Origin: an uncultured Acidimicrobiaceae bacterium
GTDB lineage: Bacteria; Actinomycetota; Acidimicrobiia; Acidimicrobiales; Palsa-688
DNA length: 64,000 nt
Direction of reading: 5' to 3'
Assembly (NCBI GenBank): GCA_963780345.1
Contig: CAWABU010000002.1
Span: 595,512 to 659,511 of the forward strand
Part shown: positions 1 to 64,000 of the stretch, piece by piece
Layout: each line of letters starts with the position of its first letter
How positions within the stretch are numbered: position 1 is the stretch's first letter
The notes under the pieces: generated by a model
Told to the model about the DNA's origin: nothing
The model's input: only the letters and a program-made list of their open reading frames with translations
Databases searched by the model: none
Translations under genes and position numbers: made by a program

Positions 1-996
1 GCCATGGAAGGTGTGCCCGCTCTCGGACTTATACCGACGGTCCCTGAATGGGTCTCGAGGCGCCGGGCCAAACGGGGTGGGCCCCACGTCATCGCCGAAG
101 GCGCCTCAGCGACATCCCCCGCCGCGGAAGCTTACCGGAGTCTGCGCACCTCCATCCAGTTCCTCCGTCTTGACAAAGAGGTCCGTTCGATCCTGGTCTC
201 GAGCCCGTACAGCAACGAGGGCAAGACCACCACCGTGGCCAACCTGGCTGCGACTATGGCTCAGGTCGGTCACCGGATCGGGGTTGTCTCTTGTGACCTG
301 CGCAAACCTGAACTGCATGCGGTTTTCGGTCTGACCAACGATACGGGTTTCACATCGGTGATTCTCGGGCAGACATCCCCAAGGAAGGCGCTACAACGGG
401 TGGACGGCTACGACGACCTGTGGGTCATGCCAGCCGGGCCGGTGCCCCCGAATCCGTCGGAACTGCTTGCCAGCCGTCAGGCCCAGCGACTCTTCAAGGT
501 GCTTGCCGATCGGTTCGAGATCGTGCTCATTGATTCACCACCAGTGCTGCCGGTCACCGACGCGGCCATCCTGGCGGCCTACGCCGATGCCACGCTCATG
601 GTCATCGCGGCAGGCAGTACTACAAAAAGGCAGGCTCGCCGCGCTGTCGAGATTCTGACTCAGGTGGATGCCGCCCCTGTGGGCGTGATCGTCAACCGCA
701 TCCCTCACCGAGGTGGCACCTTCTACTACGGCTACGGCTACGGTTACCGATACGGCCACCGGTCCAGCGCCCGTATGGCTACCGCCAAACCCGGCGTTAG
801 GTTCGACGCAGACATCCGGGAGCCGGATGGGCCGGACGGGGATTGGGACCCTGTCAGCCACAGCAATGGAGCTGCCGCCTCCGCTCCCGTCGCATCGCGG
901 CCTGCCAGCGCGAGCACCGACGATCCACCGAAATCGCCGACGGACAAGGGCCTTCCTGCTGACTGGTTCACGGAGGATTTCTTCGAGGACCGCTGA
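1..996 (+). CDS. BY-kinase (Wzc/CapB-like) cytoplasmic ATPase domain, 5'-partial (gene starts left of window)
   Basis: Walker A SPYSNEGKTTTV, Walker A' VVSCDLRKP, Walker B IVLIDSPP, C-terminal tyrosine cluster YYGYGYGYRYG, then an ~80-aa Pro/Ser/Asp-rich tail. The reading frame runs to the window edge. Confidence 0.85.
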   Translation, partial: AMEGVPALGLIPTVPEWVSRRRAKRGGPHVIAEGASATSPAAEAYRSLRTSIQFLRLDKEVRSILVSSPYSNEGKTTTVANLAATMAQVGHRIGVVSCDLRKPELHAVFGLTNDTGFTSVILGQTSPRKALQRVDGYDDLWVMPAGPVPPNPSELLASRQAQRLFKVLADRFEIVLIDSPPVLPVTDAAILAAYADATLMVIAAGSTTKRQARRAVEILTQVDAAPVGVIVNRIPHRGGTFYYGYGYGYRYGHRSSARMATAKPGVRFDADIREPDGPDGDWDPVSHSNGAAASAPVASRPASASTDDPPKSPTDKGLPADWFTEDFFEDR

Positions 997-1005
997 CCTA
1001 TACGC

Positions 1006-1578
1006 CTACGGCTGGGCCGAACTCCAAGACTTCCGTCGACGCCGCCTAGCTGTCAGCACCAGGAGACCACCAGCCCCGATGGCGACGGCCCCGGCCGCGG
1101 TAATACCGGCCACGTCGGCACCCGTGACCGGAAGAACTCCTGACGGGGCGACCGAAGCGGGCGAGGCGACCGCTAGGACGGTCACCCCGGCGGAAGCGGT
1201 GATGCTGGGATCGGCGATGTCGGTGGCGGTGACGACATGCGCTCCGGGCGCGGTACCGGCCGGGACCGTAAACACGCCTGAGCCCGTCCCGGCGGCGTCC
1301 GTTGTGACCGTTCCGAGGGTCACCGGGTCGCTGCGAAACACGATGGTGAAGGTCGCGTTGAAGACCGTCCCTCGCAGCGTTACGGTGATTGTCCCGCCCG
1401 GGAAGACGGTATTGGGCGTAATGGTGATAGTGACGATCTCGCACGGCCCGTAGGGCGGGCAACTAGCCGCAAAGGGCATCGCCCGCGCCGACGTCGACAA
1501 AGCAACTGTCATCGCCATCACGCCCACGGCAACGACCGATGCGGCCAAGCACTTCATCACCCGTGCCACCACTGCCAT
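1006..1578 (-). CDS. LPXTG-anchored cell-wall surface protein (sortase substrate)
   Basis: N-terminal signal peptide. C-terminal LPVTG motif, then a hydrophobic stretch and an RRRRRK tail. Central Thr/Val-rich beta-sandwich-like region. Confidence 0.75.
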   Translation of the reverse strand: MAVVARVMKCLAASVVAVGVMAMTVALSTSARAMPFAASCPPYGPCEIVTITITPNTVFPGGTITVTLRGTVFNATFTIVFRSDPVTLGTVTTDAAGTGSGVFTVPAGTAPGAHVVTATDIADPSITASAGVTVLAVASPASVAPSGVLPVTGADVAGITAAGAVAIGAGGLLVLTARRRRRKSWSSAQP

Positions 1579-1743
1579 TCCTCCTCGCCGGAAGCCAACC
1601 GCGCACTTTCACGGATGGCGAGCGAACGGCCATGTACAGCATGCCTCGCCTTGGCGGCGCTGTCCAGTCTTCTTCCCGTCAGTCGCGCAGATCCCGGCGC
1701 ACTTTCCGGCGTTAACACCGGTCGTCCTGGGACAAAGCCCAGG

Positions 1744-3543
1744 TCAGGCCCGTTGGTACCGCCAGATGTGCCGCTGGACGGCGTCGGAGCCCGCTGCCCA
1801 GTTCGTCGGCTGTCCGCCGGAGTCGGCCCAGCCGGCACCCGGTGTGACCGATACCGACATTGTGGGAGTACTGACCAGCGGCTGAAGGCGCAGGTCGATC
1901 CGGTAGGAAGGTCCGGGGTCGACGTGTCCCTCGAAAGCGAGAGTGACCGTCTCCGTGGTGTGGGCAGGGATGGTCACAAACATGCTGTAGGCGCGCACCC
2001 CCAATTCTGGTATCCAACCAGGACCCCCAACCTGCCGCCCGTCCACCTGGGCACCGACAGCGGTGAAAGGGCTGTATACCGAGAGCCAGGTATAGTTGCT
2101 CCCTAGCGCGAGGCCGCTGCCGCTATAGCTGCCGATGACCTGCTTGGGCAGGCCGTGGTCCGGGGCGGTGTTCTCCAGGCTAATAGTGACGGTGGACGCC
2201 ACCTTTCCATTCACCGGGTCGTAGTGGACGGAATCGACGACCCGCTCTTTCAAATATTCATCGATCTTGTTGTTGGCCGCGTTGGCGACCGTGACCGCGA
2301 GCACGTCGGTGCCCGAGCCCGGCCGGGGAAAGGCGCCTTCGAGGCCGAGCCGCTCCAAGAGGGGCTGGTCGTCCGGGTGGCGAGACCAGAAGAGCAGCCG
2401 CCCCTGATGAGTTTGCGGCGACAGTGTCATCGCCAGGGTTTCAGGCGACGGCAAGGAGCCGGCCGCGAGCCGGTGGAACGCAACCGCCAGAGCAGACTGC
2501 AAAAAGTCGTGACGCTGGACATTGCTGATTGCGCTGGCCTGCGCGGTCGTGTACTGCCCGCTGAGCAGGACCTGGGCGGCATTTGCAGGCGTGAGCTGGG
2601 TATTCAGCCCTGGGACCGAGACCGGCCCGGTGAACGTGAGCAGCGCCGCCAGCGCATACGGGTCGAGCGCAAGCACGCCGTCGACCCGATCACCACCCAC
2701 TTCCTTGTACAGGCCGGCGATCTCGTCCCCGACGGTCGGAAAGTCCGGCGAGTAGGTAAGATCCTCGAAGTGGTCCTGAGGTTTGAACACACCGTAGCGG
2801 GACAAATAGTCGGCCGGCCCAGTCAGGTGCAGCCCAGGTATCGGGTGCGCAGTTAGGTTGGTCGCCTGCCCCGAGCGGATCAGGGTGACGTGGCCCCGAT
2901 CGGCAGCCAACTCACCGTAGGCGCCGATGAAGCCATCAAGCCCGCGGGTCTCCGCCGGCGTCATGAAGGCCACGAAGTAGTGGCGGACCCCATCGGCGCC
3001 GAGCAGCGCCGGGGCGTCTTTCACGGCTAGAGCCGCCAGGTCGGCATACCGCCGGGCCTTGGCCAGCTCGGTTCCGAGTTGATCTCTGGGGTTCGCGAGT
3101 GGAGGGATCAGCCACGCAGAACTATCGCGTTGCACCACGGACTGCGTGGCCACGATCTGGGCGACAAGGGAGTTCACGAGAGCTTCGCGGGCTTGGAGGG
3201 CACGCAGGTCAATCTGGCCGTCGTGATAGCTGATCGTGTGGAAGTCGAGTGCACCTGCCTTCTTCGCAGTGCCGTTGGCCAGATCCCTCCCCGCGGAACT
3301 GATTTGGATGATCGCCCGCTGCTGCTGGGCGACGACTGGGACTAGGTAGGCGCCCAGGTTCCACCACTCAGCCGTTCGGTCGTGCGCACGCCCTAGATCC
3401 GCGGCCGTCAGTTGCAGATCGGCCACTGCCACGGGAGCGTGACCACTGGCGATGTCGTTGAGCGCTTGGCGGGCCGCGTCCGTCCCGGCGCTCACAGAGG
3501 TCCTGGCCATGAGCGCGCTGACAGCGGCTGGAGCGGACAGCAC
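1744..3543 (-). CDS. DUF4012-like extracytoplasmic protein, commonly found in actinobacterial polysaccharide loci
   Basis: 599-aa ORF with good coding character and a hydrophobic N-terminal segment. The overall composition resembles DUF4012 proteins found next to BY-kinase/LMW-PTP genes. The family assignment is from memory, not a search. Confidence 0.5.
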   Translation of the reverse strand: MLSAPAAVSALMARTSVSAGTDAARQALNDIASGHAPVAVADLQLTAADLGRAHDRTAEWWNLGAYLVPVVAQQQRAIIQISSAGRDLANGTAKKAGALDFHTISYHDGQIDLRALQAREALVNSLVAQIVATQSVVQRDSSAWLIPPLANPRDQLGTELAKARRYADLAALAVKDAPALLGADGVRHYFVAFMTPAETRGLDGFIGAYGELAADRGHVTLIRSGQATNLTAHPIPGLHLTGPADYLSRYGVFKPQDHFEDLTYSPDFPTVGDEIAGLYKEVGGDRVDGVLALDPYALAALLTFTGPVSVPGLNTQLTPANAAQVLLSGQYTTAQASAISNVQRHDFLQSALAVAFHRLAAGSLPSPETLAMTLSPQTHQGRLLFWSRHPDDQPLLERLGLEGAFPRPGSGTDVLAVTVANAANNKIDEYLKERVVDSVHYDPVNGKVASTVTISLENTAPDHGLPKQVIGSYSGSGLALGSNYTWLSVYSPFTAVGAQVDGRQVGGPGWIPELGVRAYSMFVTIPAHTTETVTLAFEGHVDPGPSYRIDLRLQPLVSTPTMSVSVTPGAGWADSGGQPTNWAAGSDAVQRHIWRYQRA

Positions 3544-4072
3544 GACAGCCAGTCCGACGAGGGCACCCGCCCCTCCGAGGGTGAGGGCGCGCTCGTCTCG
3601 ACGGCAGGGTGCGCCACGCCGAGACCAGTACGAGAGCCACCGTTAGCGCGGCCACCAGGGCCGTCGCCCCGTGGAAGCCCAGCGGCGGCCAGCGCAAAAT
3701 GACCTGGATGCTCACCGCGCCGATCATGGCTCCGACCCGCCGGTAGGACCGCGGTGCCAGGACGGCGGCGAAGGCTACGAATAGCACGACCCCCGCGGCC
3801 ACTGTCAGCCACCCTCGACTCATCACGACGGCCACCGTGGCAAGCAGCAGCAAGCTGGCCCGGCTGGCCGCGGCCGCCGCAAGTGTCACCATTGCCGCTA
3901 ACACGGCACCGTAGAGGGCGTCCAGCCCAGCTAATCCGGTGGGGTGGCAACCGGCAAGGGCGCCGCCTATGGCAGCCGCCGCCGTAAGTGCGGCGATCAC
4001 GCATCGGGCGCGTCGCCGATGGTGCCCCTGTCGGTCCCGCGTCTCCGCTTCGGTGGCGATTGCTCTGCTCAC
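3368..4072 (-). CDS. hypothetical polytopic membrane protein
   Basis: At least 4 hydrophobic helices (e.g. VIAALTAAAAIGGALAG, LLLLATVAVVMSRGWLTVAAGVVLFVAFAAVL). The 3' end overlaps the DUF4012 start in another frame, so the true stop or start is uncertain. Confidence 0.35.
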   Translation of the reverse strand: MSRAIATEAETRDRQGHHRRRARCVIAALTAAAAIGGALAGCHPTGLAGLDALYGAVLAAMVTLAAAAASRASLLLLATVAVVMSRGWLTVAAGVVLFVAFAAVLAPRSYRRVGAMIGAVSIQVILRWPPLGFHGATALVAALTVALVLVSAWRTLPSRRARPHPRRGGCPRRTGCRAVRSSRCQRAHGQDLCERRDGRGPPSAQRHRQWSRSRGSGRSATDGRGSRACARPNG

Positions 4073-4238
4073 GTGAGCACGGGCGGACGGGTCGTGTGCG
4101 GCGGCATCCCTCTTCCTGCTGTGCGATTCTGCGCCATCGCCGTTCAGATAGGGACGAATCTATCGGTTGAGATTCCTCCCTGCTGGTCGCTCTTCTGACC
4201 GTACCCCGACTCATGTGCGGCTGCCCTACCGTCGGTGC

Positions 4239-4796
4239 ATGCGCGTGCTGGTGATCTGCTCGGCGAACCGCTGTCGGTCACCGATGGCGGCCGGGCTGCT
4301 CCGGCGGCGGCTCAACCTCGCCGAGATCGAGGCCGAGATCCTGTCGGCCGGATTTGGGCCAGGCGGCCTGCCGGCCCTCGACGAGGCTGCGGAGGTAATG
4401 CTCGAGGTAGGGGTCGATTTGCGGCCGCACCGGAGCCGGCGGGTAGGGGAAGCCGATTTGATCGCCTCTGACCTGATTATCGTCATGACTCGCCAGCAGG
4501 CGATGGAGGTTGCGCTGCTCGATCCCCCGTCGTGGCCGCGTGCGTTCCCGATCGTAGACCTGGTTCGACGTGGCGCTCGCACCGGCCCGATGGAAGCGAA
4601 CGAGACCCTTCGGGACTGGGTCGCCCGGGTGCATGGAGGACGACAGCGCTCCGACCTGCTGGCTCTTCGCCGGAGCGACGACGTCGGCGATCCTGCCGGA
4701 TCGCCGGTGGCGGCTGTCAGGCGCACGCGGGATCTGCTCTCCACCCTGGTGGATGACTTCGTGCGCCTCATCTCGGCCGGCCCGGCTCGCGCTTGA
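4239..4796 (+). CDS. low-molecular-weight protein-tyrosine phosphatase (Wzb/PtpA family)
   Basis: P-loop VLVICSANRCRSPMAAG (C-X5-R signature) at the N-terminus and a DP general-acid motif (DVGDP) near the C-terminus. ATG at 4239, in frame with ORF 4167. Confidence 0.8.
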   Translation: MRVLVICSANRCRSPMAAGLLRRRLNLAEIEAEILSAGFGPGGLPALDEAAEVMLEVGVDLRPHRSRRVGEADLIASDLIIVMTRQQAMEVALLDPPSWPRAFPIVDLVRRGARTGPMEANETLRDWVARVHGGRQRSDLLALRRSDDVGDPAGSPVAAVRRTRDLLSTLVDDFVRLISAGPARA

Positions 4797-4809
4797 CCGG
4801 CCCTGGCCT

Positions 4810-5508
4810 TCAGGAGTGGATTCGCCCAGCACCACGCGGATTACGGGACCGGAAGGGCAGGTCGAGCACCAGGAAGAGGGTTAGGGCGATCCCGGCCGAG
4901 GACACGATGTACCAGGGCCAGGGACCGAGCAGGTTGAGGAGGCTCGACGACGGCGGCGGACGGCGGAGGTAGAGGTAGTCGCCGCCGGTCGCGGCGTCGA
5001 GGATGGCGCACAGGCCCGCGTAGGCAAAGCTGAGAAGGAAGACCCGCGCGACCGCTCCAGGTCGCGGGTAGATACGGAGACCCACGACCAGATAGAGCGC
5101 GGCGACGATGATTCCGAGGTGTTCTATTACGTAGTTATCGAAGGACAGATACGGGAAGGGCGTGTACTGGTCGGGCGTGATGACCGCCTGCAGAGTTCCA
5201 GCCAGTGCCCAGAACCAGGTCAGTTCCACAAGCACGGGGAGTTGCGTCCAGCACGCCATTGCCGCCACAAAGCAAGTGAAATCGCACAGGTCGAACGGGA
5301 GCGAGTTGAATCGGCTCCAGTCGTGGTGGATCAGAAACTGAAGCTGCCAGCTGAACTGTTCGCCGACGAGAATGACGGCCAGCGTCTTGCCCGCAACACG
5401 CGTCCACGGTCCCGGTCGCCAACGTGCGCCGACGCAGAGCGCCACCGCCATCAGGCCTGCGATCAAGATCGACAGACCGTAGGCGAGAGGCGAGACGCTG
5501 ATGGTCAA
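4810..5508 (-). CDS. integral membrane protein (TIGR02206/YwaF-like family)
   Basis: Six or more hydrophobic segments, Trp/Phe-rich. Family assignment from memory. Confidence 0.45.
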   Translation of the reverse strand: MTISVSPLAYGLSILIAGLMAVALCVGARWRPGPWTRVAGKTLAVILVGEQFSWQLQFLIHHDWSRFNSLPFDLCDFTCFVAAMACWTQLPVLVELTWFWALAGTLQAVITPDQYTPFPYLSFDNYVIEHLGIIVAALYLVVGLRIYPRPGAVARVFLLSFAYAGLCAILDAATGGDYLYLRRPPPSSSLLNLLGPWPWYIVSSAGIALTLFLVLDLPFRSRNPRGAGRIHS

Positions 5509-6917
5509 CGTTCGCCTTCGAATCGAAGCGATCGGACCTCGGCCTCCGCGGCCGCCGCGTCGACGTCAGTGCGTACCAGCAAGAGCAGCCCGACAACGAA
5601 GAGCACGACGAGCGAAAGTATGGCCTGGCGAAACGATCCAGTCACGTCGACAACCACGGTGAACAACAGCGGGGCTATGAAGGCCGTCCCCTGGCTGCAG
5701 ACCTCATAGAGGGAGAAAAATGAGGCCTCGTGGCCGGTGGGGACCATCTGAGAGAACAGCGAGCGCGCCAGCGGCACGGTGATCCCGAGCGACACGCCGG
5801 TGACAATCCCGGCCACGACCGCTTCGGCCTTGTCGTGTACGCCGGCCCAGGCGTACACGATCACTCCCAGCCACACGATCAGGGTGACGACCAGGACTCG
5901 CTGTGCTCCCAACCGGGCTGCCAGTCGACCGCCGAGCAGTGCACCGCCGAGGGCCACGAACTGAATAACCAGGATCAGTACCAGCAGGAACGGCGTCGCC
6001 TTCGTGGTGCTGTCGTCGAACAGTTCATGGGTCAGGAAGATGGCTGACAGCGAGATCACGGCGGAGACGGCGTCGCCGAAGAAGAGATAAGCGAGTACGT
6101 AACGGGCCGTGTTGGGCATGCCGGATAGCAGGCGAAGGTCGTGCCGGAGCCGCCGCCAGGTCTGAGCGGGCGCAGCAGCCCGGCGGCGCTGGTGGGGCTG
6201 GAGTCTCCGCAACGAGAGCAGGCCGAAGGACAGCCACCATGCACCGCAGGCGACGAAGCACAGGCGTACCGCGCCTTCCTTCGTTAGGCCGACCGAATCG
6301 TGCAGCTCGACGATGGCCAGATTGATGGCGAGAATCACGCCACCACCGAAATAGCCGATGGCTGAACCCCGCGCTGATAGGCCATCCCGTTCGGATGGTC
6401 CGGCGATCTCCGGCAGCATGCCCTGCCACGCCAGGTCCGACACCCCTTCCGCCAGACTGCCGAGAACGAAAAGGGCGCCAGCCGCGAACCAGGTCCAGCT
6501 GGTCGTCAGCCCAAGGGCGGCGCAGACGACTGACCCGCCAACGCACGCCTTCGTCAACCACCGCCGCTTGGTCGATCGGGCATCGATGTGGGCGCCGACC
6601 GCGGGCAACACGATCAGCTGGGCCACCGAGGCCACGGCGACCATGGCCGAAGGAAAGGCGTCGCCGCGAAGGACCAGCGGACCGACACCGATCACGACAC
6701 CACGCGAGCCGACGGCTTGTTTGACCAGGCTCAGCATCCACGGCCCTATCAGCGCCGCGGCAACCGGCGTAGCCCACGCATGGTTGGCCCAGTTATAAAG
6801 GCACCACGCTCGAGCCAGGCTGTCGTCGGATTCCGGCTGGGCGGCGGACACAAGGCGAATCGTACCTACGGGCCAGCGGTGACATCGGAGGACGGTGCCG
6901 GACGATCCGGGCAGCAA
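5505..6917 (-). CDS. MFS transporter (UMF1/Atg22-like subfamily)
   Basis: About 12 predicted TM helices and a YNWANHAW motif typical of the UMF1 family. It overlaps the neighbouring gene by 4 nt. Confidence 0.7.
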   Translation of the reverse strand: MLPGSSGTVLRCHRWPVGTIRLVSAAQPESDDSLARAWCLYNWANHAWATPVAAALIGPWMLSLVKQAVGSRGVVIGVGPLVLRGDAFPSAMVAVASVAQLIVLPAVGAHIDARSTKRRWLTKACVGGSVVCAALGLTTSWTWFAAGALFVLGSLAEGVSDLAWQGMLPEIAGPSERDGLSARGSAIGYFGGGVILAINLAIVELHDSVGLTKEGAVRLCFVACGAWWLSFGLLSLRRLQPHQRRRAAAPAQTWRRLRHDLRLLSGMPNTARYVLAYLFFGDAVSAVISLSAIFLTHELFDDSTTKATPFLLVLILVIQFVALGGALLGGRLAARLGAQRVLVVTLIVWLGVIVYAWAGVHDKAEAVVAGIVTGVSLGITVPLARSLFSQMVPTGHEASFFSLYEVCSQGTAFIAPLLFTVVVDVTGSFRQAILSLVVLFVVGLLLLVRTDVDAAAAEAEVRSLRFEGER

Positions 6918-6955
6918 TCACACCGCTCACGGTCGCCGGTGACCTGGCGAGCAAG

Positions 6956-8245
6956 TCAGATCCGACAGAGCTGCACGTGCTCTGCGGCGAGGACGTGCAG
7001 AGCTGCCGTGTCGAGGCGAGCAACCGAGATGGCTCCCTTCGTCGTCGCGGCCACGATCGCTCCGACGATCAGGTTGATGGTTCCAGAAAGGTTGGAAGGG
7101 CCGAGCAGGACGGTTTGGGACGAGGTGAGCGTAGAACCGAAAAGGATCATGTCGGCTCCCGCGTCGATAGCGGCGACCGCCGCCTCCGGAAGCTGGTAGC
7201 CAGCCTGGCTGATCGCTCCTGCCGAAAGGCTATCGGTGAGGACCAGCCCGGTGAAACCCAGTTCGTGTCGCAGTAGCCCGCTGATTACAGCGGGTGACAA
7301 CGCTGCGGGGAGCCCCGTCAGTCCCGGGACGGAGGCGTTGGCGATCATGACCGCAGGGGCTCCGGCAGCGATCGCAGCCCGAAAGGGAACAAGACCGCTG
7401 GTTTGCAGGGTCGCCAGGGGAAGGGTCGTTGCCGGTCCGTAGTCAGTGTTACCGGAGGCGCCTCCGAGGCCCGGAAAATGCTTCACCACCGGCACCACTC
7501 CTCCGGCTTCGGTCCCGGACATGAAGGACACTCCGTAACGAGCGGCTGTGGTGGGCACAACGCTAAACGATCGCAGCCCGTCCGGGTCAGTGGCGCTCGG
7601 ACCGGGCCTGGCGTCGAGGTCCAGGACAGGAGCAAGATTGACGTCAACTCCGAGCTGGCGCATTCCGGTCGCGACGCTCGTCGCCAGCGTTTCGACCTCC
7701 GCGGGAGTCATGGTTTGCGCCATGGTGCGGGGCCACGGCATCGTGGGCACCACCCCGGCAAGGCGCTGAACGCCGCCCCCCTCCTGGTCGGCCATGACCA
7801 GAGGTTCGAGGCCACTGCCGGCCGAAGAGAAACTGGCGTGCAACTTCGCCGCCAGGTCAGCAGGCGTGGGGGCGCCACCGAGGAAGAGGATCCCGCCAAC
7901 CCCCGCGGCGCTGGCGACCCGCATCGCGGCCGTATTGAAGTTGAGCACTGGCGCCACGACGAGTAGCGCGGCGCGACGGGCTAACGACCAGCCGCTGAGG
8001 ACGCTCAGATTGGAGCAGCTCTGGGTGGTCGTGGACGATGAAGTGGTCGGCACGGCAATCCGAGCTGACGTTGGCGGCGACGTGGTCGACACGGCAGCCG
8101 GCGGTGACTCGGCCGGCGCCGGTGTCGTGATGGCACCGGCACCCGGACTCCGGGCTGGCCGCGTTGTGCCGCACCCAGAAAGTGTCGACGTCATCGTCAG
8201 CGCGAGGACTGCTGCTACGGCGGTCGCCCGGGATCCCATGATCAC
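6956..8245 (-). CDS. GH3-family beta-N-acetylhexosaminidase-like lipoprotein (NagZ-like)
   Basis: Lipobox LSGC after the signal peptide, a Thr/Ser/Pro linker, then a GH3 N-terminal domain with KHFPGLG and a DQEGG-like region. Confidence 0.75.
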   Translation of the reverse strand: MIMGSRATAVAAVLALTMTSTLSGCGTTRPARSPGAGAITTPAPAESPPAAVSTTSPPTSARIAVPTTSSSTTTQSCSNLSVLSGWSLARRAALLVVAPVLNFNTAAMRVASAAGVGGILFLGGAPTPADLAAKLHASFSSAGSGLEPLVMADQEGGGVQRLAGVVPTMPWPRTMAQTMTPAEVETLATSVATGMRQLGVDVNLAPVLDLDARPGPSATDPDGLRSFSVVPTTAARYGVSFMSGTEAGGVVPVVKHFPGLGGASGNTDYGPATTLPLATLQTSGLVPFRAAIAAGAPAVMIANASVPGLTGLPAALSPAVISGLLRHELGFTGLVLTDSLSAGAISQAGYQLPEAAVAAIDAGADMILFGSTLTSSQTVLLGPSNLSGTINLIVGAIVAATTKGAISVARLDTAALHVLAAEHVQLCRI

Positions 8246-8381
8246 CGGCGCATGCTAGAAGCCACCAGCGCCGAAGTCCTGACGACGCCTACATGGGTCT
8301 AGGTCAGCCGTGCACCTGAAACGGTGCGGCGCGGTCAGTCCTGTCGACGAGAGGAGGTCTCTTCCGTCCTCGGGCTCCTCG

Positions 8382-8747
8382 TCACTGTCCAAGCCAGGCG
8401 GTAGTAACGCCGGGGATCTCGCCCAGGGGTCCAACGGCCAGGATGGTGGCGTCGTCGGGGTCCGCAACCCCACCGGTGTAGCCGCAGGTCAGGTAGCGAC
8501 CGTCGTGCTGTCGTATGATCTCGACCCAGTTATTGGTACCGGGCCGGCTGGCGACGATCACCGTGGGTCCCCCCTCCCTCCGGTCGACAGCGGGGTATAC
8601 ACCTGCCTCGTTCAGGGCCGCGACCACGAGACCGAGCTCATCGGCGGCGGTGGGATAGACGGGGCCTTCATCGTGCCTGCTTGCCGGACACATGACGTCG
8701 GTTTCCTTTCTCTGCGACCAGGTGCGATGGGGAGGGGGCGCCCCCAC
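8382..8747 (-). CDS. hypothetical small protein
   Basis: ORF only, and the start is uncertain (internal Met at 8693). No motif recognised. Confidence 0.25.
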   Translation of the reverse strand: MGAPPPHRTWSQRKETDVMCPASRHDEGPVYPTAADELGLVVAALNEAGVYPAVDRREGGPTVIVASRPGTNNWVEIIRQHDGRYLTCGYTGGVADPDDATILAVGPLGEIPGVTTAWLGQ

Positions 8748-9442
8748 TGGGAATGACGCATCGCGTCATCGGCCCGGCGGCGACGGGTCCGACTCCCGGC
8801 ACTGCAGACCCACCGCCTACCCGGTGACCTCGACTCATATGCACACGCTGCCTTCTCAATGGCCTTACCGCCCCTGTGTTCAGCGTTCCCTGCCATACCT
8901 ACGAGTGCCGGGCCATAGGAGATTGGGCGTGGCGAGTGATGGGGCCCATCGTGAGACTGAGGGTGTCGTGCGCCACGCCAAAAGTCCGATGAACTCGCCC
9001 TGCCCCGGTGCTACGCCCACCAGCGAGAGTGTCCGCAGCCGTTCCTCTTCGGCAAAGGGACCCGGAGTCCGCAGACGTCGACGACGCTGGCGAGTCCATC
9101 GGCGCGAAACGTGACGGAAGAGCTGACCGGGAAGAACCGGTCTCGGCGGCGACTGACCGACGACCCGGACGGGTCAGAATCCCCGGTAGAACCCGCTCGT
9201 TGGCGGTGCGAGCCGTTGGGTTCATTCACTCCCAGGGCCGATGGCAGCCGCCCTCACCCACCGCTTGTCCGCTGTTGGTCAGTTGACCCGCTGTCGAAGA
9301 GGAACGGAGGATCGCCGGTGAGGCCACGATGGCTTGCGCGACCAACGGTCTCTGGCTTCTACGCCCGCGGAGCCCGGGCGCTCGAAGTCTCCGTTCTTTA
9401 CCAGCCGAGGTGACGACCTGGAGTCACTGCGACGAGCGGGGG

Positions 9443-10510
9443 CTACCGCGCGCCATCCGGAAACCCCTCGTCACCCGGCTCGAGCTGGACGCCGTAGGCA
9501 TTAAGGGACATTGAGGTGGACCGGTACGAACTGGCGGTGAAGACCGCGCTCATTGCCCCGGCGAGTCCGTAGCGGTCGAGGATGGCGTCCCACGTGTCGT
9601 CCGACACCCTCGAGTCCTGGTGGAGATCGTCGGACACGCGCATCAGCACGGCGTCCTGGTCGGAAACAAGCGGCGCCGTTGGCCCGGTGGCTACCAGCCT
9701 GGGGTCTATGCCGTGGTCGCGGGCGTGTCCAACGCTACCGACATGCTTGGCCCACTCGTATTCTGCCTGGCAGTCCCAGCCAATACGCAAAATCAATGTC
9801 TCTCGGTCGTGGGGCGATAGAGGCGAGTTCGCGGTAATAAACGCGGCGCGCGGCCGACGCGCCTCGGCCATGACCGGGTGGCGAGCAAAAGTCCGTAAAA
9901 CGGCGATGCCTTTGCCCTGGATCGGCTCGATACGCGCCCTGGTCAGCGCCGGCTGGCGGCGAGGGACGGGCGGGCGGTCCGCGGGCGGAAGAGCCCAGCT
10001 TGAGGAGGCCGGCGGGACGTCGAACGAGCGAGCCAAGCAGCACAGGAACGACGCGTGGGCGACCGTCTCGACGGCATCCATCACCCAGGTGACGCCGGCG
10101 TGGTCGCCGACGAGGTTCGACCAGGTCGAGTCGGTCACAGACGTGTTCAACACCAGCTCGTCAGCGAGTCGAAGCAACTGCTGGTCCGCCAGGTCACTCC
10201 GGTCACTCTGACCCACCAGACGCGCCATATCAGGGAATTCGGCACCTGCGAGGGCCGCCAGCCCGGCCCACACCGCGTCGCTTCTTTCCAGCCAGGCCGT
10301 TCGCAGGCTGAGGAGGTGACGGTCCCTAGGCGACAGCGACGACTCCTCGATGACGTAGCGGGTCATGGGCAGCACGGCCTCGACCATCTCGGGCACGTGC
10401 AGGAGAGTCGCGATAAGGGGGTCGACGGGGTCATCCGGGGCGAGTCGGGCCAGGACGTCCCTGTGGATGTCCTGCCACTCCTCCTCGGGCAGAGGACGCA
10501 CGCGCGGCAT
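9443..10510 (-). CDS. carboxymuconolactone decarboxylase (AhpD-like) family protein, two tandem CMD domains
   Basis: N-terminus MPRVRPLPEEEWQDIHRDVL and two repeats of the CMD pattern (SPRDRHLLSLRTAW, SPHDRETLILRIGW). The ORF track extends it upstream to 11104 with non-protein-like sequence, so the ATG at 10508-10510 was chosen. Confidence 0.7.
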   Translation of the reverse strand: MPRVRPLPEEEWQDIHRDVLARLAPDDPVDPLIATLLHVPEMVEAVLPMTRYVIEESSLSPRDRHLLSLRTAWLERSDAVWAGLAALAGAEFPDMARLVGQSDRSDLADQQLLRLADELVLNTSVTDSTWSNLVGDHAGVTWVMDAVETVAHASFLCCLARSFDVPPASSSWALPPADRPPVPRRQPALTRARIEPIQGKGIAVLRTFARHPVMAEARRPRAAFITANSPLSPHDRETLILRIGWDCQAEYEWAKHVGSVGHARDHGIDPRLVATGPTAPLVSDQDAVLMRVSDDLHQDSRVSDDTWDAILDRYGLAGAMSAVFTASSYRSTSMSLNAYGVQLEPGDEGFPDGAR

Positions 10511-11297
10511 AGGCGAGTCTGTCGCAGAGATCCTGCAGCTGCACGGCAAATGCACTGAAACTGGTCCCGCCATCCTCATCCCTCGCCCTTTCGACTGGCG
10601 ACGGGAGCCATTTGAAGGAGACGGCATCCCAGCGGGCGGCAGCAGCCTCCGGGGATGAGAGCGTTCCGCCATCGTGTCGCCGATGACATTGAAAGGCGGC
10701 AGAGGTTCTCGACTCGTCGGTCGCACCGCCGGGCCGGAGGCGAAGGCGGGGCCCGCGTCATCGGTGCACTGTTGGAATAGGGGGCCGGTCCAGTCGTTGC
10801 ATAACCGGCATGCCGCAGGCGGGTGACGGTCTCGGTTTGCTTCGCCTGCCGACAGTCGGAAGTACCCACCCGCGAGCCCGCGAAGACTGACGCCCGACAA
10901 GCGGCAGAACCGGCCTTTTAAGCTCCTGACCGCGAGGACGAGGGGTCCCATTCGCCTGGAGGACCCGAGTCCGGTGTCAGCCCCCCGAATCGAGTTCGCG
11001 GGAGACCTGGCGACACTGTTGCCCACGGCCTGATCGAGGTTGAGATGGCGGCCAAGTTCCGGTCGTGTCCCCCGCCAGGCGACACGACCGAGCTCCGGGC
11101 ACATCGTTATGTAGAGCGCTGGACGAGCGGATCATTTTGTTCACTGGACATGTCGCCCGGTGTTGCTTTTCGTCCTGAGCCGTATCGAGGCATCGCCTTG
11201 GCCGCGATGGAGCGACAGGCCAAACCCAACACTTAGCCATGGTGGGATGTGGTGCACTCAATCGTTAGGCAAGCCGCCTACCAGGGGGGCCTTTGTG

Positions 11298-11370
11298 AGC
11301 CCGAGAGCGGAATCGAACCGCTGACCTACGCATTACGAGTGCGTTGCTCTGCCGGCTGAGCTACTCGGGC
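11298..11370 (-). tRNA. tRNA-Thr (anticodon CGU)
   Basis: Manual cloverleaf: acceptor GCCCGAG/CUCGGGC, D-stem GCUC/GAGC, anticodon stem ACGCA/UGCGU with loop CUCGUAA, T-stem AGCGG/CCGCU with loop UUCGAUU, discriminator U. CCA is not encoded. Confidence 0.85.
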
Positions 11371-11455
11371 CTGAGCTGCTCTTTTATGCTTAACTCACCC
11401 GACGATAGCACCTCTTGGACATGCTTTTGGACGTATGCTCGGTTCGGAGGAGAAG

Positions 11456-12607
11456 ATGCGAGGCTCGCTCAGCGAATGGGGTGGTCCAGGCAGCGGCAAG
11501 TGGAAGTTGCGGGTGTACACCGGTCGGGACAGTCGCAACCGGCCGAGCTACCTGTCGCGCAATTTCACCGGTTCCCGGCGCCAAGCCGAGAGCGCGCTGA
11601 GCAAGCTCGTTGCCGACGTCGAGCGAAGGCAGGCGACCACCAACCATGGTGGCAGCGTACGCGACCTGCTCACCCGCTGGCTCGCCGATATCGAGCCCAC
11701 CCACTCCCCCGGGACCATGCGCGAGCACCGGCGCAGCGTCGAGCGCAACATCCTCCCTGCCATCGGATCGGTACGCCTCGATCGACTCACGGCCCGGCAC
11801 CTTGACGACCTCTACCGGTCGCTGCTCGCCCGGGGGCTCTCCCCCGCCTCCGTCCGGCGTCATCACGCCATCCTCTCAGCGGCGCTCCGGCGGGCGGTGA
11901 AGTGGGATTGGCTGGCAAGCAACCCGGCGGACCGGGCTTCACCTCCGGGGATCAGACGTCACTCGACAACTACACCTTCGACCGAAGCCGTCCAGCACCT
12001 CGTCGTTGCCGCCCAGGAGGAGGACCCCCTACTCGCAGCTGCCATCGTGCTCGCAGCCGTGACGGGGGCTCGTCGAGGAGAACTGTGCGCTCTTCGCTGG
12101 TCGGACGTGGACTGGGGGCGCCGCACGCTCGCCGTGGCGCGATCCCTCACCGTCATCGGCCGACAAGCCAGCGAACGCCCAACGACGACCCATCAACGAA
12201 GGGACGTCGCCATTGACGACACGCTCTGCGCCTTCATCGCTCAACGACAGGTCGAGCAGCGAGCCTACGCAGAGACGGTCGCCGTGGAACTCGTCAAGGA
12301 CCCGTATCTTCTGAGCCGCTCGTCGGACGGGGCCATGCCTTGCCTGCCCGACGGGCTCACGCACGCATACAGTCGACTCGCTACCAAGATCGGCGTGGGC
12401 GGGCACTTCCACGAATTGCGGCATTACGCCGCCACGACATCCATAGCATCGAGAGCCGACGTAAATACCGTTGCCGGCAGACTTGGCCACGCCGACCCAT
12501 CGACGACGTTGCGCATATACGGGGACGCCCTCGAGGCCAGAGACCGCGAGCTAGCGGGCATGCTCGGGACGACCGTTCTCGAACCCGTGAACGGCATGGG
12601 CAGGTGA
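11456..12607 (+). CDS. int: tyrosine site-specific recombinase (phage-type integrase)
   Basis: Catalytic signature R..HELRHYAAT (HxxR) and LGHADPSTTLRIYGD (Tyr nucleophile). The N-terminus has the actinophage-integrase style MRGSLSEWGG..KWKLRVYTGRD. The start could also be 11435. Confidence 0.85.
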   Translation: MRGSLSEWGGPGSGKWKLRVYTGRDSRNRPSYLSRNFTGSRRQAESALSKLVADVERRQATTNHGGSVRDLLTRWLADIEPTHSPGTMREHRRSVERNILPAIGSVRLDRLTARHLDDLYRSLLARGLSPASVRRHHAILSAALRRAVKWDWLASNPADRASPPGIRRHSTTTPSTEAVQHLVVAAQEEDPLLAAAIVLAAVTGARRGELCALRWSDVDWGRRTLAVARSLTVIGRQASERPTTTHQRRDVAIDDTLCAFIAQRQVEQRAYAETVAVELVKDPYLLSRSSDGAMPCLPDGLTHAYSRLATKIGVGGHFHELRHYAATTSIASRADVNTVAGRLGHADPSTTLRIYGDALEARDRELAGMLGTTVLEPVNGMGR

Positions 12608-12866
12608 GGGCATGGCCAGTCCGACCAGGGCCCCGCTGCAGGCCAAAGGGGAAGCAGGGGTCATCATGGCATCGGTAACTCCGAAACGCCGGAGGAATTC
12701 AGGGCAGACGGGCCTCGGACCGGGTCGACGGCCGGGATGGTAGAGATGGCAAACGGGTTCAATCCGCTGCCGCTCCGATCCGATGCGGACTGCGGGCGGC
12801 CCCAGGCTAACCCATCGCCACCCCCCGGCGGTTCCCGATCGTCAACGTCTCGTTGATACGCCATGA

Positions 12867-13424
12867 CCCTGCCTTTTCGGCACCGCGCCGGATGCCCAGG
12901 TGCCAACGTTGGGAGCCAGCGGCGCCATCGCCGCCGTCCTGGGCGCCTTTTTCGTTCTCTGTCCACGCGCCCGGGTCCGTACCTACATCTTTCCGGTCTT
13001 TCTGATCTGGATTCCGGCCTGGATCTTTCTCGGACTGTGGTTCTTGTACCAGCTCGTCGCAGCCAACTTCGGGCTATTCAACGCCACGGCCAACGAGGGA
13101 GGCGTGGCCTTCTTCGCCCACGTAGGTGGATTCGGCTTCGGCCTGCTGATAACAGCGATCCTGGTTCGGACCGACGAGTCGCACCCAGCAAGTCTCGGAC
13201 TCGGTCACGTGGCCGCCTCGGTGCCGAGGAAGGCGCCGGCGCCTCGGGGCGGATTTCGCGGGCCGACGTTGAGCAGGCGCCACCGCCTACTCTGCCTTCT
13301 TGGCCGTTCGTTTTACCTTGAGCAGAGGAGGCCGGATGAAGCTCGAGACACTCAACGTGAGAGCCGAAGGAGCCGTTCTCTTCGTCGAAATCAGTGCCCC
13401 TCCAATGAATCTTCTGGGACCTGA
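12867..13424 (+). pseudogene. rhomboid intramembrane serine protease, 5'-truncated remnant (lacks TM1-3)
   Basis: Contains the GASGAI (GxSG) helix and the catalytic AHVGGFGFGLL His helix, but the frame is closed by a stop at 12864, so about 100 N-terminal residues are missing. The C-terminal 70 aa are Arg-rich nonsense-like. Confidence 0.55.
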
Positions 13425-14157
13425 ACTGGTCCGGGATCTCATCTCGCTCATCATCGATGCCGAGGCCGACGACAGTTGCGAGGTGCTGGTATTCACAAGC
13501 GCCGACCCCGACTATTTCATCTCCCATGTCGACGTAACCCGGATCAAGGAATATCGGGCCGAAGCGGCACGACTGACCGGCGAACCTTCGATCGCCTTGT
13601 TGTTCCGCCGCCTGAGCGCCAGCCGGCTCGTCAGTATCGCCCAGATCGAGGGCCGAGTGCGAGGAGCGGGCAGCGAGTTCGTGCTGGCGTGCGATATGCG
13701 CTTCGCCGCCAGGGAGTCCGCGATCTTCGCCCAGTTCGAGCCGGCGTTCGGCCAAGTACCCGGGGGCGGCGCCGTTCAACATCTGGCGCGGCTCATGGGC
13801 CGCGCCCGTGCCCTGGAAGTGATGTTGAGCGCGGAAGACTTCGACGCCGAGCTCGCGGAACGGTACGGTTGGATCAACCGGGCGCTGCCCGCAGGCACGC
13901 TCGGAGGGTTCGTCAGATCGCTCGCGCTCCGGATCGGAACCTTCCCGGCCGGCGCCCATGTCGCCGTCAAGGAGCGAGTCAACGCCGTCGCACTTGCACC
14001 GGAACGGGACTTCCGACGCGACTCAGAGCTGTTTGGCGACAGCTCGGCCAGACCCGAGGTACAACGGCGGCTCCGCACGGCCATGGAGCGAGGCTTTCAG
14101 ACGCGCCATGGGGAACTCACCTTCGACCGGATACTCGGGGAGCCCGCTGACGGCTGA
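13336..14157 (+). CDS. enoyl-CoA hydratase/isomerase (crotonase) family protein
   Basis: Crotonase-fold pattern: FTSADPDYFISHVDV, QIEGRVRGAGSEFVLACDMRFA, oxyanion-hole Gly-rich segment. ATG at 13336. Confidence 0.8.
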   Translation: MKLETLNVRAEGAVLFVEISAPPMNLLGPELVRDLISLIIDAEADDSCEVLVFTSADPDYFISHVDVTRIKEYRAEAARLTGEPSIALLFRRLSASRLVSIAQIEGRVRGAGSEFVLACDMRFAARESAIFAQFEPAFGQVPGGGAVQHLARLMGRARALEVMLSAEDFDAELAERYGWINRALPAGTLGGFVRSLALRIGTFPAGAHVAVKERVNAVALAPERDFRRDSELFGDSSARPEVQRRLRTAMERGFQTRHGELTFDRILGEPADG

Positions 14158-14325
14158 TCCGAGAGTCGCGCCGCAGGACCGGCTGACGTCAATCGGCGTC
14201 TGCGACATTCGCCGGATGTGCTGTTCTGAGGGGTTCGGTCCGACAGGCAGAGCTCGTGAATCTCCGAGAGCGGTTGATTTGCACGCGCTCAGCGGCCGAT
14301 CCCATAGCCTGTTTATCAGCCGCAC

Positions 14326-15069
14326 GTGCGCAAGGGGAGGATCAGCGTGGCAGGCACCCAGCCGACAATCGAGCAACAGGCCGACACTGCCATCCATACG
14401 TTGTCCGCGGCTCTACCGGAAGCGGCGCTCGACGACCTGCGGCGCCGCATTCCAGCTACCCGCTCGCCGAAGGGGGAAGTCGTCAACGACCGGTCACCGG
14501 ACGGGCAACTGGCCGCCATGCAGGGGGTCTTGCACTATTGGGCGGACGAGTACGACCTGGGCCGGTTCCTGGAGAGGCTAAACGCCCTTCCCCAGTTCAC
14601 AACCGAGGTCGACAGCGTGACATCCACTTCTTGCACCAGCACGAGGAAGCACCGCCGCTGATCATGGCGCACGACTGGCCCGGCTATGGCTTCTCCGCTA
14701 TGCCCGCCGAGGTCGGCTGGGATCTGGGCCGGACCGCCCGAGCCTGGGCGGAGCTGATGCGCCGCCTGGACTACACCCGCTTCGTGGCAAAGGGCGGCGA
14801 CGTCGGGGCCGGCGTCACTGACGCCATGGGGAGGCCTACGGACCGGACGCTCCGGCGGCGCAAAACCACACGGCGCCGGCCGCTGTCCCGGTCGGCTTCA
14901 CCACGTTCCCCGGCGAGATCTGGAAGACCCCGCGGAGATGGGCCGAGACTGCCTACCCCACGCTCAATTACTTCCATCAGGCCGAGAGGGGGGGCCACTT
15001 CGCGGCCTGGGAAGAGCCGGAACTCTTCGCCGCCGAGCTGCGAGCCGCGTTCCAACCGACGCGTCGTTG
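14326..15069 (+). pseudogene. epoxide hydrolase, disrupted by frameshifts and internal deletions
   Basis: The EH N-terminal domain (..YWADEYDLGRFLERLNALPQFTTEVD) is in frame 1. HFLHQHEEAPPLIMAHDWPGYGFS and GGDVGAG (nucleophile region) are in frame 0. The C-terminus LNYFHQAERGGHFAAWEEPELFAAELRAAF is in frame 2. The total span is about 400 nt shorter than an intact EH. Confidence 0.7.
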
Positions 15070-15104
15070 ATTCCTGACCACGACAGGCAGAAGGAAGGGG
15101 AACC

Positions 15105-16728
15105 ATGAATTCACACCGCCCGCGGCGCCTCCGGCGAGCTGCGATAGTTGCGGCGTCGGCGGCCAGTTTCGGCGCAACCGTACTGGGCGTCGGCACCGCT
15201 GGCCCGGCGGCGTCCGCCGCGCCAGGCTCGGCCAACCCGGTCGTGCACGTTCATGGCGGCTTCGTCCGCGGGTCGGAAGCTGCCGGGGGTGGACTCGTTC
15301 CTGGGCTTGCCGTACGCCGCCCCGCCGACGGGGAACCTGCGGTGGCGCCCACCCGAGCCGCCGTCGGCCTGGTCTGGAGTCCGGGACGCCACGACCTTCG
15401 GTCCAAGCTGCCCGCAGGTACCCTTCCCACAAGACCCGTTCGCGCCGCCCGGCCCGATGAGCGAGGACTGCCTGTACCTCAACGTCTATGGACCACCGGC
15501 ACGCGGTGGCGATGAAGGCGGCCGTCCGGTGCTGGTGTGGATCCACGGCGGCGGCCTCGTCCAGGAAGGCGCCCGCAACTACGACGGCACGAAGCTGGCC
15601 GCCGACGGCGTCGTCGTGGTCACGATCAACTACCGCCTCGGCGCTCTTGGGTTCCTGGCCCATCCGGCGCTCGCCTCGCGGCCGGGGGCCGCGGCCGGCA
15701 ACTACGGCCTGATGGACCAGCAAGCGGCCCTGCGCTGGGTCCAGCGCAACATCGCCAGGTTCGGGGGCGACCCTCACAACGTGACCATCGCCGGCCAGTC
15801 CGCCGGAGGCCTGTCGGTGCTCGCCCAGATGGTCTCGCCCGGCGCCCGCGGGCTTTTCCAGCGAGCCGTCGTGCAAAGCGGGACGTTCGCTCTGACCCAG
15901 CAGCCGCTCGCCACGGCCGAGGCCGCCGGCGAGAAGTTCGCCGCTGACGTCGGGTGCCCGGACCAGACCGCGGCGTGCCTGCGCCGCCTACCAGCCAGCG
16001 ACCTGGTCAGCCCCACCGTCATCGAGATTCCCGGCGTCGTGGACGGACAGGTGCTCACCCAGTCGATCGGAACGGCCCTGGCTCGTGGCCAGTTCGCCCG
16101 GGTGCCGCTCGTCAACGGCATCACCCACGATGAGGAACTGCTCTTCGTCGACGGCCTCCAACTCACCGTGAGTCAAGGGACGGACGTGCCACTGGTAAAG
16201 CCACTGAGCTCCGCCACCTATCAGACCGACATCGCCGGGGCCCTCGGTGTAACAGACGCACGGGCTGCAGCGATCGCCGGCGAATACCCGCTCGGCGCCT
16301 ACCCGGGGCCGGATGTGGCCTTCAGCACCTTGATCTCCGACGCCAGCTTCGCCTGCTCGGCCCTGCAAGTCGACCGCTGGACCGCGGCGCGTGCGCCGAC
16401 CTACGCCTACCAGTTGAACGACGACCTGGCGCCAGTGAATATCCTTGGTTTCACCCTGGGCTTGGCGACGCACGGGGCAGAACTCCCCTATCTCTTCGAT
16501 CAGCCCAACCCCCCGTTCCCTGCCACGCTCACCGCTGACCAGGCGGCGCTCGCCGCCAGCATGCGCACCGACTGGGCCCGTTTCGCCCGCACCGGCAACC
16601 CGTCGTCGCGGGTGCTGCCCTGGCCGTCGTTCCACGGAGCCAGGGTGCTCTCGCTCGTGCCGTTGCACTCGCAGGTCACGACCAACTTCGCCACCGCGCA
16701 CCACTGCTCATTCTGGGCCGCCGGCTGA
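15105..16728 (+). CDS. carboxylesterase type B (pnbA-like), apparent +1/-1 frameshift near the 5' end
   Basis: The signal peptide and ANPVVHVHGGFVRG are in frame 0 (15105). The rest (FLGLPYAAPPTG, EDCLYLNV, FGGDPHNVTIAGQSAGG nucleophile elbow) is in frame 1 from about 15280. It is intact from 15148 onward. Confidence 0.8.
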
Positions 16729-16795
16729 ACCACCGGACCGCATGACGAATATGACCGACAGAAGCCGCTACGCAGCTGTGACGCGGTGACGCCGA

Positions 16796-17662
16796 TCAGA
16801 CGAATTCGGCGCGGTACTCTTGAAGGAATTCGGCCACAGAGCGTGGGGGGCGGCTCGTGATCTGCTGGAAGGTGCCGGTCGTGTAGTCGTTCTCATCGGC
16901 GAGGATCGCCCACTCGCGTGTGATGAGCAGTTCAGCCGAGCCCGCCGGAACCCCGGCCCCGGTCAGTCGCTCAAGGAACTGCCGCTCGGTCGCGACCCGG
17001 AAGGTGACGGGCTCACCAAGTTCCGCCGAAAGCAGCTCGAGTGACTCCGGCCAGGACATGGGCACCGGTCCCGTCAGATCGTGGTGGGCGCCCCACAGCG
17101 CCGGGTCGGTGAGCACCCGCAGACCGGCCTCAGCCGCGTCGCGATGGTCGATCAAGGCCATACGGCCACTGCCGGCAAGACCCGTCCAGGTGCGCGAGGC
17201 ACGCACCTCCGGCGCCGCGGCGAGCAGCGACGCCGAGAAGATCGCGGGGCGGATCGTCGAGTACGGCAGGTCGGTCGAGGTGGCAAACTGGTCGATGCTG
17301 TAGTGGGCTCGCTGGTTTATGCCCAGTGAGTCCGCGGAGGCGTTGAGCACTGATAGCCGGGTGACCTGCGCGATCGAGGAGATCCTGGCGGCGGCGTTGA
17401 TCGCGATCCTCTGCAGGACGCCCTCGACCCCGATAGATCCCATCGCGATAAACGCCGTGCGGATCCCTTGAAGTGCTTCGATAAGGTCGCGCCAGTCGTC
17501 CAGGCGGGTAGGGCGGATGTGCAGCCCGGCGGATTCACCGAAGGCGTTGCGAGCTTTGCCGGGGTCGCGAACGAGCGCCGTGACAACATCGCCGCGCGCC
17601 AGTAGGCCGCGTACGATCTCGCTGCCGACGCGGCCGGTGGCGCCGATCACTGCAGAGGTCAT
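16796..17662 (-). CDS. NmrA-like NAD(P)-binding oxidoreductase/regulator family protein
   Basis: N-terminal Rossmann motif VIGATGRVGSEIVRGLLARGDVVTALVRDP and NmrA-like length and layout. Confidence 0.75.
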   Translation of the reverse strand: MTSAVIGATGRVGSEIVRGLLARGDVVTALVRDPGKARNAFGESAGLHIRPTRLDDWRDLIEALQGIRTAFIAMGSIGVEGVLQRIAINAAARISSIAQVTRLSVLNASADSLGINQRAHYSIDQFATSTDLPYSTIRPAIFSASLLAAAPEVRASRTWTGLAGSGRMALIDHRDAAEAGLRVLTDPALWGAHHDLTGPVPMSWPESLELLSAELGEPVTFRVATERQFLERLTGAGVPAGSAELLITREWAILADENDYTTGTFQQITSRPPRSVAEFLQEYRAEFV

Positions 17663-18152
17663 GATGTCTCCTTTCGGTCATGCTCGATCAGCTGCGCCGC
17701 CGACAACACGGCCGCTGCCCTGAAGGCAGCGACCATTGCCCGCTACTTCGGGTTGCGACCAACATTCAGGCCGCGTGTCAAACCAGTCTCAAATGTACCG
17801 TCGCAGTTTGCAAGCGACGGCCTCGCGGTGGGCGGGTGCCGCAGGCAGCGCGGGTCCTGCCCGGCCACGGGCCCTCGACCAGGATCGGGACTGAAGCATC
17901 CCTACCTGCAGGAGTGGACCGACCGGGTCTGGTAGACCGCGCCGGCCGGCGCCAAGAAGGGCAACTGTACCTCGGGGAGCTGCGGTTTGCGGCCTTCCAT
18001 CCAGTTCCTTGCGCCTGGCAACAATGGAGCCTCCCTCAGTCGCCCCGACAAATCTTTCGCTGACAGCGTCATGGCTAGCGCCTCGCTAACGGTGGTGCGG
18101 CAACCTGAGCCTGCCTTAGACGGCAGGAGAAGAAAGGAAGCGGGAGGTCGCG

Positions 18153-19706
18153 ATGACCCACAGTGCCGGGCTTGGCCCGTTGTTCGACGCGGCGGCCGGT
18201 GAGACAGAAGACGTGGTGTCATTCGACGGTCGGGCCTCGGCCCTCATCTCACAGTTGCCGTGGGCGGTGCCGCCGAGCGATCCGCGCGTGTGGGCCCATC
18301 GGCGTGAACTTGACCAGACGGTCCGGCGCCTGGCCGAGGAGTACGTGGCCGGGCAGATCCGTGCCGTGGCCTCGACGGGCGAGGCGCTGCTCCGGCTGGC
18401 CGACGATGACTCATTCCGCGCCGCCGCCGACCGCGCCCAGCGGCCGGCCCAGCTCGCCGGACGGGTGCTGCGGCCAGACGGGATTCCCGCCGAACGCCTG
18501 CAGGTGAGCTTCGGCCGTGGCGTCTCCGTGTCGGGTCCGATCCCCACGGCGTTCAGCGCGGCGGACGGTTCGTTCGTGCTGTCGGTGCCGTCGGACCTGC
18601 GGGAGGCGTCGAGTGCCGCGCCGGCGTTGGTGGTAACGGGAGCAATCGGCAGCGAGGTTATCTCGGACGCCCTGGCCGAGCTTCAGCCCAATGGATTTCT
18701 CGGTTCCCTTCGCCTGGCCCGGCAGCTGGACCCGCTGCCGCTGTCACTGCTCGGACGCCTCGAGACCATGGTGCAGAACACCACCTCCCTGACCGAGCAG
18801 GCGCCGCAGCACGCACAGCCGTCCGTGCTGATCGGCGAGGACGAATGCGAGATCGTCTTTCGCAAGGACACCTCGCTGGACCGCTTCCAGTTCCCGGTGT
18901 TCTTCCGGCTCACTGATCCGGCGCTGAGCGAGCCGACACTGGTGTACGGGCCGCGCAAGGGGCACGCCAAAGCCGGCCTTCCGCAGCTACCGGTGTACGG
19001 GCCCTACTCGCCGGCCACAGCCCTGATGGGTGGAGCCCAGGAGCTCGAGCTGCATCTCGCCGAGCGCGTGCCGATCGATCGTCCCGTGTCGGTTGACGCG
19101 TTCCGCGAAGGGCTCGCCAAAGTAAGGCCCGGGTGGTGGAACGGGGTGCCGATTGCGTCGTCGCTCGCACTTGGATATGTCGTGCAAATGGCGCAGCGTT
19201 GGACGCCGCTCGGTCTCGCACTCGGTGATCTCGTCTACTCCCTGCCACTCGCGCCCGGCGAGCAGCAGCGCGTTGCGGTCATCGAGCGAACGGCGACCTC
19301 CACCGTCCTGGAGAGCGAGACACTCGAACAGACCGAGGAACTGAGCTTCAGCGAGCAGGACGACACTTCGACCGCGGCAACCTTTGCCTCTGCGTACCAG
19401 GAGGCCGCAGGCGGCGGCAGCAGCTACGCCAGCGATGCCAGCTCGTTCGCCGCCGCGGCGGCGGGCGGGATCGGCGGCGTGTTCCCGTTCGGCGCCGCGG
19501 GGGGAGGTGTCTCCACCAGCTACGGCAGCGCCCAGGCCAGTGGCCAGACCGAGACGTGGATGTCCGGGACCCGGTCCGCGACATCGGACGCGGCCGAGCA
19601 AACGCAGCCGCGACCGAACGCCAAGCGGTCGGTCGGCGCCAGGCGGCGCGAACCGGGATGCGGATGGCCACTGCGACAGAGAACGACGCCGTCACTACCA
19701 AAGTGA
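18153..19706 (+). CDS. hypothetical large protein, gene 1 of the unknown operon
   Basis: 517-aa ORF with strong codon bias and an SD GGGAGG 8 nt upstream. No signal peptide. Central Cna-B/CarboxypepD_reg-like segment (GRVLRPDGIPAERLQVSFGRGVSVSGPIPTAFSAADGSFVLSVP). Gly/Ser/Ala-rich C-terminal third. No family recognised. Confidence 0.6.
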   Translation: MTHSAGLGPLFDAAAGETEDVVSFDGRASALISQLPWAVPPSDPRVWAHRRELDQTVRRLAEEYVAGQIRAVASTGEALLRLADDDSFRAAADRAQRPAQLAGRVLRPDGIPAERLQVSFGRGVSVSGPIPTAFSAADGSFVLSVPSDLREASSAAPALVVTGAIGSEVISDALAELQPNGFLGSLRLARQLDPLPLSLLGRLETMVQNTTSLTEQAPQHAQPSVLIGEDECEIVFRKDTSLDRFQFPVFFRLTDPALSEPTLVYGPRKGHAKAGLPQLPVYGPYSPATALMGGAQELELHLAERVPIDRPVSVDAFREGLAKVRPGWWNGVPIASSLALGYVVQMAQRWTPLGLALGDLVYSLPLAPGEQQRVAVIERTATSTVLESETLEQTEELSFSEQDDTSTAATFASAYQEAAGGGSSYASDASSFAAAAAGGIGGVFPFGAAGGGVSTSYGSAQASGQTETWMSGTRSATSDAAEQTQPRPNAKRSVGARRREPGCGWPLRQRTTPSLPK

Positions 19707-22651
19707 TCACCAACCACAACAAGACCCGCGCCCTGACCATGCAGTACTGGGAAGTGCTGCGCCTGTACGACGTGACCACGGCGGTGGACGGGGTCACCCT
19801 GGTTTGCTTGGTGCCGCTGGACCTGATCCGCTTCCTGCCGGCCGGCCACCCTCCCGATCTGCAGCAGGCTCCACCAGACCGGGCCGCAGTGCTGTCGCGG
19901 TACGGCGAATTGCTCAAGGACGCCGACGTGCTCACCCGCGTGCTGCCGCCCCGCTACCGGCAAGGACTGGCGCTGATCACGGAGTTCGCGGCCGACCCCA
20001 ACTCGACCGTACAAACCGGCTCGGACCCCGCCGAAGACGTGCTGAGTCTGAGCCTGCGCGGCTCGTTTCTGCCTATCGAGGATCTCTACGTCACGGTGGT
20101 CTCCAGGAGCGGGCTGCGCGCTGGCCCGGTCCCGCTCGCGCCACCGGCAGGTCTGACGCCCATACCTGGAACGGTGATGACCGATGCGGACAATGCGTTC
20201 GGTAGCGAGGCGGAGCTCTTCGGGTATCTTCGTGCCCGACGGGCCGACGACGATGTCGAGCTGACCGGCGAGTTGGTGCTGCCAGGATCGATCCCTCGGC
20301 AGGATGTGGTCGGGTTCGAGCTCTCCCGGCGCTTCCGACGCCTCGACTACCACTACCTGCCTCCGGTGGTGCGTGACATCGCCGTGGCCGAGTCGCTGCT
20401 CAATGGCGACGTCGACCTCGGTACCGCACTTGCGGATCTGACCCGCAAGCCTTCGAAGACGGCCTCCTACCAGCCCAACCGACTCGACGCGGAGCTGGGT
20501 GGCCCCCGTTTGAAGTCCTTCTCCGTAGTGATCCCGGCGCCGCCGAATCCCCAGTCGACGTCCAGCCCGGCACCGCTGCCCAGCGTCGTCTTCGCCAACG
20601 CGACCTGGGGAAGCATGGTGCAGCTGTCACGCAACCCGCTTCCCGTTGCATCGCGCGTGATCCCGCCGGTGCTGGGCTACAGCGCAGTACTGGAAATCGA
20701 GAAGACATTGCAGTGGGCGGTCCGTAACACCATGACTTGCAGTCTGGCGGTGTACGCGTCACTCACTGCCGAAGAGCGCGCCGTCCTGCTGGAGCGCTAC
20801 GAGATTCAGCTCCCACCGGACGAGGAGGGGAACATCGTCGGGGTTCCGCTGCTGTCGTGCGTTACTAACAACGCGCTGGGCTGGTTCGGCAACGCCATGG
20901 CGCTGCCGTTCCAGATCCCGGTCGCGGTCACCGCCGCCACGACCAAACGCGATCCACAGACGCATGAGGTGATCCGCCGCGGCCTGACCACGGGTGACAT
21001 TCAGGCCGCGCTGACCCGATTCCACACCGACGGCTTCGACCCGCCCCGCTCGACCATCGCCCTGCCGACCAAGGGCGTCCTCGGGGAGGCGGTCCTGGGC
21101 CACTGCCCAGCGGCGGAGACGATCGACCTCACCCGGTTCTGGAACTGGCAGGATTCTCCCGGCGACGCGGCCACCGACATTTCCCCGGTCACGGTGCCCA
21201 CCGACTCGCTCACAGCCGGCCTGGCGGCGCCATCCAGCCTCGCCGGAATGAGTCCGATCTTCAACAACTTCAGCACCACCCCGGCGACTCCGGACTCCTC
21301 GCTCGCCGCCACCGTCGCCCAAACGGCGGGCGCCCAAGCACCGTTCGATGTCGCCGCGCTCACCAACGCCGGACCACTCACCGGCGTGATCGGGCAAACA
21401 CTCACCTCCGCCGAGTCGGCGCGCGCCGACGCCCTGAACTCGGCCACGCAGATCGCGACCAAGGCGATCGATGCTGCGACGGCGATCTCCACCGGGGGTG
21501 CGAAAGACACCGGGACGAATCCGCCCATGGCCAACCCGCCCACGAGTGGTCCCGCAGGAATCGGTTCTACCGGCTCGGCCGGGCCGGGCGCAGGCTCCGA
21601 CACAGGCGGACCAGGCGACGCCAGGTCTGGAGCGGTCGTGCCTGGCATGCCCGGCTTGATCCCGGGCGACCCGATGGCGATCTACTTCAACTTCGACGAC
21701 GCGCACCTCGTGGACACCCCCGCTGACCTGGGCGGACTACAGTTGAACGCCCTGAATTTGATCGCCTACTGGGCGCAGGGCAAGGCGAAATCGATTTCTG
21801 TGACGGGATTTGCCTCCCCGGAGGGAGAGGAAAACCACAACGCCACCCTGGCCCAGGACCGGGCCATCGCCGTGGCGAGCTACCTGAAGGAGCAATTGGA
21901 CGGGGTAGGCATCCTTACCCTGAATGGCGGAACCCTGGACGGCGATCCTGAGGACTACCCGAAGCTTCGTCGAGCTGATGTCAAGGTCCTCGAATGGCTG
22001 CCCGGCGTCACGTTCGACCCGGACATGGACTACTGGCCTGATGTTCCGCCCGGTGTCGGTGACGGCTCGGGCCCGGGCCACACAAGTGACCAGCCCGGAT
22101 CGGGTGACCAGCCCGGATCGGGTGACCAGCCCGGATCGGGTGACGCCTCGGGCCAGCCGGGATCGGATGACCAGCCCGGATCGGGTGACGCCTCGGGCCA
22201 GCCTGGCTCGGGCAACCAACCGGGCCCGGGTAGTGAGCCCAACTTCCCGGGCGTGGACGCAAACAACCCACTGCCGATCTACTTCGACATCGACGAAGCC
22301 GCCCTTGTCGACGAAACCGCCGACGGCTTCGCGACCGGGCAGCATGCTTTGCTGGATGCGTTCGCATCCAACGCTACGCCGCTGGCCACCGAGATCGCCG
22401 TCCGTGGGTTCGCCGCACCGGACGACGACCTCGAGGGCAACGCCACGCTGACAATGGATCGGGCCAACACCGTCGCGAACTACCTGCGACCAAAATTCTC
22501 CCGCCACATGGATTTCTGGGCGGACAACGGCGGGAAGCTTCCCGGGGCTCCGGATCAGTTCCCGCGGCTACGCCGGGTTGAGGTGTACATCGACCAGGAG
22601 TTCGTCCCGATGGAACCTCCTACCACACCGAGTCTGAGGAGCACGCCATGA
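19658..22651 (+). CDS. hypothetical large protein with two C-terminal OmpA-like peptidoglycan-binding domains, gene 2
   Basis: About 560-aa N-terminal domain of unknown family, then a Gly/Ser/Thr linker. OmpA-like domain 1 (..SVTGFASPEGEENHNATLAQDRAIAVASYL..). A (P)GSGDQ repeat. OmpA-like domain 2 (..AVRGFAAPDDDLEGNATLTMDRANTVANYL..). ATG at 19658 overlaps the end of gene 1 by 49 nt. The upstream part of ORF 19556 is nonsense-like. Confidence 0.65.
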   Translation: MRMATATENDAVTTKVITNHNKTRALTMQYWEVLRLYDVTTAVDGVTLVCLVPLDLIRFLPAGHPPDLQQAPPDRAAVLSRYGELLKDADVLTRVLPPRYRQGLALITEFAADPNSTVQTGSDPAEDVLSLSLRGSFLPIEDLYVTVVSRSGLRAGPVPLAPPAGLTPIPGTVMTDADNAFGSEAELFGYLRARRADDDVELTGELVLPGSIPRQDVVGFELSRRFRRLDYHYLPPVVRDIAVAESLLNGDVDLGTALADLTRKPSKTASYQPNRLDAELGGPRLKSFSVVIPAPPNPQSTSSPAPLPSVVFANATWGSMVQLSRNPLPVASRVIPPVLGYSAVLEIEKTLQWAVRNTMTCSLAVYASLTAEERAVLLERYEIQLPPDEEGNIVGVPLLSCVTNNALGWFGNAMALPFQIPVAVTAATTKRDPQTHEVIRRGLTTGDIQAALTRFHTDGFDPPRSTIALPTKGVLGEAVLGHCPAAETIDLTRFWNWQDSPGDAATDISPVTVPTDSLTAGLAAPSSLAGMSPIFNNFSTTPATPDSSLAATVAQTAGAQAPFDVAALTNAGPLTGVIGQTLTSAESARADALNSATQIATKAIDAATAISTGGAKDTGTNPPMANPPTSGPAGIGSTGSAGPGAGSDTGGPGDARSGAVVPGMPGLIPGDPMAIYFNFDDAHLVDTPADLGGLQLNALNLIAYWAQGKAKSISVTGFASPEGEENHNATLAQDRAIAVASYLKEQLDGVGILTLNGGTLDGDPEDYPKLRRADVKVLEWLPGVTFDPDMDYWPDVPPGVGDGSGPGHTSDQPGSGDQPGSGDQPGSGDASGQPGSDDQPGSGDASGQPGSGNQPGPGSEPNFPGVDANNPLPIYFDIDEAALVDETADGFATGQHALLDAFASNATPLATEIAVRGFAAPDDDLEGNATLTMDRANTVANYLRPKFSRHMDFWADNGGKLPGAPDQFPRLRRVEVYIDQEFVPMEPPTTPSLRSTP
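22066..22215 (+). repeat. in-frame 18-nt tandem repeat (gaccagcccggatcgggt and variants) encoding (GSGDQP)n between the two OmpA-like domains
   Basis: Direct reading: about 7 units, perfect to near-perfect. Confidence 0.75.
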
Positions 22652-23643
22652 CCGATATCACCGGCCCCAGCCAGGCTGCTGTCGACGGGTTGCTGGCAGC
22701 CCTGACCGACACCATCAAGAGCGCCACGTCCCCGCAAGTCCAGGCGGGACAGGCTCTCCTGCTTCGCCGGCTGGCGCTGGCAGGGGACGTCATCCCCTCC
22801 CGTCTGCCCGCGCCCCGGAACGTCACCGAGATCGGCGGCTATCTCAACTTGGTGACGCGGCTCGGCCGCGACGACCTGCGCACCCAGATGCTGACGGCCG
22901 TGCTGGGCGTTGCTGGCCCCAGTCCACTGGCCGGGTGGGAGCGGCCGGCGCCGCAACTCCCGCTGGTGGCGGTGGCGAATGACCGTCCGTCCGGTGGGAG
23001 CGGCTCGTCCGTGAGCGCCGCGGTGTACGTCCGGACCGACCTGGCCGAAGGACTGATCTCGGCCCAGAACGGCATTCATGCCGCCGGCGGCCTTCTGCCG
23101 TTATGGTCGCCTCCGCCCGCGCTCCCGGCTGCGTCACCCGGCGTGGCCAGTGCGGCGGTGCCCGACCCGCTGCTCTATCTCGGCCGCACCCTGTGGATTG
23201 CGCCGGCCGCCGCACTCATCGATCCCGAGACCGACCCCGTCGTGGTCGGCCGCACCGCGGCGGACCCCGGTACCGGTTACCGGCTGGCTGTGCGGGTCAA
23301 TAGCAACACACCTGGCGCACCACCCGCCGACTGGACGGCGCTGCAATGGGATCAAGGGAGCGGCGCCACGGTGGACCTTCACCTCGGCACGGCGGAACTG
23401 CTGGCCCTGGACCAGGCGCTGGCCCCCGCCGGGTACGCCCCGCCCTCGTCAATCGACCGTCCCCAGAGCCGTACCGACTACACGTGGGCGAGACTGGTCA
23501 ATGCCGCAGGTCTCCTGCCCGGCGTCACGCGCCTTTATGACGAGCTTTCCCTTGTCTACTCCGCGGCCACTATCGCCAGCAGCGTCTTTGCGGTGATGGC
23601 GGACTGGGTCTGGGACGGCATCGCGTTTTCACCCAGGACGTAA
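22648..23643 (+). CDS. hypothetical protein, gene 3 of the unknown operon
   Basis: ATGA start/stop overlap with gene 2. 331 aa, Ala/Pro/Leu-rich, no recognisable motif, no signal peptide. Confidence 0.5.
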   Translation: MTDITGPSQAAVDGLLAALTDTIKSATSPQVQAGQALLLRRLALAGDVIPSRLPAPRNVTEIGGYLNLVTRLGRDDLRTQMLTAVLGVAGPSPLAGWERPAPQLPLVAVANDRPSGGSGSSVSAAVYVRTDLAEGLISAQNGIHAAGGLLPLWSPPPALPAASPGVASAAVPDPLLYLGRTLWIAPAAALIDPETDPVVVGRTAADPGTGYRLAVRVNSNTPGAPPADWTALQWDQGSGATVDLHLGTAELLALDQALAPAGYAPPSSIDRPQSRTDYTWARLVNAAGLLPGVTRLYDELSLVYSAATIASSVFAVMADWVWDGIAFSPRT

Positions 23644-23741
23644 AGCGGCGTGGTTGTTTCGGGGTGGAGCACCGATGGGCGCGCGGATCGCCGTCGCATG
23701 CCTCCTTTTGCCCAGCCGGAAAGAGTGGGAGACTGGCGGTC

Positions 23742-23942
23742 ATGCCGATACAGGCTTCGTTCGGTCGGAAATCAACCTTTCGGGTCTATAGCGTGAGCGG
23801 ACAACTACTGGGCTCCCAGGACCTGGAGTCCGACGAGGAAGCCATCGCGTGGGCCCAACGGCTCATCAAGGACGGCCTCTCCGTCGGACGTCTGAGCCGA
23901 GAACTTACCGCCGGCTTCGGTATGGACATCCCCCTGCCCTGA
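23742..23942 (+). CDS. hypothetical small protein (66 aa), possible gene 4 of the operon
   Basis: MPIQASFGRKSTFRVYSVSGQLLGSQDLESDEEAIAWAQRLIKDGL.. has protein-like composition. It lies 100 nt downstream of gene 3 on the same strand. Confidence 0.3.
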   Translation: MPIQASFGRKSTFRVYSVSGQLLGSQDLESDEEAIAWAQRLIKDGLSVGRLSRELTAGFGMDIPLP

Positions 23943-23952
23943 CGGCGCAGAG

Positions 23953-25005
23953 TCAGTAGCCCCGGTGCCGGTCCACCAGGTTGCGCAACGGCTGTCCGTC
24001 GAGAAACCGCCGCAAGTTGTCGGCGAAGAGGCGTTTGGTCGGTTCGAGGCCAGCCCGGTCGCCCGACCCCGAGATATGCGGCGTCAGGATGACCTCAGGA
24101 GCGTCGAGGAGCTCTTGACGGGGCGGTCGGCCCGCCAACTCCCCGTCGTAAACGTCGAGCAAGGCCCCTCGCAGCCGGCCCCTGCGAATGGCATCGAGCA
24201 GCGCGGATTCGTCGACTTCCTCGCCCCGGGCGATGTTGATGAGCACCGCGCCGGGCTTCATGGCCGCGAAAACCTCGCCGTCGATCATCCCGCGGGTCTC
24301 CTCGGTGAGCTGGGAGCACACGACCACGTAGTCGCTCTCGGCCGCCAGGTCCAACAGGCGCGAGGCGGGTAGAAGCAGATCGGCGCCGCCCGCACCGGAC
24401 TGAGCCTCGGTCACGCTCCGCCGCGTGCCAATGACGCGCATCCCGACGGATCGGCCCAACCGGGCCACCTCCTGGCCAATGCCACCAAGTCCCACCACCC
24501 CGAGTGTCGCCCCGGCGACGCTCGTCAGGTCATAGCCCTCACGGCGGAGCGGTTCGCCGGCGGGCCGGTGCAGGGCAGTGTGCAGACCTCGCCCAAAATG
24601 GAAGACGCCGGCCATGACGAATTCGGCGATCGCCGTAACAGCAACGGCACCTCGGCTCGAGGTCAGCGGCACCGACGACGCCCAGAGATCGGATTGCAGC
24701 AGGTTCGACACTCCGGCCTGGGTGTGGTGGGCCCACCCGAGCGACGCGGCCCGGTTGGCCAGGCGGGGCGGGACTGGATACCCGACCAGGAGGACCTCCG
24801 CTTCGGCCAGAATCCGATCCCGCTCGGCCCGGGAAGGCGCGCCGGTCGGGATGGGCCCGCTGGCCCGGCCTTGCTCGACGAGTTCAGCGCCAAACACCAG
24901 ATTCCCGTCGAGCACCCGGACCCGGGCGTCAACCTCACTGACGTAGCTGAGGTCCGGCCCGAGCTGGGGCGCCATCACCAGAACTTTCACCGACGACGAC
25001 GCCAT
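23953..25005 (-). CDS. D-isomer-specific 2-hydroxyacid dehydrogenase family (SerA/PdxB-like)
   Basis: NAD-binding GVVGLGGIGQEVARLG and the catalytic His region ILTPHISG. Start chosen at MASSSVKVLVMAP. Confidence 0.8.
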   Translation of the reverse strand: MASSSVKVLVMAPQLGPDLSYVSEVDARVRVLDGNLVFGAELVEQGRASGPIPTGAPSRAERDRILAEAEVLLVGYPVPPRLANRAASLGWAHHTQAGVSNLLQSDLWASSVPLTSSRGAVAVTAIAEFVMAGVFHFGRGLHTALHRPAGEPLRREGYDLTSVAGATLGVVGLGGIGQEVARLGRSVGMRVIGTRRSVTEAQSGAGGADLLLPASRLLDLAAESDYVVVCSQLTEETRGMIDGEVFAAMKPGAVLINIARGEEVDESALLDAIRRGRLRGALLDVYDGELAGRPPRQELLDAPEVILTPHISGSGDRAGLEPTKRLFADNLRRFLDGQPLRNLVDRHRGY

Positions 25006-26160
25006 CGTCGCCAACCGTACCGCCTGGCCACTGGCCCCTCGGCCGCCCTTCGAATCCACGTCTTGAGGCCTCGAGGGATCGATGCGCACGCCGGCCGAGG
25101 CGCATGTGATGATCCCTCAGCGGTTCGGCCGCGTGGCGTACCATTCCCGGTCGTGGGCTGGGTCGGCGACCAACTGACCGTATGGAAAAAGCTTCGCCAG
25201 AGGGCCGGTGTGCCGTACCGCCCGGTCACCGTCGCGGGTATCACCCATCGGCTGATCTGGCTCGATCGGCGCCCTGGCTACCGGATCCGCTGCTCCTGTG
25301 GTTGGGCGGATTCCAGGGTCCGCTGGACCGGGAGGCGGGCCATGCAGGTCGGCAAAGCGCACATCCGTTCGGCCCGATCCTCGGCCCGACGTCGGGCCAA
25401 GAGCAGGCCCCTGGTACCACGACGCCGCCCGATTCGATCGCCGGAGCACTGAGGCTCCAAATCCCCAGCAATATCCACAAGCTTTCCTCTGGCCGTCCGG
25501 GAAGGGTTGTGTTTTCATCAACTGACATCGAGACCGAGGCTGACGGCACCGAAAGGAAAACGTTCGGCCTGGCGGTAGCAGGGATGGCCCCGGAGTTCCG
25601 GGACCATCCCTGGCTGCCCGTTGCCGGCCGACCGAAGGAGGTATACCAGTGGCGTCTTTCGCGGTGATGCTCCGTTCGAAGCCGACGATCCTCGAATCCA
25701 TCCTTCTCATGGTCGACGAGCGCCGGGACGCGGAAGAGATCGCGGTCGAACTACGGCGCAAGGGCCATCAGGTAGACGTGCGCGAGGTCACCTTGCCGTT
25801 GACGGCCGACTCACTCCGGCCGGCAACTCCGATCGGCGAATAGGCGGCCGCGCTCCTGGACCGCCGGGTCGGACCTGCGATGTCTCGTCCGCCGTCGACG
25901 GTCCGTCTCGGACCGGAGACGATTCCCGTCAAGGTACTGGTGAGCACTGAAATGTAGTGGAACGCCTTGTCGGGGCGGGCCCTGATGTGGGGCCACAGAA
26001 ACTCTGACGGGTTCTGCCAAGGTCTATCCTGGCGTCACCCCGACGAACCGCGGCCATCGACGTCGACTGACTTCGCCGCCGGTTGTTCCCCTCCCGGGCT
26101 CGATGTATTTTTGCCGGGCCGAGGCGCTCAGGTTCCTGTGCAGACTGTCCGTTGGCCGCA

Positions 26161-26754
26161 ATGAGGGGCCGGGTGGCGGGATCGCCAGTCCAAGACCAGA
26201 CCGAAACGGGTCAGGCGGCGGGCCCAGGGCGGCGCTTCCGGGCCCGCTGGCTGTTGCTCGGCCTGGCCGTGGCGGTGGTGCTCGCCATCACCGCCAGCGG
26301 GGTGCTCTTCGTCTGGCCGCCAACCGACCAGCCGACCCACGCCGACGCCATCGTCAGCCTCAACGGCCGCAACGAAGCCGCTCGAGAGGCTCTGGCCGTC
26401 TCGCTCGCGGAGCGGGGTTATGCACCGGTGCTGCTCTTCTCTCAGGGCAACTCGTACACGACCCCCTGCCCGGTCGTTCCGCACGTCCGGGTCATCTGCT
26501 TCGAGCCCAAGCCCGGACGAACGGTCGGTGAAGCCGAGTTCGCCGCTCGCTACGCCCGGGCCAGAGGCTGGCGGCACCTCATTGTCGTCGCCAGCCGGGC
26601 CCAGTCGGTCCGGGCCCGGCTCCTGATGGGGCGGTGCTTGTCCGGGTCGGTGACGATGGTGGCGGCTCCGGTGAAGACCTCACAGCTCTTCTACGAGGTG
26701 GCTTACGAATGGGGGGCACTCGGCAAGGCGCTGCTCGTGGATCGGCACTGCTAG
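26161..26754 (+). CDS. DUF218 (YdcF/SanA/ElyC-like) domain protein
   Basis: TM anchor, then the DAIVSLNGRNEAAREALAVSL...HLIVVAS pattern typical of DUF218. Start uncertain (ORF from 26083). Confidence 0.5.
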   Translation: MRGRVAGSPVQDQTETGQAAGPGRRFRARWLLLGLAVAVVLAITASGVLFVWPPTDQPTHADAIVSLNGRNEAAREALAVSLAERGYAPVLLFSQGNSYTTPCPVVPHVRVICFEPKPGRTVGEAEFAARYARARGWRHLIVVASRAQSVRARLLMGRCLSGSVTMVAAPVKTSQLFYEVAYEWGALGKALLVDRHC

Positions 26755-26769
26755 TAGCCGACCGGTGCG

Positions 26770-28281
26770 TCAGCTCAGATTGAACGTCAACCCGGTCAGC
26801 GGGAACGTCTCCGGCCCGTTCGTCGAGCAGATCTCGACTCCGTACTCGAGCTGGGTTGGCACGTCGGACGACTTCACCAGACCCTGCGACACCAGATAGT
26901 TGAGATGGGCGAGGATGTCCACCGAGCCGGACTTCACCTGCGTGTGGCGGATGAAGATGAACTCGTCACCGAGGTTGACGAACTGGTAGGCAACGCCCCC
27001 GATGGTCACCGCAATGCCCTGGGTATTCCAGAAGGTCTGGCTCCCGCTGTCCTCGTTCCAGATCATGATCTCGGTCGACCAATTGTTCAGCCAGAGGTCG
27101 TAAGCGGCGTCGATCGACCCGTCGGTGGGGAAAGCCTCTGAGAAGGTCGAAGTGATCGACTGGTAGGCGGAGATCGGCTTCGTCGCGACTCCGTTGTCCC
27201 GGCCACCGACGTCGTACTCGCTGTTCGGGTACGTCTCGACCTGGCCCTGGACGTCCGGCTGGTCGGACACCGCATACCAACTGGCCTGGTTGCACACATA
27301 GATCGACTGCGGGCCATGACTGCCCGACCAGGCGTCGTTGTCCACCCACCAGGTGCCGGTGCTGTCGAGGCCTTGAGTACCGGTCGCCTCGTTGGTCGAA
27401 AAGGACGGCTGGGTGCAGTTCGCGCCCCCGACAGACGGCGGCCCGGTCGTCGGCGGTGGTGAACCGCCCGAAAGTGAGCCCAATGAGAAGATCTGATGAA
27501 TTGTGTTGACGACCCACGGATTGCCGGCGGGACCAACCGCGATCCGGACGGCACCGCCCAAAACTGATGTCCACCTGGATCCAGTCCAATGAAAGATGCC
27601 AAACCCACCGGGCCGAGGATTGGTGCCGACAACCCACGCCAACCCGTTGGCGCCGACTCCCACATCGATCGCCCGGCCCGTCAACAACGTCCAGCCATGG
27701 CCGTTCCAGTGATAGATATGGCCGGACGAATTCACCACCCACGGGTCGCCGCCGGGACCGACCGCGATCCGGACGGCACCACCCGCGACGGCCGCCCACC
27801 CGGTGCCGGTCCAATGAAAGATTTCGAACCCGCCCGCCCGCGGGTTGGTGCCGATCATCCACACCGACCTGTTGGCGCCGACTCCGACATCGATCGCCCG
27901 GCCCGTCAACAACGTCCAGCCATGGCCGTTCCAGTGGTAGATATGGCCGGACGAATTCACCACCCACGGGTCGCCGCCGGGACCGACCGCGATCCGGATG
28001 GCCCCACCCGCCACTGCTGCCCACCCGGTACCAGACCAACGAAAGATGCCGAAGCCGCCAGGCCGAGGATTAGTGCCGACAACCCAGGCCGACCCGTTGG
28101 CGCCCACGGCCACATCCGTCGCTCCGCCCGGGCGGGGGGTGAAGCCCGACAAGGTCGTGTCGGCGTTGACGAGGCTGTCACCCGGCGTAGTAGCAATCCT
28201 CATTATCGCCGTGCCCAGCATTCCGACCGAGACGGCGATGGCCACTACGGCCAACTTTCGAGTTCGGTTCTTCACAGTCAC
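26770..28281 (-). CDS. secreted GH12 glycoside hydrolase with an N-terminal tectonin-like beta-propeller repeat domain
   Basis: Signal peptide. At least 3 near-identical ~80-aa repeats (WAAVAGGAVRIAVGPGGDPWVVNSSGHIYHWNGHGWTLL..) like tectonin/hemolytic-lectin blades. C-terminal GH12 catalytic domain with the TEIMIWN motif. Confidence 0.75.
   Translation of the reverse strand: MTVKNRTRKLAVVAIAVSVGMLGTAIMRIATTPGDSLVNADTTLSGFTPRPGGATDVAVGANGSAWVVGTNPRPGGFGIFRWSGTGWAAVAGGAIRIAVGPGGDPWVVNSSGHIYHWNGHGWTLLTGRAIDVGVGANRSVWMIGTNPRAGGFEIFHWTGTGWAAVAGGAVRIAVGPGGDPWVVNSSGHIYHWNGHGWTLLTGRAIDVGVGANGLAWVVGTNPRPGGFGIFHWTGSRWTSVLGGAVRIAVGPAGNPWVVNTIHQIFSLGSLSGGSPPPTTGPPSVGGANCTQPSFSTNEATGTQGLDSTGTWWVDNDAWSGSHGPQSIYVCNQASWYAVSDQPDVQGQVETYPNSEYDVGGRDNGVATKPISAYQSITSTFSEAFPTDGSIDAAYDLWLNNWSTEIMIWNEDSGSQTFWNTQGIAVTIGGVAYQFVNLGDEFIFIRHTQVKSGSVDILAHLNYLVSQGLVKSSDVPTQLEYGVEICSTNGPETFPLTGLTFNLS
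27640..28120. repeat. two near-identical ~240-bp tandem repeats (part of a longer, more diverged series from ~27540) encoding the tectonin-like blades
   Basis: Two ~240-bp blocks (27640-27880 and 27880-28120) differ at only a handful of positions. Confidence 0.7.
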
Positions 28282-28509
28282 CTGGCCCCTCCAAAAAGAT
28301 AGGCCTGCCCGGATTCCTCGGTGGCCGCCGCCCCTAGCTTAACAACGACCTCCTCTGGGCTCAATCAGCGCTGATGGCCGAACGCGAGGACGGGGAAGGA
28401 GGGCTGTCCTCAGGAGCCGGTCATGGCCTCCTCTCCGGTGGCGACCGCCCATCCGCGAAGCCTATACCGGCCGAGCGGCCGAACAACACGCGGCGCGCTC
28501 CTGACGGTG

Positions 28510-29604
28510 TCAGCTCAAGTTGAACGTCAAGCCGGTAAGCGGGAACGTCTGAGAGCCGGTAGTCGAGCAAATCTCGACCCCGTACTCGAGTTGGGTCGGC
28601 ACGTCGGACGACTTCACCAGGCTCTGCGACACCAAATATTTGAGCGCGGAGAGGATGTCCACCGAGCCGGACTTCACCTGCGACTGGCGGATGAAGATGA
28701 ACTCGTCGCCGAGGTTGACGAACTCGTAGGCAACGCCTCCGACGGTGACCGGGGTGCCCTGGGTGTTCCAGTACGTCTGGCTACCGCTGTCCTCGTTCCA
28801 GATCATGATCTCCGTGCCCCAATTGTTGAGCCAGAGGTCGTAAGCGGCATCCATGCTGTCGCCGCTCGTGGGGTACTGCTCCGCGAACGAGGACGTGATC
28901 GACTGGTAGGCGGAGATGGGCTTCGTCGACACTCCGTTATTACGGCCGCCGACGTCGTACTCGGAGTTCGGGTACGTCTCGACCTGGCCCTGGATGTTCG
29001 GCTGGTTCGACACGGCATACCAACTGGCCTGGTTGCACACATAGATCGACTGCGGACCATGACTGCCCGACCAGGCGTCATTGTCCACCCACCAGGTGCC
29101 AGTGTTGTCAAGGCTTTCTGTCCCGGTAGCCTGGCTGCTCGACCAGGACGGCTGGGTGCAGTTACCACCCCCGACAGGCGGAACCGCCGTGGTCGTCGTG
29201 GACGGCGCCACCGTGGTGGTGGTCCGCGGCACCGTGGTGGTGGTCGTCCGCGGCACCGTGGTGGTGGTGGTCGACGCCACCGTCGTCGTGGTGGACCGCG
29301 GGACGGTGGTCGTAGTGGTCGACGCGGCCGTGGTCGTCGTACTCTGCGGCACCGTGGTCGTGGTGGTCGATCCCGAGTTGGAACCGCAATTCCGACTGTG
29401 CCTCCAGCACGACGGATACGTCCGGAACGGGACGGAACGCATATTGACGCGAGCCGCCTGGTAACTCGGCCCGGCGGTGGGGACGAAGAAGCCAGAGAAC
29501 CCGAAGAGCAGGAAGGTGGCCATGCTTACGCCCAAGGCTGGTCGGACTGAGCGCAACCTCCTCCCGTGGGTCACAGCCTGAATGAGACGTCGATACATCG
29601 ACAT
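28510..29604 (-). CDS. secreted GH12 glycoside hydrolase (endo-beta-1,4-glucanase/xyloglucanase family) with a Thr-rich linker
   Basis: Signal peptide, a long (TTTTTVPRS)n linker, and a GH12 domain about 90% identical to the C-terminus of 26770-28281, with the same TEIMIWN motif. Confidence 0.8.
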   Translation of the reverse strand: MSMYRRLIQAVTHGRRLRSVRPALGVSMATFLLFGFSGFFVPTAGPSYQAARVNMRSVPFRTYPSCWRHSRNCGSNSGSTTTTTVPQSTTTTAASTTTTTVPRSTTTTVASTTTTTVPRTTTTTVPRTTTTVAPSTTTTAVPPVGGGNCTQPSWSSSQATGTESLDNTGTWWVDNDAWSGSHGPQSIYVCNQASWYAVSNQPNIQGQVETYPNSEYDVGGRNNGVSTKPISAYQSITSSFAEQYPTSGDSMDAAYDLWLNNWGTEIMIWNEDSGSQTYWNTQGTPVTVGGVAYEFVNLGDEFIFIRQSQVKSGSVDILSALKYLVSQSLVKSSDVPTQLEYGVEICSTTGSQTFPLTGLTFNLS

Positions 29605-30730
29605 TTCCTACTCCTGGGTTAGACCGTCAAGTACGCCCCGTTGTTGCATATGTGGATGGATGTCCGCACTCCCTCATTTCCACTGCACTCACCGGACGCG
29701 CCCGCCAGGTGGGAGTCAGAAGAGCCGCTTCGAGCGCGACAAACACATTGGTCAACTACGGTGAAGATTCTCGTGACCACACGCGGTGCGGGAATCACGG
29801 CCAACTGACGAGCGCGGCTGCGCTACGACCGACAGGCCGATGCGAGAAACCGTAACCGGATGAAGTCGATGAACGGCAGAGTTACCGTGTCGACGGAAAC
29901 CCTGCGAAGATCCTCTACGGGACGACGAAGCACGACCGGACGGCACAGGCCTTGCCGCAATCAATCTGTCCATTCGTGCTCAGGGGCAACTGGCCATCCC
30001 GTAGCAATATTCTTATTGATGAGCTCTCGTCACCGCAGCTGGAGGGCTGCGACTCGGCCGATCCGAGTGCTCGCTTCCGTGACCGGTCACCCTGGGTACG
30101 GTCGCCGAAGGGCCATCGCGGCACCAGTGGACAAGGGGCCGGCGAACTTGCACCAGATCAGGGCTTGCACGCATATGCCATGAACTCATTGAAATTGAAT
30201 CAGTGTCATGCCAGCCACCTTGGCTCCGAGGGATGAGCTTCGGGGCTGGCTGATCAACCCCGACACTTGCTAGCGCGGTTCGCGGGGCGCGCGCAAGGGG
30301 TACAGATGGTTTTGACGCGCTTGCTGGCGCCAACTGATCGCTTCAGATGAGTGGGGCCTGCACCCTTATTCCGGCGCGGTCTGGAGCCAGCCATGCGGGG
30401 ATAGTAGCCGATCGTCTCAGCGGTCCAAACGGCGTGGACGCATAGAGACCGAAACCGCGTGAGGCATACAAGCCAATGTCCCGACCTGCCATTGAGTTGA
30501 TATGTCAGGAGCGGCGGAGCGGCACTGACAGCCGGCGGGGTGCGACGGGCGGGCGGCAGGGCAGGGCCGTGCCTATCCTCTGTTCAGTTTCCGGCAACTC
30601 ATCGCATTCCGGAGGTCCCGGTCCTCTGGAATATCCGATTTGACCGGATTCTCACGTCGTTCAGCGGCCGCCTCCTCTCTGCGAGGTCTCGACGGTACGG
30701 GGCGCGGTTGGAGCGCTGGGGCCCCCGGGT

Positions 30731-30800
30731 TCCACTTATCGGGCTCAGTTTGGCTATCGGGCTCAGTTTGGCTGCCGGGCTCAGTTTGGCCGGTGGGCGT
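30731..30800. repeat. 18-bp tandem repeat (gggctcagtttggctnnc) x3-4 in a non-coding region
   Basis: Direct reading of the sequence. Confidence 0.6.
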
Positions 30801-31084
30801 CAGTCGGGCGCCGCCGGGGTGGGCGGGTCCGCCCGGCCGGCCGCCGGCACGATGCCGGCGAGGCCGCTGAGGGCGAGCAGTTGGGCCAGTTCGGGGCCGG
30901 GGTGGTGCAACTGAACGGAACATCCCAGCCGGCGAGCGGTCAACTGCAAGCGGGCCAAGCCCTCGATCAGGCCCATGTCGACCCGGCTGGCGCCAGCCAG
31001 CGGCCAGCTGGTCATGACCACACCACCGCACAGGAGCACAATGACGGCGCGTCCCGGTGAGCTGTCGGTCTCTCCAGATGGCAT
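30800..31084 (-). CDS. possible STAS-domain (anti-sigma-factor antagonist-like) small protein or fragment
   Basis: The C-terminal half matches the STAS pattern (..VDMGLIEGLARLQLTARRLGCSVQLHHPGPELAQLLALSGL..). The N-terminal half is short or atypical. Confidence 0.25.
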   Translation of the reverse strand: MPSGETDSSPGRAVIVLLCGGVVMTSWPLAGASRVDMGLIEGLARLQLTARRLGCSVQLHHPGPELAQLLALSGLAGIVPAAGRADPPTPAAPD

Positions 31085-31144
31085 TTCTTCGTAGGACGAT
31101 CAAGACTGGCCGGGTTCATCGGCGCGTTCGGATGCCTCAAAGTC

Positions 31145-31375
31145 GTGCGGCTAGCTTCGCGGCCCATGTCTCCCGATGATCCGGTTGTCGGCAAGATCGG
31201 CACCGTGATCCATGCCATCCGGGCGGGCCGGCCGGGCGAGATCGTCGTGCACATTCGGGGGGGCACGGAGACGTACATGGCCTACTGCGACACCGACCTG
31301 CCCGAGCAGGCTGAGGTGCTGGTCATCGCTAAACGATCGGCCAGAACTGTCGAGGTCACGCCGTTCGCTAGCTGA
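31145..31375 (+). CDS. NfeD-like OB-fold protein (short form, flotillin partner)
   Basis: VVGKIGTVIHAIRAGRPGEIVVHIRGGTETYMAYCDTDLPEQAEVLVIA matches the NfeD C-terminal beta-barrel pattern. Located immediately upstream of the flotillin gene. Confidence 0.6.
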   Translation: MRLASRPMSPDDPVVGKIGTVIHAIRAGRPGEIVVHIRGGTETYMAYCDTDLPEQAEVLVIAKRSARTVEVTPFAS

Positions 31376-31414
31376 GTCGCGGCGCGATGATGGGGTTCGA
31401 CAAGGAGGCTCACC

Positions 31415-32587
31415 ATGTTTGGTTGGCATGTTCCTGCGCCGGATGAGGCGATGCTCATCAGCGGCAAGCTGCATACGGAGAATGGGCTGCCATTCAAGAT
31501 CGTGACCGGCCACGGCGCCTTCGTCGTTCCCATCCGGAACCGGGTCAGCACCCTCACGCTGGCCATGCAGGAGTCCGAGGTGGCCGAAGAGTGCGTCACC
31601 AAACAGGGGATCGCCCTCCTCTGCCGCTCGGTCATCGCCTTCAAGGTCGGTGACGACCACGAGAGCATCGCCAATGCAGCCCGGCGCTTCCTCGAGGACC
31701 AGGACCACATGTCGGTGCTCACTGGAAGAATCTTCGCCGGTCACCTCCGGTCCATCATCGGCTCCATGACCGTGGAAGAGATCATCCGGGAGCGCCAGCG
31801 GCTGGCGGAGGAGGTGCTGGACGCCTCCAAACCAGAAATGGAAAAGATCGGCCTGGTGGTGGACTCGCTGCAGATCCAATCCATCGACGATCGCGGCTCG
31901 GGCTACATCGCCGCACTGGCGGCGCCCTATCAAGCGGCCGTTCAGCGAGATGCTCGCATCGCTCAAGCCCAGGCCGAACAGGCCGCCGCTCAGGCTCACC
32001 AGGAGTCGCTCCGGAACCAGGCAGAATACGAACGCCAGACCGAGGTGACCAAAGCCGGATACAAAGCCGAGATCGATCGAGCCCAGTCCCAGGCCGCGCA
32101 GTCCGGGCCGCTGGCCCAGGCTCAGGCTCAGGCAGCCGTGCTGGAGGCCCAGCGGGAGTTGGCCGTGCGCAATGCCGAGCTCAAGGAGAAGGAGCTCATC
32201 GCCAGCGTCGAGAAGCCCGCGGAGGCGGAAGCCTTTCGGATCCGGACCATCGCCGAGGCCGAAGCCAGGCGCACCAGGCTGCAGGCCGAGGCAACCGCCA
32301 CGGGGCAGGGCATTGCCCTGCAACGCATGCTGGTGGAGAAGATGCCCGAGATCATCGGCGCGGCCGCGTCGGAGCTGGCCAACGCCAACGTCACCGTGCT
32401 CAACGGGGCGGACGGCATGGGTCAGCTACTCGCCGGCCTGGCCGGGCAGGCGAGCCAGCTCATGAAGCTGGTGCAAAACGGCGTCAATCTCAACGGCCAA
32501 AGTGCCCTACCTGGGGGCGACGCCGACGCCGACGCCAAGCAGAGCGGCACGCCGGACTCAGCGTCAACCCGGGCGCCGGCCGGGTAG
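31415..32587 (+). CDS. flotillin-like SPFH/band-7 protein
   Basis: SPFH domain, then a long Ala/Gln/Glu-rich coiled-coil (AQAQAEQAAAQAHQES...EAEAFRIRTIAEAEA). Confidence 0.85.
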   Translation: MFGWHVPAPDEAMLISGKLHTENGLPFKIVTGHGAFVVPIRNRVSTLTLAMQESEVAEECVTKQGIALLCRSVIAFKVGDDHESIANAARRFLEDQDHMSVLTGRIFAGHLRSIIGSMTVEEIIRERQRLAEEVLDASKPEMEKIGLVVDSLQIQSIDDRGSGYIAALAAPYQAAVQRDARIAQAQAEQAAAQAHQESLRNQAEYERQTEVTKAGYKAEIDRAQSQAAQSGPLAQAQAQAAVLEAQRELAVRNAELKEKELIASVEKPAEAEAFRIRTIAEAEARRTRLQAEATATGQGIALQRMLVEKMPEIIGAAASELANANVTVLNGADGMGQLLAGLAGQASQLMKLVQNGVNLNGQSALPGGDADADAKQSGTPDSASTRAPAG

Positions 32588-32596
32588 CTGCTCAGC

Positions 32597-33130
32597 ATGA
32601 TCGACGGAGCCTCCCCGGGAGGCGGCCCGCTCTTCCCGGGGCGTGGCCGGGACGGGCAGGAACTTCAGGCGAACTGGCTGCAACCATCGCCGCGGCTGCG
32701 CCTGGTCCGGCGAGGACAACTGGTGGTGGCGACCCTGCCGGTCCTCGTCGTCGCGGTCGCGGTCGGGGTCGCCGTCAGCGGCGCGGTGGCGGCCGTCCTG
32801 GCGGCGATCGGCGTTCTGGTGGTCGCCGGTGTCGTCGACCTCTTCCTCGGCCGCCGAATTCGGGCCTGGGGCTACGCCGAGCGGGACGACGATCTGCTGG
32901 TACGGCGCGGGGTCATGATCAGGCGGCTCTCGGTTGTCCCGTACGGTCGCATGCAATTTGTAGACGTGACCGCCGGGCCGGTGGAGCGCTCCTTCGGGCT
33001 GGCCACCGTGCGGATGCACACCGCAGCGGCGGCTTCGGACGCCCGCGTCCCCGGGCTGCCGGCCACCGAGGCCGCCCGCCTCCGCGACAACCTCACGGCA
33101 CTGGGGGAAGCCCGGGCCGCCGGCCTGTGA
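32597..33130 (+). CDS. YdbS-like membrane protein with a bacterial PH (bPH_2) domain
   Basis: Two TM helices followed by the RRGVMIRRLSVVPYGRMQFVDVTAGPVERSFGLATVRMHTA bPH pattern. Confidence 0.65.
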   Translation: MIDGASPGGGPLFPGRGRDGQELQANWLQPSPRLRLVRRGQLVVATLPVLVVAVAVGVAVSGAVAAVLAAIGVLVVAGVVDLFLGRRIRAWGYAERDDDLLVRRGVMIRRLSVVPYGRMQFVDVTAGPVERSFGLATVRMHTAAAASDARVPGLPATEAARLRDNLTALGEARAAGL

Positions 33131-33305
33131 CCGGTCCTGGGCTTGCGGCCGGCTCCCCGCTCGTGACCAGCCCCGCGCTCGTGACCAGCCCTGGGCTTGT
33201 GACCAGCCCCGGGGTTGTGACCAGTCCCGGGGCTGTGACCAGCCCCGGCGTTGTGACCGGTCTTGGCCGGTGACCGGTCCTGAGCTTCTGACCAGCCCCG
33301 GCGGG
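33126..33305. repeat. 18-bp tandem repeat array (gtgaccagccccgggnnt) about 9 copies, spanning the ydbS-like/ydbT-like intergenic region
   Basis: Direct reading: consecutive units at 33163, 33181, 33199, 33217, 33235, 33253, 33270 and others. Confidence 0.75.
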
Positions 33306-34718
33306 CGGCCGGCCGAGGCGTCCCCGCGCTGGCGACGGGTGCACCCGCTCTCGCCCCTGGTTCGCACCGGCGGACCGCTCGGCGGCCTGCTGGTCCTGGC
33401 CATCACCGGGGCGCGCCGCCACGGCAACTACACGGCCGTCCTGGCCGAGGTCGGGGTGATCGTGGCCCTCCTGCTCGTCGGCTTCGTTTCCTGGCTGGTC
33501 ACGCGCTGGCGGATCGAAAACGGGGTCTTGCGGATCGAAAGCGGGCTGTTGCGACGGACTTCTCGCCGTTTCCCTGCTGATCAGATCCAGGCCGTCGATA
33601 CCGTCCGCCCGGTGCTCGCCCGGGTCTTCGGGTTGGCAGAGGTGCGAGTGCGGATGGCCGCCTCCACGGGCGAGCACGGTCGCCTCTCCTACCTGACCGA
33701 CAACGAAGCCGAGCAGGTGCGAGCCCGCCTGCTGGCGCTGGCGCATGGTGTCGCCGAGCACGCACCCCCGCCGTCCGAGCACGTGCTGATCACCACCCCT
33801 ACCCGCCGGCTGATCCCATCGATCCTGCTGAGCGGCATCGGCCTGGTGCTGGAAGCGGTGATCGTGGCCCTGGTCATCCTGGTGGCGGTCACGCCGTCGG
33901 CCGTGGGACCGGCCTTGAGCGTCACGGCGACGGCGCTGATCGGCCTGGTGGCGAGCGTGTTCCGCCGGCTCAACAGCGACTACCACCTGACCGTGGCCGA
34001 GGCTCCGGATGGGCTCCGGCTGCGATCGGGGCTGCTGCAGACCGCGGCCGAGACGATCCCACGCGGGCGGGTGCAGGGTGTCCGTATGGTCGAGCCGTGG
34101 CTCTGGCGGCCTTTCGGCTGGTGCCGGTTGGTGGTCGACGTCGCCGGAAAACAGCGAGCGGGTCGCGAGAGCCGTTCCATCTCCGAAGCGCTCCGGACCG
34201 TCCTGCCGGTCGGCTCCAGGGAGCAAGCGGCGTGGCTCCTGGAGCGGATCCTCCCGGACGTGCCACAGCATCGCTCCCGCCCGCCATCGCGGGCCCGCTG
34301 GAAGTCGCCATTGCGTTACCGCTATCTCTCGTGGGGCGGCGACCGGTCCTACGCCGTCACCACCAGTGGCCGGATCCGCCGGGTCACCGACTGGGTGCCG
34401 CTCGCAAAAGTGCAAAGCATCCGCCAGGTGGAAGGGCCCCTGCAGCGTCGCCTGCACCTCGCCACCGTGCACCTCGACACTGCCGGTCGCAACATCCATG
34501 CCGCCCTCCGCGACCGTGATCACGAGGAGTGCGAAGGGCTGATGGCATCACTGCCGGAGTTGTGCCGGGTAGCCCGGGCGGCGGCGTACGGGCTGCCGGG
34601 CAGGAGGGCGGCGGGGGCGGCGGCGGCGAACCCGGCGGGAGGATCGTCACGGGTGGATCCGGCGGGGGCAACCGACCCGGCGGGGGGAAGCGGAGTCGCC
34701 CCGGCGGATGGGGCATAG
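33270..34718 (+). CDS. YdbT-like membrane protein with three bPH domains
   Basis: TM hairpins plus repeated bPH motifs (RIESGLLRRTSRRFPADQIQAVD; RLRSGLLQTAAETIPRGRVQGVRM; TTSGRIRRVTDWVPLAKVQSI). The 5' end overlaps the 18-bp repeat array, so the true start may be downstream. Confidence 0.7.
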   Translation: MTGPELLTSPGGRPAEASPRWRRVHPLSPLVRTGGPLGGLLVLAITGARRHGNYTAVLAEVGVIVALLLVGFVSWLVTRWRIENGVLRIESGLLRRTSRRFPADQIQAVDTVRPVLARVFGLAEVRVRMAASTGEHGRLSYLTDNEAEQVRARLLALAHGVAEHAPPPSEHVLITTPTRRLIPSILLSGIGLVLEAVIVALVILVAVTPSAVGPALSVTATALIGLVASVFRRLNSDYHLTVAEAPDGLRLRSGLLQTAAETIPRGRVQGVRMVEPWLWRPFGWCRLVVDVAGKQRAGRESRSISEALRTVLPVGSREQAAWLLERILPDVPQHRSRPPSRARWKSPLRYRYLSWGGDRSYAVTTSGRIRRVTDWVPLAKVQSIRQVEGPLQRRLHLATVHLDTAGRNIHAALRDRDHEECEGLMASLPELCRVARAAAYGLPGRRAAGAAAANPAGGSSRVDPAGATDPAGGSGVAPADGA

Positions 34719-34752
34719 GGGGCGGTCCTTCCGGCGCCGCGCGCCGTCGGAT

Positions 34753-35142
34753 TCAGTCGCTACCCTCCGGCTGGTGACAGACCGCTTCGACATTGTTGCC
34801 GTCGGGGTCCCGCACGAAAGCGCCGTAATAGTTGGGGTGGTACTCAGGCCAGACCCGCGGCGAGTGGAGCACCTCCGCGCCGCGGCCGGTCGCGGCCTCG
34901 AAGAAGGCTCGCACCGCCGCCCGGTCCGCAGCTACGAAGGCCAGGTGTGATTCCCGGAAGCCTTCTCCAGTCCGGGCGGCGCCGATCCAGAAGTCGGGTC
35001 TGGGCGGCACCCCGTAGCCGAGGACCTCGCCGAAGTCCATGATCCGTTGCCCGCCGAGGGGCGCGAGGACGGCGTCGTAGAACGCCGCGCTCTCGGCGAC
35101 GTCCTGACACTGGATGGAGACGTGGTCGAGCATGGGCCTCAT
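34753..35142 (-). CDS. VOC/glyoxalase-family protein
   Basis: MLDHVSIQCQDVAESAAFYDAVL...DPDGNNVEAV glyoxalase-fold pattern. ATG at 35140-35142. Confidence 0.75.
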   Translation of the reverse strand: MRPMLDHVSIQCQDVAESAAFYDAVLAPLGGQRIMDFGEVLGYGVPPRPDFWIGAARTGEGFRESHLAFVAADRAAVRAFFEAATGRGAEVLHSPRVWPEYHPNYYGAFVRDPDGNNVEAVCHQPEGSD

Positions 35143-35476
35143 ATTGCCCGGTGAGGGCTCGGAGCGTTGGAGGGTCAGCCCGCGCCCACCAGCCGGCGGG
35201 CTATCCATGGGCGGGGGCCGGCACAGTGGCGGCTGAGGCGGCGGGCCCAGGCGTCGCGCCGCCTGGCGCCCCCGCCTCACCTGCTCCCTGCCTCCCGACG
35301 ACCTCGCGGCGCGCCGCCGGCCCGGCACCGCAGGGCGAACGGTGCCGGGCCGGGGAGTGGTCCGGCACCCGGGGGGCGATGTACCGGACCGGCTCGGGCG
35401 GGCGCTGGAACGGGCAGCGCCCGGCCCGAGCGGCCAGCCGGATGCCTGACGCAGTACCCGGCCGGCGATCTTGGGC

Positions 35477-37666
35477 CTATCCCTTGGAGCCGACTTCCAC
35501 CAGAAGCGGCTCGTCGACCGGCTGCCCATCGACGGGCGGCGCGTCGCCGGGATGAGACGGCCGGCCGACACGGGTGGGCAGGGGCGCCGGCTCCCGGACG
35601 AAGAGGGCCTGGCCCAGCCAGCCCGGGAGGTACCAGTTCCACCGCCCGAGGACGCCGATCAGCGACGGCACGAGCAGGGATCGGATCACCAGGGCGTCGA
35701 GGAGGATCCCGGCGCCGAGCCCGGTTGCCATCACTTTGAGGTCGGTCATCGGTGCCGTCGACAGGGACAGGAAGGCGAGGAAGAGGATCAAGGCGGCGCT
35801 GGTGACCAGCCGGCCGGTCCGCCCGATTCCAACCAGCACGGCGCCGTCGGTCGATCCGGTGCGGTCGTACTCCTCCCGGATGCGGGAGAGGATGAAGACC
35901 TCGTAGTCCATCGAGAGGCCAAACAAGAAGGCGAACACCATGATCGGCACCCACACGGTGATCGACCCGGTGGCGGGAATCGACCACACCGCCTGACTGC
36001 CGTGCCCCTGCTGCCAGACGAGGACCATGACGCCGTAGGCGGCGGCCACGGAGAGCAGGTTGAACAGTACGGCCTTGACCGCCAGTACCACCGACCGGAA
36101 CGCCCGGGTCAGGAGGAGCAGGGTGGCGACCCCGATGAGCGCCAGCATCAGCGGAAACGATCCGTATACGGCGTGGACGAAGTCGACCTGTTCCGGGCCG
36201 CTGCCGCCCACGCCAATGACACCCGGCAGGTGGGCCGCCGTCGACCGCACGGCTGCGACGGTGGACCCGCCGGAGGAGGTGGAAGGCTCGGCGGAGGGCA
36301 GGACCTCGACCAGAGCCGTGCCCCCATGGTGAAATTCGGGGCCGGTCGGAGCCACGGCCGTGTCGACGCCTTTGACCGTGGCCAGCTCGGCCGCCACCCG
36401 CGGCGCGGCGTCGGCCTCCACCAGGACGTCGATCGGCTCCAGGATCCCGGAGGGAACCCCGCCGGCTTCGAGACCGGCCAGGGCGCGGTGGGCCGGACCG
36501 GACTGAGCCAGGACCGAGCTCTTCGGCTCACCCAGGTTGAGGGCGAAGACCGGTATGACAAGGGCGACGAGGAGGGCGCCCCCGATGAGCGCCGCGGCCT
36601 TCCGCCGCCGGAGCACCAGGCGGGCCCAGGCCGTCCAGGGGCGGCTGGCATGGACCTCGTGCCGTAGCCGCGGCCGGTCGAGCCAGGGTCCGATGCTGGC
36701 CAGGAGGGCCGGGACCAGGGTCAGCGCCACCGCTACCGACACGATCGGGATGAGGAATCCGGCCACCCCGATGGTGGCGAGGAAGGTCACCGGCAGGACG
36801 ACCAGCGCCAGGAGACTGATCCCGACGGTCAAGCCGGAGAACACCACGGCCCGTCCAGCGGAATTCATGGCCCGCGCCACGGCCTCGTGGTTGTCGTAGC
36901 CGTGCGCACGCTCCTCCCGCCAGCGGGTGACGACCAGCAGCGAATAGTCGATGGCCACCCCCAGCCCGATCAGGGCGATCAGGAACTCGACGATGACGCT
37001 GACCGACGTGAGGTGGGTCAGGCCGCCGACGATGAGAAAGGTCGACGGGATGGCGACCATCGCCATGAGCATGGGGACGACGGCGATGAAGCTGGCGAAG
37101 ACGAAGGCCAGAACGGCCAGGGCGCCGATACCTCCGAGCGTGGTCTCGGTCAGGGCACTCACGCCCTTGCCGGAGCCGCCGGCCTGCAGCTGACCGAGGC
37201 CGGTGACGCCCGTGTGCCATGCGGCCGGGGCGGCGGCGGCCGCGGCGGCGGTGATCGTGGGAGTGATGCTGTCCCGCATCCCGTTCTGCTCCGGGGTGTA
37301 GACCAGGCCGAAGCCGGTCCGGCCATCGGCGGTGGCGAAGTGGGCGTCGCCGGTGTTCTGCTGGTCAACAACCCGCGCCCCGGGGATGGAGGCGGCGGCC
37401 GCAGTGAGGACGCGGTCAGTCGCGGCCGGTGACGCCACCTGGCCCGTGGGGGCCGTGACGGTCACCACCGTGGGCGAGCCCATGGTGTGGTAGAGGGCCA
37501 GGATCTTGCTGTCGGCGACGAAGCTGGGCTCGCCGGGCATTTTGAACTGCGTCGACAGCCGTTTGGTCGTCGACCCGAGGGTGGCCGCTCCGGCCAGGGC
37601 CACGATGAGCCACGCCAGCATGACCAGGCGGCGATGACGGAGGACGAGGGCGGTCAGTCCGTTCAT
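35477..37666 (-). CDS. MMPL-family (RND superfamily) membrane transporter
   Basis: 729 aa with 12 TM helices in two bundles and two large loop domains. The N-terminus MNGLTALVLRHRRLVMLAWLIVALAGAATLG is typical of MmpL proteins. Confidence 0.85.
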   Translation of the reverse strand: MNGLTALVLRHRRLVMLAWLIVALAGAATLGSTTKRLSTQFKMPGEPSFVADSKILALYHTMGSPTVVTVTAPTGQVASPAATDRVLTAAAASIPGARVVDQQNTGDAHFATADGRTGFGLVYTPEQNGMRDSITPTITAAAAAAAPAAWHTGVTGLGQLQAGGSGKGVSALTETTLGGIGALAVLAFVFASFIAVVPMLMAMVAIPSTFLIVGGLTHLTSVSVIVEFLIALIGLGVAIDYSLLVVTRWREERAHGYDNHEAVARAMNSAGRAVVFSGLTVGISLLALVVLPVTFLATIGVAGFLIPIVSVAVALTLVPALLASIGPWLDRPRLRHEVHASRPWTAWARLVLRRRKAAALIGGALLVALVIPVFALNLGEPKSSVLAQSGPAHRALAGLEAGGVPSGILEPIDVLVEADAAPRVAAELATVKGVDTAVAPTGPEFHHGGTALVEVLPSAEPSTSSGGSTVAAVRSTAAHLPGVIGVGGSGPEQVDFVHAVYGSFPLMLALIGVATLLLLTRAFRSVVLAVKAVLFNLLSVAAAYGVMVLVWQQGHGSQAVWSIPATGSITVWVPIMVFAFLFGLSMDYEVFILSRIREEYDRTGSTDGAVLVGIGRTGRLVTSAALILFLAFLSLSTAPMTDLKVMATGLGAGILLDALVIRSLLVPSLIGVLGRWNWYLPGWLGQALFVREPAPLPTRVGRPSHPGDAPPVDGQPVDEPLLVEVGSKG

Positions 37667-37821
37667 GAGTCGATGATCCTCGGCCGCGGGCCCTTTGGCG
37701 TCGGCCCCGGGATGGTTTCCGGTATCCGACGTGAGGAGGACGAAACAGCCATCGCCTACACCCCAGGCGCTAGGCCCCGGCTCCGGAAGGACGAGCTGGT
37801 GAGCCGCTCGGTACGGGCCGC

Positions 37822-38937
37822 TTAGCCGACCGCGTCGCGGCCCAGCCGGGTGAGCAAGGCCTGCACCTGCAGCAGCTCCCCCGGGTTGTACTGCAGGTCC
37901 CGCCCGACGCGGTCGATGCGGTCGACGGCCTGCAGAGATGGGGCCAGACGACGGTCGTCCTCGGCCCGGCCCAACCGGTCCCGGTAGGCGCCCGCCAGGG
38001 CGGCCAGACCGGCGCGAAGCTCATCGGTGCGCTGGCGGCGCACTTCACGGCGGTGGCGGGTCTCCATTTCGGTCATCCCCGCGGTCAGCATGGCCTTGGC
38101 GGCCCTGGCCCCGGCCTGGCCCGAACGCCCGGCGCCCGCCGCGCCGGCGGCCCGGGCGTTGCGCTCCTCCAGGGCGGCCCGTTCGGCGTTATGGCGCGCT
38201 CGCAGGGGCTGGACGCTGGCCTCGAGCAGGGCCACAAGCTCGTCGGCGACGGTGGCGGCCGTCGCCCCGGTGCCATCGAGGCGGGCCGGCACCTCCAGCC
38301 AGGCCCGCCGCCGGAGCTCGAAATCCGGGTCGGTGGCCAGCAGGCGGGCCCGGTCCAGGCGACCGCCGGCGGCCTCCGCCAGCATCAGGGCCCGGGCCGG
38401 CTCGGTGCCCTCCTCCTCGAGGACCTGAGCGACCGCTTCGGCGCTCAGGGCCTGGAAGTCGATCCGCACGCAGCGGCTGGCGATGGTGACGAGCGCCGGC
38501 GGCACGTACTCCGCCAGGATGATGAAGACGGTAGTGGCCGGCGGCTCCTCGATGGTCTTGAGGAGGGCGGGGCCGGCGTCTTCGACCAGGTGAAAGTCGT
38601 GCAGGATGATCACTTTGCGGTCGCCCTCGACCGGGCTGGTGGCGGCCAGCCGGGACACGCGGCGGGCGGCGTCGATGCTGATGGCGGCACCCTCTCGTTC
38701 CACCTCGATGACGTCGGGGTGGACGGCTCCGAGCGCCCGCCGGCAGACGTCGCACGTGCCGTCGGGCGGACGGGTCTGACAGAGCAGAGCAGCCGCGAAG
38801 CCCCGGGCCGCGGCGGCTTTGCCTGATCCGGGCGGACCTACGAAGAGGTAGGCGTGCACGGGCCGGGCTACCGCCGCGTTGAGCGCGGCGATGGCCTGGT
38901 CCTGGCCGGCCACGGCTGCGAAGAACCCTCCTGTCAT
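37822..38937 (-). CDS. holB: DNA polymerase III subunit delta' (HolB)
   Basis: AAA+ P-loop HAYLFVGPPGSGK, a C-x-x-C zinc module (CQTRPPDGTCDVCRRAL), box II SIDAARRV, and DEAD-like ILHDFHLVED. Confidence 0.8.
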   Translation of the reverse strand: MTGGFFAAVAGQDQAIAALNAAVARPVHAYLFVGPPGSGKAAAARGFAAALLCQTRPPDGTCDVCRRALGAVHPDVIEVEREGAAISIDAARRVSRLAATSPVEGDRKVIILHDFHLVEDAGPALLKTIEEPPATTVFIILAEYVPPALVTIASRCVRIDFQALSAEAVAQVLEEEGTEPARALMLAEAAGGRLDRARLLATDPDFELRRRAWLEVPARLDGTGATAATVADELVALLEASVQPLRARHNAERAALEERNARAAGAAGAGRSGQAGARAAKAMLTAGMTEMETRHRREVRRQRTDELRAGLAALAGAYRDRLGRAEDDRRLAPSLQAVDRIDRVGRDLQYNPGELLQVQALLTRLGRDAVG

Positions 38938-39083
38938 TGAGGCCTCAGTCTGCCATCGGGATGGGTCGATGCCGCGGAGCGCCGCCCGGTGTATCTCCCC
39001 GCGGTTAGTCGACTCGTAGCCGGGGGACGGGCTCTGGCTCGGTCCGATGGCCGCATCCCCTCGCCGTGCACAGGAGGAGTGTC

Positions 39084-39293
39084 ATGAAGAAACTTACGCA
39101 GCAGTTCGTCGTCATGGCCAACGGTGACGTTCGCATTCCCGAAGGGACCTCGGAGGTTGGCCACGGTCACCGGGCTCCCGACGAGAAGATCAAGATTGTG
39201 GTGCCGGCGGCGAAGCACTCGGTCCTCGTTGAGGTGGAGGTCGAGCTCGAAGAGCCCGCGACCCCCGGGATCGCCACCAGGCTCCCGGCCTAG
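39084..39293 (+). CDS. hypothetical small protein
   Basis: ORF only (MKKLTQQFVVMANGDVRIPEG...). Confidence 0.25.
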   Translation: MKKLTQQFVVMANGDVRIPEGTSEVGHGHRAPDEKIKIVVPAAKHSVLVEVEVELEEPATPGIATRLPA

Positions 39294-39367
39294 ACGCCGA
39301 CCATCCACCGCCCCTTTTCGGAGCCGGTGCCTCCGCTCCTCTACCGGGTCCCGTCGGTGCAGCCTCT

Positions 39368-40630
39368 CTAGGGAAGGAAGGCCAGGAAGGCCCCGCTATT
39401 CACCTTGCTGCCACCGCCGCCACCGCCTCCACCACTCCCCGCAGCCACCGCGACCTCGAGGTCGATGTAGTAATTGTCGCCGTCGTTCTCGACCGTATTG
39501 GGGTAGACCCACGAGCCGCTCGAGTCCTGGGCGCAGGGGGTCAGCGGATTCGGTTGAAGGCCGCAGGGGACGCACGCAATGATGCCATTCCCAGCCCCAT
39601 GGGCGGCACCGATTCCCTGCGACGGGAATCCCCCTCCGTTGGTCAGCCAGTAGCCCTGATCGCCCGAATACCACACGTAACCCGGCGTGTACATGCCGGT
39701 GGCGACCCGATAGTTGTGGTTGGCCTTGAGGGTAAGTCCGGTCGACGAGTAGTCGCAATAGCACCACCCATCGCCCGGGGCCGCGGCTGAACCGTTGGGC
39801 AACACCCACTTCGGTGATTCGGTTACCGAACCAGGCACTACCTGCTGCGTCGCCGTGTCCCAGATCCCACAGATGCTCGGTAGTTTCCCGTTCCCGGTCT
39901 GCGACATGAACCACAGTTTGAGGACCTGACCCGGCTGGGACAAGGCGATCTGGGTCGAGACGGTGAAGGGGAGCGCCGCCTCGGGGGGGTAGAGAGGGTT
40001 TGGCTGGTTTGGCCAGCACCGATAGGTGATTCCGGCAGGGACCTGGTCGGTGACCTGCATGTCCATCCACAGGTTGAGTCCGTTGTAGGTCAATCCGGGA
40101 TAAACGGAGCTTGGATCGAGGGTGTTCTCCTGGTACGTCGAGTTGCCCGGCTGGAAGAAATCGACGTCGCTCTGGTTGCCGGAGGTGGCGTCGGCGAAGG
40201 CAAAGAGCGGTCCGTTGGCGATGCCCCGGGCGTAGATGCCACCCGCGCCGAACTGACCATTGGTGGCCGGAGCATACCGAGGAGACGCCGTCGCCGCCCG
40301 GTAGGCGATGTACTGCGTCAGCGGAATGGGTGCCGGCAGTGGAACGTAATTCCATTGTCCGGCGAGAAGGGTGCCAGACGTGACGACGGAATTCTGGACG
40401 AGCGTCCCGTACTCGCCCTTTTGGTCGGCATCGCCCGTGTCCTGCCACAGACAGAAGGTCTGCGGGGCGGTCGATTGTTGGGAACCACAGACCCACCACC
40501 AGTAACCCTCGAAGTACATGGTGTTCTGGGTCAACCAGAATCCGGTCGCCGACACGAACTCGACGCCTGCGCCAAAATCAACCGGAGTGGTCGGGCCGTC
40601 TGTGCCCGGGAACAGCCGGTAGGCCGTCAT
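39368..40630 (-). CDS. DUF4082 tandem-domain protein (no signal peptide)
   Basis: Two copies of the DUF4082-like pattern (..FEGYWWWVCGS..TFCLWQ..GQWNYVPLPAPIPL..YIA..). Paralogous to the C-terminal two-thirds of 40645-42453. Ends in a poly-Gly tract. Confidence 0.55.
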   Translation of the reverse strand: MTAYRLFPGTDGPTTPVDFGAGVEFVSATGFWLTQNTMYFEGYWWWVCGSQQSTAPQTFCLWQDTGDADQKGEYGTLVQNSVVTSGTLLAGQWNYVPLPAPIPLTQYIAYRAATASPRYAPATNGQFGAGGIYARGIANGPLFAFADATSGNQSDVDFFQPGNSTYQENTLDPSSVYPGLTYNGLNLWMDMQVTDQVPAGITYRCWPNQPNPLYPPEAALPFTVSTQIALSQPGQVLKLWFMSQTGNGKLPSICGIWDTATQQVVPGSVTESPKWVLPNGSAAAPGDGWCYCDYSSTGLTLKANHNYRVATGMYTPGYVWYSGDQGYWLTNGGGFPSQGIGAAHGAGNGIIACVPCGLQPNPLTPCAQDSSGSWVYPNTVENDGDNYYIDLEVAVAAGSGGGGGGGGSKVNSGAFLAFLP

Positions 40631-40644
40631 CGTCGACTCATCTA

Positions 40645-42453
40645 TCAGCTCGCGGTGACTTCGATGTCAACCCACAAGTTCTCGCCGTTGCCGGCCGGGT
40701 TGTAGGTCAACGGGTAAGCCCACGAGCCGAGGTTGTACGTCGCCTGGCCCGGGGCGGTGGCCCCGGAGGTCCCCGGCGCGGCCAGCGGACCGTTGACGAT
40801 ACCGCTGGCGGCCGGGCCTCCACCTCCCCAATAGCTGACGGCGGCGTGGTACCACTGCGCGCCGCCGGCAGAGAACACCGCTACCTTGTAATCACCGGCG
40901 GGCAGCGTCACGCCACTGTAGGCGCACGAGACCCATCCGGAGGCGGCCCCGCCCGACCATGAAGGGGCGGCGTTGTCAGTGCCTGCGACGACGGCCTGGG
41001 TGTTGACGTTCCATATCGCGCACCGCGTCGGGAGCACAGCGGCGCCCGTGGCCGAGTAAAACCAGATGCGGTCAAGGCTGCAGGGCTGCGACAGTTGGAA
41101 CTCGGTCGCGACCGTGTAACCAGCTGTGTCGGAGGACGCGGTACCCGGCAGGACGGGATAGTTGGGCCAGAGCCGGTACGACGCTCCCTTTGGAGGGGTT
41201 GTCCCAACCTGAACGTCCATCCAGAAGTTGGCCGACTGATAGTTGTTGTTGGGCATGTTGGCGGTGGGATCGGTGCCGGCCGTGCTGAAGAGTCCCTGCC
41301 CCATCTGGAAGAGGTCCGGTCTCGATCCCGACCCGTCCGAGTAGGCCACTATCGGACCACTGGAGATTCCGGCAGCATATGGTTGGCCCGAGCCGAACTC
41401 CCCACTGGAGATAGGAAAGCTGTCGCTGAAACCGGTTGACGCCACATATGTCGCATTGGGTGCCAGCGCGACGGGCGCCGGCAGGGAGATGTAGTTCCAT
41501 TGGCCGGGCGTCAGGGCGCTCGAGGTCACCGAGGCCGTCGCGACCACGGTGCCGGCTCGAGGTCCGGAGACCTGCCAGAGGGCGAATCCCTGAGCAGCCG
41601 TGCTCTGACCTGAGGGGCAGACCCACCACCAGTAACCCTCCAGCCAGGTGCCTCCGGTGACGGCCTCGAACATGATGCCGGCCAGAAACGGCCCGGCGTA
41701 GGACGCCGGTGCCGAGGGCCCGTTCGTCGCCGAGAAGAAGCGGAACGTGCCCGATGGCGGCGGGGCGCTGGCCGAGCTGAACCCCAGGGCGTACGCCACC
41801 AGGAGCCATTTGCCCATCGCCGCGTTGTAGATAAATGCCAACAGGTCGGTCTCGCCGGCGGCGGTGCTCAGGGCGGGCTGGGGCAGACCCGTTGAGAACA
41901 GGTAGCTGCCGCCCCAGGTCAGCGTGAAAGCGCCGCCGGCACCCTGCGTCACCTGGAACACGATCTTCTGGCCGTCAGCCGGGTTCGCCGGGTTGCCCAT
42001 GGCGCGATCGCCGGCGATCGCGACGCGAAAGTCGTTGCCCAGAGAGGCGTCGACGGCGATGATGGCGGCGTCGCTGAGGGTGACGACAGAGGGGGCGATG
42101 GCGCCGGTTTCGGTGACGGTCGCCGCCGACGCTGGTGACGTGAAGGTCTCCGTCAACACCGCTCCTCCAGCCACACCGGCGGCGGCGATGCCGACGGTCT
42201 TGAGCATGCGCCTCCGGCTCCAGGCCCGGTCCGGGGCGGCTGTCTCCGGGAGGGCCGGCTCCGGGAAGAGAGCCTCCGGGAGGGCAGGCTCGGGGAGGAG
42301 AGGCCCCGGGGCGACGGACTCCGGGGCGACGGGCTCCGGGGCGACGGACTCCGGGGCGACGGACTCCGGGGCGACAGACTCCGCGAGGACGGGATCGTCG
42401 GTCGAGGGGCTCGAACCTGATCCTCGGCCCCGAATCAGCAATCGCTTGTTCAC
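40645..42453 (-). CDS. TAT-secreted protein: unknown N-domain + 2x DUF4082
   Basis: Twin-arginine motif SRRRMLKTVGIAAAGVAG preceded by (ESVAP)n repeats. The N-domain is homologous to 42490-43071. It is followed by WLEGYWWWVCPSGQ..ALWQV.. and a second DUF4082 copy. Confidence 0.65.
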   Translation of the reverse strand: MNKRLLIRGRGSGSSPSTDDPVLAESVAPESVAPESVAPEPVAPESVAPGPLLPEPALPEALFPEPALPETAAPDRAWSRRRMLKTVGIAAAGVAGGAVLTETFTSPASAATVTETGAIAPSVVTLSDAAIIAVDASLGNDFRVAIAGDRAMGNPANPADGQKIVFQVTQGAGGAFTLTWGGSYLFSTGLPQPALSTAAGETDLLAFIYNAAMGKWLLVAYALGFSSASAPPPSGTFRFFSATNGPSAPASYAGPFLAGIMFEAVTGGTWLEGYWWWVCPSGQSTAAQGFALWQVSGPRAGTVVATASVTSSALTPGQWNYISLPAPVALAPNATYVASTGFSDSFPISSGEFGSGQPYAAGISSGPIVAYSDGSGSRPDLFQMGQGLFSTAGTDPTANMPNNNYQSANFWMDVQVGTTPPKGASYRLWPNYPVLPGTASSDTAGYTVATEFQLSQPCSLDRIWFYSATGAAVLPTRCAIWNVNTQAVVAGTDNAAPSWSGGAASGWVSCAYSGVTLPAGDYKVAVFSAGGAQWYHAAVSYWGGGGPAASGIVNGPLAAPGTSGATAPGQATYNLGSWAYPLTYNPAGNGENLWVDIEVTAS

Positions 42454-42489
42454 GGTGTGTTCCCTCTCAGATCGGGGGCTAGGAGGTGA

Positions 42490-43071
42490 TCAGCCGAACC
42501 CATTTACGAACGCCGCCAGCAGCCAGTTTCGATTGGCCGCGTTATAGAGAAAACCCAGCAGGTCGGTTTGGCCCGCCGCACTGCTGAGCGTCGGCTGGGG
42601 GAGGCCGGACGAGAACTCATAGTTGCTCCCCCAGGTCAAGGCGAACGGTCCCCCGGCTCCCTGGGTGATCTGGAAGATGATCTGCTGACCCGGTGCCGGA
42701 TTGGACGGGTTGCCCATGATGCGATCGCCGCCCAGAGTCAGGCGGAAGTCGTTGCCGAGCGACGCGTCCACGGCGACGGTCGGCGCGTCGACCAAATGGA
42801 CCACCGCAGGCGCGACCGCTCCCTGCTGGGTGGTCGTCTGGGCGGATGCCGCGGTGGGTGCCGCCTCGGCCAACACCGACCCGCCGGCCACGCCGACCGC
42901 GGCCAGCCCGACTGCGGCCGTGAGGATCCGCCTGCGGCTCAGGGCCTGATCTCCGTCCGTAGCCGCTTCCTCCGGATCTGCGCTCGCGGCGCTCGCCGCG
43001 ACCTTGCGCCGATCTGCCAGCCGTCGTCGATCTGCCAGCCGTCGTCGATCTGCCAGTGATCGTCCCGCCAT
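42490..43071 (-). CDS. TAT-secreted stand-alone N-domain paralogue
   Basis: TAT motif SRRRILTAAVGLAAVGVAGG. The segment TQQGAVAPAVVHLVDAPTVAVDASLGNDFRLTLGGDRIMGNPSNPAPGQQIIFQITQGAGG aligns residue-for-residue with the N-domain of 40645-42453. It is preceded by (RRRLAD)x3. Confidence 0.55.
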   Translation of the reverse strand: MAGRSLADRRRLADRRRLADRRKVAASAASADPEEAATDGDQALSRRRILTAAVGLAAVGVAGGSVLAEAAPTAASAQTTTQQGAVAPAVVHLVDAPTVAVDASLGNDFRLTLGGDRIMGNPSNPAPGQQIIFQITQGAGGPFALTWGSNYEFSSGLPQPTLSSAAGQTDLLGFLYNAANRNWLLAAFVNGFG

Positions 43072-43347
43072 GGGTCTCCTCTCTCCAGCCGATCAGCCCG
43101 ATGCCCCAAAGCGCACCGCGTTCGACGGCGCGCCGTCACTGCCTCTCATCGTGCCAGTCTCGGCCCGGCAGGCGGCGTTCGGCCTCATCGTCCTCGTGCT
43201 CCTTACCGCTCCCTAACCTTTGGCCCGACGTCACGTAGAGCGTGACGATCGGGCGCAGATACGGTGAGTTTCCGGTGGAGGCAGGCCAACCGTGGATTCA
43301 GGGGCCCAGTTCCACGGTTCGGGCCGGAAGCGAGGTGCCGCGGGGCC

Positions 43348-44631
43348 TCAGACCGCGCCTTCTCGCCGGTTGACCACCGATTCGGAGTCGGTGAGAGCAG
43401 GCCCCGCGGCGAGGGGTCGACGCCCCGCCGCGGTTCCGGCCGGATTTCCCATCGCGAACTCGTAGATGGACAGCAGCTGCCGGACGTTGTCATCCGGATC
43501 GAACCTCGACTCGTAGGCCCGGCGCGCTTGACGCCCATACCGCTCATAGCGGTCGGCTGACCTCTCCGCGTCATGCAGCAGCCCGGCCAGACTCCCGGCG
43601 TTGCCCGGCTCGAACAGCCGGCCTTCCTCCCGATCAACGAGCAACTCGGGGAACGCGCCGCTGGCCGGGGCGATGAGCGCTACGCCGGCCGCCATGGCTT
43701 CGACCACCACCAGACCGAATGGTTCCAACCACTCCGCCGGAGCGACGGCGACCCGGGCTGTGGCCATCAGGGCGCGACATTCCTCGGGGCTGAGCAGGCC
43801 GGCCACCACCACGTCGGAGCGGTCTCTGGCCCATGCCGACACGGCGTCGCCAAGCGGACCGGCACCGGCGATGACCAGACGCAGGGGGCGTGCTCCGGCC
43901 TCGGACGAGTAGCGGTCCCATGCCGCCATGAGGAGCGGAACCCCTTTGGCCTCATCCAGGCGTCCCGCGAATACGACGGTGTCTCCCGCCGTGGATCTCG
44001 GCGGAGGCGGGTCGACGAACGGCACCAGATTGGACTTGACGAAGACCCGGTCGTCAGGAAGGCCAAACGGGGCGAGGAGGTCACGCTGGGACCGGGACAG
44101 GCAGATGTAAGCGGAAACCATCGTCCGCCAGGCGTGACGGTGGGCATGTCCAGCCACTGCGACCGGCACCGTGGCCAGCTTCGATCCCCGGTAGCAACCG
44201 TGCCGGATGGCCGGCGCCGGCAGGTGCCCAACGCAGTCGGTACAGGTGGCGCCGTCCCGGAACAAGCTGCCCGACGCGCACAGCAGACGATAGTTATGGA
44301 GCGTCACGACCACGGGCACGCGCTCTCGGGCGCACGCGTACAGGACCGACGAGCTCAGCAGCGGGTACACATTGTGGACGTGGACCACATCCGGGCGATG
44401 ATCTCTGAGGGCGGCGATGAGGCCCCGGTAGGCGTCCTGACTCCACAGGACGCGCCCGGCCACCAGGGTTCGTCTCGCCAGCGGCCAGGTCTCGATGACG
44501 TCGCTCGAACGTTCGAACTGCTCGACCTCGTGTCCGTGAAGGCGCAGGCTCCCGGCCTCCCGGTCAACGACCCGATTTTCGCCGCTCGGTAGCGACGAGC
44601 GGTACCGGTTATGGACCTGCAGGACCTTCAC
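43348..44631 (-). CDS. GT4-family glycosyltransferase
   Basis: VKVLQVHNRY N-terminus, and the EX7E region ..EPFGLVVVEAMAAGVALIAPASGAFPELL.. . GTG start chosen at 44629-44631. The ORF extends to 44703. Confidence 0.8.
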   Translation of the reverse strand: MKVLQVHNRYRSSLPSGENRVVDREAGSLRLHGHEVEQFERSSDVIETWPLARRTLVAGRVLWSQDAYRGLIAALRDHRPDVVHVHNVYPLLSSSVLYACARERVPVVVTLHNYRLLCASGSLFRDGATCTDCVGHLPAPAIRHGCYRGSKLATVPVAVAGHAHRHAWRTMVSAYICLSRSQRDLLAPFGLPDDRVFVKSNLVPFVDPPPPRSTAGDTVVFAGRLDEAKGVPLLMAAWDRYSSEAGARPLRLVIAGAGPLGDAVSAWARDRSDVVVAGLLSPEECRALMATARVAVAPAEWLEPFGLVVVEAMAAGVALIAPASGAFPELLVDREEGRLFEPGNAGSLAGLLHDAERSADRYERYGRQARRAYESRFDPDDNVRQLLSIYEFAMGNPAGTAAGRRPLAAGPALTDSESVVNRREGAV

Positions 44632-45018
44632 GAAGAACTCCTCGATGGTCGGTCGGATGAGATCTGATGGGGGCCGACGCCGCCAGCTGCTCGCGACCGA
44701 CAACCCCTACCGGGAGTCTCGCCCTCGGAGCCCGGGCGGCTCCGCGCCACTCCACCACCGGGAAGGAGGGCCCAGCGCGGGCCGTGATACGGGCCCATGT
44801 CGTGACCGTCGAGAGCTGGACCGGCCCGCGCCAACCAGCCCAGGACCGTTCCTGTGGCAGCTGTTGACCGGAAGTTGTTGGTTCCTGGTGAGCCAGTGGA
44901 TGGAGCCCGATCAAGATCGTGCCCGTCGAAGCGTTGGATGAAGGGGTGTAGCCACGATGGGTAAACCGTGGGATGACGACGGGGCCGCAGGACTGTGGCC
45001 CGTCGGAGGTGAGGCATA

Positions 45019-45687
45019 GTGTCCGTTTCTCTCTCAGGAGCGACGGCTCCGATGACCGAGGACAGTCGGACGCTCCAACTTGCGACCGACTCGAACGAAG
45101 GGTCTCGTAGTTCTGACCAACCCGACGTAGCCAGGCTGGTCGCGGCGGCCGCCTCGGGTGATGGAACCGCATGGAATGCGCTGGTCGACAAGTTCTCGCC
45201 AACGGTCTGGGCGATTGCCCGGGGCCATCGGCTCTCGTCGGCCGACGCCGCGGACGTGTCACAGACGACGTGGCTGCGACTGGTCGAGAACCTGCATCGG
45301 ATCCAACAGCCGGAACGGGTAGGCGCCTGGTTGGCGGTGACGGCGCGCCGCGAGTCATTGCGGGTCCTGCGCGTTGGCGCCCGCCAGACGCCCACGGGCT
45401 ACGACTTCGACGTCCTGCCGGCTCCGGTGCCCGTCCGGCCGCCGGAGCACGCCATGGCCACCCAGGCGTGGGGAGCCGTCGTCGCCGAGCTGGTCCAGCA
45501 ACTTCCGACCCGGTCGCAGGTGTTGCTCCGGCTGCTGAGCGCGGACTCGCCGCTCAGCTATCGAGATATCAGCGAGGCCCTGGACATGCCCATCGGCAGC
45601 ATCGGTCCTACCCGGGCCCGAGCCCTCGAGCAACTCCGCCGGCTCGCGGTCAAGGCCGGGATCAACCCGGCTGACGTTTTCACCTGA
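45019..45687 (+). CDS. ECF-subfamily RNA polymerase sigma-70 factor
   Basis: Region 2 (..VWAIARGHRLSSADAADVSQTTWLRLVENL..) and region 4 HTH (..LSYRDISEALDMPIGSIGPTRARALEQLRR). Confidence 0.8.
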   Translation: MSVSLSGATAPMTEDSRTLQLATDSNEGSRSSDQPDVARLVAAAASGDGTAWNALVDKFSPTVWAIARGHRLSSADAADVSQTTWLRLVENLHRIQQPERVGAWLAVTARRESLRVLRVGARQTPTGYDFDVLPAPVPVRPPEHAMATQAWGAVVAELVQQLPTRSQVLLRLLSADSPLSYRDISEALDMPIGSIGPTRARALEQLRRLAVKAGINPADVFT

Positions 45688-45879
45688 GGAGGCCGGCCCG
45701 TCCCGCGGGTCGCGGTGCGGTGACTTTCCGCGGTTAACCGTGGACAGTCACCGGTTTGCGATGTCCTCGCCCCTCTTTCCGTATCAAAGTCCCATTTGTC
45801 GCCTCTGAGCAGCGAGAAACCACTGTTCACCTATTCGAGATCTCACCACCCCTGGTGATATTCGGCCCCGGAGACCCGA

Positions 45880-46587
45880 TTGGCCTGCACCGAAGCACAA
45901 ATCCTCCTACCAAGGCTCATGGAGCCGACGGACGGTGGCGGCCGCCCCGGCTGGCCGATCTCCGTGCTGGTGCTCGACCCCCAGACTCTCTTCCGGACCG
46001 GCATGGCGCGGCTGTTGAGCGAAGACGACCGCCTGCTCGTGGTCGGGGTGTCCGATGGCGGAGATGACGTGCCCGAACGGTGCGCCTCTCAGTCCATCGA
46101 CGTCGTCCTGACCGATATCGAGATCCGCCAGTGGAGCGCGGTCGCCCTCACCCGGAGCATCGCCGCCGTCTCGCCGGACACCCGGGTGGTCATCCTGGCC
46201 TCCACCGTGGACTGGCGGGTCCTCCCGGCGATGGCCTCGGGGGCAGCCGGCTTTCTGGTCAAGGACACCGAGCCCGAGGCCTTGAGGTCCGCGGTACTTT
46301 CCGCCCACCTGGGTGAGCAGGTTCTCTGCCGGGAGGCGGCACGATGGCTGCTGCAGGACGAGCCCGACTATCGCCTGACCCGCCGCGAACACGATGTGCT
46401 CGGGCTGATGGCCGAGGGAGCCGGCAACAGTGAGATCGCCGACTCTCTCCGACTCGGCGACAAGACGGTCCGCAACTACGTGAGCCGTCTGTATCGCAAG
46501 CTGGCCATGCACGACCGGGCCGAGATCAGCTCACTGGGGCTTCACACCCAGGCCGTGGCCGGCCAGCACCGGGAAGCCAGGCCATGA
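45880..46587 (+). CDS. NarL/FixJ-family response regulator (REC + LuxR HTH)
   Basis: REC domain with the acceptor Asp in VVLTDIEI. LuxR HTH LTRREHDVLGLMAEGAGNSEIADSLRLGDKTVRNYVSRLYRKL. Confidence 0.8.
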   Translation: MACTEAQILLPRLMEPTDGGGRPGWPISVLVLDPQTLFRTGMARLLSEDDRLLVVGVSDGGDDVPERCASQSIDVVLTDIEIRQWSAVALTRSIAAVSPDTRVVILASTVDWRVLPAMASGAAGFLVKDTEPEALRSAVLSAHLGEQVLCREAARWLLQDEPDYRLTRREHDVLGLMAEGAGNSEIADSLRLGDKTVRNYVSRLYRKLAMHDRAEISSLGLHTQAVAGQHREARP

Positions 46588-47931
46588 GAGAACAGCCCCT
46601 GGACCTGCGGTCCTCGCTCGGCGCCCTGCGCCGCCGGTGGACCGTCATCGTCGCCCTGGCGGTGGTAGGCCTCCTGGGCGGGGTCGTCTTCGCCAGCCTC
46701 CATGTTCCGCAGCCCCGCGCCGCCGCCCAACTCGTGCTGCCCACCACGACGGCGTCGGGCGCCGACGTCACCGCGACCGACACCAAGACCCAGGTCGCAA
46801 TTGTCACCAGCGGCGTCGTGCTGGCGCCGGCGGCAAAATCGGCGAAGCCCCCGATCGCCCTCGACCAGCTGGAGAAAGTCGTGTCCGCCGGCGCAGTGGG
46901 CAACAACATCCTCCGCATCGAGGCCCGGGCTCCGACGGCCGGACGAGCAGTCCAGCTGGTCGCCGCCGTCACGAGCCAGTACCAGACCTACGTCAAAGCC
47001 CACCCCGCCGTGGTGCACGGGACTCCAGTAGTCATCCAGAGCCCAGCCGCGGTGACCCCGCCTTCCACCACCTCGCTCCTGTTGAAATACGGCTTGCTCG
47101 GCCTGGTCGCCGGACTGCTCGTGGGCGTCGCTGTGGTCCTGATCCGGGCCCGCCGGGACCACCGGCTTGCGCCAGCGGGACCAGATCGCGGGTGCCATCG
47201 GCGTGCCGGTCCTGGCCTCGCTGGAAGCCGAGCACTACAAGAGCGTGTCCGACTGGATTCGGGTGCTGGAGCGCTTCGACCCTTCCGCCATGAAGGCCTG
47301 GACCCTGCGCCGCGTCTTGCGGAACCTGATCCCCACCGATCTCGAAGGCCAGGCCACGATTCACGTGGTCTCCTTCGTCGGCGACCGGGCGGCCCTCGCC
47401 ACCGGTCCGGAGCTGGCCCTCTTCGCCGCCGGATCCGGCATTCCGACCCGACTGGCGCCCGACGAGAACGTGGCCCTCGAGCCTCTGATCGCGGCGTGCG
47501 CCGCCCTCCGGACTTCCATCCATACGGATCAGTTGCTCTCGTTTGGCACCGAGACCGAAACGTGGCACGGACCGATGGGGCGGCCGATCCGATGGGATGA
47601 CGATCCGGCCCTGGTCGAGGCCCATCTGGTCGTCTCCGTGGTCGCCGTGGAGCCCTCGCGGCCCGAGCTGACTTCGATCGTCGGACCCACCATCCTGGCC
47701 GTCTCCTCCGGGTTCGCGGTGGTCGACGACCTGGCCCGGGTGGCGCTCGCCGCCACCAAGGCCGGACTCGGGATTGACGGGATTGTGGTGGTCAACCCTG
47801 ACCCGGGCGACACGACCACCGGCTTGCTGCCCGATCGCATGGCCGGCGGCTGGCGGGCCCACGACAGCGGTGCGCAACAGGGCCCGGGATCGACGGCCCA
47901 TCTGACAGGAGGAACGACGTGGCGGGCATAG
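46584..47931 (+). CDS. Wzz/CapA-like polysaccharide co-polymerase fused to a P-loop-less BY-kinase-like domain, interrupted by an apparent frameshift near 47160
   Basis: Frame 0 (46584-47190): TM1, periplasmic domain, TM2 and RARRDHRL. The continuation (R)QRDQIAGAIGVPVLASLEAEH.. and a ~250-aa CapB-like domain lacking GKT are in frame 1 (ORF 47167-47931). Confidence 0.5.
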
Positions 47932-48773
47932 ACCACTGGGCGGCCGAAGCGTTCACCGCCGAGGAGTTCGAGGATCCGTTCGATCCCGGTCCCACCGTGA
48001 GCATCCGGTCGTTGAAATCAGCGGTCAAGCGACGGAAGCGGCTGTGGATTGCGACGGCCTTCGCGGGACTGATTCTGGGCGCCAGCCTCCACGTCCTCCT
48101 CCCGAGCAAGGTGGCGGCGGTTTCCAGGCTGTATCTGATCCAACCAGCGGGGGCCGACCCGACCATCGCCATCACCAATGACCTCAACCTGCTCGGGACT
48201 CGCACGGTGGCGGTCGCCGCGTCGGGCGTACTGCAGTCTGGCGCCACTCAGCCCCTGACTTCCTACAAGGGGTCGGCCCAGGGCAGCGCCCTGCTGGCGA
48301 TCAAGGCCACCGGCCCGACCGGAACCGAGGCCGCGGCCAGGGCCAACGCCGTGGCCAAGGCCTTCCTCCAGGTTCGCGCTCAGGTCCAGAAGCAGGCGAC
48401 GGACGCCGAGATCACAACGCTCAGCGCCGAAATCCAGTCCCGCCAGGCCGACATGGCGTCATCCAGGAACGCGGCCCAGCAAAGCCAGGACCGGTACCAG
48501 ATCGGGATATTCCAGGACCAGATAGCCCAGGACAAAGCCGGTCAATCTGCGGTGGTTCGCAACAGCGTCGTGCTCGACCCGGCGTATGTCGTGGTGGTGT
48601 CGGCCAAGAAGACCGCCATCAAGGACGGGCTGGCCGGGCTGATCGCGGGGCTCGCCCTCGGCATCACCATCGTGATCCTGGGTGAGTTGCTGTCCGACCG
48701 GGTCCGCGGCCGTTCTGACGTGGCGTCCGCGCTCGGCGCGCCGGTCGAGTTGAGCGTGGGCCGGCTCAAGTGA
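47919..48773 (+). CDS. Wzz/CapA-like chain-length-determinant membrane protein
   Basis: N-terminal TM (LWIATAFAGLILGASLHVLL), a coiled periplasmic domain, C-terminal TM (GLAGLIAGLALGITIVILG) and the RGRSDVASALGAPVEL linker motif. GTGA overlap with the next gene. Confidence 0.6.
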   Translation: MAGIDHWAAEAFTAEEFEDPFDPGPTVSIRSLKSAVKRRKRLWIATAFAGLILGASLHVLLPSKVAAVSRLYLIQPAGADPTIAITNDLNLLGTRTVAVAASGVLQSGATQPLTSYKGSAQGSALLAIKATGPTGTEAAARANAVAKAFLQVRAQVQKQATDAEITTLSAEIQSRQADMASSRNAAQQSQDRYQIGIFQDQIAQDKAGQSAVVRNSVVLDPAYVVVVSAKKTAIKDGLAGLIAGLALGITIVILGELLSDRVRGRSDVASALGAPVELSVGRLK

Positions 48774-49423
48774 CCCGGTGGTGGAAGGCTGCCCGGCTCC
48801 GGCGGCGATTGAACCATCCCACGCCCGCGTTGCAGTTGATCGTGCGGCGGCTGCGGGTTCAGCTCCAGAACGCGCCCGGTGAAGCGCTGGCCCTGGTGGA
48901 GATCGGGTCGGCCGAACCGGCCGCTGTCGCCCTGGCGTCGCTGGCCCACCTCCTGGCGTCGGACGGCCAACGGGTGGTCCTGGCCGACACCGCCGAGGGC
49001 CGCCCCTTGTCCACCCTCGTCCGCGGATCCTGCGAGGCGGGATCGCTCTGCATGGTGTCGGTGAAGGGGCAACCGGTCGGTCTCTTCGTCGCTCCGGCCG
49101 ACCCAACCCGGATGGCGGACCTGGACGCCGGCGAGGACGCCGATGTGGTCCTGGTCCTGGCCAGCATCGATCCCGCCCTGGGCGCGGACCACGTGGCGGC
49201 CTGGGCCGGAGATGCCGTCGTGATGGTACGGGCCGGCGAAGCGACGTCCTCGCGGATCGACGGGGTGGCCAAGCAGCTTCGCGAGGCGCGCGTCCTCATT
49301 CGCTCAGCGGTGCTCATCGGGACCGACTCCGACGACTACAGCTCCGGCCTTCCTGCCCCTCGCCCCCACGGGCCCGACCCTGCCGACCTTCTCCTCCAGT
49401 CCCTCAATGCCTCCGGGCACTGA
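48770..49423 (+). CDS. CapB/BY-kinase-like domain protein lacking Walker A (predicted pseudo-ATPase)
   Basis: Block-by-block similarity to the BY-kinase at 1-996 (ALVEIGSAEP..RVVLADTAEGRP ~ ILVSSPYSNEGKT..RIGVVSCDLRKP; DADVVLVLASIDP ~ FEIVLIDSPP), but GKT is replaced by AEP. About 55% identical to 60208-60872. Confidence 0.55.
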   Translation: MTRWWKAARLRRRLNHPTPALQLIVRRLRVQLQNAPGEALALVEIGSAEPAAVALASLAHLLASDGQRVVLADTAEGRPLSTLVRGSCEAGSLCMVSVKGQPVGLFVAPADPTRMADLDAGEDADVVLVLASIDPALGADHVAAWAGDAVVMVRAGEATSSRIDGVAKQLREARVLIRSAVLIGTDSDDYSSGLPAPRPHGPDPADLLLQSLNASGH

Positions 49424-49429
49424 CGCCGA

Positions 49430-51079
49430 TCAGGGCCGGTAGACACTCTCCTGGTCCTGGGGGGCGAAGCGATCCCCTGAGCCGTTGGTGTTGGTCGTCC
49501 CGGCCGTCCACTGCGACCACGTCGAGAAGTCGCCCTGCGAAAAGGCGACAAACCGCCATGGCCCGTTGTACGTGTTGTGCTCGAAGTGATTGTTCTGCTG
49601 GTTGGAGATGGCGTTGGGGACAACCCAGGCCCGGTATGGCGCCAGGGTGCCGAAGATGCCAAAAAGGGCGTTGTAGCCACACCCGGTGCTGCTGCCCGGA
49701 TGGGCGATGGCCCGGGTGCAAGCGGCACCGAGCGCCGCCGGGTTGAAGTTGAACGTATTGCCGCTGACCGTCACGTTCTGGGTCTTCCACCGACAATTGT
49801 CGAAGTAGTCGGGGTTGGCACCCGGCGTATCGGCCGGCAGGTGCTGGGCGCAGGTGGCCCGCGTGTAGCGGCCTGGTTCGATCAGGGTGCAGACCGCGTC
49901 CACGCTGACCCCGCAAACCCGGCCGGGGCTGTCGTACAGCGTTACTCCACCCCAGTTGTTCGTCAGGACGTTCCCGGCCACGAGAAACTGCCCGCTGTAC
50001 TCGCCAGGTACTCTCCGGTCGGAGCCGGACTCCGAGATGTAGATGGCCGAGCCCGGGAAGTCTGGTGTGTCGTTGTGGGTGCCAGCACCGATGTCATTGC
50101 CGATCAGAGTGTTGTCGGTGATGCGGGCGTTATAGGAGATCTCGTACATGATCCCTTCGCCGTAGTTGTTGGCGATGTAGTTGTGGGAGATGTCGAATCC
50201 GGCGTTGTTGGTGTCCGCCCACAGCCCCGGATCTCCGTTGTCATGGACATAGTTCCCGGTGACGACGCCGCCGATCGTCTCCCAGAACTTGCCGCCGCCC
50301 GCGCAACCACAGTCAGGATTGGCTCCGCCCGGGTGGTCGTACGCACCCGCGGTGTCGTTGTAGGAGATCTCGTTGTTGGTCAGCGTGACGTGCCGGGACT
50401 CAAAGCTGATGAAGCCGTACTCGCCGTTGTGGGTCAGGCAGTTATTCGTGACCGTCGAGTTCGTGCCGACCAGGACGCCTGCCCCATTGACGTTATCCTT
50501 GATCAGGTTGTATTCGATGCGCCAGTTGCTGTAGCCGCCTTCCCCGACGACCGCCGCCCCCTCGCCGGCCATGAAGTCCTCGATCGTCAGATACTTGATC
50601 GTCACGTTGGTGTCCGCAGCCTCGGCGTAGGTGCTGTTGGATTCCACGGCGTAGTTGTTCTGGCCTTGACCGCTCAGGATGGCCCCTGGCGCACCGACGA
50701 AGGTGTCGCCCGGCGCGGCCTGAATCTGGGCGTACGGACCGGAGCCGAGGGTGTGAACGCCCGGCGCGAACCAGTAGACGGTGTTCGGCCGGATGCGATA
50801 GTTGATGACAATTTCGGAGTTGCTGTTGTCGCCGGCGGGAATCGTCACCGCGCCGGTCGGGGGGGTTCGGTAAGGGCTGGTGAACCCGGTTTCGCACCAG
50901 GTCACAGGCGGGGACAGGGGGGCCGCGTCAGCCCCGGTGCCGGGAGAGGGAGAGGGGGGTCGGGCGGAGACGGTCGTCGGGGGTGAGCCGCGGGTCGAGT
51001 CCGCGAACGGCGCGCACGCGGTCAGACCCAGGCCCCCGCCGAAGGCCAGCGCCGCGATCAGAAGAAAGGCGCGCTTCAC
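49430..51079 (-). CDS. right-handed parallel beta-helix repeat lipoprotein (pectate-lyase-fold; putative polysaccharide lyase/hydrolase)
   Basis: Lipobox LTAC after a signal peptide (GTG start at 51077-51079). Repeated NNxIxxN beta-helix rungs (TNNCLTHNGEYGF, TNNEISYNDTAG, SHNYIANNYGEG, TDNTLIGNDIGAG). Confidence 0.7.
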   Translation of the reverse strand: MKRAFLLIAALAFGGGLGLTACAPFADSTRGSPPTTVSARPPSPSPGTGADAAPLSPPVTWCETGFTSPYRTPPTGAVTIPAGDNSNSEIVINYRIRPNTVYWFAPGVHTLGSGPYAQIQAAPGDTFVGAPGAILSGQGQNNYAVESNSTYAEAADTNVTIKYLTIEDFMAGEGAAVVGEGGYSNWRIEYNLIKDNVNGAGVLVGTNSTVTNNCLTHNGEYGFISFESRHVTLTNNEISYNDTAGAYDHPGGANPDCGCAGGGKFWETIGGVVTGNYVHDNGDPGLWADTNNAGFDISHNYIANNYGEGIMYEISYNARITDNTLIGNDIGAGTHNDTPDFPGSAIYISESGSDRRVPGEYSGQFLVAGNVLTNNWGGVTLYDSPGRVCGVSVDAVCTLIEPGRYTRATCAQHLPADTPGANPDYFDNCRWKTQNVTVSGNTFNFNPAALGAACTRAIAHPGSSTGCGYNALFGIFGTLAPYRAWVVPNAISNQQNNHFEHNTYNGPWRFVAFSQGDFSTWSQWTAGTTNTNGSGDRFAPQDQESVYRP

Positions 51080-51237
51080 GCCTAGTGGGCCGGCCAGAAA
51101 CTCGACGCCGGAAACTCGGCAGTCAGAACGCCTGATTGCATGGCGACACCAGGCCGCGAGTTTCCGGCGTCGAGTTCGCAGGCAGCCCACTAGCCCGCGG
51201 CCGGACCTTGCCCGGTGCGGACCTCCCGACGCCGACC

Positions 51238-52140
51238 CTACCGGCCGCGTCTCCACGCGGCACCAATACCGTCGCCGGGCCACCAATGATTGCGAGGCTG
51301 CTCACTGAAGAAGAGGTACTGACGCCCGGTCCGCTCGGCCCAATCGGAGAGGGCCGATGAATCGTGGGCATTGTCAGAGAGAATGATGGCGTCGTCGCGG
51401 AGACGACTTTCGACCGCGGCCAGTTCCCTGGTTTCGTAGTCGTAGGTGTGAAGGCTGTCGTGAAGGAACATGTCCACGCCCTCAGCGCCCGCGAGCACCT
51501 CGGTCGAGTCGCCCGTGCGGCGGTCTATGACCTCAGCCCACGGCCCTCCGATGAGGTACCCGGCCTCCGGATCGATATCGATCGTCGTCAGCCGACCGTG
51601 CCCATTTCGGAGCAGGGCGGCAGCGATGGCACACGAACCAAGGCCCAGGTGGGTGCCGGTCTCGATGATGCAATCGGGCTGCTTGGCCCGGACGAGGGCA
51701 TACCATCCGAGCCGCCGCGCCCACCGCGGCTCCTTCGGGGATATGCCGCGGCGCGGACCGGACGACAATCGATCCGTCAGATGGTCGAAGAGGCCGCGGT
51801 CGTCCTCGAGTTCCTGCATCCACGCCCGCACCTGTTTGACGTCCGCTCCGGATACAGCCGCGACAAACCAGGCCAGCTGGTCACGGTTGAGCGAATCCAG
51901 CTCGTACGTGAAGTTGGTCGTCTCGCGGTCACGGACCAGCCAATCGACCGACCGCCCGATGACGTGGGCATCGTAGCGCGCCACCAGCAAGGTGCGCAGG
52001 GGGAACGCCGCCCCTCTGGCTGCGGATGAGTTTGCGAGCCGGTGTCGGACTCTCGACTGCATGGCGCTGGCACCCTTTGCGACTGTGATCATGGGGTTCG
52101 TGCTCACCTCGTGTGGAAGGTCTTCATTGATGGCGGACAT
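51238..52140 (-). CDS. class I SAM-dependent methyltransferase (TylF/MycF macrocin-O-methyltransferase-like family)
   Basis: ..CIIETGTHLGLGSCAIAAAL.. SAM-binding motif and ..MFLHDSLHTYDYE.. typical of TylF-like enzymes. The start may be internal (52062). Confidence 0.6.
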   Translation of the reverse strand: MSAINEDLPHEVSTNPMITVAKGASAMQSRVRHRLANSSAARGAAFPLRTLLVARYDAHVIGRSVDWLVRDRETTNFTYELDSLNRDQLAWFVAAVSGADVKQVRAWMQELEDDRGLFDHLTDRLSSGPRRGISPKEPRWARRLGWYALVRAKQPDCIIETGTHLGLGSCAIAAALLRNGHGRLTTIDIDPEAGYLIGGPWAEVIDRRTGDSTEVLAGAEGVDMFLHDSLHTYDYETRELAAVESRLRDDAIILSDNAHDSSALSDWAERTGRQYLFFSEQPRNHWWPGDGIGAAWRRGR

Positions 52141-52172
52141 AGGCTACGGGCCGGTGACGGCGTTCTGGCTCC

Positions 52173-53420
52173 CTAATGGGCGGGGTGCGGACTGAGCCAG
52201 AAGCCATCTCGAGCTTCCGACCTGCGGCCGGCGCGGGGGACAAGGAGGGACGCCGCCAGCGTGAGATCGAGCAAGTAGATGGTGGGTTCACCCATCCCCG
52301 TATCGGTGTACGAAGCGAACAGGCAATAGGCGATCAGGAAGAGGGCAAGAGCGCTGGTGGGCCCCCGGGGTCGCAGCAGAGCCGTGATCAAGAGAACGAG
52401 GAAGATGGCCGCTTCGAGAACACAGCCCACGATTCCCTGGTTCTGGTAGGTGGCGACCCAACTGTTGTCAATCGGGAGTCCGTTGTCGACCGTTTGGTTG
52501 ATCACAGAGTCATTGGTCATCCCGGAGCCGAGAATCTTGTTGGTCTCCGGACGAGACTCGGTGAAAACCAGATGCCAGGCGTTGGTACGGCCGGACAGAT
52601 TAGAGAGAGCCTGGGCGTTCTGGCCCCGGACGAGCCACGCCGTGATCGCCGGGGAGAGGGGCACCAGGACGGTCAGGATCACGACCAGAGAAATCGCAAA
52701 GGTCCGGCGAACCCGTTGCTTGGTGACGAACAGGCTCAGGGCTGCGACGAGGAGGCCGACCACGAGGCCGCCCAGGGCAGTGCGCGTGTGCGTCGCGAGC
52801 AGAGCGATGAAGCCCCCGCCAATCAGCAGCATGGCCGGCTTGCGGCGAATCATGCCGCACAGCCACAGCACCACGGTCAAGCCAGTGAGCTCGGCCGTAT
52901 AATGCGCCGCTTGCGGGGCGGTCATCGGCCAAATTACCCCATTGAGCCGAGGGCTGCCGTAGTTCAGAGAAAAGGCCCGGCTCGGCGAGATGAGAATCCC
53001 CAGGAACAACGATCCGAGGATGGCGGTCAGCACCAGGAGCTGACCGCGTAGCAGGACCAGTCCTCGATCCCGGAACCAGGGGGTGAGCAGCCAGATGACG
53101 GCGAGGAAGACCAGAAAGCGAACACTTCTGTAGGTCGTCCCGAGCCCGACGAACCTGACGCTCATCATAAAGGCGAGGAGACCCATCAGGGTGTAGAGGC
53201 CGAGAAACAGATTCGGACGGATGATGCCCTTTCGATTGACCGTCAACGCCACTATCAGCGCGGCCACCAGGGCACCCTGGGTCAGCAGCTGCCCAAACTT
53301 GTGCGGGATAGGAAGCACCAGCGTCGGCTTCGCAAAAGCGAGCGTGTTCAGGAACAGGAGGGCCCAGACCGCGGTGACGTGCCGCAGGCGGCGCCTGTCG
53401 ACGGGGGCCTCCAACTGCAT
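52173..53420 (-). CDS. O-antigen ligase/Wzy-like polymerase family membrane protein
   Basis: About 10-12 TM helices with one large extracytoplasmic loop, in a polysaccharide locus. Start chosen at MQLEAPVDRR. The ORF extends to 53573. Confidence 0.6.
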   Translation of the reverse strand: MQLEAPVDRRRLRHVTAVWALLFLNTLAFAKPTLVLPIPHKFGQLLTQGALVAALIVALTVNRKGIIRPNLFLGLYTLMGLLAFMMSVRFVGLGTTYRSVRFLVFLAVIWLLTPWFRDRGLVLLRGQLLVLTAILGSLFLGILISPSRAFSLNYGSPRLNGVIWPMTAPQAAHYTAELTGLTVVLWLCGMIRRKPAMLLIGGGFIALLATHTRTALGGLVVGLLVAALSLFVTKQRVRRTFAISLVVILTVLVPLSPAITAWLVRGQNAQALSNLSGRTNAWHLVFTESRPETNKILGSGMTNDSVINQTVDNGLPIDNSWVATYQNQGIVGCVLEAAIFLVLLITALLRPRGPTSALALFLIAYCLFASYTDTGMGEPTIYLLDLTLAASLLVPRAGRRSEARDGFWLSPHPAH

Positions 53421-53520
53421 GGGGGCAGGTGCGCTCAGCAAGGTCACGGACCGACTCCTTCCGCCCTGCTGAGAGACGCTGGACGCCGGTTTGATACACG
53501 GCCTTCGCGGACCTCGACAC

Positions 53521-55713
53521 TCACCGTCGTGGTCCGATCGCTCTGCGTGTTCCAGGTGCATCGGTGGCGCCACCGCGAACCCGGTGCAGCTTGGAAGGCC
53601 GGCGCCGCACGAGAGGTTCGCCTACGAGCAGGCCGGACCCACCGTCGAGACGGATCTGGCCGCGCCGGCGAGAAGCGGCGGATGGCCAGTGTCGCCCACC
53701 GGATCGAATTGCAGCGAGGTCGCCAGCCGAGTTGTGGCCGGTACAGATCCCCTGGCCGAGAACGGTCGTAATCGGCTCCCGCTCACCAAAGGCTCTCGAG
53801 TACCAGCCGAGCACGGGGTCGGTTGCTCCCCTGACCAGGGACCAGGTCAGATCGCCCGGCAGCTCCAGTGTGGCCGAACGGCCGCCACTCTCCTGGTCAT
53901 CCCAGTCGAGATGCACCCTGCGACCGTTGATCACGGCGTTCACGGCCGGACCGAGGTGAAAGGCCACCTGCAGCCGATGGGCGCCGCCCGTCCACACCTG
54001 GTCCATGATCTCGATGCGCCTCTCGGCGCTCAGGAGCCGAACCGTGCGCCGATGACGCGCCGGGGGATCGAGCGCGGCGTAGCCATCATGTTCGGCCGAC
54101 CAGTGCGTCACCCGACCTTCGGCGTCGGAGCGAACCTCGAGACATCGGGTTCGAGCCGACCGGATCCAGAGGGTCGGACCACCTGAAGTCGATTGGTCCC
54201 GGCCGGCTATCTCGACGGTGTTGTGCCCGAGCGTGGACTTGAAGTAGCGGCGCCAGCTGGGCTCGCTGCTGTAACAGTAGGTTCCCGGGTCGACCAGGAT
54301 CTCGGTCCCGCCGTGCCGGACCTCGACCGCCAGGGCGTCGGCGTGAGCGTGGGCGGCGATCGACAGGAATCCGTGGGGACCGCCGTCGCAGCGACACCAG
54401 ATTTCGGGACCGTGGCCGGGAACACTTCGCATGATGGTCAGGCCGGCGTCGTCGAAGTGGTCCGGGCGCGGCGAGGGACGTCGCGCCTGCGGGTGGAATC
54501 CGACCAGGGCTGCCACCAGGGTGCTCATGGCGTCGGGTGGGGCAACGGGCCACCAGTCCGCGGCGCCGAATACCGCGGCGCCGAGGGCCAGAAGGCTGGC
54601 CCACCGGTTGGAACCCTGACCTTCGAGCACCAGCGCCCGGCCGTCGTCGCTGTCGCCCTGGCGCGGGGCGTGCAGCTCGATGTCGACGACCGATGCGACG
54701 ACGTCGAGCATGCGGCCCAGCTCTTCCCAGATGCCCGCCGGCAGAACGTAGCCGGCTGTCTCGGCCTCGGCGGCGGCCAGGAGGCCGAGCTCGGCGACGA
54801 AACCGTGGTAGTCAAAAGCCATCTCGCGGTTGACGCCGCTCGGAAACGTATTGTTCGCCAGCTGGTCACCCAGGAGGGCGGCGGCATCAGCCGCCCACTT
54901 CTGACTGTCCTCGAACCAGTTGAAGGCCAGAGCGGCCGCGAGCTGCCCGGCCGCCTCCGCGATCACGTGGTTGTTGGCCGACGACCCGCGACTCTGGAAG
55001 TTGGCCAGGTAGTGCTGGTGCCACCAGATCTGCGCCAACGCGTCGGGGTTGTCTTCGAACAGCTCCGGCGCGCCCGCCCAGCCGTCCAACAACCGGCGGA
55101 CCCATACCCAGGAGATGAGGCGCACTCCGAGCTCTATGCCGCTGGTCCAGTGGATTCCGGACAGGACCGGGTTCTGCCCCCACCACGATCGCAGCTGACG
55201 GGCGGCTCCCTCGGCGTATTTCTCGTCTCGCGAGAAGGCGAAGGCCGCCGCCAGCACCGTCACGTGATGAAGGCGGGACATTTCCCACACCTGCTTGACG
55301 TTGCCGGTTACCCGGGTATCGCGATGATCGACCGAAAAGCAATACTCGTGTTGAGGGGCCCGCGTCCCCGATACCGGATCGAGGAACCAGTCCGGTGCGG
55401 CCACGTCGGGACGCGGCACACCCAGCACGGTCCACCGCCCGGCCAGAATCTCCTCGGCCGCGGCGACAACGGCCTGGCGAGAGTCGCCGGGAACGGCCGC
55501 CAGCGCTCCGGAGGGAAGGATGGCAGTGAACGCGCCAGCCGGGCCGGCCGGGTGGTCCAGCGGCACACTGTCGATCCGGGGCTGCCGGCCCGGGCGGACC
55601 TGGTACCGCATCCAGGCTCGTTGCCGGGCGTAGTCCGACAGGCGCCAGCCAACCTCCTGGAGGGACATCCGCTGAAGCCGCCGGAGGTACCACTCCAGTC
55701 TGGACGTCCTCAC
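53521..55713 (-). CDS. heparinase II/III-like family protein (alginate-lyase-like N-domain + Hepar_II_III C-domain)
   Basis: N-terminus MRTSRLEWYLRRLQRMSLQEVGWRL, the (alpha/alpha)-toroid region with NNHVIAEAAGQLAAALAF, and the C-terminal beta-sandwich with AHAHADALAVEV. The last ~90 aa are low-complexity and overlap the Wzy-like gene. Confidence 0.7.
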   Translation of the reverse strand: MRTSRLEWYLRRLQRMSLQEVGWRLSDYARQRAWMRYQVRPGRQPRIDSVPLDHPAGPAGAFTAILPSGALAAVPGDSRQAVVAAAEEILAGRWTVLGVPRPDVAAPDWFLDPVSGTRAPQHEYCFSVDHRDTRVTGNVKQVWEMSRLHHVTVLAAAFAFSRDEKYAEGAARQLRSWWGQNPVLSGIHWTSGIELGVRLISWVWVRRLLDGWAGAPELFEDNPDALAQIWWHQHYLANFQSRGSSANNHVIAEAAGQLAAALAFNWFEDSQKWAADAAALLGDQLANNTFPSGVNREMAFDYHGFVAELGLLAAAEAETAGYVLPAGIWEELGRMLDVVASVVDIELHAPRQGDSDDGRALVLEGQGSNRWASLLALGAAVFGAADWWPVAPPDAMSTLVAALVGFHPQARRPSPRPDHFDDAGLTIMRSVPGHGPEIWCRCDGGPHGFLSIAAHAHADALAVEVRHGGTEILVDPGTYCYSSEPSWRRYFKSTLGHNTVEIAGRDQSTSGGPTLWIRSARTRCLEVRSDAEGRVTHWSAEHDGYAALDPPARHRRTVRLLSAERRIEIMDQVWTGGAHRLQVAFHLGPAVNAVINGRRVHLDWDDQESGGRSATLELPGDLTWSLVRGATDPVLGWYSRAFGEREPITTVLGQGICTGHNSAGDLAAIRSGGRHWPSAASRRRGQIRLDGGSGLLVGEPLVRRRPSKLHRVRGGATDAPGTRRAIGPRR

Positions 55714-56954
55714 CTTTTGTCAGACTTCACTGGCTCCCGTTCGACGCCGTCGCCGCCAGTCGCCAGAAGGTGCTCGTAGACGCCGAGATATCTCGGCGCC
55801 TGGTGGGTCCAGGCCAGTTCTTGCTCCACCCGGGCGCGTCCAGCCGCACCCATCGACCGCCGTCGTGCTTCGTCGTCGACGAGGTCGATCACCAGGGCAG
55901 CCAGTTCCTCGACGTCGTTTGGAGTGGCATAGGCCCCGGCCTCGGCTGCCGATGCCCTCGTCTCGAGGAGATCGAAGGCCACGACCGGAAGACCAAAGGC
56001 CATGTACTCCATGGTCTTGTTCATGGTTGAGAGATCGTTGAGGGGATTCTTCGGATCCGGCGAAATCCCGACGGCCGCGCTCGACAAGATGGCGGCGACC
56101 GTCTCATCCGGGACTCGTCCGGTGAACTCCACCGCGTCAACCAGGTTGAGACGGTCTCGAGTCTCGATCAGCTCGTTGAAGCAGTCGCCTGCTCCGATCA
56201 GCGTGAAGGCGATGTCCCTCCTCTGCAGGCGGTTGACGATGATATCGGCGGCCTCGAGGACGATGTGAACTCCGTCCTGGGGCCCCATCACACCGATATA
56301 CGCAACCAGGTGCTGTCGACCTCGCCGGAGGCTCGGGTCGACCGACCGGGGCTTGAGCCGGGTTGGGTCCGGACCGGTGCGGACCACGGTGACCCGATCG
56401 GGCGCCAATCCGTGCCGCTGGATCACGACGCCCCGATAGGAGCCGTTGGTCGAGATGACGTGGTCCGCGGCTCTCACGGTTCGCCGCTCGAGGAAGCGCA
56501 GGGCCCGGTAGAGCAGCCGGGACCCTTCCGGGAAACGGGACTGGTAGGTCTCGGGGCAGAGGTCGTGGTGATCGAAGACGAATCGGGACCCCCACAACCA
56601 ACGGCAGAGCAGGCCGATGGGCCAGAAGATATCGGGAGGATTGCAGCTTTGCACCGCAGCAAACCCCCGGCCGCGGCTCGCCCGGAGGGCCAGCCACAAG
56701 GTGGCCACAAAGGAGTAGAGGTACTCGGCGAAGAACGATGCTACGCCGCCACTGGACGCAAACGGCCGGTACTTGAACAACTCGACGCCTTCGACCACGG
56801 CATGGCCTGGATCGCCCGGGCCCTTGGGACAGACCACGGCCACCTGATACCCGGCGTCCCGCAGGGTCCGGCATTCCAGCCAGACCCGCCGGTCGAACGG
56901 TACAGGAAGATTCTGGACGATGATCAGGATGCGCTTGTTGTTGCCGGCATTCAT
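55710..56954 (-). CDS. GT4-family glycosyltransferase
   Basis: N-terminus [28 protein letters not shown]-domain with ..EYMAFGLPVVAFDLLETR.. . Confidence 0.8.
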   Translation of the reverse strand: MNAGNNKRILIIVQNLPVPFDRRVWLECRTLRDAGYQVAVVCPKGPGDPGHAVVEGVELFKYRPFASSGGVASFFAEYLYSFVATLWLALRASRGRGFAAVQSCNPPDIFWPIGLLCRWLWGSRFVFDHHDLCPETYQSRFPEGSRLLYRALRFLERRTVRAADHVISTNGSYRGVVIQRHGLAPDRVTVVRTGPDPTRLKPRSVDPSLRRGRQHLVAYIGVMGPQDGVHIVLEAADIIVNRLQRRDIAFTLIGAGDCFNELIETRDRLNLVDAVEFTGRVPDETVAAILSSAAVGISPDPKNPLNDLSTMNKTMEYMAFGLPVVAFDLLETRASAAEAGAYATPNDVEELAALVIDLVDDEARRRSMGAAGRARVEQELAWTHQAPRYLGVYEHLLATGGDGVEREPVKSDKR

Positions 56955-58597
56955 TCCGGACTCCCGGCGTCGACGCCCGCCAGGTCCGGAACGGTCAGCG
57001 GCGCGGCCATCAGGCCCCCCGGTGCCGGGCCATCCTGCTCGTCCCCCCGGTTCGGAAGAACGGCCCGGATGGCACGGACCGCGACCGCGTGGGCCGTGTT
57101 GGCGAGGATCGACAGATCCAGGCCGATCGACCAGTTGTCCACGTAAAACAGATCGAGGCGTTGGTACGCACTGAAGGCCGGGTTGTCGCGGGCCTCGCTT
57201 TGCCAGAGACCGGTCAGCCCGGGGCGCATTTGATACCGGCGCCGGAGCTCCGTATCAAAATGGAGATCCTCGTGCGGCAGGGCCGGCCTCGGCCCTACCA
57301 GGCTCATGGTGCCGGTGAGAACGTTCCAGAGCTGGGGGAGCTCGTCGATGCTCGTCGCCCGCAGGAGCCGGCCGATCCGGGTCACGCGAGGATCGTGCGA
57401 GGCTTTGAAGAGCGGCCCTCCCGTTCTCTCGTTCATCGCCTGCAGGTCGGCCAGCATCTGGGCGGCGTTGGGCACCATGGTGCGGAGCTTCAAGACGGTG
57501 ATCGGCTTGGCGTCCTGACCGACAACGGTGTTGTGGTACAGGACCGGGCCGCCGTCCTCGAGCTTGATACGCAGAGCTGCCACCAGCACGACGGGTATCA
57601 CTACAGGAGCCACCGCGACCGTAAGGAAGACGTCGATGGCCCGTTTGATCAATTTCTGCCACGTCGGGGCCCGGGGTGGTTCGACGCGAAGGACCGGGAT
57701 TCCGGATACGGGAGTGAGCTGAAGGCGCCGGCTCGACAGGCTCGGAAGACCAGGCCAGATCTGCACGTCCAGGCCCGCAGCCAGGCCCTCGCTGACCGCG
57801 GCGCTGGTCGCATCGGCTCGCAGCGCCCCGGCCACCACGATGACGGCGCTGGCGCCGGTACGCCTCGCCATATCAGGAAGGGCGCCGACGTCGAAAGGCC
57901 GTGAGACCTTGTCCATCCGTTCGCACCCCTGTCGCTCCCCCACGACACCCACGACGCGGTAGCCGAGCTCGGGCTCATCGGACAACATCTGCCACAACGC
58001 CGCCGCATCCTCGTTGCTCCCAACCAGGATGGTAGGCCGAAGGAGACGCCCCCTCGAATATCGGCCCTTGAGCCACCGACCAAAGCGCCATCGAAGGGCG
58101 AGAATCAGCCCGGCGCTGATGGCCGCGCCCGCGAGTGCGACGCCAGCCGGGTCCGCACCCGCCAGCCAGGCGCAGGCCGCATACACGAACCCTCCGGCCA
58201 GGGCAGAGAACAGCACCCGCACTACCTCCCGCGAGTGCAGGGCGCACACCCGCGAGCGGTAGAGCCCGGCCTGCTGCATCGCGGCCAGAGTCGACCCGAT
58301 AGCTGCGGCCGCGCCGAGGAACTGTCGGCCCGTGCCGGCCCCCTGAGCGAGCAGGGCCAACGGCACCCAGGCGAGGGTCAGGGCGAGGGCGTCGCTCAGC
58401 GTCAGGTGATGCCGGAGGGACAGCCCTGACACTCCCGCCTTGGGGCCGGCGCCGGCAGGCGCGCCCTCTGTGACGACAGCAAGCGGTACTGATCCCGCGT
58501 CAGAGGAGCCGTCCTGGTGGTTCTTTGCCCCCGAAGGGAGTGAATCGATCATTGAGGCCACGTTGCGCTCCTCGCCATTCCCGAGTCCCGGACCCAC
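56951..58597 (-). CDS. polyprenyl-phosphate glycosyl-1-phosphate transferase (WbaP/CpsE-like priming sugar transferase)
   Basis: C-terminal bacterial sugar-transferase domain [16 protein letters not shown]...[32 protein letters not shown], and an N-terminal 4-5 TM region. Confidence 0.85.
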
Positions 58598-58829
58598 AGC
58601 AAACGCCGTCGGGCAGTGGTGAGATCCATTACTCAGGAGGACCGGGCGCGGGACGTGATACGGCGACCGTTGATGTATTTAATTAAGTCCCCCCGGCTCA
58701 TGCCACCGTGCTTTGCGTTTGTCGCGCCCATCGGGGCTTCGCCAGCCTCCGGACGCGGCGCGCTCGCTGGGGACCTGACCTCAGGCCACCGGCGGGCCTG
58801 ACCGGGTCGGCGGGTGTGGTGACGCTCCC

Positions 58830-60872
58830 ATGGCGGTGACATCGCCTACCCGGCCACCGGCCGTCTCTGATACGGGATCCGGCCCAGCCACACCCGCGGC
58901 GAGCACCGGAATCCGCGGCAGTCGCCGGGCCGCCACGACCCTCCTCGACCAGGGCTTCTCCTCGGTCTCGAACTTCGCAGTCGGCGTCGCGGTCGCCAGG
59001 GTAGCGGGCGCGGCCGGTCTTGGTGCCTTTGCCTTTGCGTACGCCGGCTGGCTGGTCCTCGCCGACATGCACCGGGCCCTCATCACCGACCCCATGGCCA
59101 TCGAGGGTGACGTCCGCGTGGGAGGGACGAATGGCATCGAGCGGGGCTTCGCCGCCGAGGTCCTGTTGGGCTCGGGTGCTGCGGTGGTGTTTGCGGCGCT
59201 CGGAGCGGCTCTGATGCTGGTCCATGCGCATACCTTCGCGACCGCCATGCTCTTCCTGGCCCCGTGGCTGCCGATGCTCCTGGTCCAGGACTACTGGCGA
59301 TGGGTGAGCTTCATGAGCCAGCAACCCGGGCGGGCCCTCGCCAACGACACTGTCTTCAACTGCGTGCAGGGCGCCGCCTTCATCGCCATCTACGTCACCC
59401 ATCTGCGCTCGGTGGCGGCCGTAATCACGGCATGGGGACTCGGGGGCGCGGCCGGAGCGATCTTCGGTCTCTGCCAGTACCGGGTGATTCCGACGCTCCG
59501 GGGCGGACTATCGCTGCTGCGCAGCCGTTGGGGCATGAGCAAATGGCTGGCCGCCACGTCGTTGATGGGGTGGGGCTCGAGCCAGGCCTATGTGTACGTG
59601 GCCGGAGCCATCCTGGGGCCGGCGGGTCTCGGCGGGCTGAAGGCGGCCCAGACATTGGTGGCCGGTCCGGCCGGGGTGCTGATTCAAGCCGGCGGGAGCA
59701 TCGGGCTGCCGGAAGCGAGCAAAGCCCACGCCGAAAAGGGCTGGGCTGGCCTGGTCAAGGTGTCGCGAATGGTGACGGCAGCCGGTGTCGTGAGCTTCGC
59801 GGCCGGTGCCCTGGTGATCCTGATCTGGGGGCGGGTCCTGCTCTCCAAGATCTACGGACCACAGTTCGCCCATGAGGAGCTCGCGGCCCTGCTGATCGCG
59901 ATCGCCTACATCTTCATGGGGATATCCGTAGGCCCGGTGCTCGTCCTGAAGCAAACCCGCAACGCGCATCGAATCTTCTACACCCAGGTGCTCACCCTGG
60001 TCGTCTCGGTGTCCACGGTCACGCTGCTCTCAATCCGCTACGGGGTGACGGGGGCCGCGATGGCCACCATTGCGACCTACGTGGCCGCCTCCGCCGGCGT
60101 CCTCTGGTATCAGCACCGCGTACGCGGTGCGGAGGCCGAGCGGCCCGAGGAGGCCACGGTGGCGGCCGAGGAACCCGTCCTTCCGGTGGTCCAACCGCAT
60201 GTGGCCGTCCAGCCGCCATTGCTCACCTGGTTGAAGACCGCCCGGCTCCGGCGGCGCTTGAGCCGACCAACACCGGTCCTCCAACTGGTCGAACGCCAGC
60301 TGAGGGCCCAGCTCGAAGCCGCGGGCAGCGGATCGCTCGCGCTGGTCGAGGTCAACGCGGCCGAGCCGGCGGCGCTGGCGATCGGCGCGCTGGCTCGGTC
60401 GCTGGCGTCGGAGGGCCGGCGGGTGGTCATGGCCGACGCCGCCGCGGGCCGGCCCCTGGCGGCGCTGCTTGGCGGTCACATGGCCGCCGGGGCCGTGACC
60501 ATGGTGTCGATCGAGGGACACCCGGTGGGGCTGTTTGTGGCCCCGGATGACCCGGCCCAGATGGCGCAAGAGGAGGCCGGCGAGGACGCTGACGCCATCC
60601 TGGTCCTGGCGACCGCGGACCCGGCCCTCGGAGCCGACCACATCGCCGCATGGGCGAGCGACGCGGTGGTCATGGTCCGGGCCGGCCGAACCAGCGCCAC
60701 CTGGATCGAAACCGTTCGCCGCCAGCTGCGCGAGGCGGATATCACCATCAGGTCCGCGGTACTGGTGGGCGCCGATCCGACCAGCCGATCCTCCGGCCTG
60801 CCGGGTGCCTACGAGTTGATGGGTGACCCCACCGAACATCCGCTGACGGTGGCGCTCAGAGCGGTCGGGTGA
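58830..60872 (+). CDS. Wzx-like MOP-superfamily polysaccharide flippase fused to a C-terminal P-loop-less BY-kinase-like domain
   Basis: Residues 1-460 are a ~12-TM polysaccharide-biosynthesis-protein fold. Residues 460-680 (LLTWLKTARLRRRLSRPTPVLQL..ALVEVNAAEP..DADAILVLATADP..) are paralogous to 48770-49423. Confidence 0.65.
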   Translation: MAVTSPTRPPAVSDTGSGPATPAASTGIRGSRRAATTLLDQGFSSVSNFAVGVAVARVAGAAGLGAFAFAYAGWLVLADMHRALITDPMAIEGDVRVGGTNGIERGFAAEVLLGSGAAVVFAALGAALMLVHAHTFATAMLFLAPWLPMLLVQDYWRWVSFMSQQPGRALANDTVFNCVQGAAFIAIYVTHLRSVAAVITAWGLGGAAGAIFGLCQYRVIPTLRGGLSLLRSRWGMSKWLAATSLMGWGSSQAYVYVAGAILGPAGLGGLKAAQTLVAGPAGVLIQAGGSIGLPEASKAHAEKGWAGLVKVSRMVTAAGVVSFAAGALVILIWGRVLLSKIYGPQFAHEELAALLIAIAYIFMGISVGPVLVLKQTRNAHRIFYTQVLTLVVSVSTVTLLSIRYGVTGAAMATIATYVAASAGVLWYQHRVRGAEAERPEEATVAAEEPVLPVVQPHVAVQPPLLTWLKTARLRRRLSRPTPVLQLVERQLRAQLEAAGSGSLALVEVNAAEPAALAIGALARSLASEGRRVVMADAAAGRPLAALLGGHMAAGAVTMVSIEGHPVGLFVAPDDPAQMAQEEAGEDADAILVLATADPALGADHIAAWASDAVVMVRAGRTSATWIETVRRQLREADITIRSAVLVGADPTSRSSGLPGAYELMGDPTEHPLTVALRAVG

Positions 60873-60933
60873 CGATCACTGCTCCGCAACGAGCCACCGG
60901 AGCGTAGTTTCGTTGGCCGACGGACGCGGTGGG

Positions 60934-63138
60934 TTACAGGCGCACGGCTAGCCCGCTCGCCAGGCTGGGGTTGACGGCGAGCGTGGCGCGGGTCGTCGCG
61001 ACCAGGGAGGACAGCGATATCGGCATCGGCCCGCCCGTGCGAACGGCGTGGAGAAAGGCGTCGATCTCGGCCCGCTGACCCTTGTCGGGCGAGCCGAAGG
61101 CCAACCGTGAGCGCTTCCGCCGACCGGTCCACACCGTGGCTCGCTTGAAGTTGTCCAGGCGAGCGCTGCGACCACCCCGAGACACCTCGAAGGTCTCCTT
61201 CGGAAAGCGGCGGTGGCCGTTGGTCACATAGGTGACCGATGCCAGGGAGCCATCGGGATAGCGCAGCACCACCTGGAGGTCGCGGGCATCGCGTCCGCCC
61301 AGGGCGGAGACTTCGATCGGATCGGCTCCGATCCACCAGGAGACCGTGTCGATGAAATGACCGCCTTCGCCCACGAACCGCGATCCTTCCAGGTCTTCGT
61401 TCCCGTACCAGCTGTCCGCTGATAACGGTCCGGCGTTGACCAGGTACCTGGCCACGGCGGGATCCGCCGTGGCGCCAAAACGGGCCCGCATCTCCGTGAG
61501 CATGGGGGCGAATCGTCGGTTGAAGCCGACCGTCACCCGGTCGTTCCCGGTCGCATCCACGGTCTGCAACACCCGGTCGAGTTCTGCGCCGGTCAGCGCC
61601 AGTGGCTTCTCGACAAAGACCGCCTGGTTGGACTCGAGGGCCCGGCAGACCAGGTCGGCATGCGAGCTGTGGCGGGTGACGATGAACACCGCGTCGAGGC
61701 TGTCGTCGGCCAGCACGACCTCAGGATCGGTGGAGGTATTCGCGAAGCCGAACTTCCGCTGGGCGTTCACCGCGCCGAGCGATCGCCTGGTCGCGACCTG
61801 CGCCAGCTGCACGTCCTGGCGGCCCACGAGGTGTGGCAGCAGCATCGACGAGGCGTAGTTGCCTGCGCCGATGAAGCCGAGCCGGACCGGACGCCCATCC
61901 ACGGCCGGACGGCCCTGGCCGCGGCGAGGTCCGCCCAGCACGGCTCGCGGGCTGGGATCGGCAACGCGGGCTGCCGGCGAGGAACCCCCGTCTGCGGCCG
62001 GGCCGGTCGGGTACTCGAAGAGGAAACCGATACCGCGGAGGGCGTGCGTCTGGAGCCGCTCGTAGACGTCCACCGCCTCGGTGACGGGATAAACCCCGGA
62101 CATCAGCGGCTCCAGGTCGATGTCACCCTTGGCCACCAGGTCGATGAAGCAGGCCAGATTGCGCCGCTCGGTCCAGCGCACGTAGCCCACCGGGTAATCG
62201 TGGCCCTGGACCTCGTAGCCCTCGTCGTAGCGACCGGGACCATACGAACGCGAGAAACGGAGGTCCAGCTCCTTTTCGTAATACGCGTTCCATGGCAGGT
62301 CGAGCTTGGTCTTGCCGATATCGACCACCGTGGCGCGATCCCGGGCGATCCGGGCGGCGATCTCGGTGGGGCCGTTGGATGAGCTCCCGGCGACCAGCAG
62401 AACGCGGTCGGCACCGAAGCCGCCAGAGGCCTCGGCGATGGCGGACTCGATGGCGGCCACCCCCTCGTCATCCGGTGCGGCGGCCAGGACAGCCCCCGTC
62501 TTCTCGGCCAGCCGGCATCGCTCCGCCACGACGTCGAGGCCGAAGACCCGCGCTCCGGAGGCGACCAGGAGCTGGACCACCAGCTGCCCGACCAATCCCA
62601 GACCGATGACGCACGCGGTATCGCCGAGTTGGGCCTCGGCCTGGCGGACGCCCTGCAGAGCAATGGCACCCACGGTGCTGAACGCCGCGAACTGGGGAGC
62701 CACGCCATCGGGCACCGGTACGCAGAGGTTGACGGGAACCCAGTTCAACTCGGCGTGAAAGGCGAATTCGTTACCGGCGCAGGCTACGACCTGCCCGACC
62801 GAAAACTCCTCGGCACCCGGCCCGACCTCCTCGACCACGCCGGCCAACGAGTACCCGAGCGGGGTGTAGGAGTCCAGGCGGTTCATCGCCTTCCGGTAGG
62901 CGCTGACCGGTCCCTGCTGGACCACCGTGTCCAGGACCTTTTTGGCCTGCTCGGGCCGGGCTCTCGCCATGCCGAGCAGCGACATCTTGGACTCGTTCAC
63001 CTTCATCAGCTCGGTCCCGGTGGAGATCAGGGAGTAGAGCGAACGGACCAGCACCCCGCCCGGGGCGCAGGCCGGCGGAGGCACATCCAGTACCGTCAGC
63101 TCGCCGGAGCGATAGTTTTGGGCTACTTGCTTCATCTC
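60934..63138 (-). CDS. bi-domain oxidoreductase: zinc-type MDR alcohol dehydrogenase + Gfo/Idh/MocA NAD(P)-dependent oxidoreductase
   Basis: N-terminal half has the MDR pattern (GVLVRSLYSLISTGTE, Rossmann VIGLGLVGQLVVQLL). C-terminal half is Gfo/Idh/MocA (VRLGFIGAGNYA, DAVFIVTRHSSHADL, EKPLALT). Start chosen at MKQVAQNY. Confidence 0.75.
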   Translation of the reverse strand, partial: EMKQVAQNYRSGELTVLDVPPPACAPGGVLVRSLYSLISTGTELMKVNESKMSLLGMARARPEQAKKVLDTVVQQGPVSAYRKAMNRLDSYTPLGYSLAGVVEEVGPGAEEFSVGQVVACAGNEFAFHAELNWVPVNLCVPVPDGVAPQFAAFSTVGAIALQGVRQAEAQLGDTACVIGLGLVGQLVVQLLVASGARVFGLDVVAERCRLAEKTGAVLAAAPDDEGVAAIESAIAEASGGFGADRVLLVAGSSSNGPTEIAARIARDRATVVDIGKTKLDLPWNAYYEKELDLRFSRSYGPGRYDEGYEVQGHDYPVGYVRWTERRNLACFIDLVAKGDIDLEPLMSGVYPVTEAVDVYERLQTHALRGIGFLFEYPTGPAADGGSSPAARVADPSPRAVLGGPRRGQGRPAVDGRPVRLGFIGAGNYASSMLLPHLVGRQDVQLAQVATRRSLGAVNAQRKFGFANTSTDPEVVLADDSLDAVFIVTRHSSHADLVCRALESNQAVFVEKPLALTGAELDRVLQTVDATGNDRVTVGFNRRFAPMLTEMRARFGATADPAVARYLVNAGPLSADSWYGNEDLEGSRFVGEGGHFIDTVSWWIGADPIEVSALGGRDARDLQVVLRYPDGSLASVTYVTNGHRRFPKETFEVSRGGRSARLDNFKRATVWTGRRKRSRLAFGSPDKGQRAEIDAFLHAVRTGGPMPISLSSLVATTRATLAVNPSLASGLAVRL

Positions 63139-63157
63139 TTCGAAGTGTCCTTCCGGA

Positions 63158-64000
63158 TTACAGCGCAACCCCGGCGGCGCGCATCTGCGTGTACCAAATC
63201 TCAAGGGTCAACAGCTGCCAGATCTGCTTCGAACGATCTTCACGACCGTTCCGGTCATCGGCGATCAGCGCCTCGAGCGGACCGCGTTGCAGGAAGCCGG
63301 CATCCACCAGCTCACCCCGAACGAGCTTTTCATCAATCAGCCCCCGGAGATCGTGGGAGATCCAGGCCCGCAGAGGGGCGGAGAAGGAGGCCTTGGGTCG
63401 GTGGACGATCTCGGCCGGCAGCCAGGCCAGGGCGGCTTCCTTGAGGGCCGCTTTCTGGGTCCGGCCCCTGACTTTCTGCTCGCCGGCGAGGGAGAAGGCG
63501 GCCTGGAACACCATCGGATCGACGAACGGCACCCGAACCTCAGTGGACGCGGCCATGCTGGCCCGGTCCGTGTAGGTCAGGTTGAGACCGGGGAGAAAGA
63601 GGCGGGCGTCGGCGAGACACATGCGATTGACATGGTCGGCAAGGCGGTTGTCGGTGTAGATCTCGAGATGCTCGTTCAGCACATCATCCACATCCGGACC
63701 GAGCTTCGGGTCGAGAAGGGCGCCGAGCTCCCGCGAGTCGTAGAGGGTATAGCTGCGGCGGAAGGCGGCTTCCTCGGGTAGCTCGGAGAAGGTCAGGAAC
63801 CGTTTGGCCCAGCGGGAGTAGCGCAGACCGCGGCCCGCCACGGCCACAGGAAGCCGGTCGACGGTGCCGGAAGCCGCCCCGCGCACGAATCCGGGGAGGC
63901 GCCGGTAGCGGGCCGCCATCACGCAGGCCAGATGCTTACGATAGCCGCCGAAAAGCTCGTCGGCACCCATGCCGGAGAGGATGACCTTGACTCCCGCGTC
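63158..64000 (-). CDS. asnB: asparagine synthase (glutamine-hydrolysing)-like amidotransferase, 5'-partial (runs off the window)
   Basis: The C-terminal synthetase domain, with GADELFGGY and the downstream region, matches AsnB-family enzymes. The frame is open to position 64000. Confidence 0.8.
   Translation of the reverse strand, partial: DAGVKVILSGMGADELFGGYRKHLACVMAARYRRLPGFVRGAASGTVDRLPVAVAGRGLRYSRWAKRFLTFSELPEEAAFRRSYTLYDSRELGALLDPKLGPDVDDVLNEHLEIYTDNRLADHVNRMCLADARLFLPGLNLTYTDRASMAASTEVRVPFVDPMVFQAAFSLAGEQKVRGRTQKAALKEAALAWLPAEIVHRPKASFSAPLRAWISHDLRGLIDEKLVRGELVDAGFLQRGPLEALIADDRNGREDRSKQIWQLLTLEIWYTQMRAAGVAL

What the first reader, a model, noticed from the sequence alone, without database searches (positions are those of the whole stretch)
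11298..12866. tRNA-Thr(CGU) / tyrosine integrase / truncated rhomboid: integration scar with non-canonical geometry
A phage-type integrase sits 65-85 nt from the 5' end of a minus-strand tRNA-Thr. In classical tRNA-targeted islands, the integrase flanks the tRNA 3' end. 260 nt past the integrase stop, a rhomboid protease ORF begins abruptly with its GxSG helix, so TM1-3 are missing, as if the insertion cut it. Either the element inserted into the rhomboid gene, or the tRNA-proximal island has been rearranged. The boundaries (att repeats) are unresolved.
Basis: partly seen in the sequence, partly recalled or inferred. Interest (0 to 1): 0.55.

Follow-up and report, generated by a model that had tools for sequence, protein, structure and literature searches.

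The report
Decayed tRNA-Thr integrase scar, 5'-side type
This is the worn-down left end of a small mobile element whose integrase family inserts into a tRNA gene and replaces the front half of the tRNA rather than the back half, a rare arrangement that databases already record; the neighbouring rhomboid gene is a separate, independently broken pseudogene.

Summary
The tRNA-Thr(CGU) gene (11297-11370, minus) and a tyrosine integrase (11456-12607, plus) are real. They diverge across an 85-nt leader. This geometry is not a rearrangement. In 13 related Acidimicrobiia loci the orthologous integrase (62-92% identical) has the same position and spacing beside tRNA-Thr(CGU). Sister clades sit the same way beside other tRNAs (Ser, Trp, Arg, Met, Leu). 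In five relatives the tRNA's 5' half (positions about 1 to 35-45) recurs as a direct repeat 2.5-11 kb beyond the integrase. These elements therefore cross over in the anticodon loop and supply the 5' half and, by inference, the promoter. Classical relatives in the same family repeat the 3' half instead. Islander already lists 159 such 5'-fragment islands among 3919.

The window copy is a dead remnant. No second tRNA fragment or second arm-site pair occurs in 64 kb. The excisionase and all cargo are gone. The integrase has a premature stop and K244T at a lysine kept in 105 of 106 homologues.

The element did not cut the rhomboid. The gene's 5' end (12824-12857) lies directly before its 3' part (12858-13185), so it has an internal deletion of about 275 nt.

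Verdict: an ordinary new member of a known minority kind; interest low to moderate.

The parts
11297..11370 (-). Intact tRNA-Thr(CGU) gene. Inferred to be a hybrid (attL): host-derived 3' part plus element-derived 5' part.
   Evidence: ARAGORN and Rfam RF00005 at 69.8 bits. The sequence is identical to the tRNA next to the orthologous integrases in L003, L004, L008 and L036.
11333..11339 (-). Anticodon loop (tRNA positions 32-38), the inferred crossover (overlap) region of the former integration.
   Evidence: In relatives the attL/attR identity blocks end at tRNA positions 35-45 in 5'-type elements (L008, L009, L035, L040, L065). They begin at positions 30-32 in 3'-type elements (L020, L045, L099). 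Applying this to the window is an inference.
11340..11370 (-). tRNA 5' half, inferred to have been supplied by the element.
   Evidence: Elements 99.6% identical in two MAG bins (L005, L006) carry identical 5' halves, but their 3' halves differ by a compensated T-stem pair. Displaced 5' halves are present in five relatives.
11371..11455 (.). 85-nt leader (the P' arm of the former attP) between the tRNA 5' end and the integrase start. It presumably holds divergent promoters for the tRNA and for int, plus the int Shine-Dalgarno sequence (GGAGGAG).
   Evidence: The leader is conserved at 85-100% in all Thr-clade loci, while sequence beyond the tRNA 3' end is unrelated. The consensus sigma-70 scan found no promoter. 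The extended -10-like motifs TGCTATCGT (tRNA side) and TATGCT (int side) were read by eye and are an inference.
11415..11434 (+). Pair of arm-type integrase-binding repeats, TTGGACAT-N4-TTGGACGT. It is the only such pair in the window.
   Evidence: There is one match in 64 kb against 0.02 expected. In intact relatives the same kind of pair occurs on both arms of attP, and the repeat sequence co-varies with the element: TTGGACAT in L008, GGGCAAC in L035 and L040, TCCCAAC in L065.
11456..12607 (+). Tyrosine integrase, 383 aa, probably inactive: K244T, four other deviations at near-invariant columns, and a premature stop.
   Evidence: Pfam PF00589 65.3 bits and PF14659 31.5 bits. It is 92% identical to P0002. 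It deviates at five columns conserved at 97% or more in 106 homologues (median 1 per sequence), including K244T where 105 of 106 have K. It lacks the last 17 or so residues of its relatives.
12593..12621 (+). Imperfect tandem duplication (GGCATGGGCAGGT / GGCATGGCCAGTC) that adds 15 nt and introduces the TGA stop at 12605-12607.
   Evidence: Shown by three-frame translation and alignment with seven relatives. The tail motif GQSD resumes in frame after the stop.
12554..12601 (-). Residual 3' end of the convergent excisionase (xis) gene, which overlaps the int 3' end in relatives. The HTH-coding body of xis is absent.
   Evidence: tblastn with L009 Xis residues 53-68 gives E = 7e-5. No match is found to the HTH part. 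The relatives' Xis matches TIGR01764 'excise' at 34.8 bits, above the 28.8 cut-off.
12622..12823 (.). Unassigned spacer. Family homology fades by about 12655. There is no tRNA fragment, no arm repeats and no Rfam hit.
   Evidence: The local alignment score (24) is no better than shuffled sequence (mean 26.6).
12824..12857 (+). 5' remnant of the rhomboid pseudogene (codons about 10-21, RRFPIVNVSLI, first half of TM1). The start codon region upstream is degenerate.
   Evidence: blastn gives 91% over 34 nt to L033 10029-10062, the start of a full-length 237-aa rhomboid (E = 9e-7). tblastn with P0125 residues 3-37 also matches here.
12858..13185 (+). 3' part of the rhomboid pseudogene (codons about 112-224: end of TM3 and TM4-TM6 with GASG and AHVGG). 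Together with the 5' remnant it defines an internal deletion of about 275 nt plus a 1-nt frameshift. The open frame runs on to 13424.
   Evidence: tblastn with P0125 residues 113-219 gives 81% identity. blastn matches L033 10349-10674. Pfam Rhomboid positions 67-142 of 143 are covered. Homologues are about 233 aa long.

Best explanation
The locus is the decayed left end (attL plus int) of a small integrative mobilizable element. The element belongs to an Acidimicrobiia integrase family that targets the anticodon loop of tRNA genes.

In this clade attP carries the 5' half of tRNA-Thr(CGU) and an upstream leader. Arm-type integrase sites flank the core on both sides. Integration recombines attP with the chromosomal tRNA in the anticodon loop. 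It leaves a functional hybrid tRNA (host 3' half, element 5' half, driven from the element's leader) next to a divergently transcribed int. The host's own 5' half is pushed to the far end of the element as attR.

In the window, a later deletion removed everything to the right of the int 3' end: xis, cargo, the P arm and attR. The element can therefore no longer excise. The integrase has since picked up a premature stop and the loss of a near-invariant, probably catalytic, lysine.

The neighbouring rhomboid gene is a separate casualty. It has an internal deletion of about 275 nt and was not cut by the element.

Shown: the conserved geometry, the 5'-half direct repeats, the co-varying arm repeats and the MobF/xis cargo in relatives; and in the window, the absence of these parts, the int lesions and the rhomboid structure. 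Inferred: the exact crossover position, promoter use, and inactivity of the integrase.
For: 1. Conserved geometry.
- All 13 distinct relatives beside tRNA-Thr(CGT) on the minus strand (int 62-92% identical) have the tRNA 77-103 nt upstream of the int start; 11 of them (75-92%) lie at 77-86 nt.
- Sister clades lie the same way beside Ser(GCT), Ser(CGA), Trp, Arg(CCT) and Met. A more distant minus-strand clade uses Leu(CAA), Arg(TCT) and Met. More distant relatives lie classically after the 3' end of Gln, Lys, Arg, Ile, Met and Thr genes.
- A neighbour-joining tree shows orientation is clade-specific, with at least 3 switches.

2. Displaced 5' halves in direct orientation beyond int.
- L008: positions -1 to 41, 43/43 nt, 11.2 kb away.
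- L009: positions -13 to 35, 48/49 nt, 2.5 kb away.
- L035: positions 1-45, 7.1 kb away.
- L040: tRNA-Ser positions -2 to 39, 7.2 kb away.
- L065: tRNA-Leu positions 1-40, 3.7 kb away.
- The classical relatives L020, L045 and L099 repeat positions 30-32 to the 3' end.

3. Arm-type repeat pairs occur on both sides of the core and differ between elements.

4. Homology among loci breaks exactly at the tRNA 3' end. A 9.1-kb block that is 99.6-99.96% identical sits in three chromosomal contexts, with identical tRNA 5' halves in L005 and L006 but a host-specific T-stem pair in L005.

5. Cargo of the intact element in L008: excisionase (TIGR01764), MobF relaxase (NF041492, 162.6 bits against a cut-off of 100), an IS110 transposase and, by sequence inspection only, a PIN-like/AbrB-like pair. 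IMG/VR holds nothing above 35% identity and no phage integrase exceeds 31%.

6. In the window: no tRNA repeat, a single arm pair, no other element genes, homology ending inside xis, and the int lesions.

7. Islander lists 159 islands with a 5' tDNA fragment against 3760 with a 3' fragment (PMC4383910).
Against: - No island-free relative of this particular genome was found, so attB and the original right flank of the window's tRNA are not known.
- Only 5 of about 17 minus-orientation loci with enough right flank show the displaced 5' half within 10 kb.
- The 9.1-kb block shared by L001 and L003 ends at 18961 without a tRNA fragment, which is unexplained.
- One D-loop position (20) differs between the otherwise near-identical L003 and L001 elements.
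- The sigma-70 consensus scan found no promoter in the leader.
- Integrase inactivity is inferred from sequence only. K244 is assigned as the catalytic lysine from the xTKTxxxxR pattern, not from a structure.
Confidence: 0.8

Rival explanations
1. The integrase is a host-resident, domesticated recombinase inherited vertically beside tRNA-Thr(CGU), not the remnant of a mobile element.
For: The int-tRNA pair, with its conserved 85-nt spacer, occurs in many Acidimicrobiaceae MAGs. In the window it is the only element-like gene left.
Against: Flanks on both sides differ in every genome, and homology stops at the tRNA 3' end. Near-identical copies with a relaxase sit in different MAG bins. Displaced 5' halves and paired arm sites define excisable units. 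The window copy has lost a 105/106-conserved lysine and its C-terminal tail.
Confidence: 0.07
2. The whole tRNA is cargo of the element, which integrates elsewhere or disrupts the host tRNA without rebuilding it. This would resemble the tRNA-dependent lysogeny of mycobacteriophages.
For: The tRNA always travels with int. The left boundary of the shared 9.1-kb block coincides with the tRNA 3' end. The mechanism exists in actinobacteriophages (PMC10865867).
Against: tRNA-dependent lysogeny is defined by a common core of only about 10 bp and a separate phage tRNA. Here the att identity is 40-49 nt, covers exactly the 5' half, and ends in the anticodon stem-loop. The junction tRNA is itself complete. 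The 3' halves are host-specific beside identical elements.
Confidence: 0.04
3. One reading: the element inserted into the rhomboid gene and removed TM1-3, or a rearrangement moved int to the wrong side of the tRNA.
For: The ORF at 12900 starts at the GxSG helix. Neighbouring genes also look damaged.
Against: The rhomboid 5' end (12824-12857) lies to the right of int and directly abuts the 3' part, so both halves are on the same side of the element. The int-tRNA geometry is identical in all relatives.
Confidence: 0.03
4. The element is intact but very large, with attR beyond the 64-kb window.
For: Many relatives show no attR within 10 kb.
Against: xis overlaps the int 3' end in every relative but is missing here beyond its last 16 or so codons. 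The genes to the right are ordinary metabolic genes with no compositional break. Measured relatives span 2.5-11 kb.
Confidence: 0.05

Closest known systems
tDNA genomic islands with a displaced 5' tDNA fragment (Islander database class; Hudson, Lau & Williams 2015, PMC4383910)
   Same: A tyrosine integrase, an intact tRNA at one end, and a fragment of the tRNA's 5' part in direct orientation at the other end. The anticodon-centred ('A') crossover sublocation also matches. Islander counts 159 such islands among 3919.
   Different: The window copy has lost the 5' fragment and is far below Islander's 2-kb minimum, so that algorithm would not call it. The Acidimicrobiia clade and its arm-site architecture were not found described in the papers I could search.
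Classical P4-like or lambda-like tRNA islands that restore the tRNA 3' end
   Same: A heterobivalent-type tyrosine integrase with an int-proximal attP, arm-type repeats, an excisionase and reconstruction of the target tRNA. More distant members of the same protein family use exactly this geometry (L016, L020, L045, L099).
   Different: The half of the tRNA that is supplied, and therefore the side on which the element lies, is reversed. The element must also supply a promoter.
tRNA-dependent lysogeny of Cluster K4/L mycobacteriophages (Guerrero-Bustamante & Hatfull 2024, PMC10865867)
   Same: An actinobacterial element whose integration leaves the host relying on element-supplied tRNA sequence.
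   Different: In those phages the common core is about 10 bp, the host tRNA is destroyed, and a separate phage tRNA gene compensates. Here a 40-49 nt identity rebuilds the tRNA at the junction.
Integrative mobilizable elements (IMEs) with MobF/TrwC relaxases, and actinomycete integrative elements such as pSAM2 and SLP1 (the two named examples are from general knowledge)
   Same: Small size (2.5-11 kb), int plus xis plus a Cro/C1-type regulator plus a single relaxase, and a tRNA target.
   Different: pSAM2 and SLP1 integrate at tRNA 3' ends. The window retains only int.

Membership tests
Tyrosine recombinase / phage integrase (Pfam PF00589) | Catalytic-domain profile match above the curated cut-off | tested here: met
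   65.3 bits against a cut-off of 27.1. The N-terminal SAM-like domain PF14659 scores 31.5 against 22.6.
Tyrosine recombinase / phage integrase (Pfam PF00589) | Complete catalytic set R-K-HxxR-H-Y | tested here: not met
   R206, H319..R322, H345 and Y355 are present. The lysine of the PTKTHQRRD motif is Thr in the window, whereas 105 of 106 homologues have K. Assigning this Lys as the catalytic one is an inference from the motif.
tDNA island with 5' tDNA fragment (Islander class) | Intact tRNA gene with the integrase gene inside the adjacent island | tested here: met
   The same arrangement is seen in all Thr-clade relatives.
tDNA island with 5' tDNA fragment (Islander class) | Displaced 5' fragment of the same tRNA, in direct orientation, upstream of the tRNA at the far end of the island | tested here: not met
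   There is none in the 64-kb window. It is met in relatives L008, L009, L035, L040 and L065. The window is therefore a remnant of such an island, not a complete one.
Classical 3'-end tRNA island (P4-like) | Island and int lie downstream of the tRNA 3' end, and the 3' fragment is repeated | tested here: not met
   int lies 85 nt from the tRNA 5' end on the opposite strand. There is no 3' fragment repeat.
tRNA-dependent lysogeny | Short (about 10 bp) common core, so that the tRNA is not rebuilt, plus a separate element-encoded tRNA of the same isotype | tested here: not met
   Identity blocks are 40-49 nt, the junction tRNA is complete, and no second tRNA lies in the elements. The definition is taken from PMC10865867.
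Integrative mobilizable element | int plus an excisionase plus a relaxase, bounded by att sites | tested here: not met
   The window has only int and the last 16 or so codons of xis. Relatives L001-L003 and L008 have all parts; xis scores 34.8 bits for TIGR01764 and the MobF relaxase 162.6 bits for NF041492.
Rhomboid intramembrane protease (PF01694) | Six-TM core with the TM2 HxxxN motif, the TM4 GxSG motif and the TM6 His in one reading frame | tested here: not met
   Only profile positions 67-142 of 143 are covered. Codons about 22-111 are deleted, the frame is shifted and the start is lost. It is a pseudogene.

The most novel reading that the evidence does not exclude
Two readings go beyond the routine and are not excluded.

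1. After attR (the host's own tRNA 5' half and promoter) was lost, the genome's tRNA-Thr(CGU) may depend permanently on a promoter and 5' half donated by a dead mobile element. That would be an irreversible 'promoter capture', and it could explain why the tRNA-leader-int junction persists while the rest decayed.

2. One family of anticodon-loop integrases has switched at least three times between supplying the 3' half and supplying the 5' half of its target tRNA, with arm sites co-evolving. This would make the family a natural system for studying how attP polarity and target identity are reprogrammed.
Probability: 0.4. Interest if true: 0.45.

Novelty: new member of a known kind. Interest (0 to 1): 0.3.

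Why it matters
For this window the result is mostly a clean-up. The odd geometry is explained. The supposed gene disruption by the element is not real. The locus is a fossil.

More broadly, the survey gives a well-supported example of the minority '5'-fragment' class of tRNA islands, in uncultured soil and peat Acidimicrobiia. The evidence comprises 5 mapped attL/attR pairs, co-varying arm sites, and near-identical copies in different MAGs. Island finders that assume the integrase and island lie downstream of the tRNA 3' end will miss or misplace such elements. Annotators may also misread their remnants as rearrangements.

The family contains both polarities and many tRNA specificities. That could interest people who mine integrases as genome-engineering tools.

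Tried and rejected
- Repeats of the tRNA +/-150 nt in the window (blastn-short, E up to 50): only chance matches of 17 nt or less. A second arm-repeat pair: none.
- Self-comparison of the window: no repeats involving this locus. A second 390-aa ORF at 31415-32587 is an unrelated protein that looks flotillin-like by eye (not checked against any database).
- Exact look-ups of the window's integrase in assemblies: not on record. The source genome and an island-free sibling could therefore not be retrieved.
- The genome-contig scan returned no 100% hit.
- Synteny through the flanking genes (CMD, GH3, MFS, ECH, EH, esterase, NmrA): no matches in the 33 loci held at that point (L001-L033), apart from one paralogous esterase.
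- Contexts of the closest full-length rhomboids (P0125, P0128, P0152, P0161): no tRNA-Thr, ECH or integrase nearby, so no ancestral arrangement could be deduced.
- Composition profile: no GC or skew break around 11-24 kb.
- Consensus promoter and terminator scan of 11050-12950: nothing.
- Rfam on 7.5-15.5 kb: only the tRNA.
- Looking for xis or other element homology in 12622-12823: not above shuffled controls.
- MAFFT global alignment misplaced the rhomboid 5' remnant. The placement rests on blastn and tblastn.
- Williams 2002 (PMC100330) is not held in the library.
- I first suspected that the 9.1-kb block shared by L001, L002 and L003 showed the tRNA to be cargo. I rejected this after finding the displaced 5' halves.
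Full report
WHAT IS AT THE COORDINATES

ARAGORN finds one tRNA in the 64-kb window: tRNA-Thr(CGT) at 11297-11370 on the minus strand. Rfam confirms it at 69.8 bits.

An ORF at 11435-12607 on the plus strand is a tyrosine recombinase. It matches Pfam Phage_integrase at 7.5e-18, plus Phage_int_SAM_3 and Phage_int_M. A public protein, P0001, is 100% identical over 383 aa, and every homologue begins with MRGS. The real start is therefore ATG 11456, 85 nt from the tRNA 5' end (11370), and the two genes diverge.

An ORF at 12900-13424 matches only positions 67-142 of the 143-position Pfam Rhomboid profile. The window has about 66% G+C, with no compositional break across the region. Related sequences all come from Acidimicrobiaceae or Acidimicrobiales metagenome-assembled genomes.

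THE GEOMETRY IS A FAMILY TRAIT

I fetched the genomic surroundings of integrase relatives from assemblies, GTDB species genomes and JGI metagenomes. I then located tRNAs near the integrase start.

- All 13 distinct relatives beside tRNA-Thr(CGT) on the minus strand (62-92% identity) have the tRNA 77-103 nt upstream of int. Eleven of them (75-92%) lie at 77-86 nt.
- Relatives at 54-62% identity lie the same way beside tRNA-Ser(GCT), Ser(CGA), Trp(CCA), Arg(CCT) or Met(CAT).
- A more distant minus-orientation clade (35-38% identity) uses Leu(CAA), Arg(TCT) and Met.
- Other members of the same protein family lie in the classical way, just after the 3' end of a plus-strand tRNA (Gln, Lys, Arg, Ile, Met, Asn, and even Thr(CGT)).
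- A neighbour-joining tree shows that orientation is clade-specific, with at least three switches.

Alignment of the window with four relatives shows near-identity from the tRNA through the leader into int. All similarity is lost exactly at the tRNA 3' end.

WHERE THE ELEMENTS END

In five minus-orientation loci the 5' part of the tRNA recurs, in direct orientation, beyond the integrase:

- L008: positions -1 to 41, 43/43 nt, 11.2 kb away.
- L009: positions -13 to 35, 48/49 nt, 2.5 kb away.
- L035: positions 1-45, 7.1 kb away.
- L040: tRNA-Ser positions -2 to 39, 7.2 kb away.
- L065: tRNA-Leu positions 1-40, 3.7 kb away.

In three plus-orientation loci (L020, L045, L099) the repeated piece is instead positions 30-32 to the 3' end. 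Both kinds of identity block end in the anticodon stem-loop. The crossover is therefore in or next to the anticodon loop. The two groups differ only in which half of the tRNA attP carries.

Each mapped element also has a tandem pair of 7-8-nt repeats in the leader next to int. A matching pair lies about 100-125 nt inside the far end. The repeat sequence differs between elements: TTGGACAT in L008, GGGCAAC in L035 and L040, TCCCAAC in L065. This is what arm-type sites on the P and P' arms of a lambda-like attP would look like.

A natural control supports the hybrid-tRNA model. A 9.1-kb block that is 99.6-99.96% identical lies in three different chromosomal contexts, two of them different MAG bins from one sample. 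In L005 and L006 the tRNA 5' halves are identical, but L005 has a compensated T-stem pair in the 3' half.

WHAT THE ELEMENTS ARE

The 11.2-kb element of L008 encodes the following:

- int;
- a convergent 68-aa excisionase that overlaps the int 3' end (TIGR01764, 34.8 bits against a cut-off of 28.8);
- a Cro/C1-like regulator (assigned through its 83%-identical counterpart in L001, which has only a weak Pfam HTH_3 hit; the L008 protein itself matched no NCBIfam family);
- a 927-aa MobF/TrwC relaxase (NF041492, 162.6 bits against a cut-off of 100);
- an IS110 transposase;
- a pair that looks like a PIN toxin and an AbrB-type antitoxin (assigned by sequence inspection only; neither matched an NCBIfam family).

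L001-L003 carry the same core. No relative above 35% identity occurs in IMG/VR, and no phage integrase exceeds 31%. These are small integrative mobilizable elements, not prophages.

THE WINDOW COPY IS A REMNANT

- The window has no second tRNA fragment.
- It has only one arm-repeat pair, at 11415-11434, against 0.02 expected by chance.
- No other element gene is present.
- DNA homology with relatives runs from 11297 to about 12601-12620 and then stops.
- An imperfect 15-nt duplication at 12593-12621 introduces the TGA at 12605-12607. This removes the 17 or so C-terminal residues seen in relatives.
- Of the excisionase, only the codons that overlap int remain (E = 7e-5). Its helix-turn-helix part is gone.
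- The integrase deviates at five columns conserved at 97% or more in 106 homologues, where the median sequence deviates at one. The deviations include K244T in the motif PTKTHQRRD, where 105 of 106 homologues have K. From its position between box I (GARRGE) and HxxR (HELRH), I infer this is the catalytic beta-hairpin lysine. The other catalytic residues are intact.

The copy therefore cannot excise, because it has no attR, no P arm and no xis. Its recombinase is probably dead.

THE RHOMBOID IS NOT CUT BY THE ELEMENT

Full-length homologues are about 233 aa.

- tblastn with P0125 aligns residues 113-219 to window 12849-13169 at 81% identity.
- Residues 3-37 align weakly to 12775-12906 in another frame.
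- At the DNA level, window 12824-12857 is 91% identical to the start of the intact rhomboid gene in L033 (10029-10062, E = 9e-7).
- Window 12860-13185 matches L033 10349-10674.

The junction lies at 12857/12858 (…TCGTTGAT|ACGCCATGACCCTG…). A 1-nt loss follows just after it, and the start-codon region is degenerate. Both ends of the gene thus lie to the right of the integrase. About 275 nt, coding for the end of TM1, loop 1, TM2 and most of TM3, are missing from its interior.

The 200 or so nt between the end of family homology and the rhomboid 5' remnant match nothing I could find.

COMPARISON WITH WHAT IS KNOWN

The Islander paper states that integration displaces a tDNA end fragment to one side. 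It tabulates 3760 islands with a 3' fragment and 159 with a 5' fragment, and it recognises an anticodon-centred crossover class (PMC4383910). The geometry here is therefore a documented minority class, not a new kind.

It differs from tRNA-dependent lysogeny. There, a core of about 10 bp fails to rebuild the tRNA and a separate phage tRNA compensates (PMC10865867).

What I did not find described in the papers I could search is this Acidimicrobiia clade, its arm-site architecture, or the repeated polarity switches within one integrase family.

WHAT REMAINS OPEN

- No island-free sibling of the window's genome was available, so the original right flank, and the event or events that removed attR, are unknown.
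- Most relatives show no attR within the 10 kb fetched.
- The block shared by L001 and L003 ends at 18961 without a tRNA fragment.
- Promoter use in the leader is inferred by eye only, and the consensus scan found nothing.
- I could not test whether this tRNA is the genome's only tRNA-Thr(CGU), and so whether it depends on the element-derived half.

VERDICT

It is wrong on cause: there was no rearrangement and no insertion into the rhomboid. The locus is a decayed member of a known minority class of tRNA-integrating elements.

Noticed in passing
window 14256-15077: An epoxide hydrolase (Pfam EHN N-terminal domain) is split over two reading frames. It is too short (about 250 aa) before the carboxylesterase gene starts at 15148. 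It is probably a pseudogene, or an indel error if the assembly is from long reads. Together with the rhomboid it makes two damaged genes within 2.5 kb to the right of the integrase.
   Followed up: partly
window 8246-9442 and 10481-11296: Two stretches of 0.8-1.2 kb have no convincing ORF. They lie on either side of the carboxymuconolactone-decarboxylase-family gene (9443-10480), on the 3' side of the tRNA. Rfam finds nothing there. They could be decayed DNA, for example an old island at the tRNA 3' side.
   Followed up: no
L012 4510-9820 (compare L011, L019, L024): The same tRNA-Ser(GCT) that has the family integrase on its 5' side also carries, on its 3' side, a 5.2-kb insert with no integrase. 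The insert encodes a single 1594-aa repetitive surface protein. It is flanked by a 35-bp direct repeat of tRNA positions 56-90 and is absent from three relatives. Both sides of one tRNA are thus used by different elements. L065 shows a similar 22-nt 3'-end repeat 5.7 kb to its left.
   Followed up: partly
L009 12469-12620; L014 264-320; L018 8458-8514: In L009 the displaced tRNA 5' half is followed by a decayed copy of the leader and int start. In L014 and L018 it is followed by an integrase lacking its first 66 codons. This looks like tandem accretion, with a newer element displacing an older one of the same family.
   Followed up: partly
L001/L006, L002/L005, L003: 9829-18961: A 9.1-kb block is 99.6-99.96% identical in three chromosomal contexts. 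It includes two extra tyrosine recombinases (346 and 562 aa) at its right end, and L002 carries a serine-recombinase insertion. The block ends without a tRNA fragment, so its true right boundary is unresolved. L001 has a group II intron (GTGCG..., RVT_1/GIIM ORF) just beyond it.
   Followed up: partly
L030-L032 10001-10531: A 176-aa rhomboid-family ORF (P0161) begins at about residue 89 of the 233-aa homologues, in three separate assemblies. It is either a naturally short form or another truncated copy. Rhomboid genes in this group may be prone to decay.
   Followed up: no
window 26769-29198: There are internal DNA repeats at 81-86% identity (26769-27452 against 28509-29198, and 225-nt-offset repeats within 27506-28130). 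They lie in minus-strand ORFs with unusual codon-position G+C, suggesting a repetitive protein gene pair. They are unrelated to the finding.
   Followed up: no

Follow-up and report, generated by a model that had tools for sequence, protein, structure and literature searches.

Two adjacent genes within a 64,000-nucleotide stretch of DNA from an uncultured Acidimicrobiaceae bacterium (hereafter the window) encode proteins, P1 and P2, that share a true GH12 glycoside hydrolase domain and carry different N-terminal modules, a tectonin β-propeller in P1 and a Thr-rich linker in P2. The reading that we favour, to which we would give roughly a two in three chance (about 0.65), is that they form a tandem pair of exported retaining endo-β-glucanases in which the propeller of P1 serves as a CBM-like tether.

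The gene pair and its GH12 domain

The two open reading frames lie side by side on the minus strand (Table 1), with exactly the limits given in the first-pass annotation that drew attention to them, and encode products of 503 (P1) and 364 (P2) amino acids. P1 starts with GTG, with a Shine-Dalgarno sequence (GGAGGGG) 6-12 nt upstream, and P2 with ATG, with AGGAG upstream; the exact sequence of P2 is also present in the public protein collection (P0003). A hydropathy scan of the first 40 residues of P1 revealed a basic stretch (TVKNRTRK), a hydrophobic segment (LAVVAIAVSVGMLGTAIM) and a possible cleavage site (VNA/D). From the basic and hydrophobic N-terminal segments of P1 and P2 we infer that both proteins are apparently exported, and these segments could also act as uncleaved membrane anchors.

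The neighbouring genes encode DUF218, 2-hydroxyacid dehydrogenase, STAS, flotillin, bPH and MMPL proteins. No polysaccharide-use genes that might give a clue to the substrate were found around P1/P2, nor around the tectonin-GH12 proteins P0001 and P0006, and no toxin, immunity or secretion-system genes were found near the pair. Searches around both genes returned no consensus promoters or terminators, and the sole Rfam match (E 0.47) fell below gathering. The GC content across the window is 63-72%, mostly 65-70%.

Table 1. Features of the P1/P2 locus, in window coordinates (-, minus strand)
Feature	Coordinates	Strand	Evidence
P1: signal/anchor, six-bladed tectonin propeller, short Pro-rich linker, GH12	26770..28281	-	ORF listing
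P1 N-terminal export signal/anchor (putative), residues 1-40	28162..28281	-	Hydropathy scan
P1 tectonin β-propeller, residues 46-265	27487..28146	-	Pfam PF19193, 5FSB match, AF2, Foldseek
Three tandem 225-bp DNA repeats encoding propeller	27506..28180	.	TRF, repeat-family detection
P1 inter-domain linker SLGSLSGGSPPPTTGPP, residues 266-282	27436..27486	-	Translation
P1 GH12 domain, residues 283-503, NopAA-like branch	26773..27435	-	6SDU match, profile A2, AF2, Foldseek
P1 Glu404, predicted nucleophile, motif TEIMIW	27070..27072	-	Aligns with NopAA nucleophile in HEIMLW; codon checked
P1 Glu483, predicted acid/base, motif YGVEIC	26833..26835	-	Aligns with NopAA acid/base in YGVEIT; codon checked
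P2: signal/anchor, Thr-rich linker, GH12 catalytic domain	28510..29604	-	ORF listing
P2 Thr-rich linker, residues 76-141, TTTTTVPR-type repeats	29182..29379	-	TRF, translation
P2 GH12 domain, residues 142-364	28513..29181	-	84% identity to P1 domain
P2 Glu265, predicted nucleophile	28810..28812	-	Codon checked
P2 Glu344, predicted acid/base	28573..28575	-	Codon checked

The assignment of the shared domain to GH12, made initially from the sequence alone, has held up well. In a phmmer search the domain matched the crystallised GH12 enzyme NopAA (6SDU) with an E-value of 4.4e-16, and the family profile built from 14 members (A2) did so at 2.8e-30; the same profile also matched eight more GH12 sequences in the PDB (E 1.4e-9 to 7.6e-6), among them 7MKR, 1OA4, 3B7M, 2BW8, 1H0B, 3WX5 and 1NLR. 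The AF2 model of the C-terminal domain of P1 (residues 290-503, pLDDT mostly 80-98) and its Foldseek matches both give the β-jelly-roll fold of clan GH-C. The top 40 PDB matches to this model were GH12 enzymes only, NopAA being first (TMt 0.82), and GH11, which belongs to the same clan, entered from rank 41 only. The catalytic glutamates of P1 and P2 align with Glu117 and Glu216 of NopAA, for which the catalytic roles have been described (PMC7303141), and in alignment A2 both are invariant, like Asp in YDLW and Met and Trp in EIMIW.

The Pfam model for the family, Glyco_hydro_12 (PF01670), matched neither P1 nor P2 even at E<=10. We rejected this as an argument against GH12: the model also misses NopAA, leaving that branch of the family uncovered, and its silence here therefore carries little weight. 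The NCBIfam model NF004860 (PRK06215, annotated 'hypothetical protein') gave 95.9 bits for P1 and 102.3 bits for P2 (E 2.9e-29), below its curated cut-off of 319, and the two proteins are relatives of that subfamily rather than members of it.

The activity predicted for P1 and P2 from these matches is that of a retaining endo-β-glucanase. The domain would cut the backbone of a β-1,4-glucan of the xyloglucan, mixed-linkage glucan or amorphous cellulose type through a double-displacement mechanism, in which Glu404 of P1 would act as the nucleophile and Glu483 as the acid/base. The substrate specificity of NopAA cannot be transferred to P1 and P2, since identity to it is only about 25-30%.

A tectonin propeller and a Thr-rich linker

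The N-terminal half of P1 is a real tectonin domain, as the first-pass annotation had supposed. The Pfam Tectonin model (PF19193) matches it in three stretches at E 9.8e-19, its 68.1 bits exceeding the gathering threshold of 30, Laccaria Tectonin 2 (5FSB) matches it at E 1e-22, and no CBM model in Pfam matched the repeat region. The outcome that the first-pass annotation had named as fatal to its reading, a known CBM family in this place, thus did not occur. Modelled alone from a clean alignment, the propeller was predicted by AF2 with a pLDDT of 96.3, a pTM of 0.91 and 24 strands. Its leading structural matches in Foldseek were all β-propellers, with 5FSB/5FSC best (TM 0.84-0.87, rmsd 2.2 A) and fishelectin (4RUS/4RUQ) next. 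The full-length AF2 model used a mixed alignment; in it the pLDDT of the tectonin half was only 30-78, which we attribute to the scrambling of that alignment, and residues 242-286 fell below 50.

Tandem DNA repeats do encode the propeller, as had been proposed, and are somewhat shorter than the ~240 bp and ~80 aa first given, since there are three units of 225 bp and 75 aa (TRF: period 225, 2.8 copies, 84% matches). Units 1 and 2 share 87% nucleotide and 85% amino acid identity with a longest in-register exact run of 61 nt, and unit 3 is only 66-68% identical to them in nucleotides (68% and 66% for the two pairs) and 56-57% in amino acids when computed across all 75 residues, including the linker residues at the end. 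Nor does one repeat correspond to one blade; each unit encodes two, so that the propeller has six four-stranded blades, with 24 predicted strands in all, arranged as three A+B pairs. Across 14 aligned tectonin domains, all of which have three units, units 1 and 2 have undergone long-term homogenisation within each gene.

The Thr-rich linker reported at the outset is present in P2, and the DNA that encodes it forms a degenerate repeat (29187-29369) with a 24-nt period and 7.8 copies (TRF). This layout is the default of the family: most of the 75 GH12 open reading frames at related loci combine a signal or anchor with a Thr/Pro-rich linker and a C-terminal GH12 domain, and others carry different N-terminal modules, including CHB_HEX_C_1/Fn3_assoc, CWB2 and a GH26 domain. 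The clade forms a highly conserved subgroup of its own, whose members are mutually 60-75% identical; the closest GH12 homologues of P1 and P2 belong to Acidimicrobiia, and the family is expanded in the soil genomes of Acidimicrobiaceae. On the reading that we favour, P2 keeps the default layout with a spacer that is probably O-glycosylated, and in P1 the propeller, with its three two-blade units, replaces that spacer. As a multivalent carbohydrate-binding module, the propeller may then hold P1 on a glycan-rich surface and raise its local concentration there.

These layouts also bear on the possibility that the propeller is a retention module, which would bind an envelope glycan of the producer itself, instead of the substrate of the enzyme, such that the GH12 domain is displayed on the cell surface in the manner of CWB2 repeats. 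CW_binding_2 repeats do precede the catalytic domain in four proteins of the same clade (P0049, E 3.8e-43; P0064; P0065; P0084), the default arrangement, in which a long Thr-rich stalk extends from a hydrophobic N-terminus, resembles surface display, and the genes around the pair offer no polysaccharide-utilisation context. The characterised tectonins named in the literature consulted, however, bind foreign glycans, as Lb-Tec2 does (PMC12203525), and other bacterial tectonins sit on peptidoglycan hydrolases or proteases, which act on non-self material or on a substrate. We consider retention on the producer unlikely.

Origin and integrity of the pair

The C-terminal domains of P1 and P2 (221 aa) match one another in BLASTP at E 3e-138, with homology beginning just upstream of a conserved NCTQPS motif. 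That the two genes share a catalytic domain is thus confirmed, at an identity lower than the ~90% originally quoted, with 187 of 222 amino acids (84%) and 573 of 666 nucleotides (86.0%) in agreement. The 3' ends, said to be near-identical, are 83-90% identical in nucleotides. The best-conserved tract covers codons 311-360 of P1 (92-97%), and the two genes share exact words of up to 41 nt.

Among the proteins retrieved, each of the two GH12 domains has its best match in the other, at 84% identity, and neither is more than 76% identical to any other protein. They differ by a dN of 0.094 and a dS of 0.405 (dN/dS 0.23), and both copies are under purifying selection. The tectonin domain of P1 is 69-71% identical to those of P0001 and P0006, whereas the GH12 parts are only 31-42% identical. 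Because the GH12 domains of P1 and P2 are mutual closest relatives (dS about 0.4), these comparisons indicate a probable lineage-specific tandem duplication and subsequent module swap, in which a P2-like gene would have been duplicated and the N-terminal module then exchanged. Gene conversion between the paralogues was considered and rejected as unsupported, since runs of synonymous identity, assessed by permutation, revealed no tract (p = 0.23). Nor was there any sign of present-day recombinational instability, which had been suggested for the locus; the suggestion rested on near-identical DNA, which is absent here.

A second, 98.5%-identical assembly (L001) contains P1 with the same three repeat units, so that a comparison of repeat number across strains, as the first-pass annotation had advised, gave no variation in the sole near-identical assembly available. 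Its copy of P1 differs by three substitutions and one 1-bp indel, a deletion at codon 285 that splits the gene, so that the gene caller predicted no more than a product of 248 aa, along with a spurious open reading frame on the antisense strand. This deletion could be taken to mean that the locus does not function as described, with P1 being a chimera of the assembly, a pseudogene in decay or a GH12-like binding protein devoid of catalysis. We rejected it as the mark of a pseudogene: the L001 contig is indel-prone, and since the flotillin gene in the same contig is shattered into four frames, an assembly error is the simplest reading. P1 in the window is, moreover, intact and preceded by a good ribosome-binding site, and its dN/dS and invariant catalytic residues speak against decay. 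The same tectonin-GH12 junction is also found in frame in P0222, a diverged and independent fragment that is 83% identical. With two independent assemblies and this third junction in agreement, the fusion itself is real, and a non-functional locus strikes us as highly improbable.

Possible roles and known systems

The first-pass annotation called a lectin propeller fused to GH12 an uncommon architecture, and the wider searches bear this out. None of the 63 GH12-type loci found with profile A2 in species-representative genomes, among which the window's own genome is not included, has a tectonin domain adjoining GH12, and all 14 loci from a JGI metagenome scan are GH12 without tectonin. Among about 270 retrieved protein sequences the fusion occurs in four lineages and in both domain orders, one in P0001 and P0006 and the other in P0011 and P0182. 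The combination is therefore rare without being revolutionary, and it brings no new biochemistry in principle, as both domain families are well known.

Its interest lies rather in what the propeller may do. Lectin function, and with it a ligand, can be predicted for this domain, and it is a reasonable inference, as first proposed, that it may target a specific glycan. One candidate role would aim P1 at other organisms, with the lectin recognising a fungal, nematode, amoebal or competitor glycan (O-methylated or fucosylated epitopes, for example) and the GH12 domain attacking a β-glucan in the wall or matrix of that target, in which case P1 would serve antagonism or foraging and not the breakdown of hemicellulose in plant litter. 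The closest solved relatives of the propeller, Lb-Tec2 and carp fishelectin, fit such a role, pathogen recognition having been proposed for the former (PMC12203525). So do the partners of the tectonin domain in 76 bacterial proteins, which include the peptidoglycan-lytic Amidase_2, GH25 and M23, several proteases (astacin, M57, trypsin) and Ricin-B, in keeping with cell-directed lytic enzymes. These partners equally favour the main reading, in which tectonin would be a targeting module of secreted hydrolases. Against this, characterised GH12 enzymes act on plant-type β-1,4-glucans and xyloglucan (PMC7303141; PDB match descriptions), the fusion of one family member (P0066) to a GH26 mannanase-type domain points to hemicellulose, and the surroundings of the pair contain no toxin, immunity or secretion-system genes. 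Both the foreign target and the antagonistic or foraging role that would go with it seem to us decidedly unlikely.

A broader and more speculative proposal, which we judge rather unlikely, is that bacterial tectonins represent an unrecognised β-propeller class of CBM that steers secreted hydrolases to unusual foreign surface glycans, such as O-methylated ones; these hydrolases would be GH12 here and peptidoglycan amidases, GH25 lysozymes and M23 or other proteases elsewhere. P1 would then be the glycan-guided enzyme, directed against foreign cells or matrices, and P2 its untargeted sibling.

To return to the reading that we favour, a tether on a β-glucanase, the lectin β-propeller of P1 occupies the place in which a CBM is usually found, and if it binds the substrate it would be a new fold among carbohydrate-binding modules. 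P1 and P2 also offer a natural matched comparison of a catalytic domain with and without the propeller. More generally, the NopAA-type GH12 clade is heavily shuffled as well as expanded in uncultured Acidimicrobiaceae of soils and bogs, and because Pfam does not detect it, annotation pipelines that rely on Pfam overlook it.

Several known systems can be set beside the pair. The bacterial GH12 enzymes CelB2 (1NLR) and Cel12A (1OA4) from Streptomyces, Cel12A from Rhodothermus (1H0B) and GuxA from Acidothermus (7MKR) have the same catalytic fold (profile E 1e-9 to 8e-6, Foldseek TMt 0.66-0.79), and in GuxA the GH12 domain lies within a multi-module enzyme. These enzymes carry classical β-sandwich CBMs, for example CBM2 or CBM3, and our literature search returned no description of a β-propeller lectin in the CBM position on GH12.

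The nearest solved relative of the catalytic domain is the GH12 xyloglucanase/cellulase NopAA, or GunA2, of Sinorhizobium fredii and Bradyrhizobium, which shares with P1 and P2 the β-jelly-roll fold, the EIM(I/L)W nucleophile motif, the YGVEI acid/base motif and the ability to escape PF01670. NopAA is delivered as a type III effector, has a disordered secretion signal of 48 residues and lacks a binding module (PMC7303141), whereas P1 and P2 are apparently exported by a classical N-terminal hydrophobic signal and their catalytic domains are preceded by a lectin propeller and a Thr-rich linker, respectively.

For the propeller, the second-best structural match is carp fishelectin (FEL), a tectonin-type six-bladed lectin (TM 0.82-0.83) with 17-18% sequence identity to that of P1, which is an animal egg lectin without an attached enzyme. 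Lb-Tec2 from Laccaria bicolor is likewise a six-bladed β-propeller, of about 220 residues, has the blade motif G-x-N-x-W-x-V-N ... I-Y-x-W in common with P1, and is specific for O-methylated mannose and fucose; O-methylated sugars occur in nematodes and bacteria (PMC12203525). In Lb-Tec2, six similar blades make up a fungal lectin that stands alone, whereas the propeller of P1 forms the N-terminal module of an enzyme and consists of three A+B pairs whose A blades contain a PRPGG-type insertion.

Adjacent GH12 paralogues with different N-terminal modules

The first-pass annotation had described two adjacent paralogues with a common catalytic domain and differing N-terminal modules, and both BLASTP and the analysis of repeats confirm that this picture is right. 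In P1 a predicted signal or anchor sequence and a tectonin propeller precede the GH12 domain, and in P2 such a sequence and a Thr-rich linker do so. The C-terminal ~222 residues of the two proteins are 84% identical (BLASTP, E 3e-138) and a codon-level alignment of the common domain gives 573 identical nucleotides out of 666 (86.0%), so the ~90% identity previously given for the catalytic domains was too high. The 3' ends of the genes had also been called near-identical, which is an overstatement given that local nucleotide identity there is 83-90%; it is highest, at 92-97%, in P1 codons 311-360, and the longest exact word common to both genes is 41 nt. 5' of the common domain, P1 and P2 are unrelated.

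Both genes have a purine-rich ribosome-binding site 6-12 nt 5' of the start codon. The gap between them is 228 bp, in which no consensus promoter or terminator was found, and a DUF218-like gene convergent with P1 ends 15 bp from it. The two antisense ORFs opposite the pair are high-GC artefacts. The stretch 5' of P2 is also empty in the gene calls of the related contig L001 and has no match to an Rfam family; GC content is slightly lower (63%) in the 28-30 kb bin with which it overlaps. An 18-nt tandem repeat, TATCGGGCTCAGTTTGGC, lies just outside a STAS-domain ORF. At ~28 kb from the GH12 pair, and neighboured by large ORFs, is a gene for an exopolysaccharide-biosynthesis type of polyprenyl glycosylphosphotransferase, which scores 334 bits with TIGR03025, above cut-off; most other large ORFs in the window have no NCBIfam match.

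Positions of the GH12 gene pair and of further features in the window
Feature	Position	Strand	Details
P1	26770-28281	minus	503-aa ORF, GTG start
Tandem repeats in P1	27506-28180		three 225-bp units
P2	28510-29604	minus	364-aa ORF, ATG start
Thr-rich stretch of P2	residues 76-141	minus	TTTTTVPR-like, encoded by a degenerate 24-nt repeat
Antisense ORF opposite tectonin repeats	27589-28302	plus	237 aa
Antisense ORF opposite P2	28423-29550	plus	375 aa
Stretch 5' of P2	29605-30800		~1.2 kb, no convincing ORF
18-nt tandem repeat	30737-30790		3 copies, 94% matches
STAS-domain ORF	30800-31084		
Large ORFs	52173-56954		
Polyprenyl glycosylphosphotransferase	56951-58597	minus	

A GH12 branch missed by Pfam

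Neither P1 nor P2 gives a Pfam GH12 match, even at permissive thresholds, and their only NCBIfam match is PRK06215 ('hypothetical protein'), below threshold. Among PDB sequences, the one clear relative picked out by phmmer is NopAA (6SDU; E 4.4e-16), a type III effector and a GH12 xyloglucanase known from its crystal structure and enzymology, with Glu117 as nucleophile and Glu216 as acid/base (PMC7303141). These residues align with Glu404 (TEIMIW) and Glu483 (YGVEIC) of P1. When a profile built from 14 clade sequences (A2) is used, the NopAA match rises to 2.8e-30 and eight further GH12 sequences in the PDB are matched (7MKR, 7MKS, 1OA4, 3B7M, 2BW8, 1H0B, 3WX5 and 1NLR; E 1.4e-9 to 7.6e-6), whilst both Glu, the Asp of YDLW and the Met and Trp following the nucleophile are invariant in A2. 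An AF2 model has pLDDT mostly between 80 and 98 across the P1 GH12 domain, and the best 40 PDB matches to this domain in Foldseek are all GH12, with NopAA at the top. Sequence search, profile, fold and catalytic Glu residues thus all agree with the earlier assignment of the common C-terminal domain to GH12. Since the NopAA sequence itself has no Pfam match, the miss is due to the model and not the protein, and the domain belongs to a branch that Pfam overlooks.

Members of this clade are 60-75% identical and include hundreds of metagenomic proteins without Pfam annotation. In species-representative genomes they occur overwhelmingly in uncultured Acidimicrobiaceae/Acidimicrobiales MAGs from soils and bogs, with few copies elsewhere (Acidobacteriaceae, Saccharimonadia and one deltaproteobacterial MAG). 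Genomes carry several loci each, with L008, L010, L020, L030 and L058 all found in one MAG, and tandem arrays of 2-3 copies are present at 11 of the 63 genome loci (L012, L014, L016, L026, L046, L047, L052, L053, L055, L057 and L062). In soil MAGs of uncultured Acidimicrobiaceae the NopAA-type clade has undergone strong expansion, and the domain lacks a Pfam annotation in every one of these proteins. GC content and the taxonomy of the closest homologues point to Acidimicrobiia as the probable source of the window.

We surveyed domain architecture in 75 GH12 ORFs reconstructed from the genome loci. In the usual layout, which P2 follows, a hydrophobic N-terminus leads into a Thr/Pro-rich linker and GH12 sits at the extreme C-terminus; variant N-terminal modules include CHB_HEX_C_1/Fn3_assoc, CWB2 cell-wall-binding repeats and a GH26 domain. 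A second, non-tectonin repeat module lies N-terminal to GH12 in L008, L029, L039, L046, L061 and the retrieved protein P0106. It is built of units similar to GYRFVAADGGVFSYGSSKFYG or GYWLxxxDGGVFxFGDAxFxGS, for which Pfam gives no match, and might represent a further binding module of propeller-like form. Separately, a sub-clade (L047, L052, L053, L055 and L057) reverses the usual layout, with GH12 right behind the signal sequence and then 267-356 aa of unannotated sequence up to the C-terminus.

In their GH12 domains P1 and P2 are reciprocal best matches, at 84% mutual identity versus no more than 76% to any other retrieved sequence, with dN 0.094, dS 0.405 and a ratio of 0.23. The simplest history would be a lineage-specific tandem duplication, not a recent one, after which one copy would have swapped its Thr-rich spacer for the tectonin module, with purifying selection kept on both copies. 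Synonymous differences between the two do not cluster (permutation p = 0.23), and so there is no evidence for ongoing gene conversion between them.

The tectonin propeller and its repeat units

The repeat region of P1 is a six-bladed tectonin propeller. The Pfam Tectonin model (PF19193) scores 68.1 bits on P1 against a gathering cut-off of 30, and the sole PDB sequence match to the region is Laccaria bicolor Tectonin 2 (Lb-Tec2; E 1e-22). Modelled alone from a clean alignment of 14 tectonin domains (A3), the propeller reaches pLDDT 96.3 and pTM 0.91, with 24 strands making up six four-stranded blades. The Lb-Tec2 structures 5FSB/5FSC are the top Foldseek matches (TM 0.84-0.87, rmsd 2.2 A), followed by carp fishelectin and then generic six-bladed propellers. 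The tectonin-like beta-propeller proposed from first inspection is thus well founded, and the region does not model as a known CBM family. Tandem repeats are indeed present, but the ~80-aa blades of 240 bp then described are not; each 75-aa unit encodes two different blades, A (DVGVGANGSAWVVGTNPRPGGFGIFxW...) and B (RIAVGPGGDPWVVNSSGHIYHW...). Calling the blades near-identical also went too far: units 1 and 2 share 87% nucleotide and 85% amino acid identity, whereas unit 3, its linker-containing tail included, shares only 66-68% and 56-57% with them.

The suggestion that such repeats make the locus recombinationally unstable is not borne out. The one near-identical assembly available, L001 (ENA ERZ25039562 contig_50565; 98.5% identity over 9 kb), keeps the same three 225-bp units, its P1 differing by three substitutions and a 1-bp deletion at codon 285 (L001 12176). 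Given that the flotillin gene on the same contig (7060-8187) is split over four frames, this deletion is probably an assembly error; a reading of the L001 copy as a pseudogene is disfavoured, as the frameshifts fit an indel-prone long-read assembly. Where the tectonin half of P1 should stand, the gene calls of L001 have a 237-aa antisense product (11303-12016), the counterpart of the artefactual ORF opposite the tectonin repeats. All 14 tectonin domains in A3 also have three units, as would be expected if six blades are needed for propeller closure.

What can be said is weaker and different, namely that there has been long-term homogenisation. Units 1 and 2 resemble each other more closely (77-98%) than do same-position units across proteins (mean 60%) in 12 of the 14 cases; those of P1 are each other's best match, and the three 75-aa units of the retrieved protein P0096 are mutually 92-98% identical. 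This indicates concerted evolution or repeated within-gene re-duplication. Across the 14 domains, the internal units of bacterial tectonins evolve in concert, P0096 and P0097 being examples.

A rare fusion and its putative role

Tectonin adjoins GH12 at none of the 63 genome loci and none of 14 JGI metagenome loci, and ~270 retrieved proteins contain just four fusion lineages. These are the P1 type (the window copy, L001 and the 83%-identical junction fragment P0222), P0001, the P0006 cluster of 11 sequences, and P0011 with P0182, in which domain order is reversed. The fusion is therefore rare in the collections searched, in keeping with the first-pass annotation. Compared with P1, the other lineages are only 31-42% identical in GH12 and 65-71% in tectonin, so the combination arose more than once. 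No paper that we found describes a glycoside hydrolase with a tectonin as its binding module.

As such, tectonin domains are common in bacteria. At E<=1e-3 a whole-P1 query, covering both domains, returned 4857 representative proteins. Among 76 tectonin proteins sampled, the domain is mostly C-terminal, with partners including Amidase_2, GH25, M23, astacin, M57, trypsin, kumamolisin/subtilase and Ricin-B, which is how a module that targets secreted hydrolases behaves.

Our analysis establishes which two domains are present and how they fold, which residues are catalytic, that the family is modular and that P1 and P2 are paralogues. Export of both proteins is predicted, since the N-terminus of each is basic and hydrophobic and may contain an AXA-like cleavage site, and the two Cys invariant across the GH12 clade would be in keeping with a disulfide in a protein outside the cytoplasm. 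On the model of NopAA and other members of GH12, the catalytic domain would act as a retaining endo-beta-glucanase on a beta-1,4-glucan backbone. The propeller may bind carbohydrate and would then steer P1 to a substrate or surface, the reading that we place first. It might instead retain P1 on the producer's own envelope, which we rank second, or aim it at the surfaces of other organisms, which we rank third; the neighbouring genes of P1, P0001 and P0006 do not help in choosing the target. P1 and P2 form a natural comparison with and without the module, and the pair points to a Pfam-invisible GH12 clade expanded in soil Acidimicrobiaceae. GH12 enzymes and their NopAA branch are already known, as are tectonin lectins, and it is on two such lectins, Lb-Tec2 and fishelectin, that the carbohydrate-binding analogy for the propeller rests.

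Follow-up and report, generated by a model that had tools for sequence, protein, structure and literature searches.

A conserved set of split and fused DUF4082 genes in soil actinobacteria, with a signal-less member that may be a Tat passenger

Three consecutive minus-strand genes, A, B and C, occupy positions 39368-43071 of the 64,000-nt stretch of DNA from an uncultured Acidimicrobiaceae bacterium that we analysed (the window). A and B open with a twin-arginine (RR) signal, and C resembles the second half of B and has no signal. The locus raises the question of what becomes of C: is it a passenger of its signal-bearing neighbours, a protein that stays in the cytoplasm, a protein with an export route of its own, or a decaying copy? 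All sequences of the family that we compared are metagenomic and come from uncultured organisms, and relationships among them were taken from identity matrices and a neighbour-joining tree.

Architecture of the three genes

All three open reading frames were recovered where an earlier sequence-only reading had placed them, and its description of a modular set, with an N-domain only (A), an N-domain with two DUF4082 domains (B) and two DUF4082 domains only (C), was correct. The features are as follows.

39368-40630, minus strand: gene C, 420 aa, signal-less 2xDUF4082 protein of the divergent "Cc" orthologue group, proposed Tat passenger
39371-39403, minus strand: C-terminal peptide VNSGAFLAFLP (the tail), proposed docking or export element; family motif [VA]-N-[SP]-G-A-F-L-x-F-F-P-COOH
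39404-39448, minus strand: variable Gly/Ser linker VAAGSGGGGGGGGSK from the last strand of C to the tail; length and composition vary among 26 orthologues
40631-40644, minus strand: 14-nt spacer from the B stop to the C start; in this lineage C follows B, not A
40645-42453, minus strand: gene B, 602 aa, GTG start; RR signal, N-domain and 2xDUF4082, without the C-terminal tail
40648-41745, minus strand: two DUF4082 beta-sandwich domains of B (aa 237-417 and 418-602)
41776-42099, minus strand: N-domain of B (aa 119-226), 67% identical to the A N-domain
42118-42219, minus strand: Tat signal of B (TIGR01409): SRRRMLK, hydrophobic region, ASA↓A
42232-42381, minus strand: proline-rich in-frame repeats of the B n-region (Tandem Repeats Finder), (ESVAP)x5 and then a PEPALPE-type stretch, upstream of the RR motif
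42490-43071, minus strand: gene A, 193 aa, RR-signal protein with the N-domain only (from the ORF, RR motif and AxA site), proposed Tat escort
42493-42816, minus strand: N-domain of A (aa 86-193), a beta-sandwich of the phage tail-fibre/tailspike-adaptor type
42841-42939, minus strand: twin-arginine motif SRRRILT, hydrophobic region and ASA↓Q cleavage site of A (aa 45-77)
43006-43056, minus strand: 18-nt in-frame repeat (LADRRR/RRRLAD) x2.6 in the n-region of the A signal peptide (Tandem Repeats Finder 43010-43056, 100% matches)

The N-domain is real and common to A and B, at a length of about 108-110 aa rather than the ~190 aa first proposed; what is left of A is a long n-region and a signal peptide. 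In A the signal runs from S45-R-R-R-I-L-T through a hydrophobic stretch to A75-S-A↓Q, and an alignment of 49 homologues shows no variation at R46 or R47. No TIGR01409 match is listed for A, and its assignment as a Tat substrate is drawn from this motif, not from an HMM. In B, TIGR01409 matches aa 78-110 at 18.1 bits (cut-off 16.7), and PF13313 (DUF4082) matches two stretches at 43.7 bits (cut-off 28.4). Pfam and NCBIfam searches with A and C gave no matches.

The claim that C consists of two DUF4082 repeats holds by homology to B, without a Pfam match of its own. A search at E ≤ 0.1 returned nothing for C, PF13313 included, and no precomputed PF13313 match exists among the C orthologues at 66-89% identity. 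C aligns with aa 237-599 of B (39% identity, 399 columns, E 1e-69), and judged by sequence its membership in DUF4082 rests on this homology to the B pair. Set beside PF13313, PHR and galactose-binding-like modules, the C subgroup has diverged too far for the Pfam model to recognise it. A CxxC...C cluster (C353, C356, C366) is conserved in C-type proteins and absent from B. The cysteine count is 9, 10 or 11 in C-type proteins and 2 to 9 in B-type proteins; cysteine-number parity, used as a proxy for export, gave no localisation signal.

C had also been called signal-less, and this withstood a search for an upstream start. Its ATG lies 14 nt past the B stop, and the start Met position is common to 24 of 25 C orthologues. 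The stop-to-stop frame adds only 12 codons upstream, which overlap B, so no upstream start could give C a signal peptide. A promoter and terminator scan of 38800-45100 returned zero sites.

DUF4082 was expected to form a beta-sandwich, and the fold prediction agrees: by fold similarity it is PHR/galactose-binding-like and carbohydrate-binding-like. In fold it is related to lectin-like or carbohydrate-binding modules found outside the cell and to phage receptor-binding proteins; DUF4082 is uncharacterised, and just two papers make passing mention of it. The N-domain (pLDDT ~85-90 in the B model) resembles solved and predicted phage tail-fibre/tailspike adaptor proteins (gp10-like, XD-type). Its profile matches phrog_19976, 22179, 9017, 4757 and 5596 (E 5.5e-6 to 2.4e-3), and viral homologues at 38-57% identity match these same PHROGs. 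Some N-domains carry a precomputed PF26209 label, and the module extends to ~10,000 representative clusters. PDB sequence searches with B and with an A-family profile gave nothing meaningful; the best match (E 0.27) was a chance "GNDFRVT" identity in uracil-DNA glycosylases.

A C-terminal tail takes the place of the export signal

Fused (B) and neighbouring split genes (A, C) occur together in ~90 loci, and across these relatives signal and tail divide cleanly. RR signals are present in 118 of 120 A-type proteins (orthologues at 60-88% identity to A) and in 123 of 148 B-type proteins, the remainder being mis-called starts. Among the 76 signal-less 2xDUF4082 proteins no RR motif was found (0/76); 71 end in the canonical tail, three in a variant tail, and two are truncated. 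The tail occurs in none of the 148 fused proteins. It is also absent from the RR-signal+2xDUF4082 proteins that lack an N-domain (L014, L015:3671-5311), and it therefore tracks the missing signal, not the missing N-domain. Across 7372 ORFs from all sources, 58 end in the motif, namely 57 family members and one relic, and it was found on no other protein family in that set.

Several loci show the tail moving with the architecture. In L060 the DUF4082 subtypes are swapped between fused and split genes, and the tail remains with the latter; in L068 and L085 a DUF4082 pair of the B-like kind is split and bears the tail. L076:4353-6122 is a separate fusion without a tail; its DUF4082 pair resembles those of signal-less proteins (82-84% identity), and a fragment that encodes a tail survives as a relic 70 nt downstream of it. 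Only one A-type N-domain is strongly divergent (L068/L085), and its partner has the only strongly divergent tail, SSSGILLLNFP. One protein without a signal (L077) bears, in place of the tail, a long C-terminal extension of another kind. Read across these sequences, fusion, fission or domain swapping has occurred several times independently, and the tail has kept to the architecture throughout.

The order of the genes varies. NDD-N-DD is commonest (~27 loci), N-DD-NDD occurs in three loci, and N-NDD-DD is found in the window and in L001. Of 49 pairs in which N-only and signal-less genes are adjacent, 43 have a one-base overlap of the N stop with the DD ATG (TGATG or TAATG), an arrangement typical of subunits that are produced together. 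In the window and L001, B lies between A and C, which are neither adjacent nor coupled, and in ~10 loci a tail-bearing signal-less gene has no adjacent N-only gene.

A proposed assembly and route of export

Of the two fates that the sequence-only reading had offered for C, dependence on secreted partners is the one that the sequence comparisons support. We propose that A and C together are the split form of B and that C is co-exported by Tat hitchhiking, with its tail as docking element, a reading that we regard as evenly poised between right and wrong. The triad would then encode two versions of one secreted assembly. The covalent version, B, would carry the Tat signal, the phage-tail-fibre-type N-domain and two DUF4082 lectin-like beta-sandwiches in one chain. 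In the split version, A would supply the Tat signal and N-domain, and C a different DUF4082 pair without a signal. C would fold in the cytoplasm, bind its signal-bearing partner A, possibly also B, through its flexible linker and C-terminal peptide ...NSGAFLxF(F/L)P, and be taken across the membrane by the Tat translocase, as a passenger in a folded complex. Outside the cell, the proteins would probably bind polysaccharide from the neighbouring Wzy-type locus.

We also advance, more tentatively and with doubts that outweigh our confidence, a further claim: that ...NSGAFLxFFP-COOH is a portable "piggy-back" tag, which docks a folded signal-less protein on the phage-tail-fibre-type N-domain of a Tat substrate. 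If true, a single Tat signal could serve for the export of exchangeable lectin-like heads, just as a single adaptor is common to branched phage tailspikes. It would also be the first case of Tat hitchhiking through a peptide and without a cofactor, with a built-in control in the tag-less fused paralogue of the same operon.

Tat exports folded proteins. Because many cofactor-less proteins of Actinobacteria are exported by this route, the use of RR signals is by itself weak evidence for the proposal. Nearly all known Tat hitchhikers are enzymes with cofactors, and we know of none that docks through a short C-terminal peptide.

The cassette can be compared with these systems (NiFe-hydrogenase small/large subunits, DmsAB, PaoABC and glucose dehydrogenase gamma/alpha). 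In each, as in the cassette, one partner only has the signal. Their genes are adjacent and co-expressed, an arrangement to which the TGATG overlap points for the cassette genes in relatives; in the window B separates A from C, although C begins 14 nt past the B stop. A parallel to the proposed A/C pair is the FAD-glucose dehydrogenase of Burkholderia, in which the larger, signal-less alpha subunit depends for its folding and secretion on the small gamma subunit, which bears a Tat signal and escorts it (PMC6719666); PaoABC is another precedent for Tat co-export (PMC4273604). Unlike these redox enzymes, which mature with cofactors, the cassette partners are beta-sandwich modules without a recognised cofactor. 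The cassette also differs in having a fused paralogue in the same operon and in the short C-terminal peptide that marks the proposed passenger in the split state.

A second parallel is with "Rosetta stone" pairs, for which fusion in one protein and adjacent, coupled genes elsewhere predict a physical interaction. The cassette is alike in this respect, but it holds both states in one operon, and the state has switched several times, with the tail gained or lost each time. Should the co-export reading hold, it would extend Tat hitchhiking beyond cofactor enzymes, to binding proteins that are secreted, and provide a minimal docking peptide, perhaps reusable for co-export of folded passengers. Should it fail, a clean, conserved split/fused gene set of modest interest would remain.

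Alternative routes for gene C

The strongest competing explanation, which we nevertheless consider unlikely, keeps C in the cytoplasm, where it would, for instance, work on intermediates of the neighbouring polysaccharide pathway (lipid-linked or nucleotide-sugar) or serve as an assembly factor for A or B, with the tail as an intracellular contact. The missing and non-restorable signal peptide, the orphan tail-bearing genes and the uncoupling of C from A in the window all fit this explanation, and the C-type cysteine cluster would be in keeping with a metal site assembled in the cytoplasm. Against it, all other architectures with this domain pair (B-type and RR-signal+2xDUF4082) carry export signals, and the fold relatives of DUF4082 are extracellular or phage receptor-binding. 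It also leaves unexplained both the 1-nt overlap with an exported partner and the rule that a protein has either the tail or a signal.

The tail could instead be an autonomous C-terminal secretion or sorting signal, served by a machine of its own and independent of A, B and Tat. The one-for-one exchange of tail and signal peptide across architectures, including the one that lacks the N-domain, speaks for this, as do the orphan genes and the position of the motif at the extreme C-terminus after a flexible linker, like that of C-terminal signals. But the recurrent neighbours of the cassette are polysaccharide enzymes and a lipoprotein, with no recurrent transporter gene among them, the motif is confined to one family in the ORF set, and the conserved TGATG coupling to the RR-N gene would go unexplained. 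The 11-residue tail also matches no known signal of this kind: we rejected sortase (LPXTG), exosortase- and rhombosortase-type signals, as it has no LPXTG, membrane-spanning stretch or basic end. We think this route distinctly improbable, more so than a cytoplasmic C.

Genomic context and relation to phage proteins

The flanks of the triad hold holB, an MMPL transporter, a GT4 glycosyltransferase, a sigma factor and a Wzy-type polysaccharide cluster, and synteny around it is kept in a relative. A tblastn search shows that the window lacks the lipoprotein that accompanies the cassette at 18 other loci. By analogy with its fold relatives, and given the polysaccharide-locus context, we infer that DUF4082 may bind carbohydrate.

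The resemblance to phage adaptors raises the idea that the genes are the remnant of a prophage or tailocin receptor-binding module. No phage genes were found in the window flanks, however, synteny is conserved, Tat signals are not typical of virion proteins, and the ~90 chromosomal loci adjoin polysaccharide genes, all of which makes such an origin very improbable. Compared with phage CBA120 TSP1-4 (XD adaptor domains) and T4 gp9, gp10 and gp34, the module in the cassette instead stands behind a Tat signal, in cellular proteins of polysaccharide loci. Compared with the accessory repeats of CpaA/StcE glycoproteases, the cassette lacks a protease domain and sequence identity is 10-15%.

These results give a first working context to two uncharacterised modules, the lectin-like DUF4082 beta-sandwich and the phage tail-fibre-type N-domain, and tie both to loci for Wzy-type polysaccharides in soil actinobacteria that are abundant and uncultured. 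The N-domain is common to actinophage receptor-binding proteins and host surface proteins, and so bears on the exchange of glycan-recognition parts between phage and host.

Age of the cassette and selection on gene C

The pairwise DNA comparison that had been proposed for the triad indicates old divergence. Within the window, the A and B N-domains share 60-67% protein and 70.7% nucleotide identity (dS 1.12), and C shares 51.6% nucleotide identity with the DUF4082 pair of B (dS 1.94). The best orthologue matches elsewhere reach 88-89% for A, B and C, closer than the paralogues in the window, and all three genes belong to ancient, diverged orthologue groups. C-type orthologues are 66-89% identical, after which identity drops sharply to 42% or less for all other sequences. 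On these comparisons, the window contains one example of a cassette that is old and widely conserved among soil actinobacteria. The dN/dS of C is 0.08-0.12 against its L001 orthologue and 0.10-0.17 against six others; by this measure C is intact and under purifying selection.

Recent local duplication and deletion, with C as a decaying signal-less duplicate, as the sequence-only reading had it, is therefore refuted and gets next to no credence from us: the modular architecture is suggestive, A and B contain young microsatellite-like repeats, and a few loci have unusually similar A/B N-domains, but paralogue dS in the window is saturated (1.1-1.9), distinct orthologue groups with closer members span many genomes, and C, at dN/dS ~0.1, has kept its own conserved tail. 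The similarity of same-locus A and B N-domains, 88% in L060, suggests occasional gene conversion.

The short in-frame repeats reported at the N-termini, ESVAP and RRRLAD, were confirmed with Tandem Repeats Finder. The ESVAP array is a 15-nt unit repeated 5.2 times at 42306-42383 (95% matches), accompanied by degenerate 15/30/45-nt arrays in the B n-region. Both expansions are lineage-specific: L001 has a single PGLPET copy in place of the array, and the RRRLAD repeat is absent from L001, P0226 and P0227. Since the repeats are missing from L001, an 89%-identical relative, we judge them, from sequence, to be the sole recent elements of the triad.

The exact C product and the exact 602-aa B product are already on record, and B has more than 570 homologues at 60-89% identity. 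The closest B orthologues are recorded at 520 aa because gene callers used the internal ATG of SRRRMLK, the proteins themselves being no shorter, and four "signal-less" entries within the B clade are B genes cut by contig ends.

Three genes built from two modules

Three consecutive open reading frames lie on the minus strand of the window, as a sequence-only reading had proposed:

42490-43071, minus strand: gene A, 193 aa, with a long n-region, S45-RRRILT, a hydrophobic stretch, ASA/Q and a ~108-aa domain (the N-domain)
40645-42453, minus strand: gene B, 602 aa, with a GTG start and the Shine-Dalgarno-like site GAGAGGGA in front
39368-40630, minus strand: gene C, 420 aa

Exact database records exist for the 602-aa and 420-aa products. 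B carries the twin-arginine (RR, Tat) motif SRRRMLK at aa 79-85 (TIGR01409 score 18.1 against a cut-off of 16.7), the domain common to A at aa 119-226, and two DUF4082 stretches (PF13313 score 43.7 against 28.4). The Pfam scan of C returned no match of its own, and C is 39% identical to B aa 237-599 (E 1e-69); DUF4082 membership is assigned to B by the Pfam test and to C solely through homology to B. The proposed architecture of the triad stood, with the correction that the shared module measures ~110 aa, not ~190. The ATG of C lies 14 nt from the B stop. An upstream start giving C a signal peptide was sought in its open frame, and none is possible because that frame closes 12 codons upstream, within B.

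In three B orthologues (P0001-P0003), the called start is the ATG inside SRRRMLK, which cuts off the twin-arginine motif, so public annotations of the family will under-report Tat signals. C-type proteins also have invariant cysteines absent from B-type proteins, including a C353-x-x-C356 ... C366 cluster (C aa 353-366). Possibly this cluster binds a metal, and that would supply a reason to fold the protein ahead of export.

Organization of the cassette across loci

We sorted the ORFs of the family, drawn from 14 genome or contig loci and 77 metagenome loci, into N-only (N, A-type), fused (NDD, B-type) and signal-less 2xDUF4082 (DD, C-type) genes. The same two modules occur in a fused form and also as a pair of genes coupled in translation, and within the coupled pair the Tat signal is on the N partner only. 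The commonest order is NDD, then N, then DD (~27 loci), with N-DD-NDD in three loci and N-NDD-DD in the window and its closest syntenic relative, L001, alone. The N stop and the DD ATG share one base (GGnTTCnnnTGATG) in 43 of 49 adjacent N-to-DD pairs, and a further four have a spacing of -4 to +1 nt. This junction is broken in the window, where A ends in ...GGGTTCGGCTGATCACC, B follows 36 nt later, and C sits behind B instead of being coupled to A.

With median identities of 74% (A-A), 70% (A-B), and 72% (B-B), the N-domains are by this measure strongly conserved in A and B contexts alike. The DUF4082 pairs form three clades: B, 'Cb', and the long-branched 'Cc', which includes window C; identity is 75% within Cc and 41-42% between Cc and the other clades. 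At L059/L060 (NDD 3296-5137; DD 6388-7674), the DUF4082 subtypes appear swapped between the fused and split genes. The A and B N-domains of the same locus are 88% identical there, a sign of recombination or gene conversion inside the cassette. In 18 loci, an extra gene lies between NDD and N (e.g. L063:5108-5698, L002:8138-8521, L036:5080-5706). Its product is a ~190-aa lipoprotein with the lipobox LVGCS, conserved over a C-terminal domain of ~110 aa whose last residues read ...AAAKAAGFCxGWKxF. Neither a Pfam match nor a homologue in the window was found for it.

A C-terminal peptide accompanies the absence of a signal

Besides being conserved, the signal-less partner is the sole bearer of a terminal peptide, the tail, on a flexible linker. 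All 26 C-type orthologues have a linker of varying length and composition followed by a terminal (V/A)NSGAFL(A/V/T)FFP; the corresponding end of window C is SKVNSGAFLAFLP. In a census of 345 gathered proteins, the 76 signal-less 2xDUF4082 proteins comprised 71 with the canonical tail, three with a variant, and two that were truncated, and none of the 76 had an RR motif. The tail was absent from all 148 fused proteins. It was also absent from a fourth architecture in which the RR signal is joined straight onto the DUF4082 pair with no N-domain (L014:7550-9082; L015:3671-5311; L016:6309-7826), which means that the tail goes with the absence of a signal and not with the absence of an N-domain. 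The peptide is lost whenever a DUF4082 pair gains a signal, through RR-N fusion or directly. Among 7372 ORFs from all sources, 58 end in the motif, 57 of them family members and one a relic.

Changes of state that arose independently, judged by the DUF4082 tree, leave the tail rule intact. A separate fusion, L076:4353-6122, joins an A-like N-domain, an S/P/T-rich linker, and a 'Cb'-type DUF4082 pair, which is 82-84% identical to signal-less proteins and at most 62% identical to ordinary B. This fusion ends directly after ...VEVTPS, tailless, and the relic ORF (6195-6368), 70 nt downstream, encodes ...GENRRRDVVV...VTNSRGFLAFFP and a stop. At L060, the DUF4082 subtypes are swapped between the fused and split genes, and the tail is still on the split gene; at L068 and L085, the split, tailed gene has a B-like pair. 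The single clearly divergent A-type N-domain (L068/L085) pairs with the single clearly divergent tail, SSSGILLLNFP, a co-divergence that is only suggestive because it concerns a single lineage. Exceptions are L077, with a long and different C-terminal extension, and ~10 tailed genes that lack an N-only neighbour.

Genomic neighbourhood

Upstream of the triad are genes for a GT4 glycosyltransferase, for a sigma factor of the sigma-70 family, and for a response regulator of the LuxR type. Farther out follows a Wzy-type polysaccharide cluster (window 46545-63207) that includes:

49433-51301: beta-helix protein
51241-52143: methyltransferase
52176-53621: Wzy_C protein
53524-55719: heparinase II/III-like protein
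56954-58678: Bac_transf priming transferase
60937-63207: GFO/IDH oxidoreductase

Several ORFs at 46.5-49.3 kb had no Pfam match. Downstream of the triad are holB, identified through the DNA_pol3_delta2 match of its syntenic counterpart in L001, and an MMPL transporter. Recurrent neighbours in other loci are PIG-L, sugar C-methyltransferase, epimerase, pyruvyl transferase, GT2, Wzy_C, and a Wzz-like protein. Based on these genes, the cassette is a regular companion of Wzy-type surface-polysaccharide loci. Further downstream, the window also encodes a Tectonin-domain protein (26773-28338), likewise of a lectin-like fold, and, at 19229-22648, a protein of 1140 aa that contains an OmpA-like domain.

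A putative export mechanism and its alternatives

We propose that A and C together would be the non-covalent equivalent of B. While still in the cytoplasm, C would bind a partner that bears a signal, most simply via its tail, and would then leave, folded, as a Tat passenger; outside the cell, the N-domain and DUF4082 would be glycan-binding modules acting on the product of the adjacent locus. We give this reading, with A+C as a split B, roughly even chances of being correct, and regard docking of the tail on the N-domain itself as a tentative and rather doubtful addition. Signal-less Tat passengers are well documented (PMC6719666; PMC4273604; PMC10924467). The cassette would work like such a Tat hitchhiker pair, with complex formation and Tat-dependent export putative here, and it is compared with that class without being placed in it.

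It is unlikely that C instead stays in the cytoplasm: such a location would fit the ~10 tailed genes without an adjacent N-only gene and the CxxC...C cluster, but neither the tail rule nor the coupling of N and DD genes fits it. Still less probable is a tail that serves as an autonomous C-terminal export signal, as no recurrent transporter was found near the cassette and, among the 7372 ORFs, the motif is on no other family. The literature search returned no publication on the cassette; DUF4082 is mentioned in two papers, in each of them only in passing. What the cassette offers is a tail/signal rule that can be tested sharply, in a family that is widespread yet uncharacterised, and not a solved mechanism.

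The N-domain and its phage relatives

The N-domain is matched by PHROG tail-fibre and tail-assembly profiles (E 5.5e-6 to 2.4e-3) and is encoded on 15 IMG/VR contigs (38-57% identity), in proteins that match the same PHROGs. There it forms the very C-terminus of fibre-like proteins or, in ~745-aa proteins, lies just upstream of a ~600-aa region that we read by eye as a beta-helix depolymerase. By fold, the cassette resembles a receptor-binding assembly of phages in which one adaptor is shared. Its flanks contain no phage genes, and we consider it very improbable that the triad is a phage remnant. The wider family numbers 10,253 representative clusters at E<=1e-3. The domain is C-terminal in most of them, and some have arrays of 5-9 copies.

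A 1956-aa viral protein (L093:460-6327) has a homologue 55% identical to A at its extreme C-terminus, and several apparent beta-helix regions by eye. With a GC content of 47% in its contig, it shows that the module also occurs outside phages of high-GC hosts. In L012:9729-10802 and L013:9658-10653, a C-terminal domain that by eye is IPT/TIG-like takes the place of DUF4082 behind the RR signal and N-domain, so the N-domain acts as a handle for several head types. At L088:1779-3752, a signal-less DUF4082 protein has a ~230-aa insertion, LamG-like by eye, in its second DUF4082 domain; protein P0219 has a precomputed PF13385 match.

Age of the triad and selection

The sequence-only reading took the triad for a product of recent shuffling, with C possibly decaying, which the following results leave scarcely credible. 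In the window, the A and B N-domains share 67% protein and 70.7% DNA identity (dS 1.12), C and the DUF4082 pair of B share 51.6% DNA identity (dS 1.94), and the two repeats inside each protein are ~28% identical. The paralogues are old, and closer orthologues of each gene were found outside the window: ~500 A relatives at 57-93% identity, more than 570 B relatives at 60-89%, and a tight group of ~30 C clusters at 66-89% with full-length coverage, the next being at most 42% identical. L001 has the same gene order as the window (GT4 - A - B - C - holB - MMPL), and the dN/dS values of A, B, and C against it are 0.16, 0.14, and 0.08-0.12, respectively. For C, comparison with six more orthologues gave 0.10-0.17; these low values indicate that C is maintained, not decaying.

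The 15-nt (ESVAP) and 18-nt (RRRLAD) in-frame repeats that had been noticed were borne out by Tandem Repeats Finder, and on this comparison the short repeats are the only young elements in the triad. The RRRLAD triplication is missing from L001 and other close relatives, and a single PGLPET copy in them corresponds to the ~50 residues of proline-rich repeats in the window. The C homologue of L001 (L001:7579-8832) is broken into two ORFs and the B homologue of L011 (L011:5390-7111) into five ORFs or more; the probable cause is frameshift errors in assemblies of long reads, although pseudogenes are possible. The cassette is carried by metagenome-assembled genomes from soil, under the labels Acidimicrobiaceae, Streptosporangiaceae, Trebonia, or 'Actinomycetes'.
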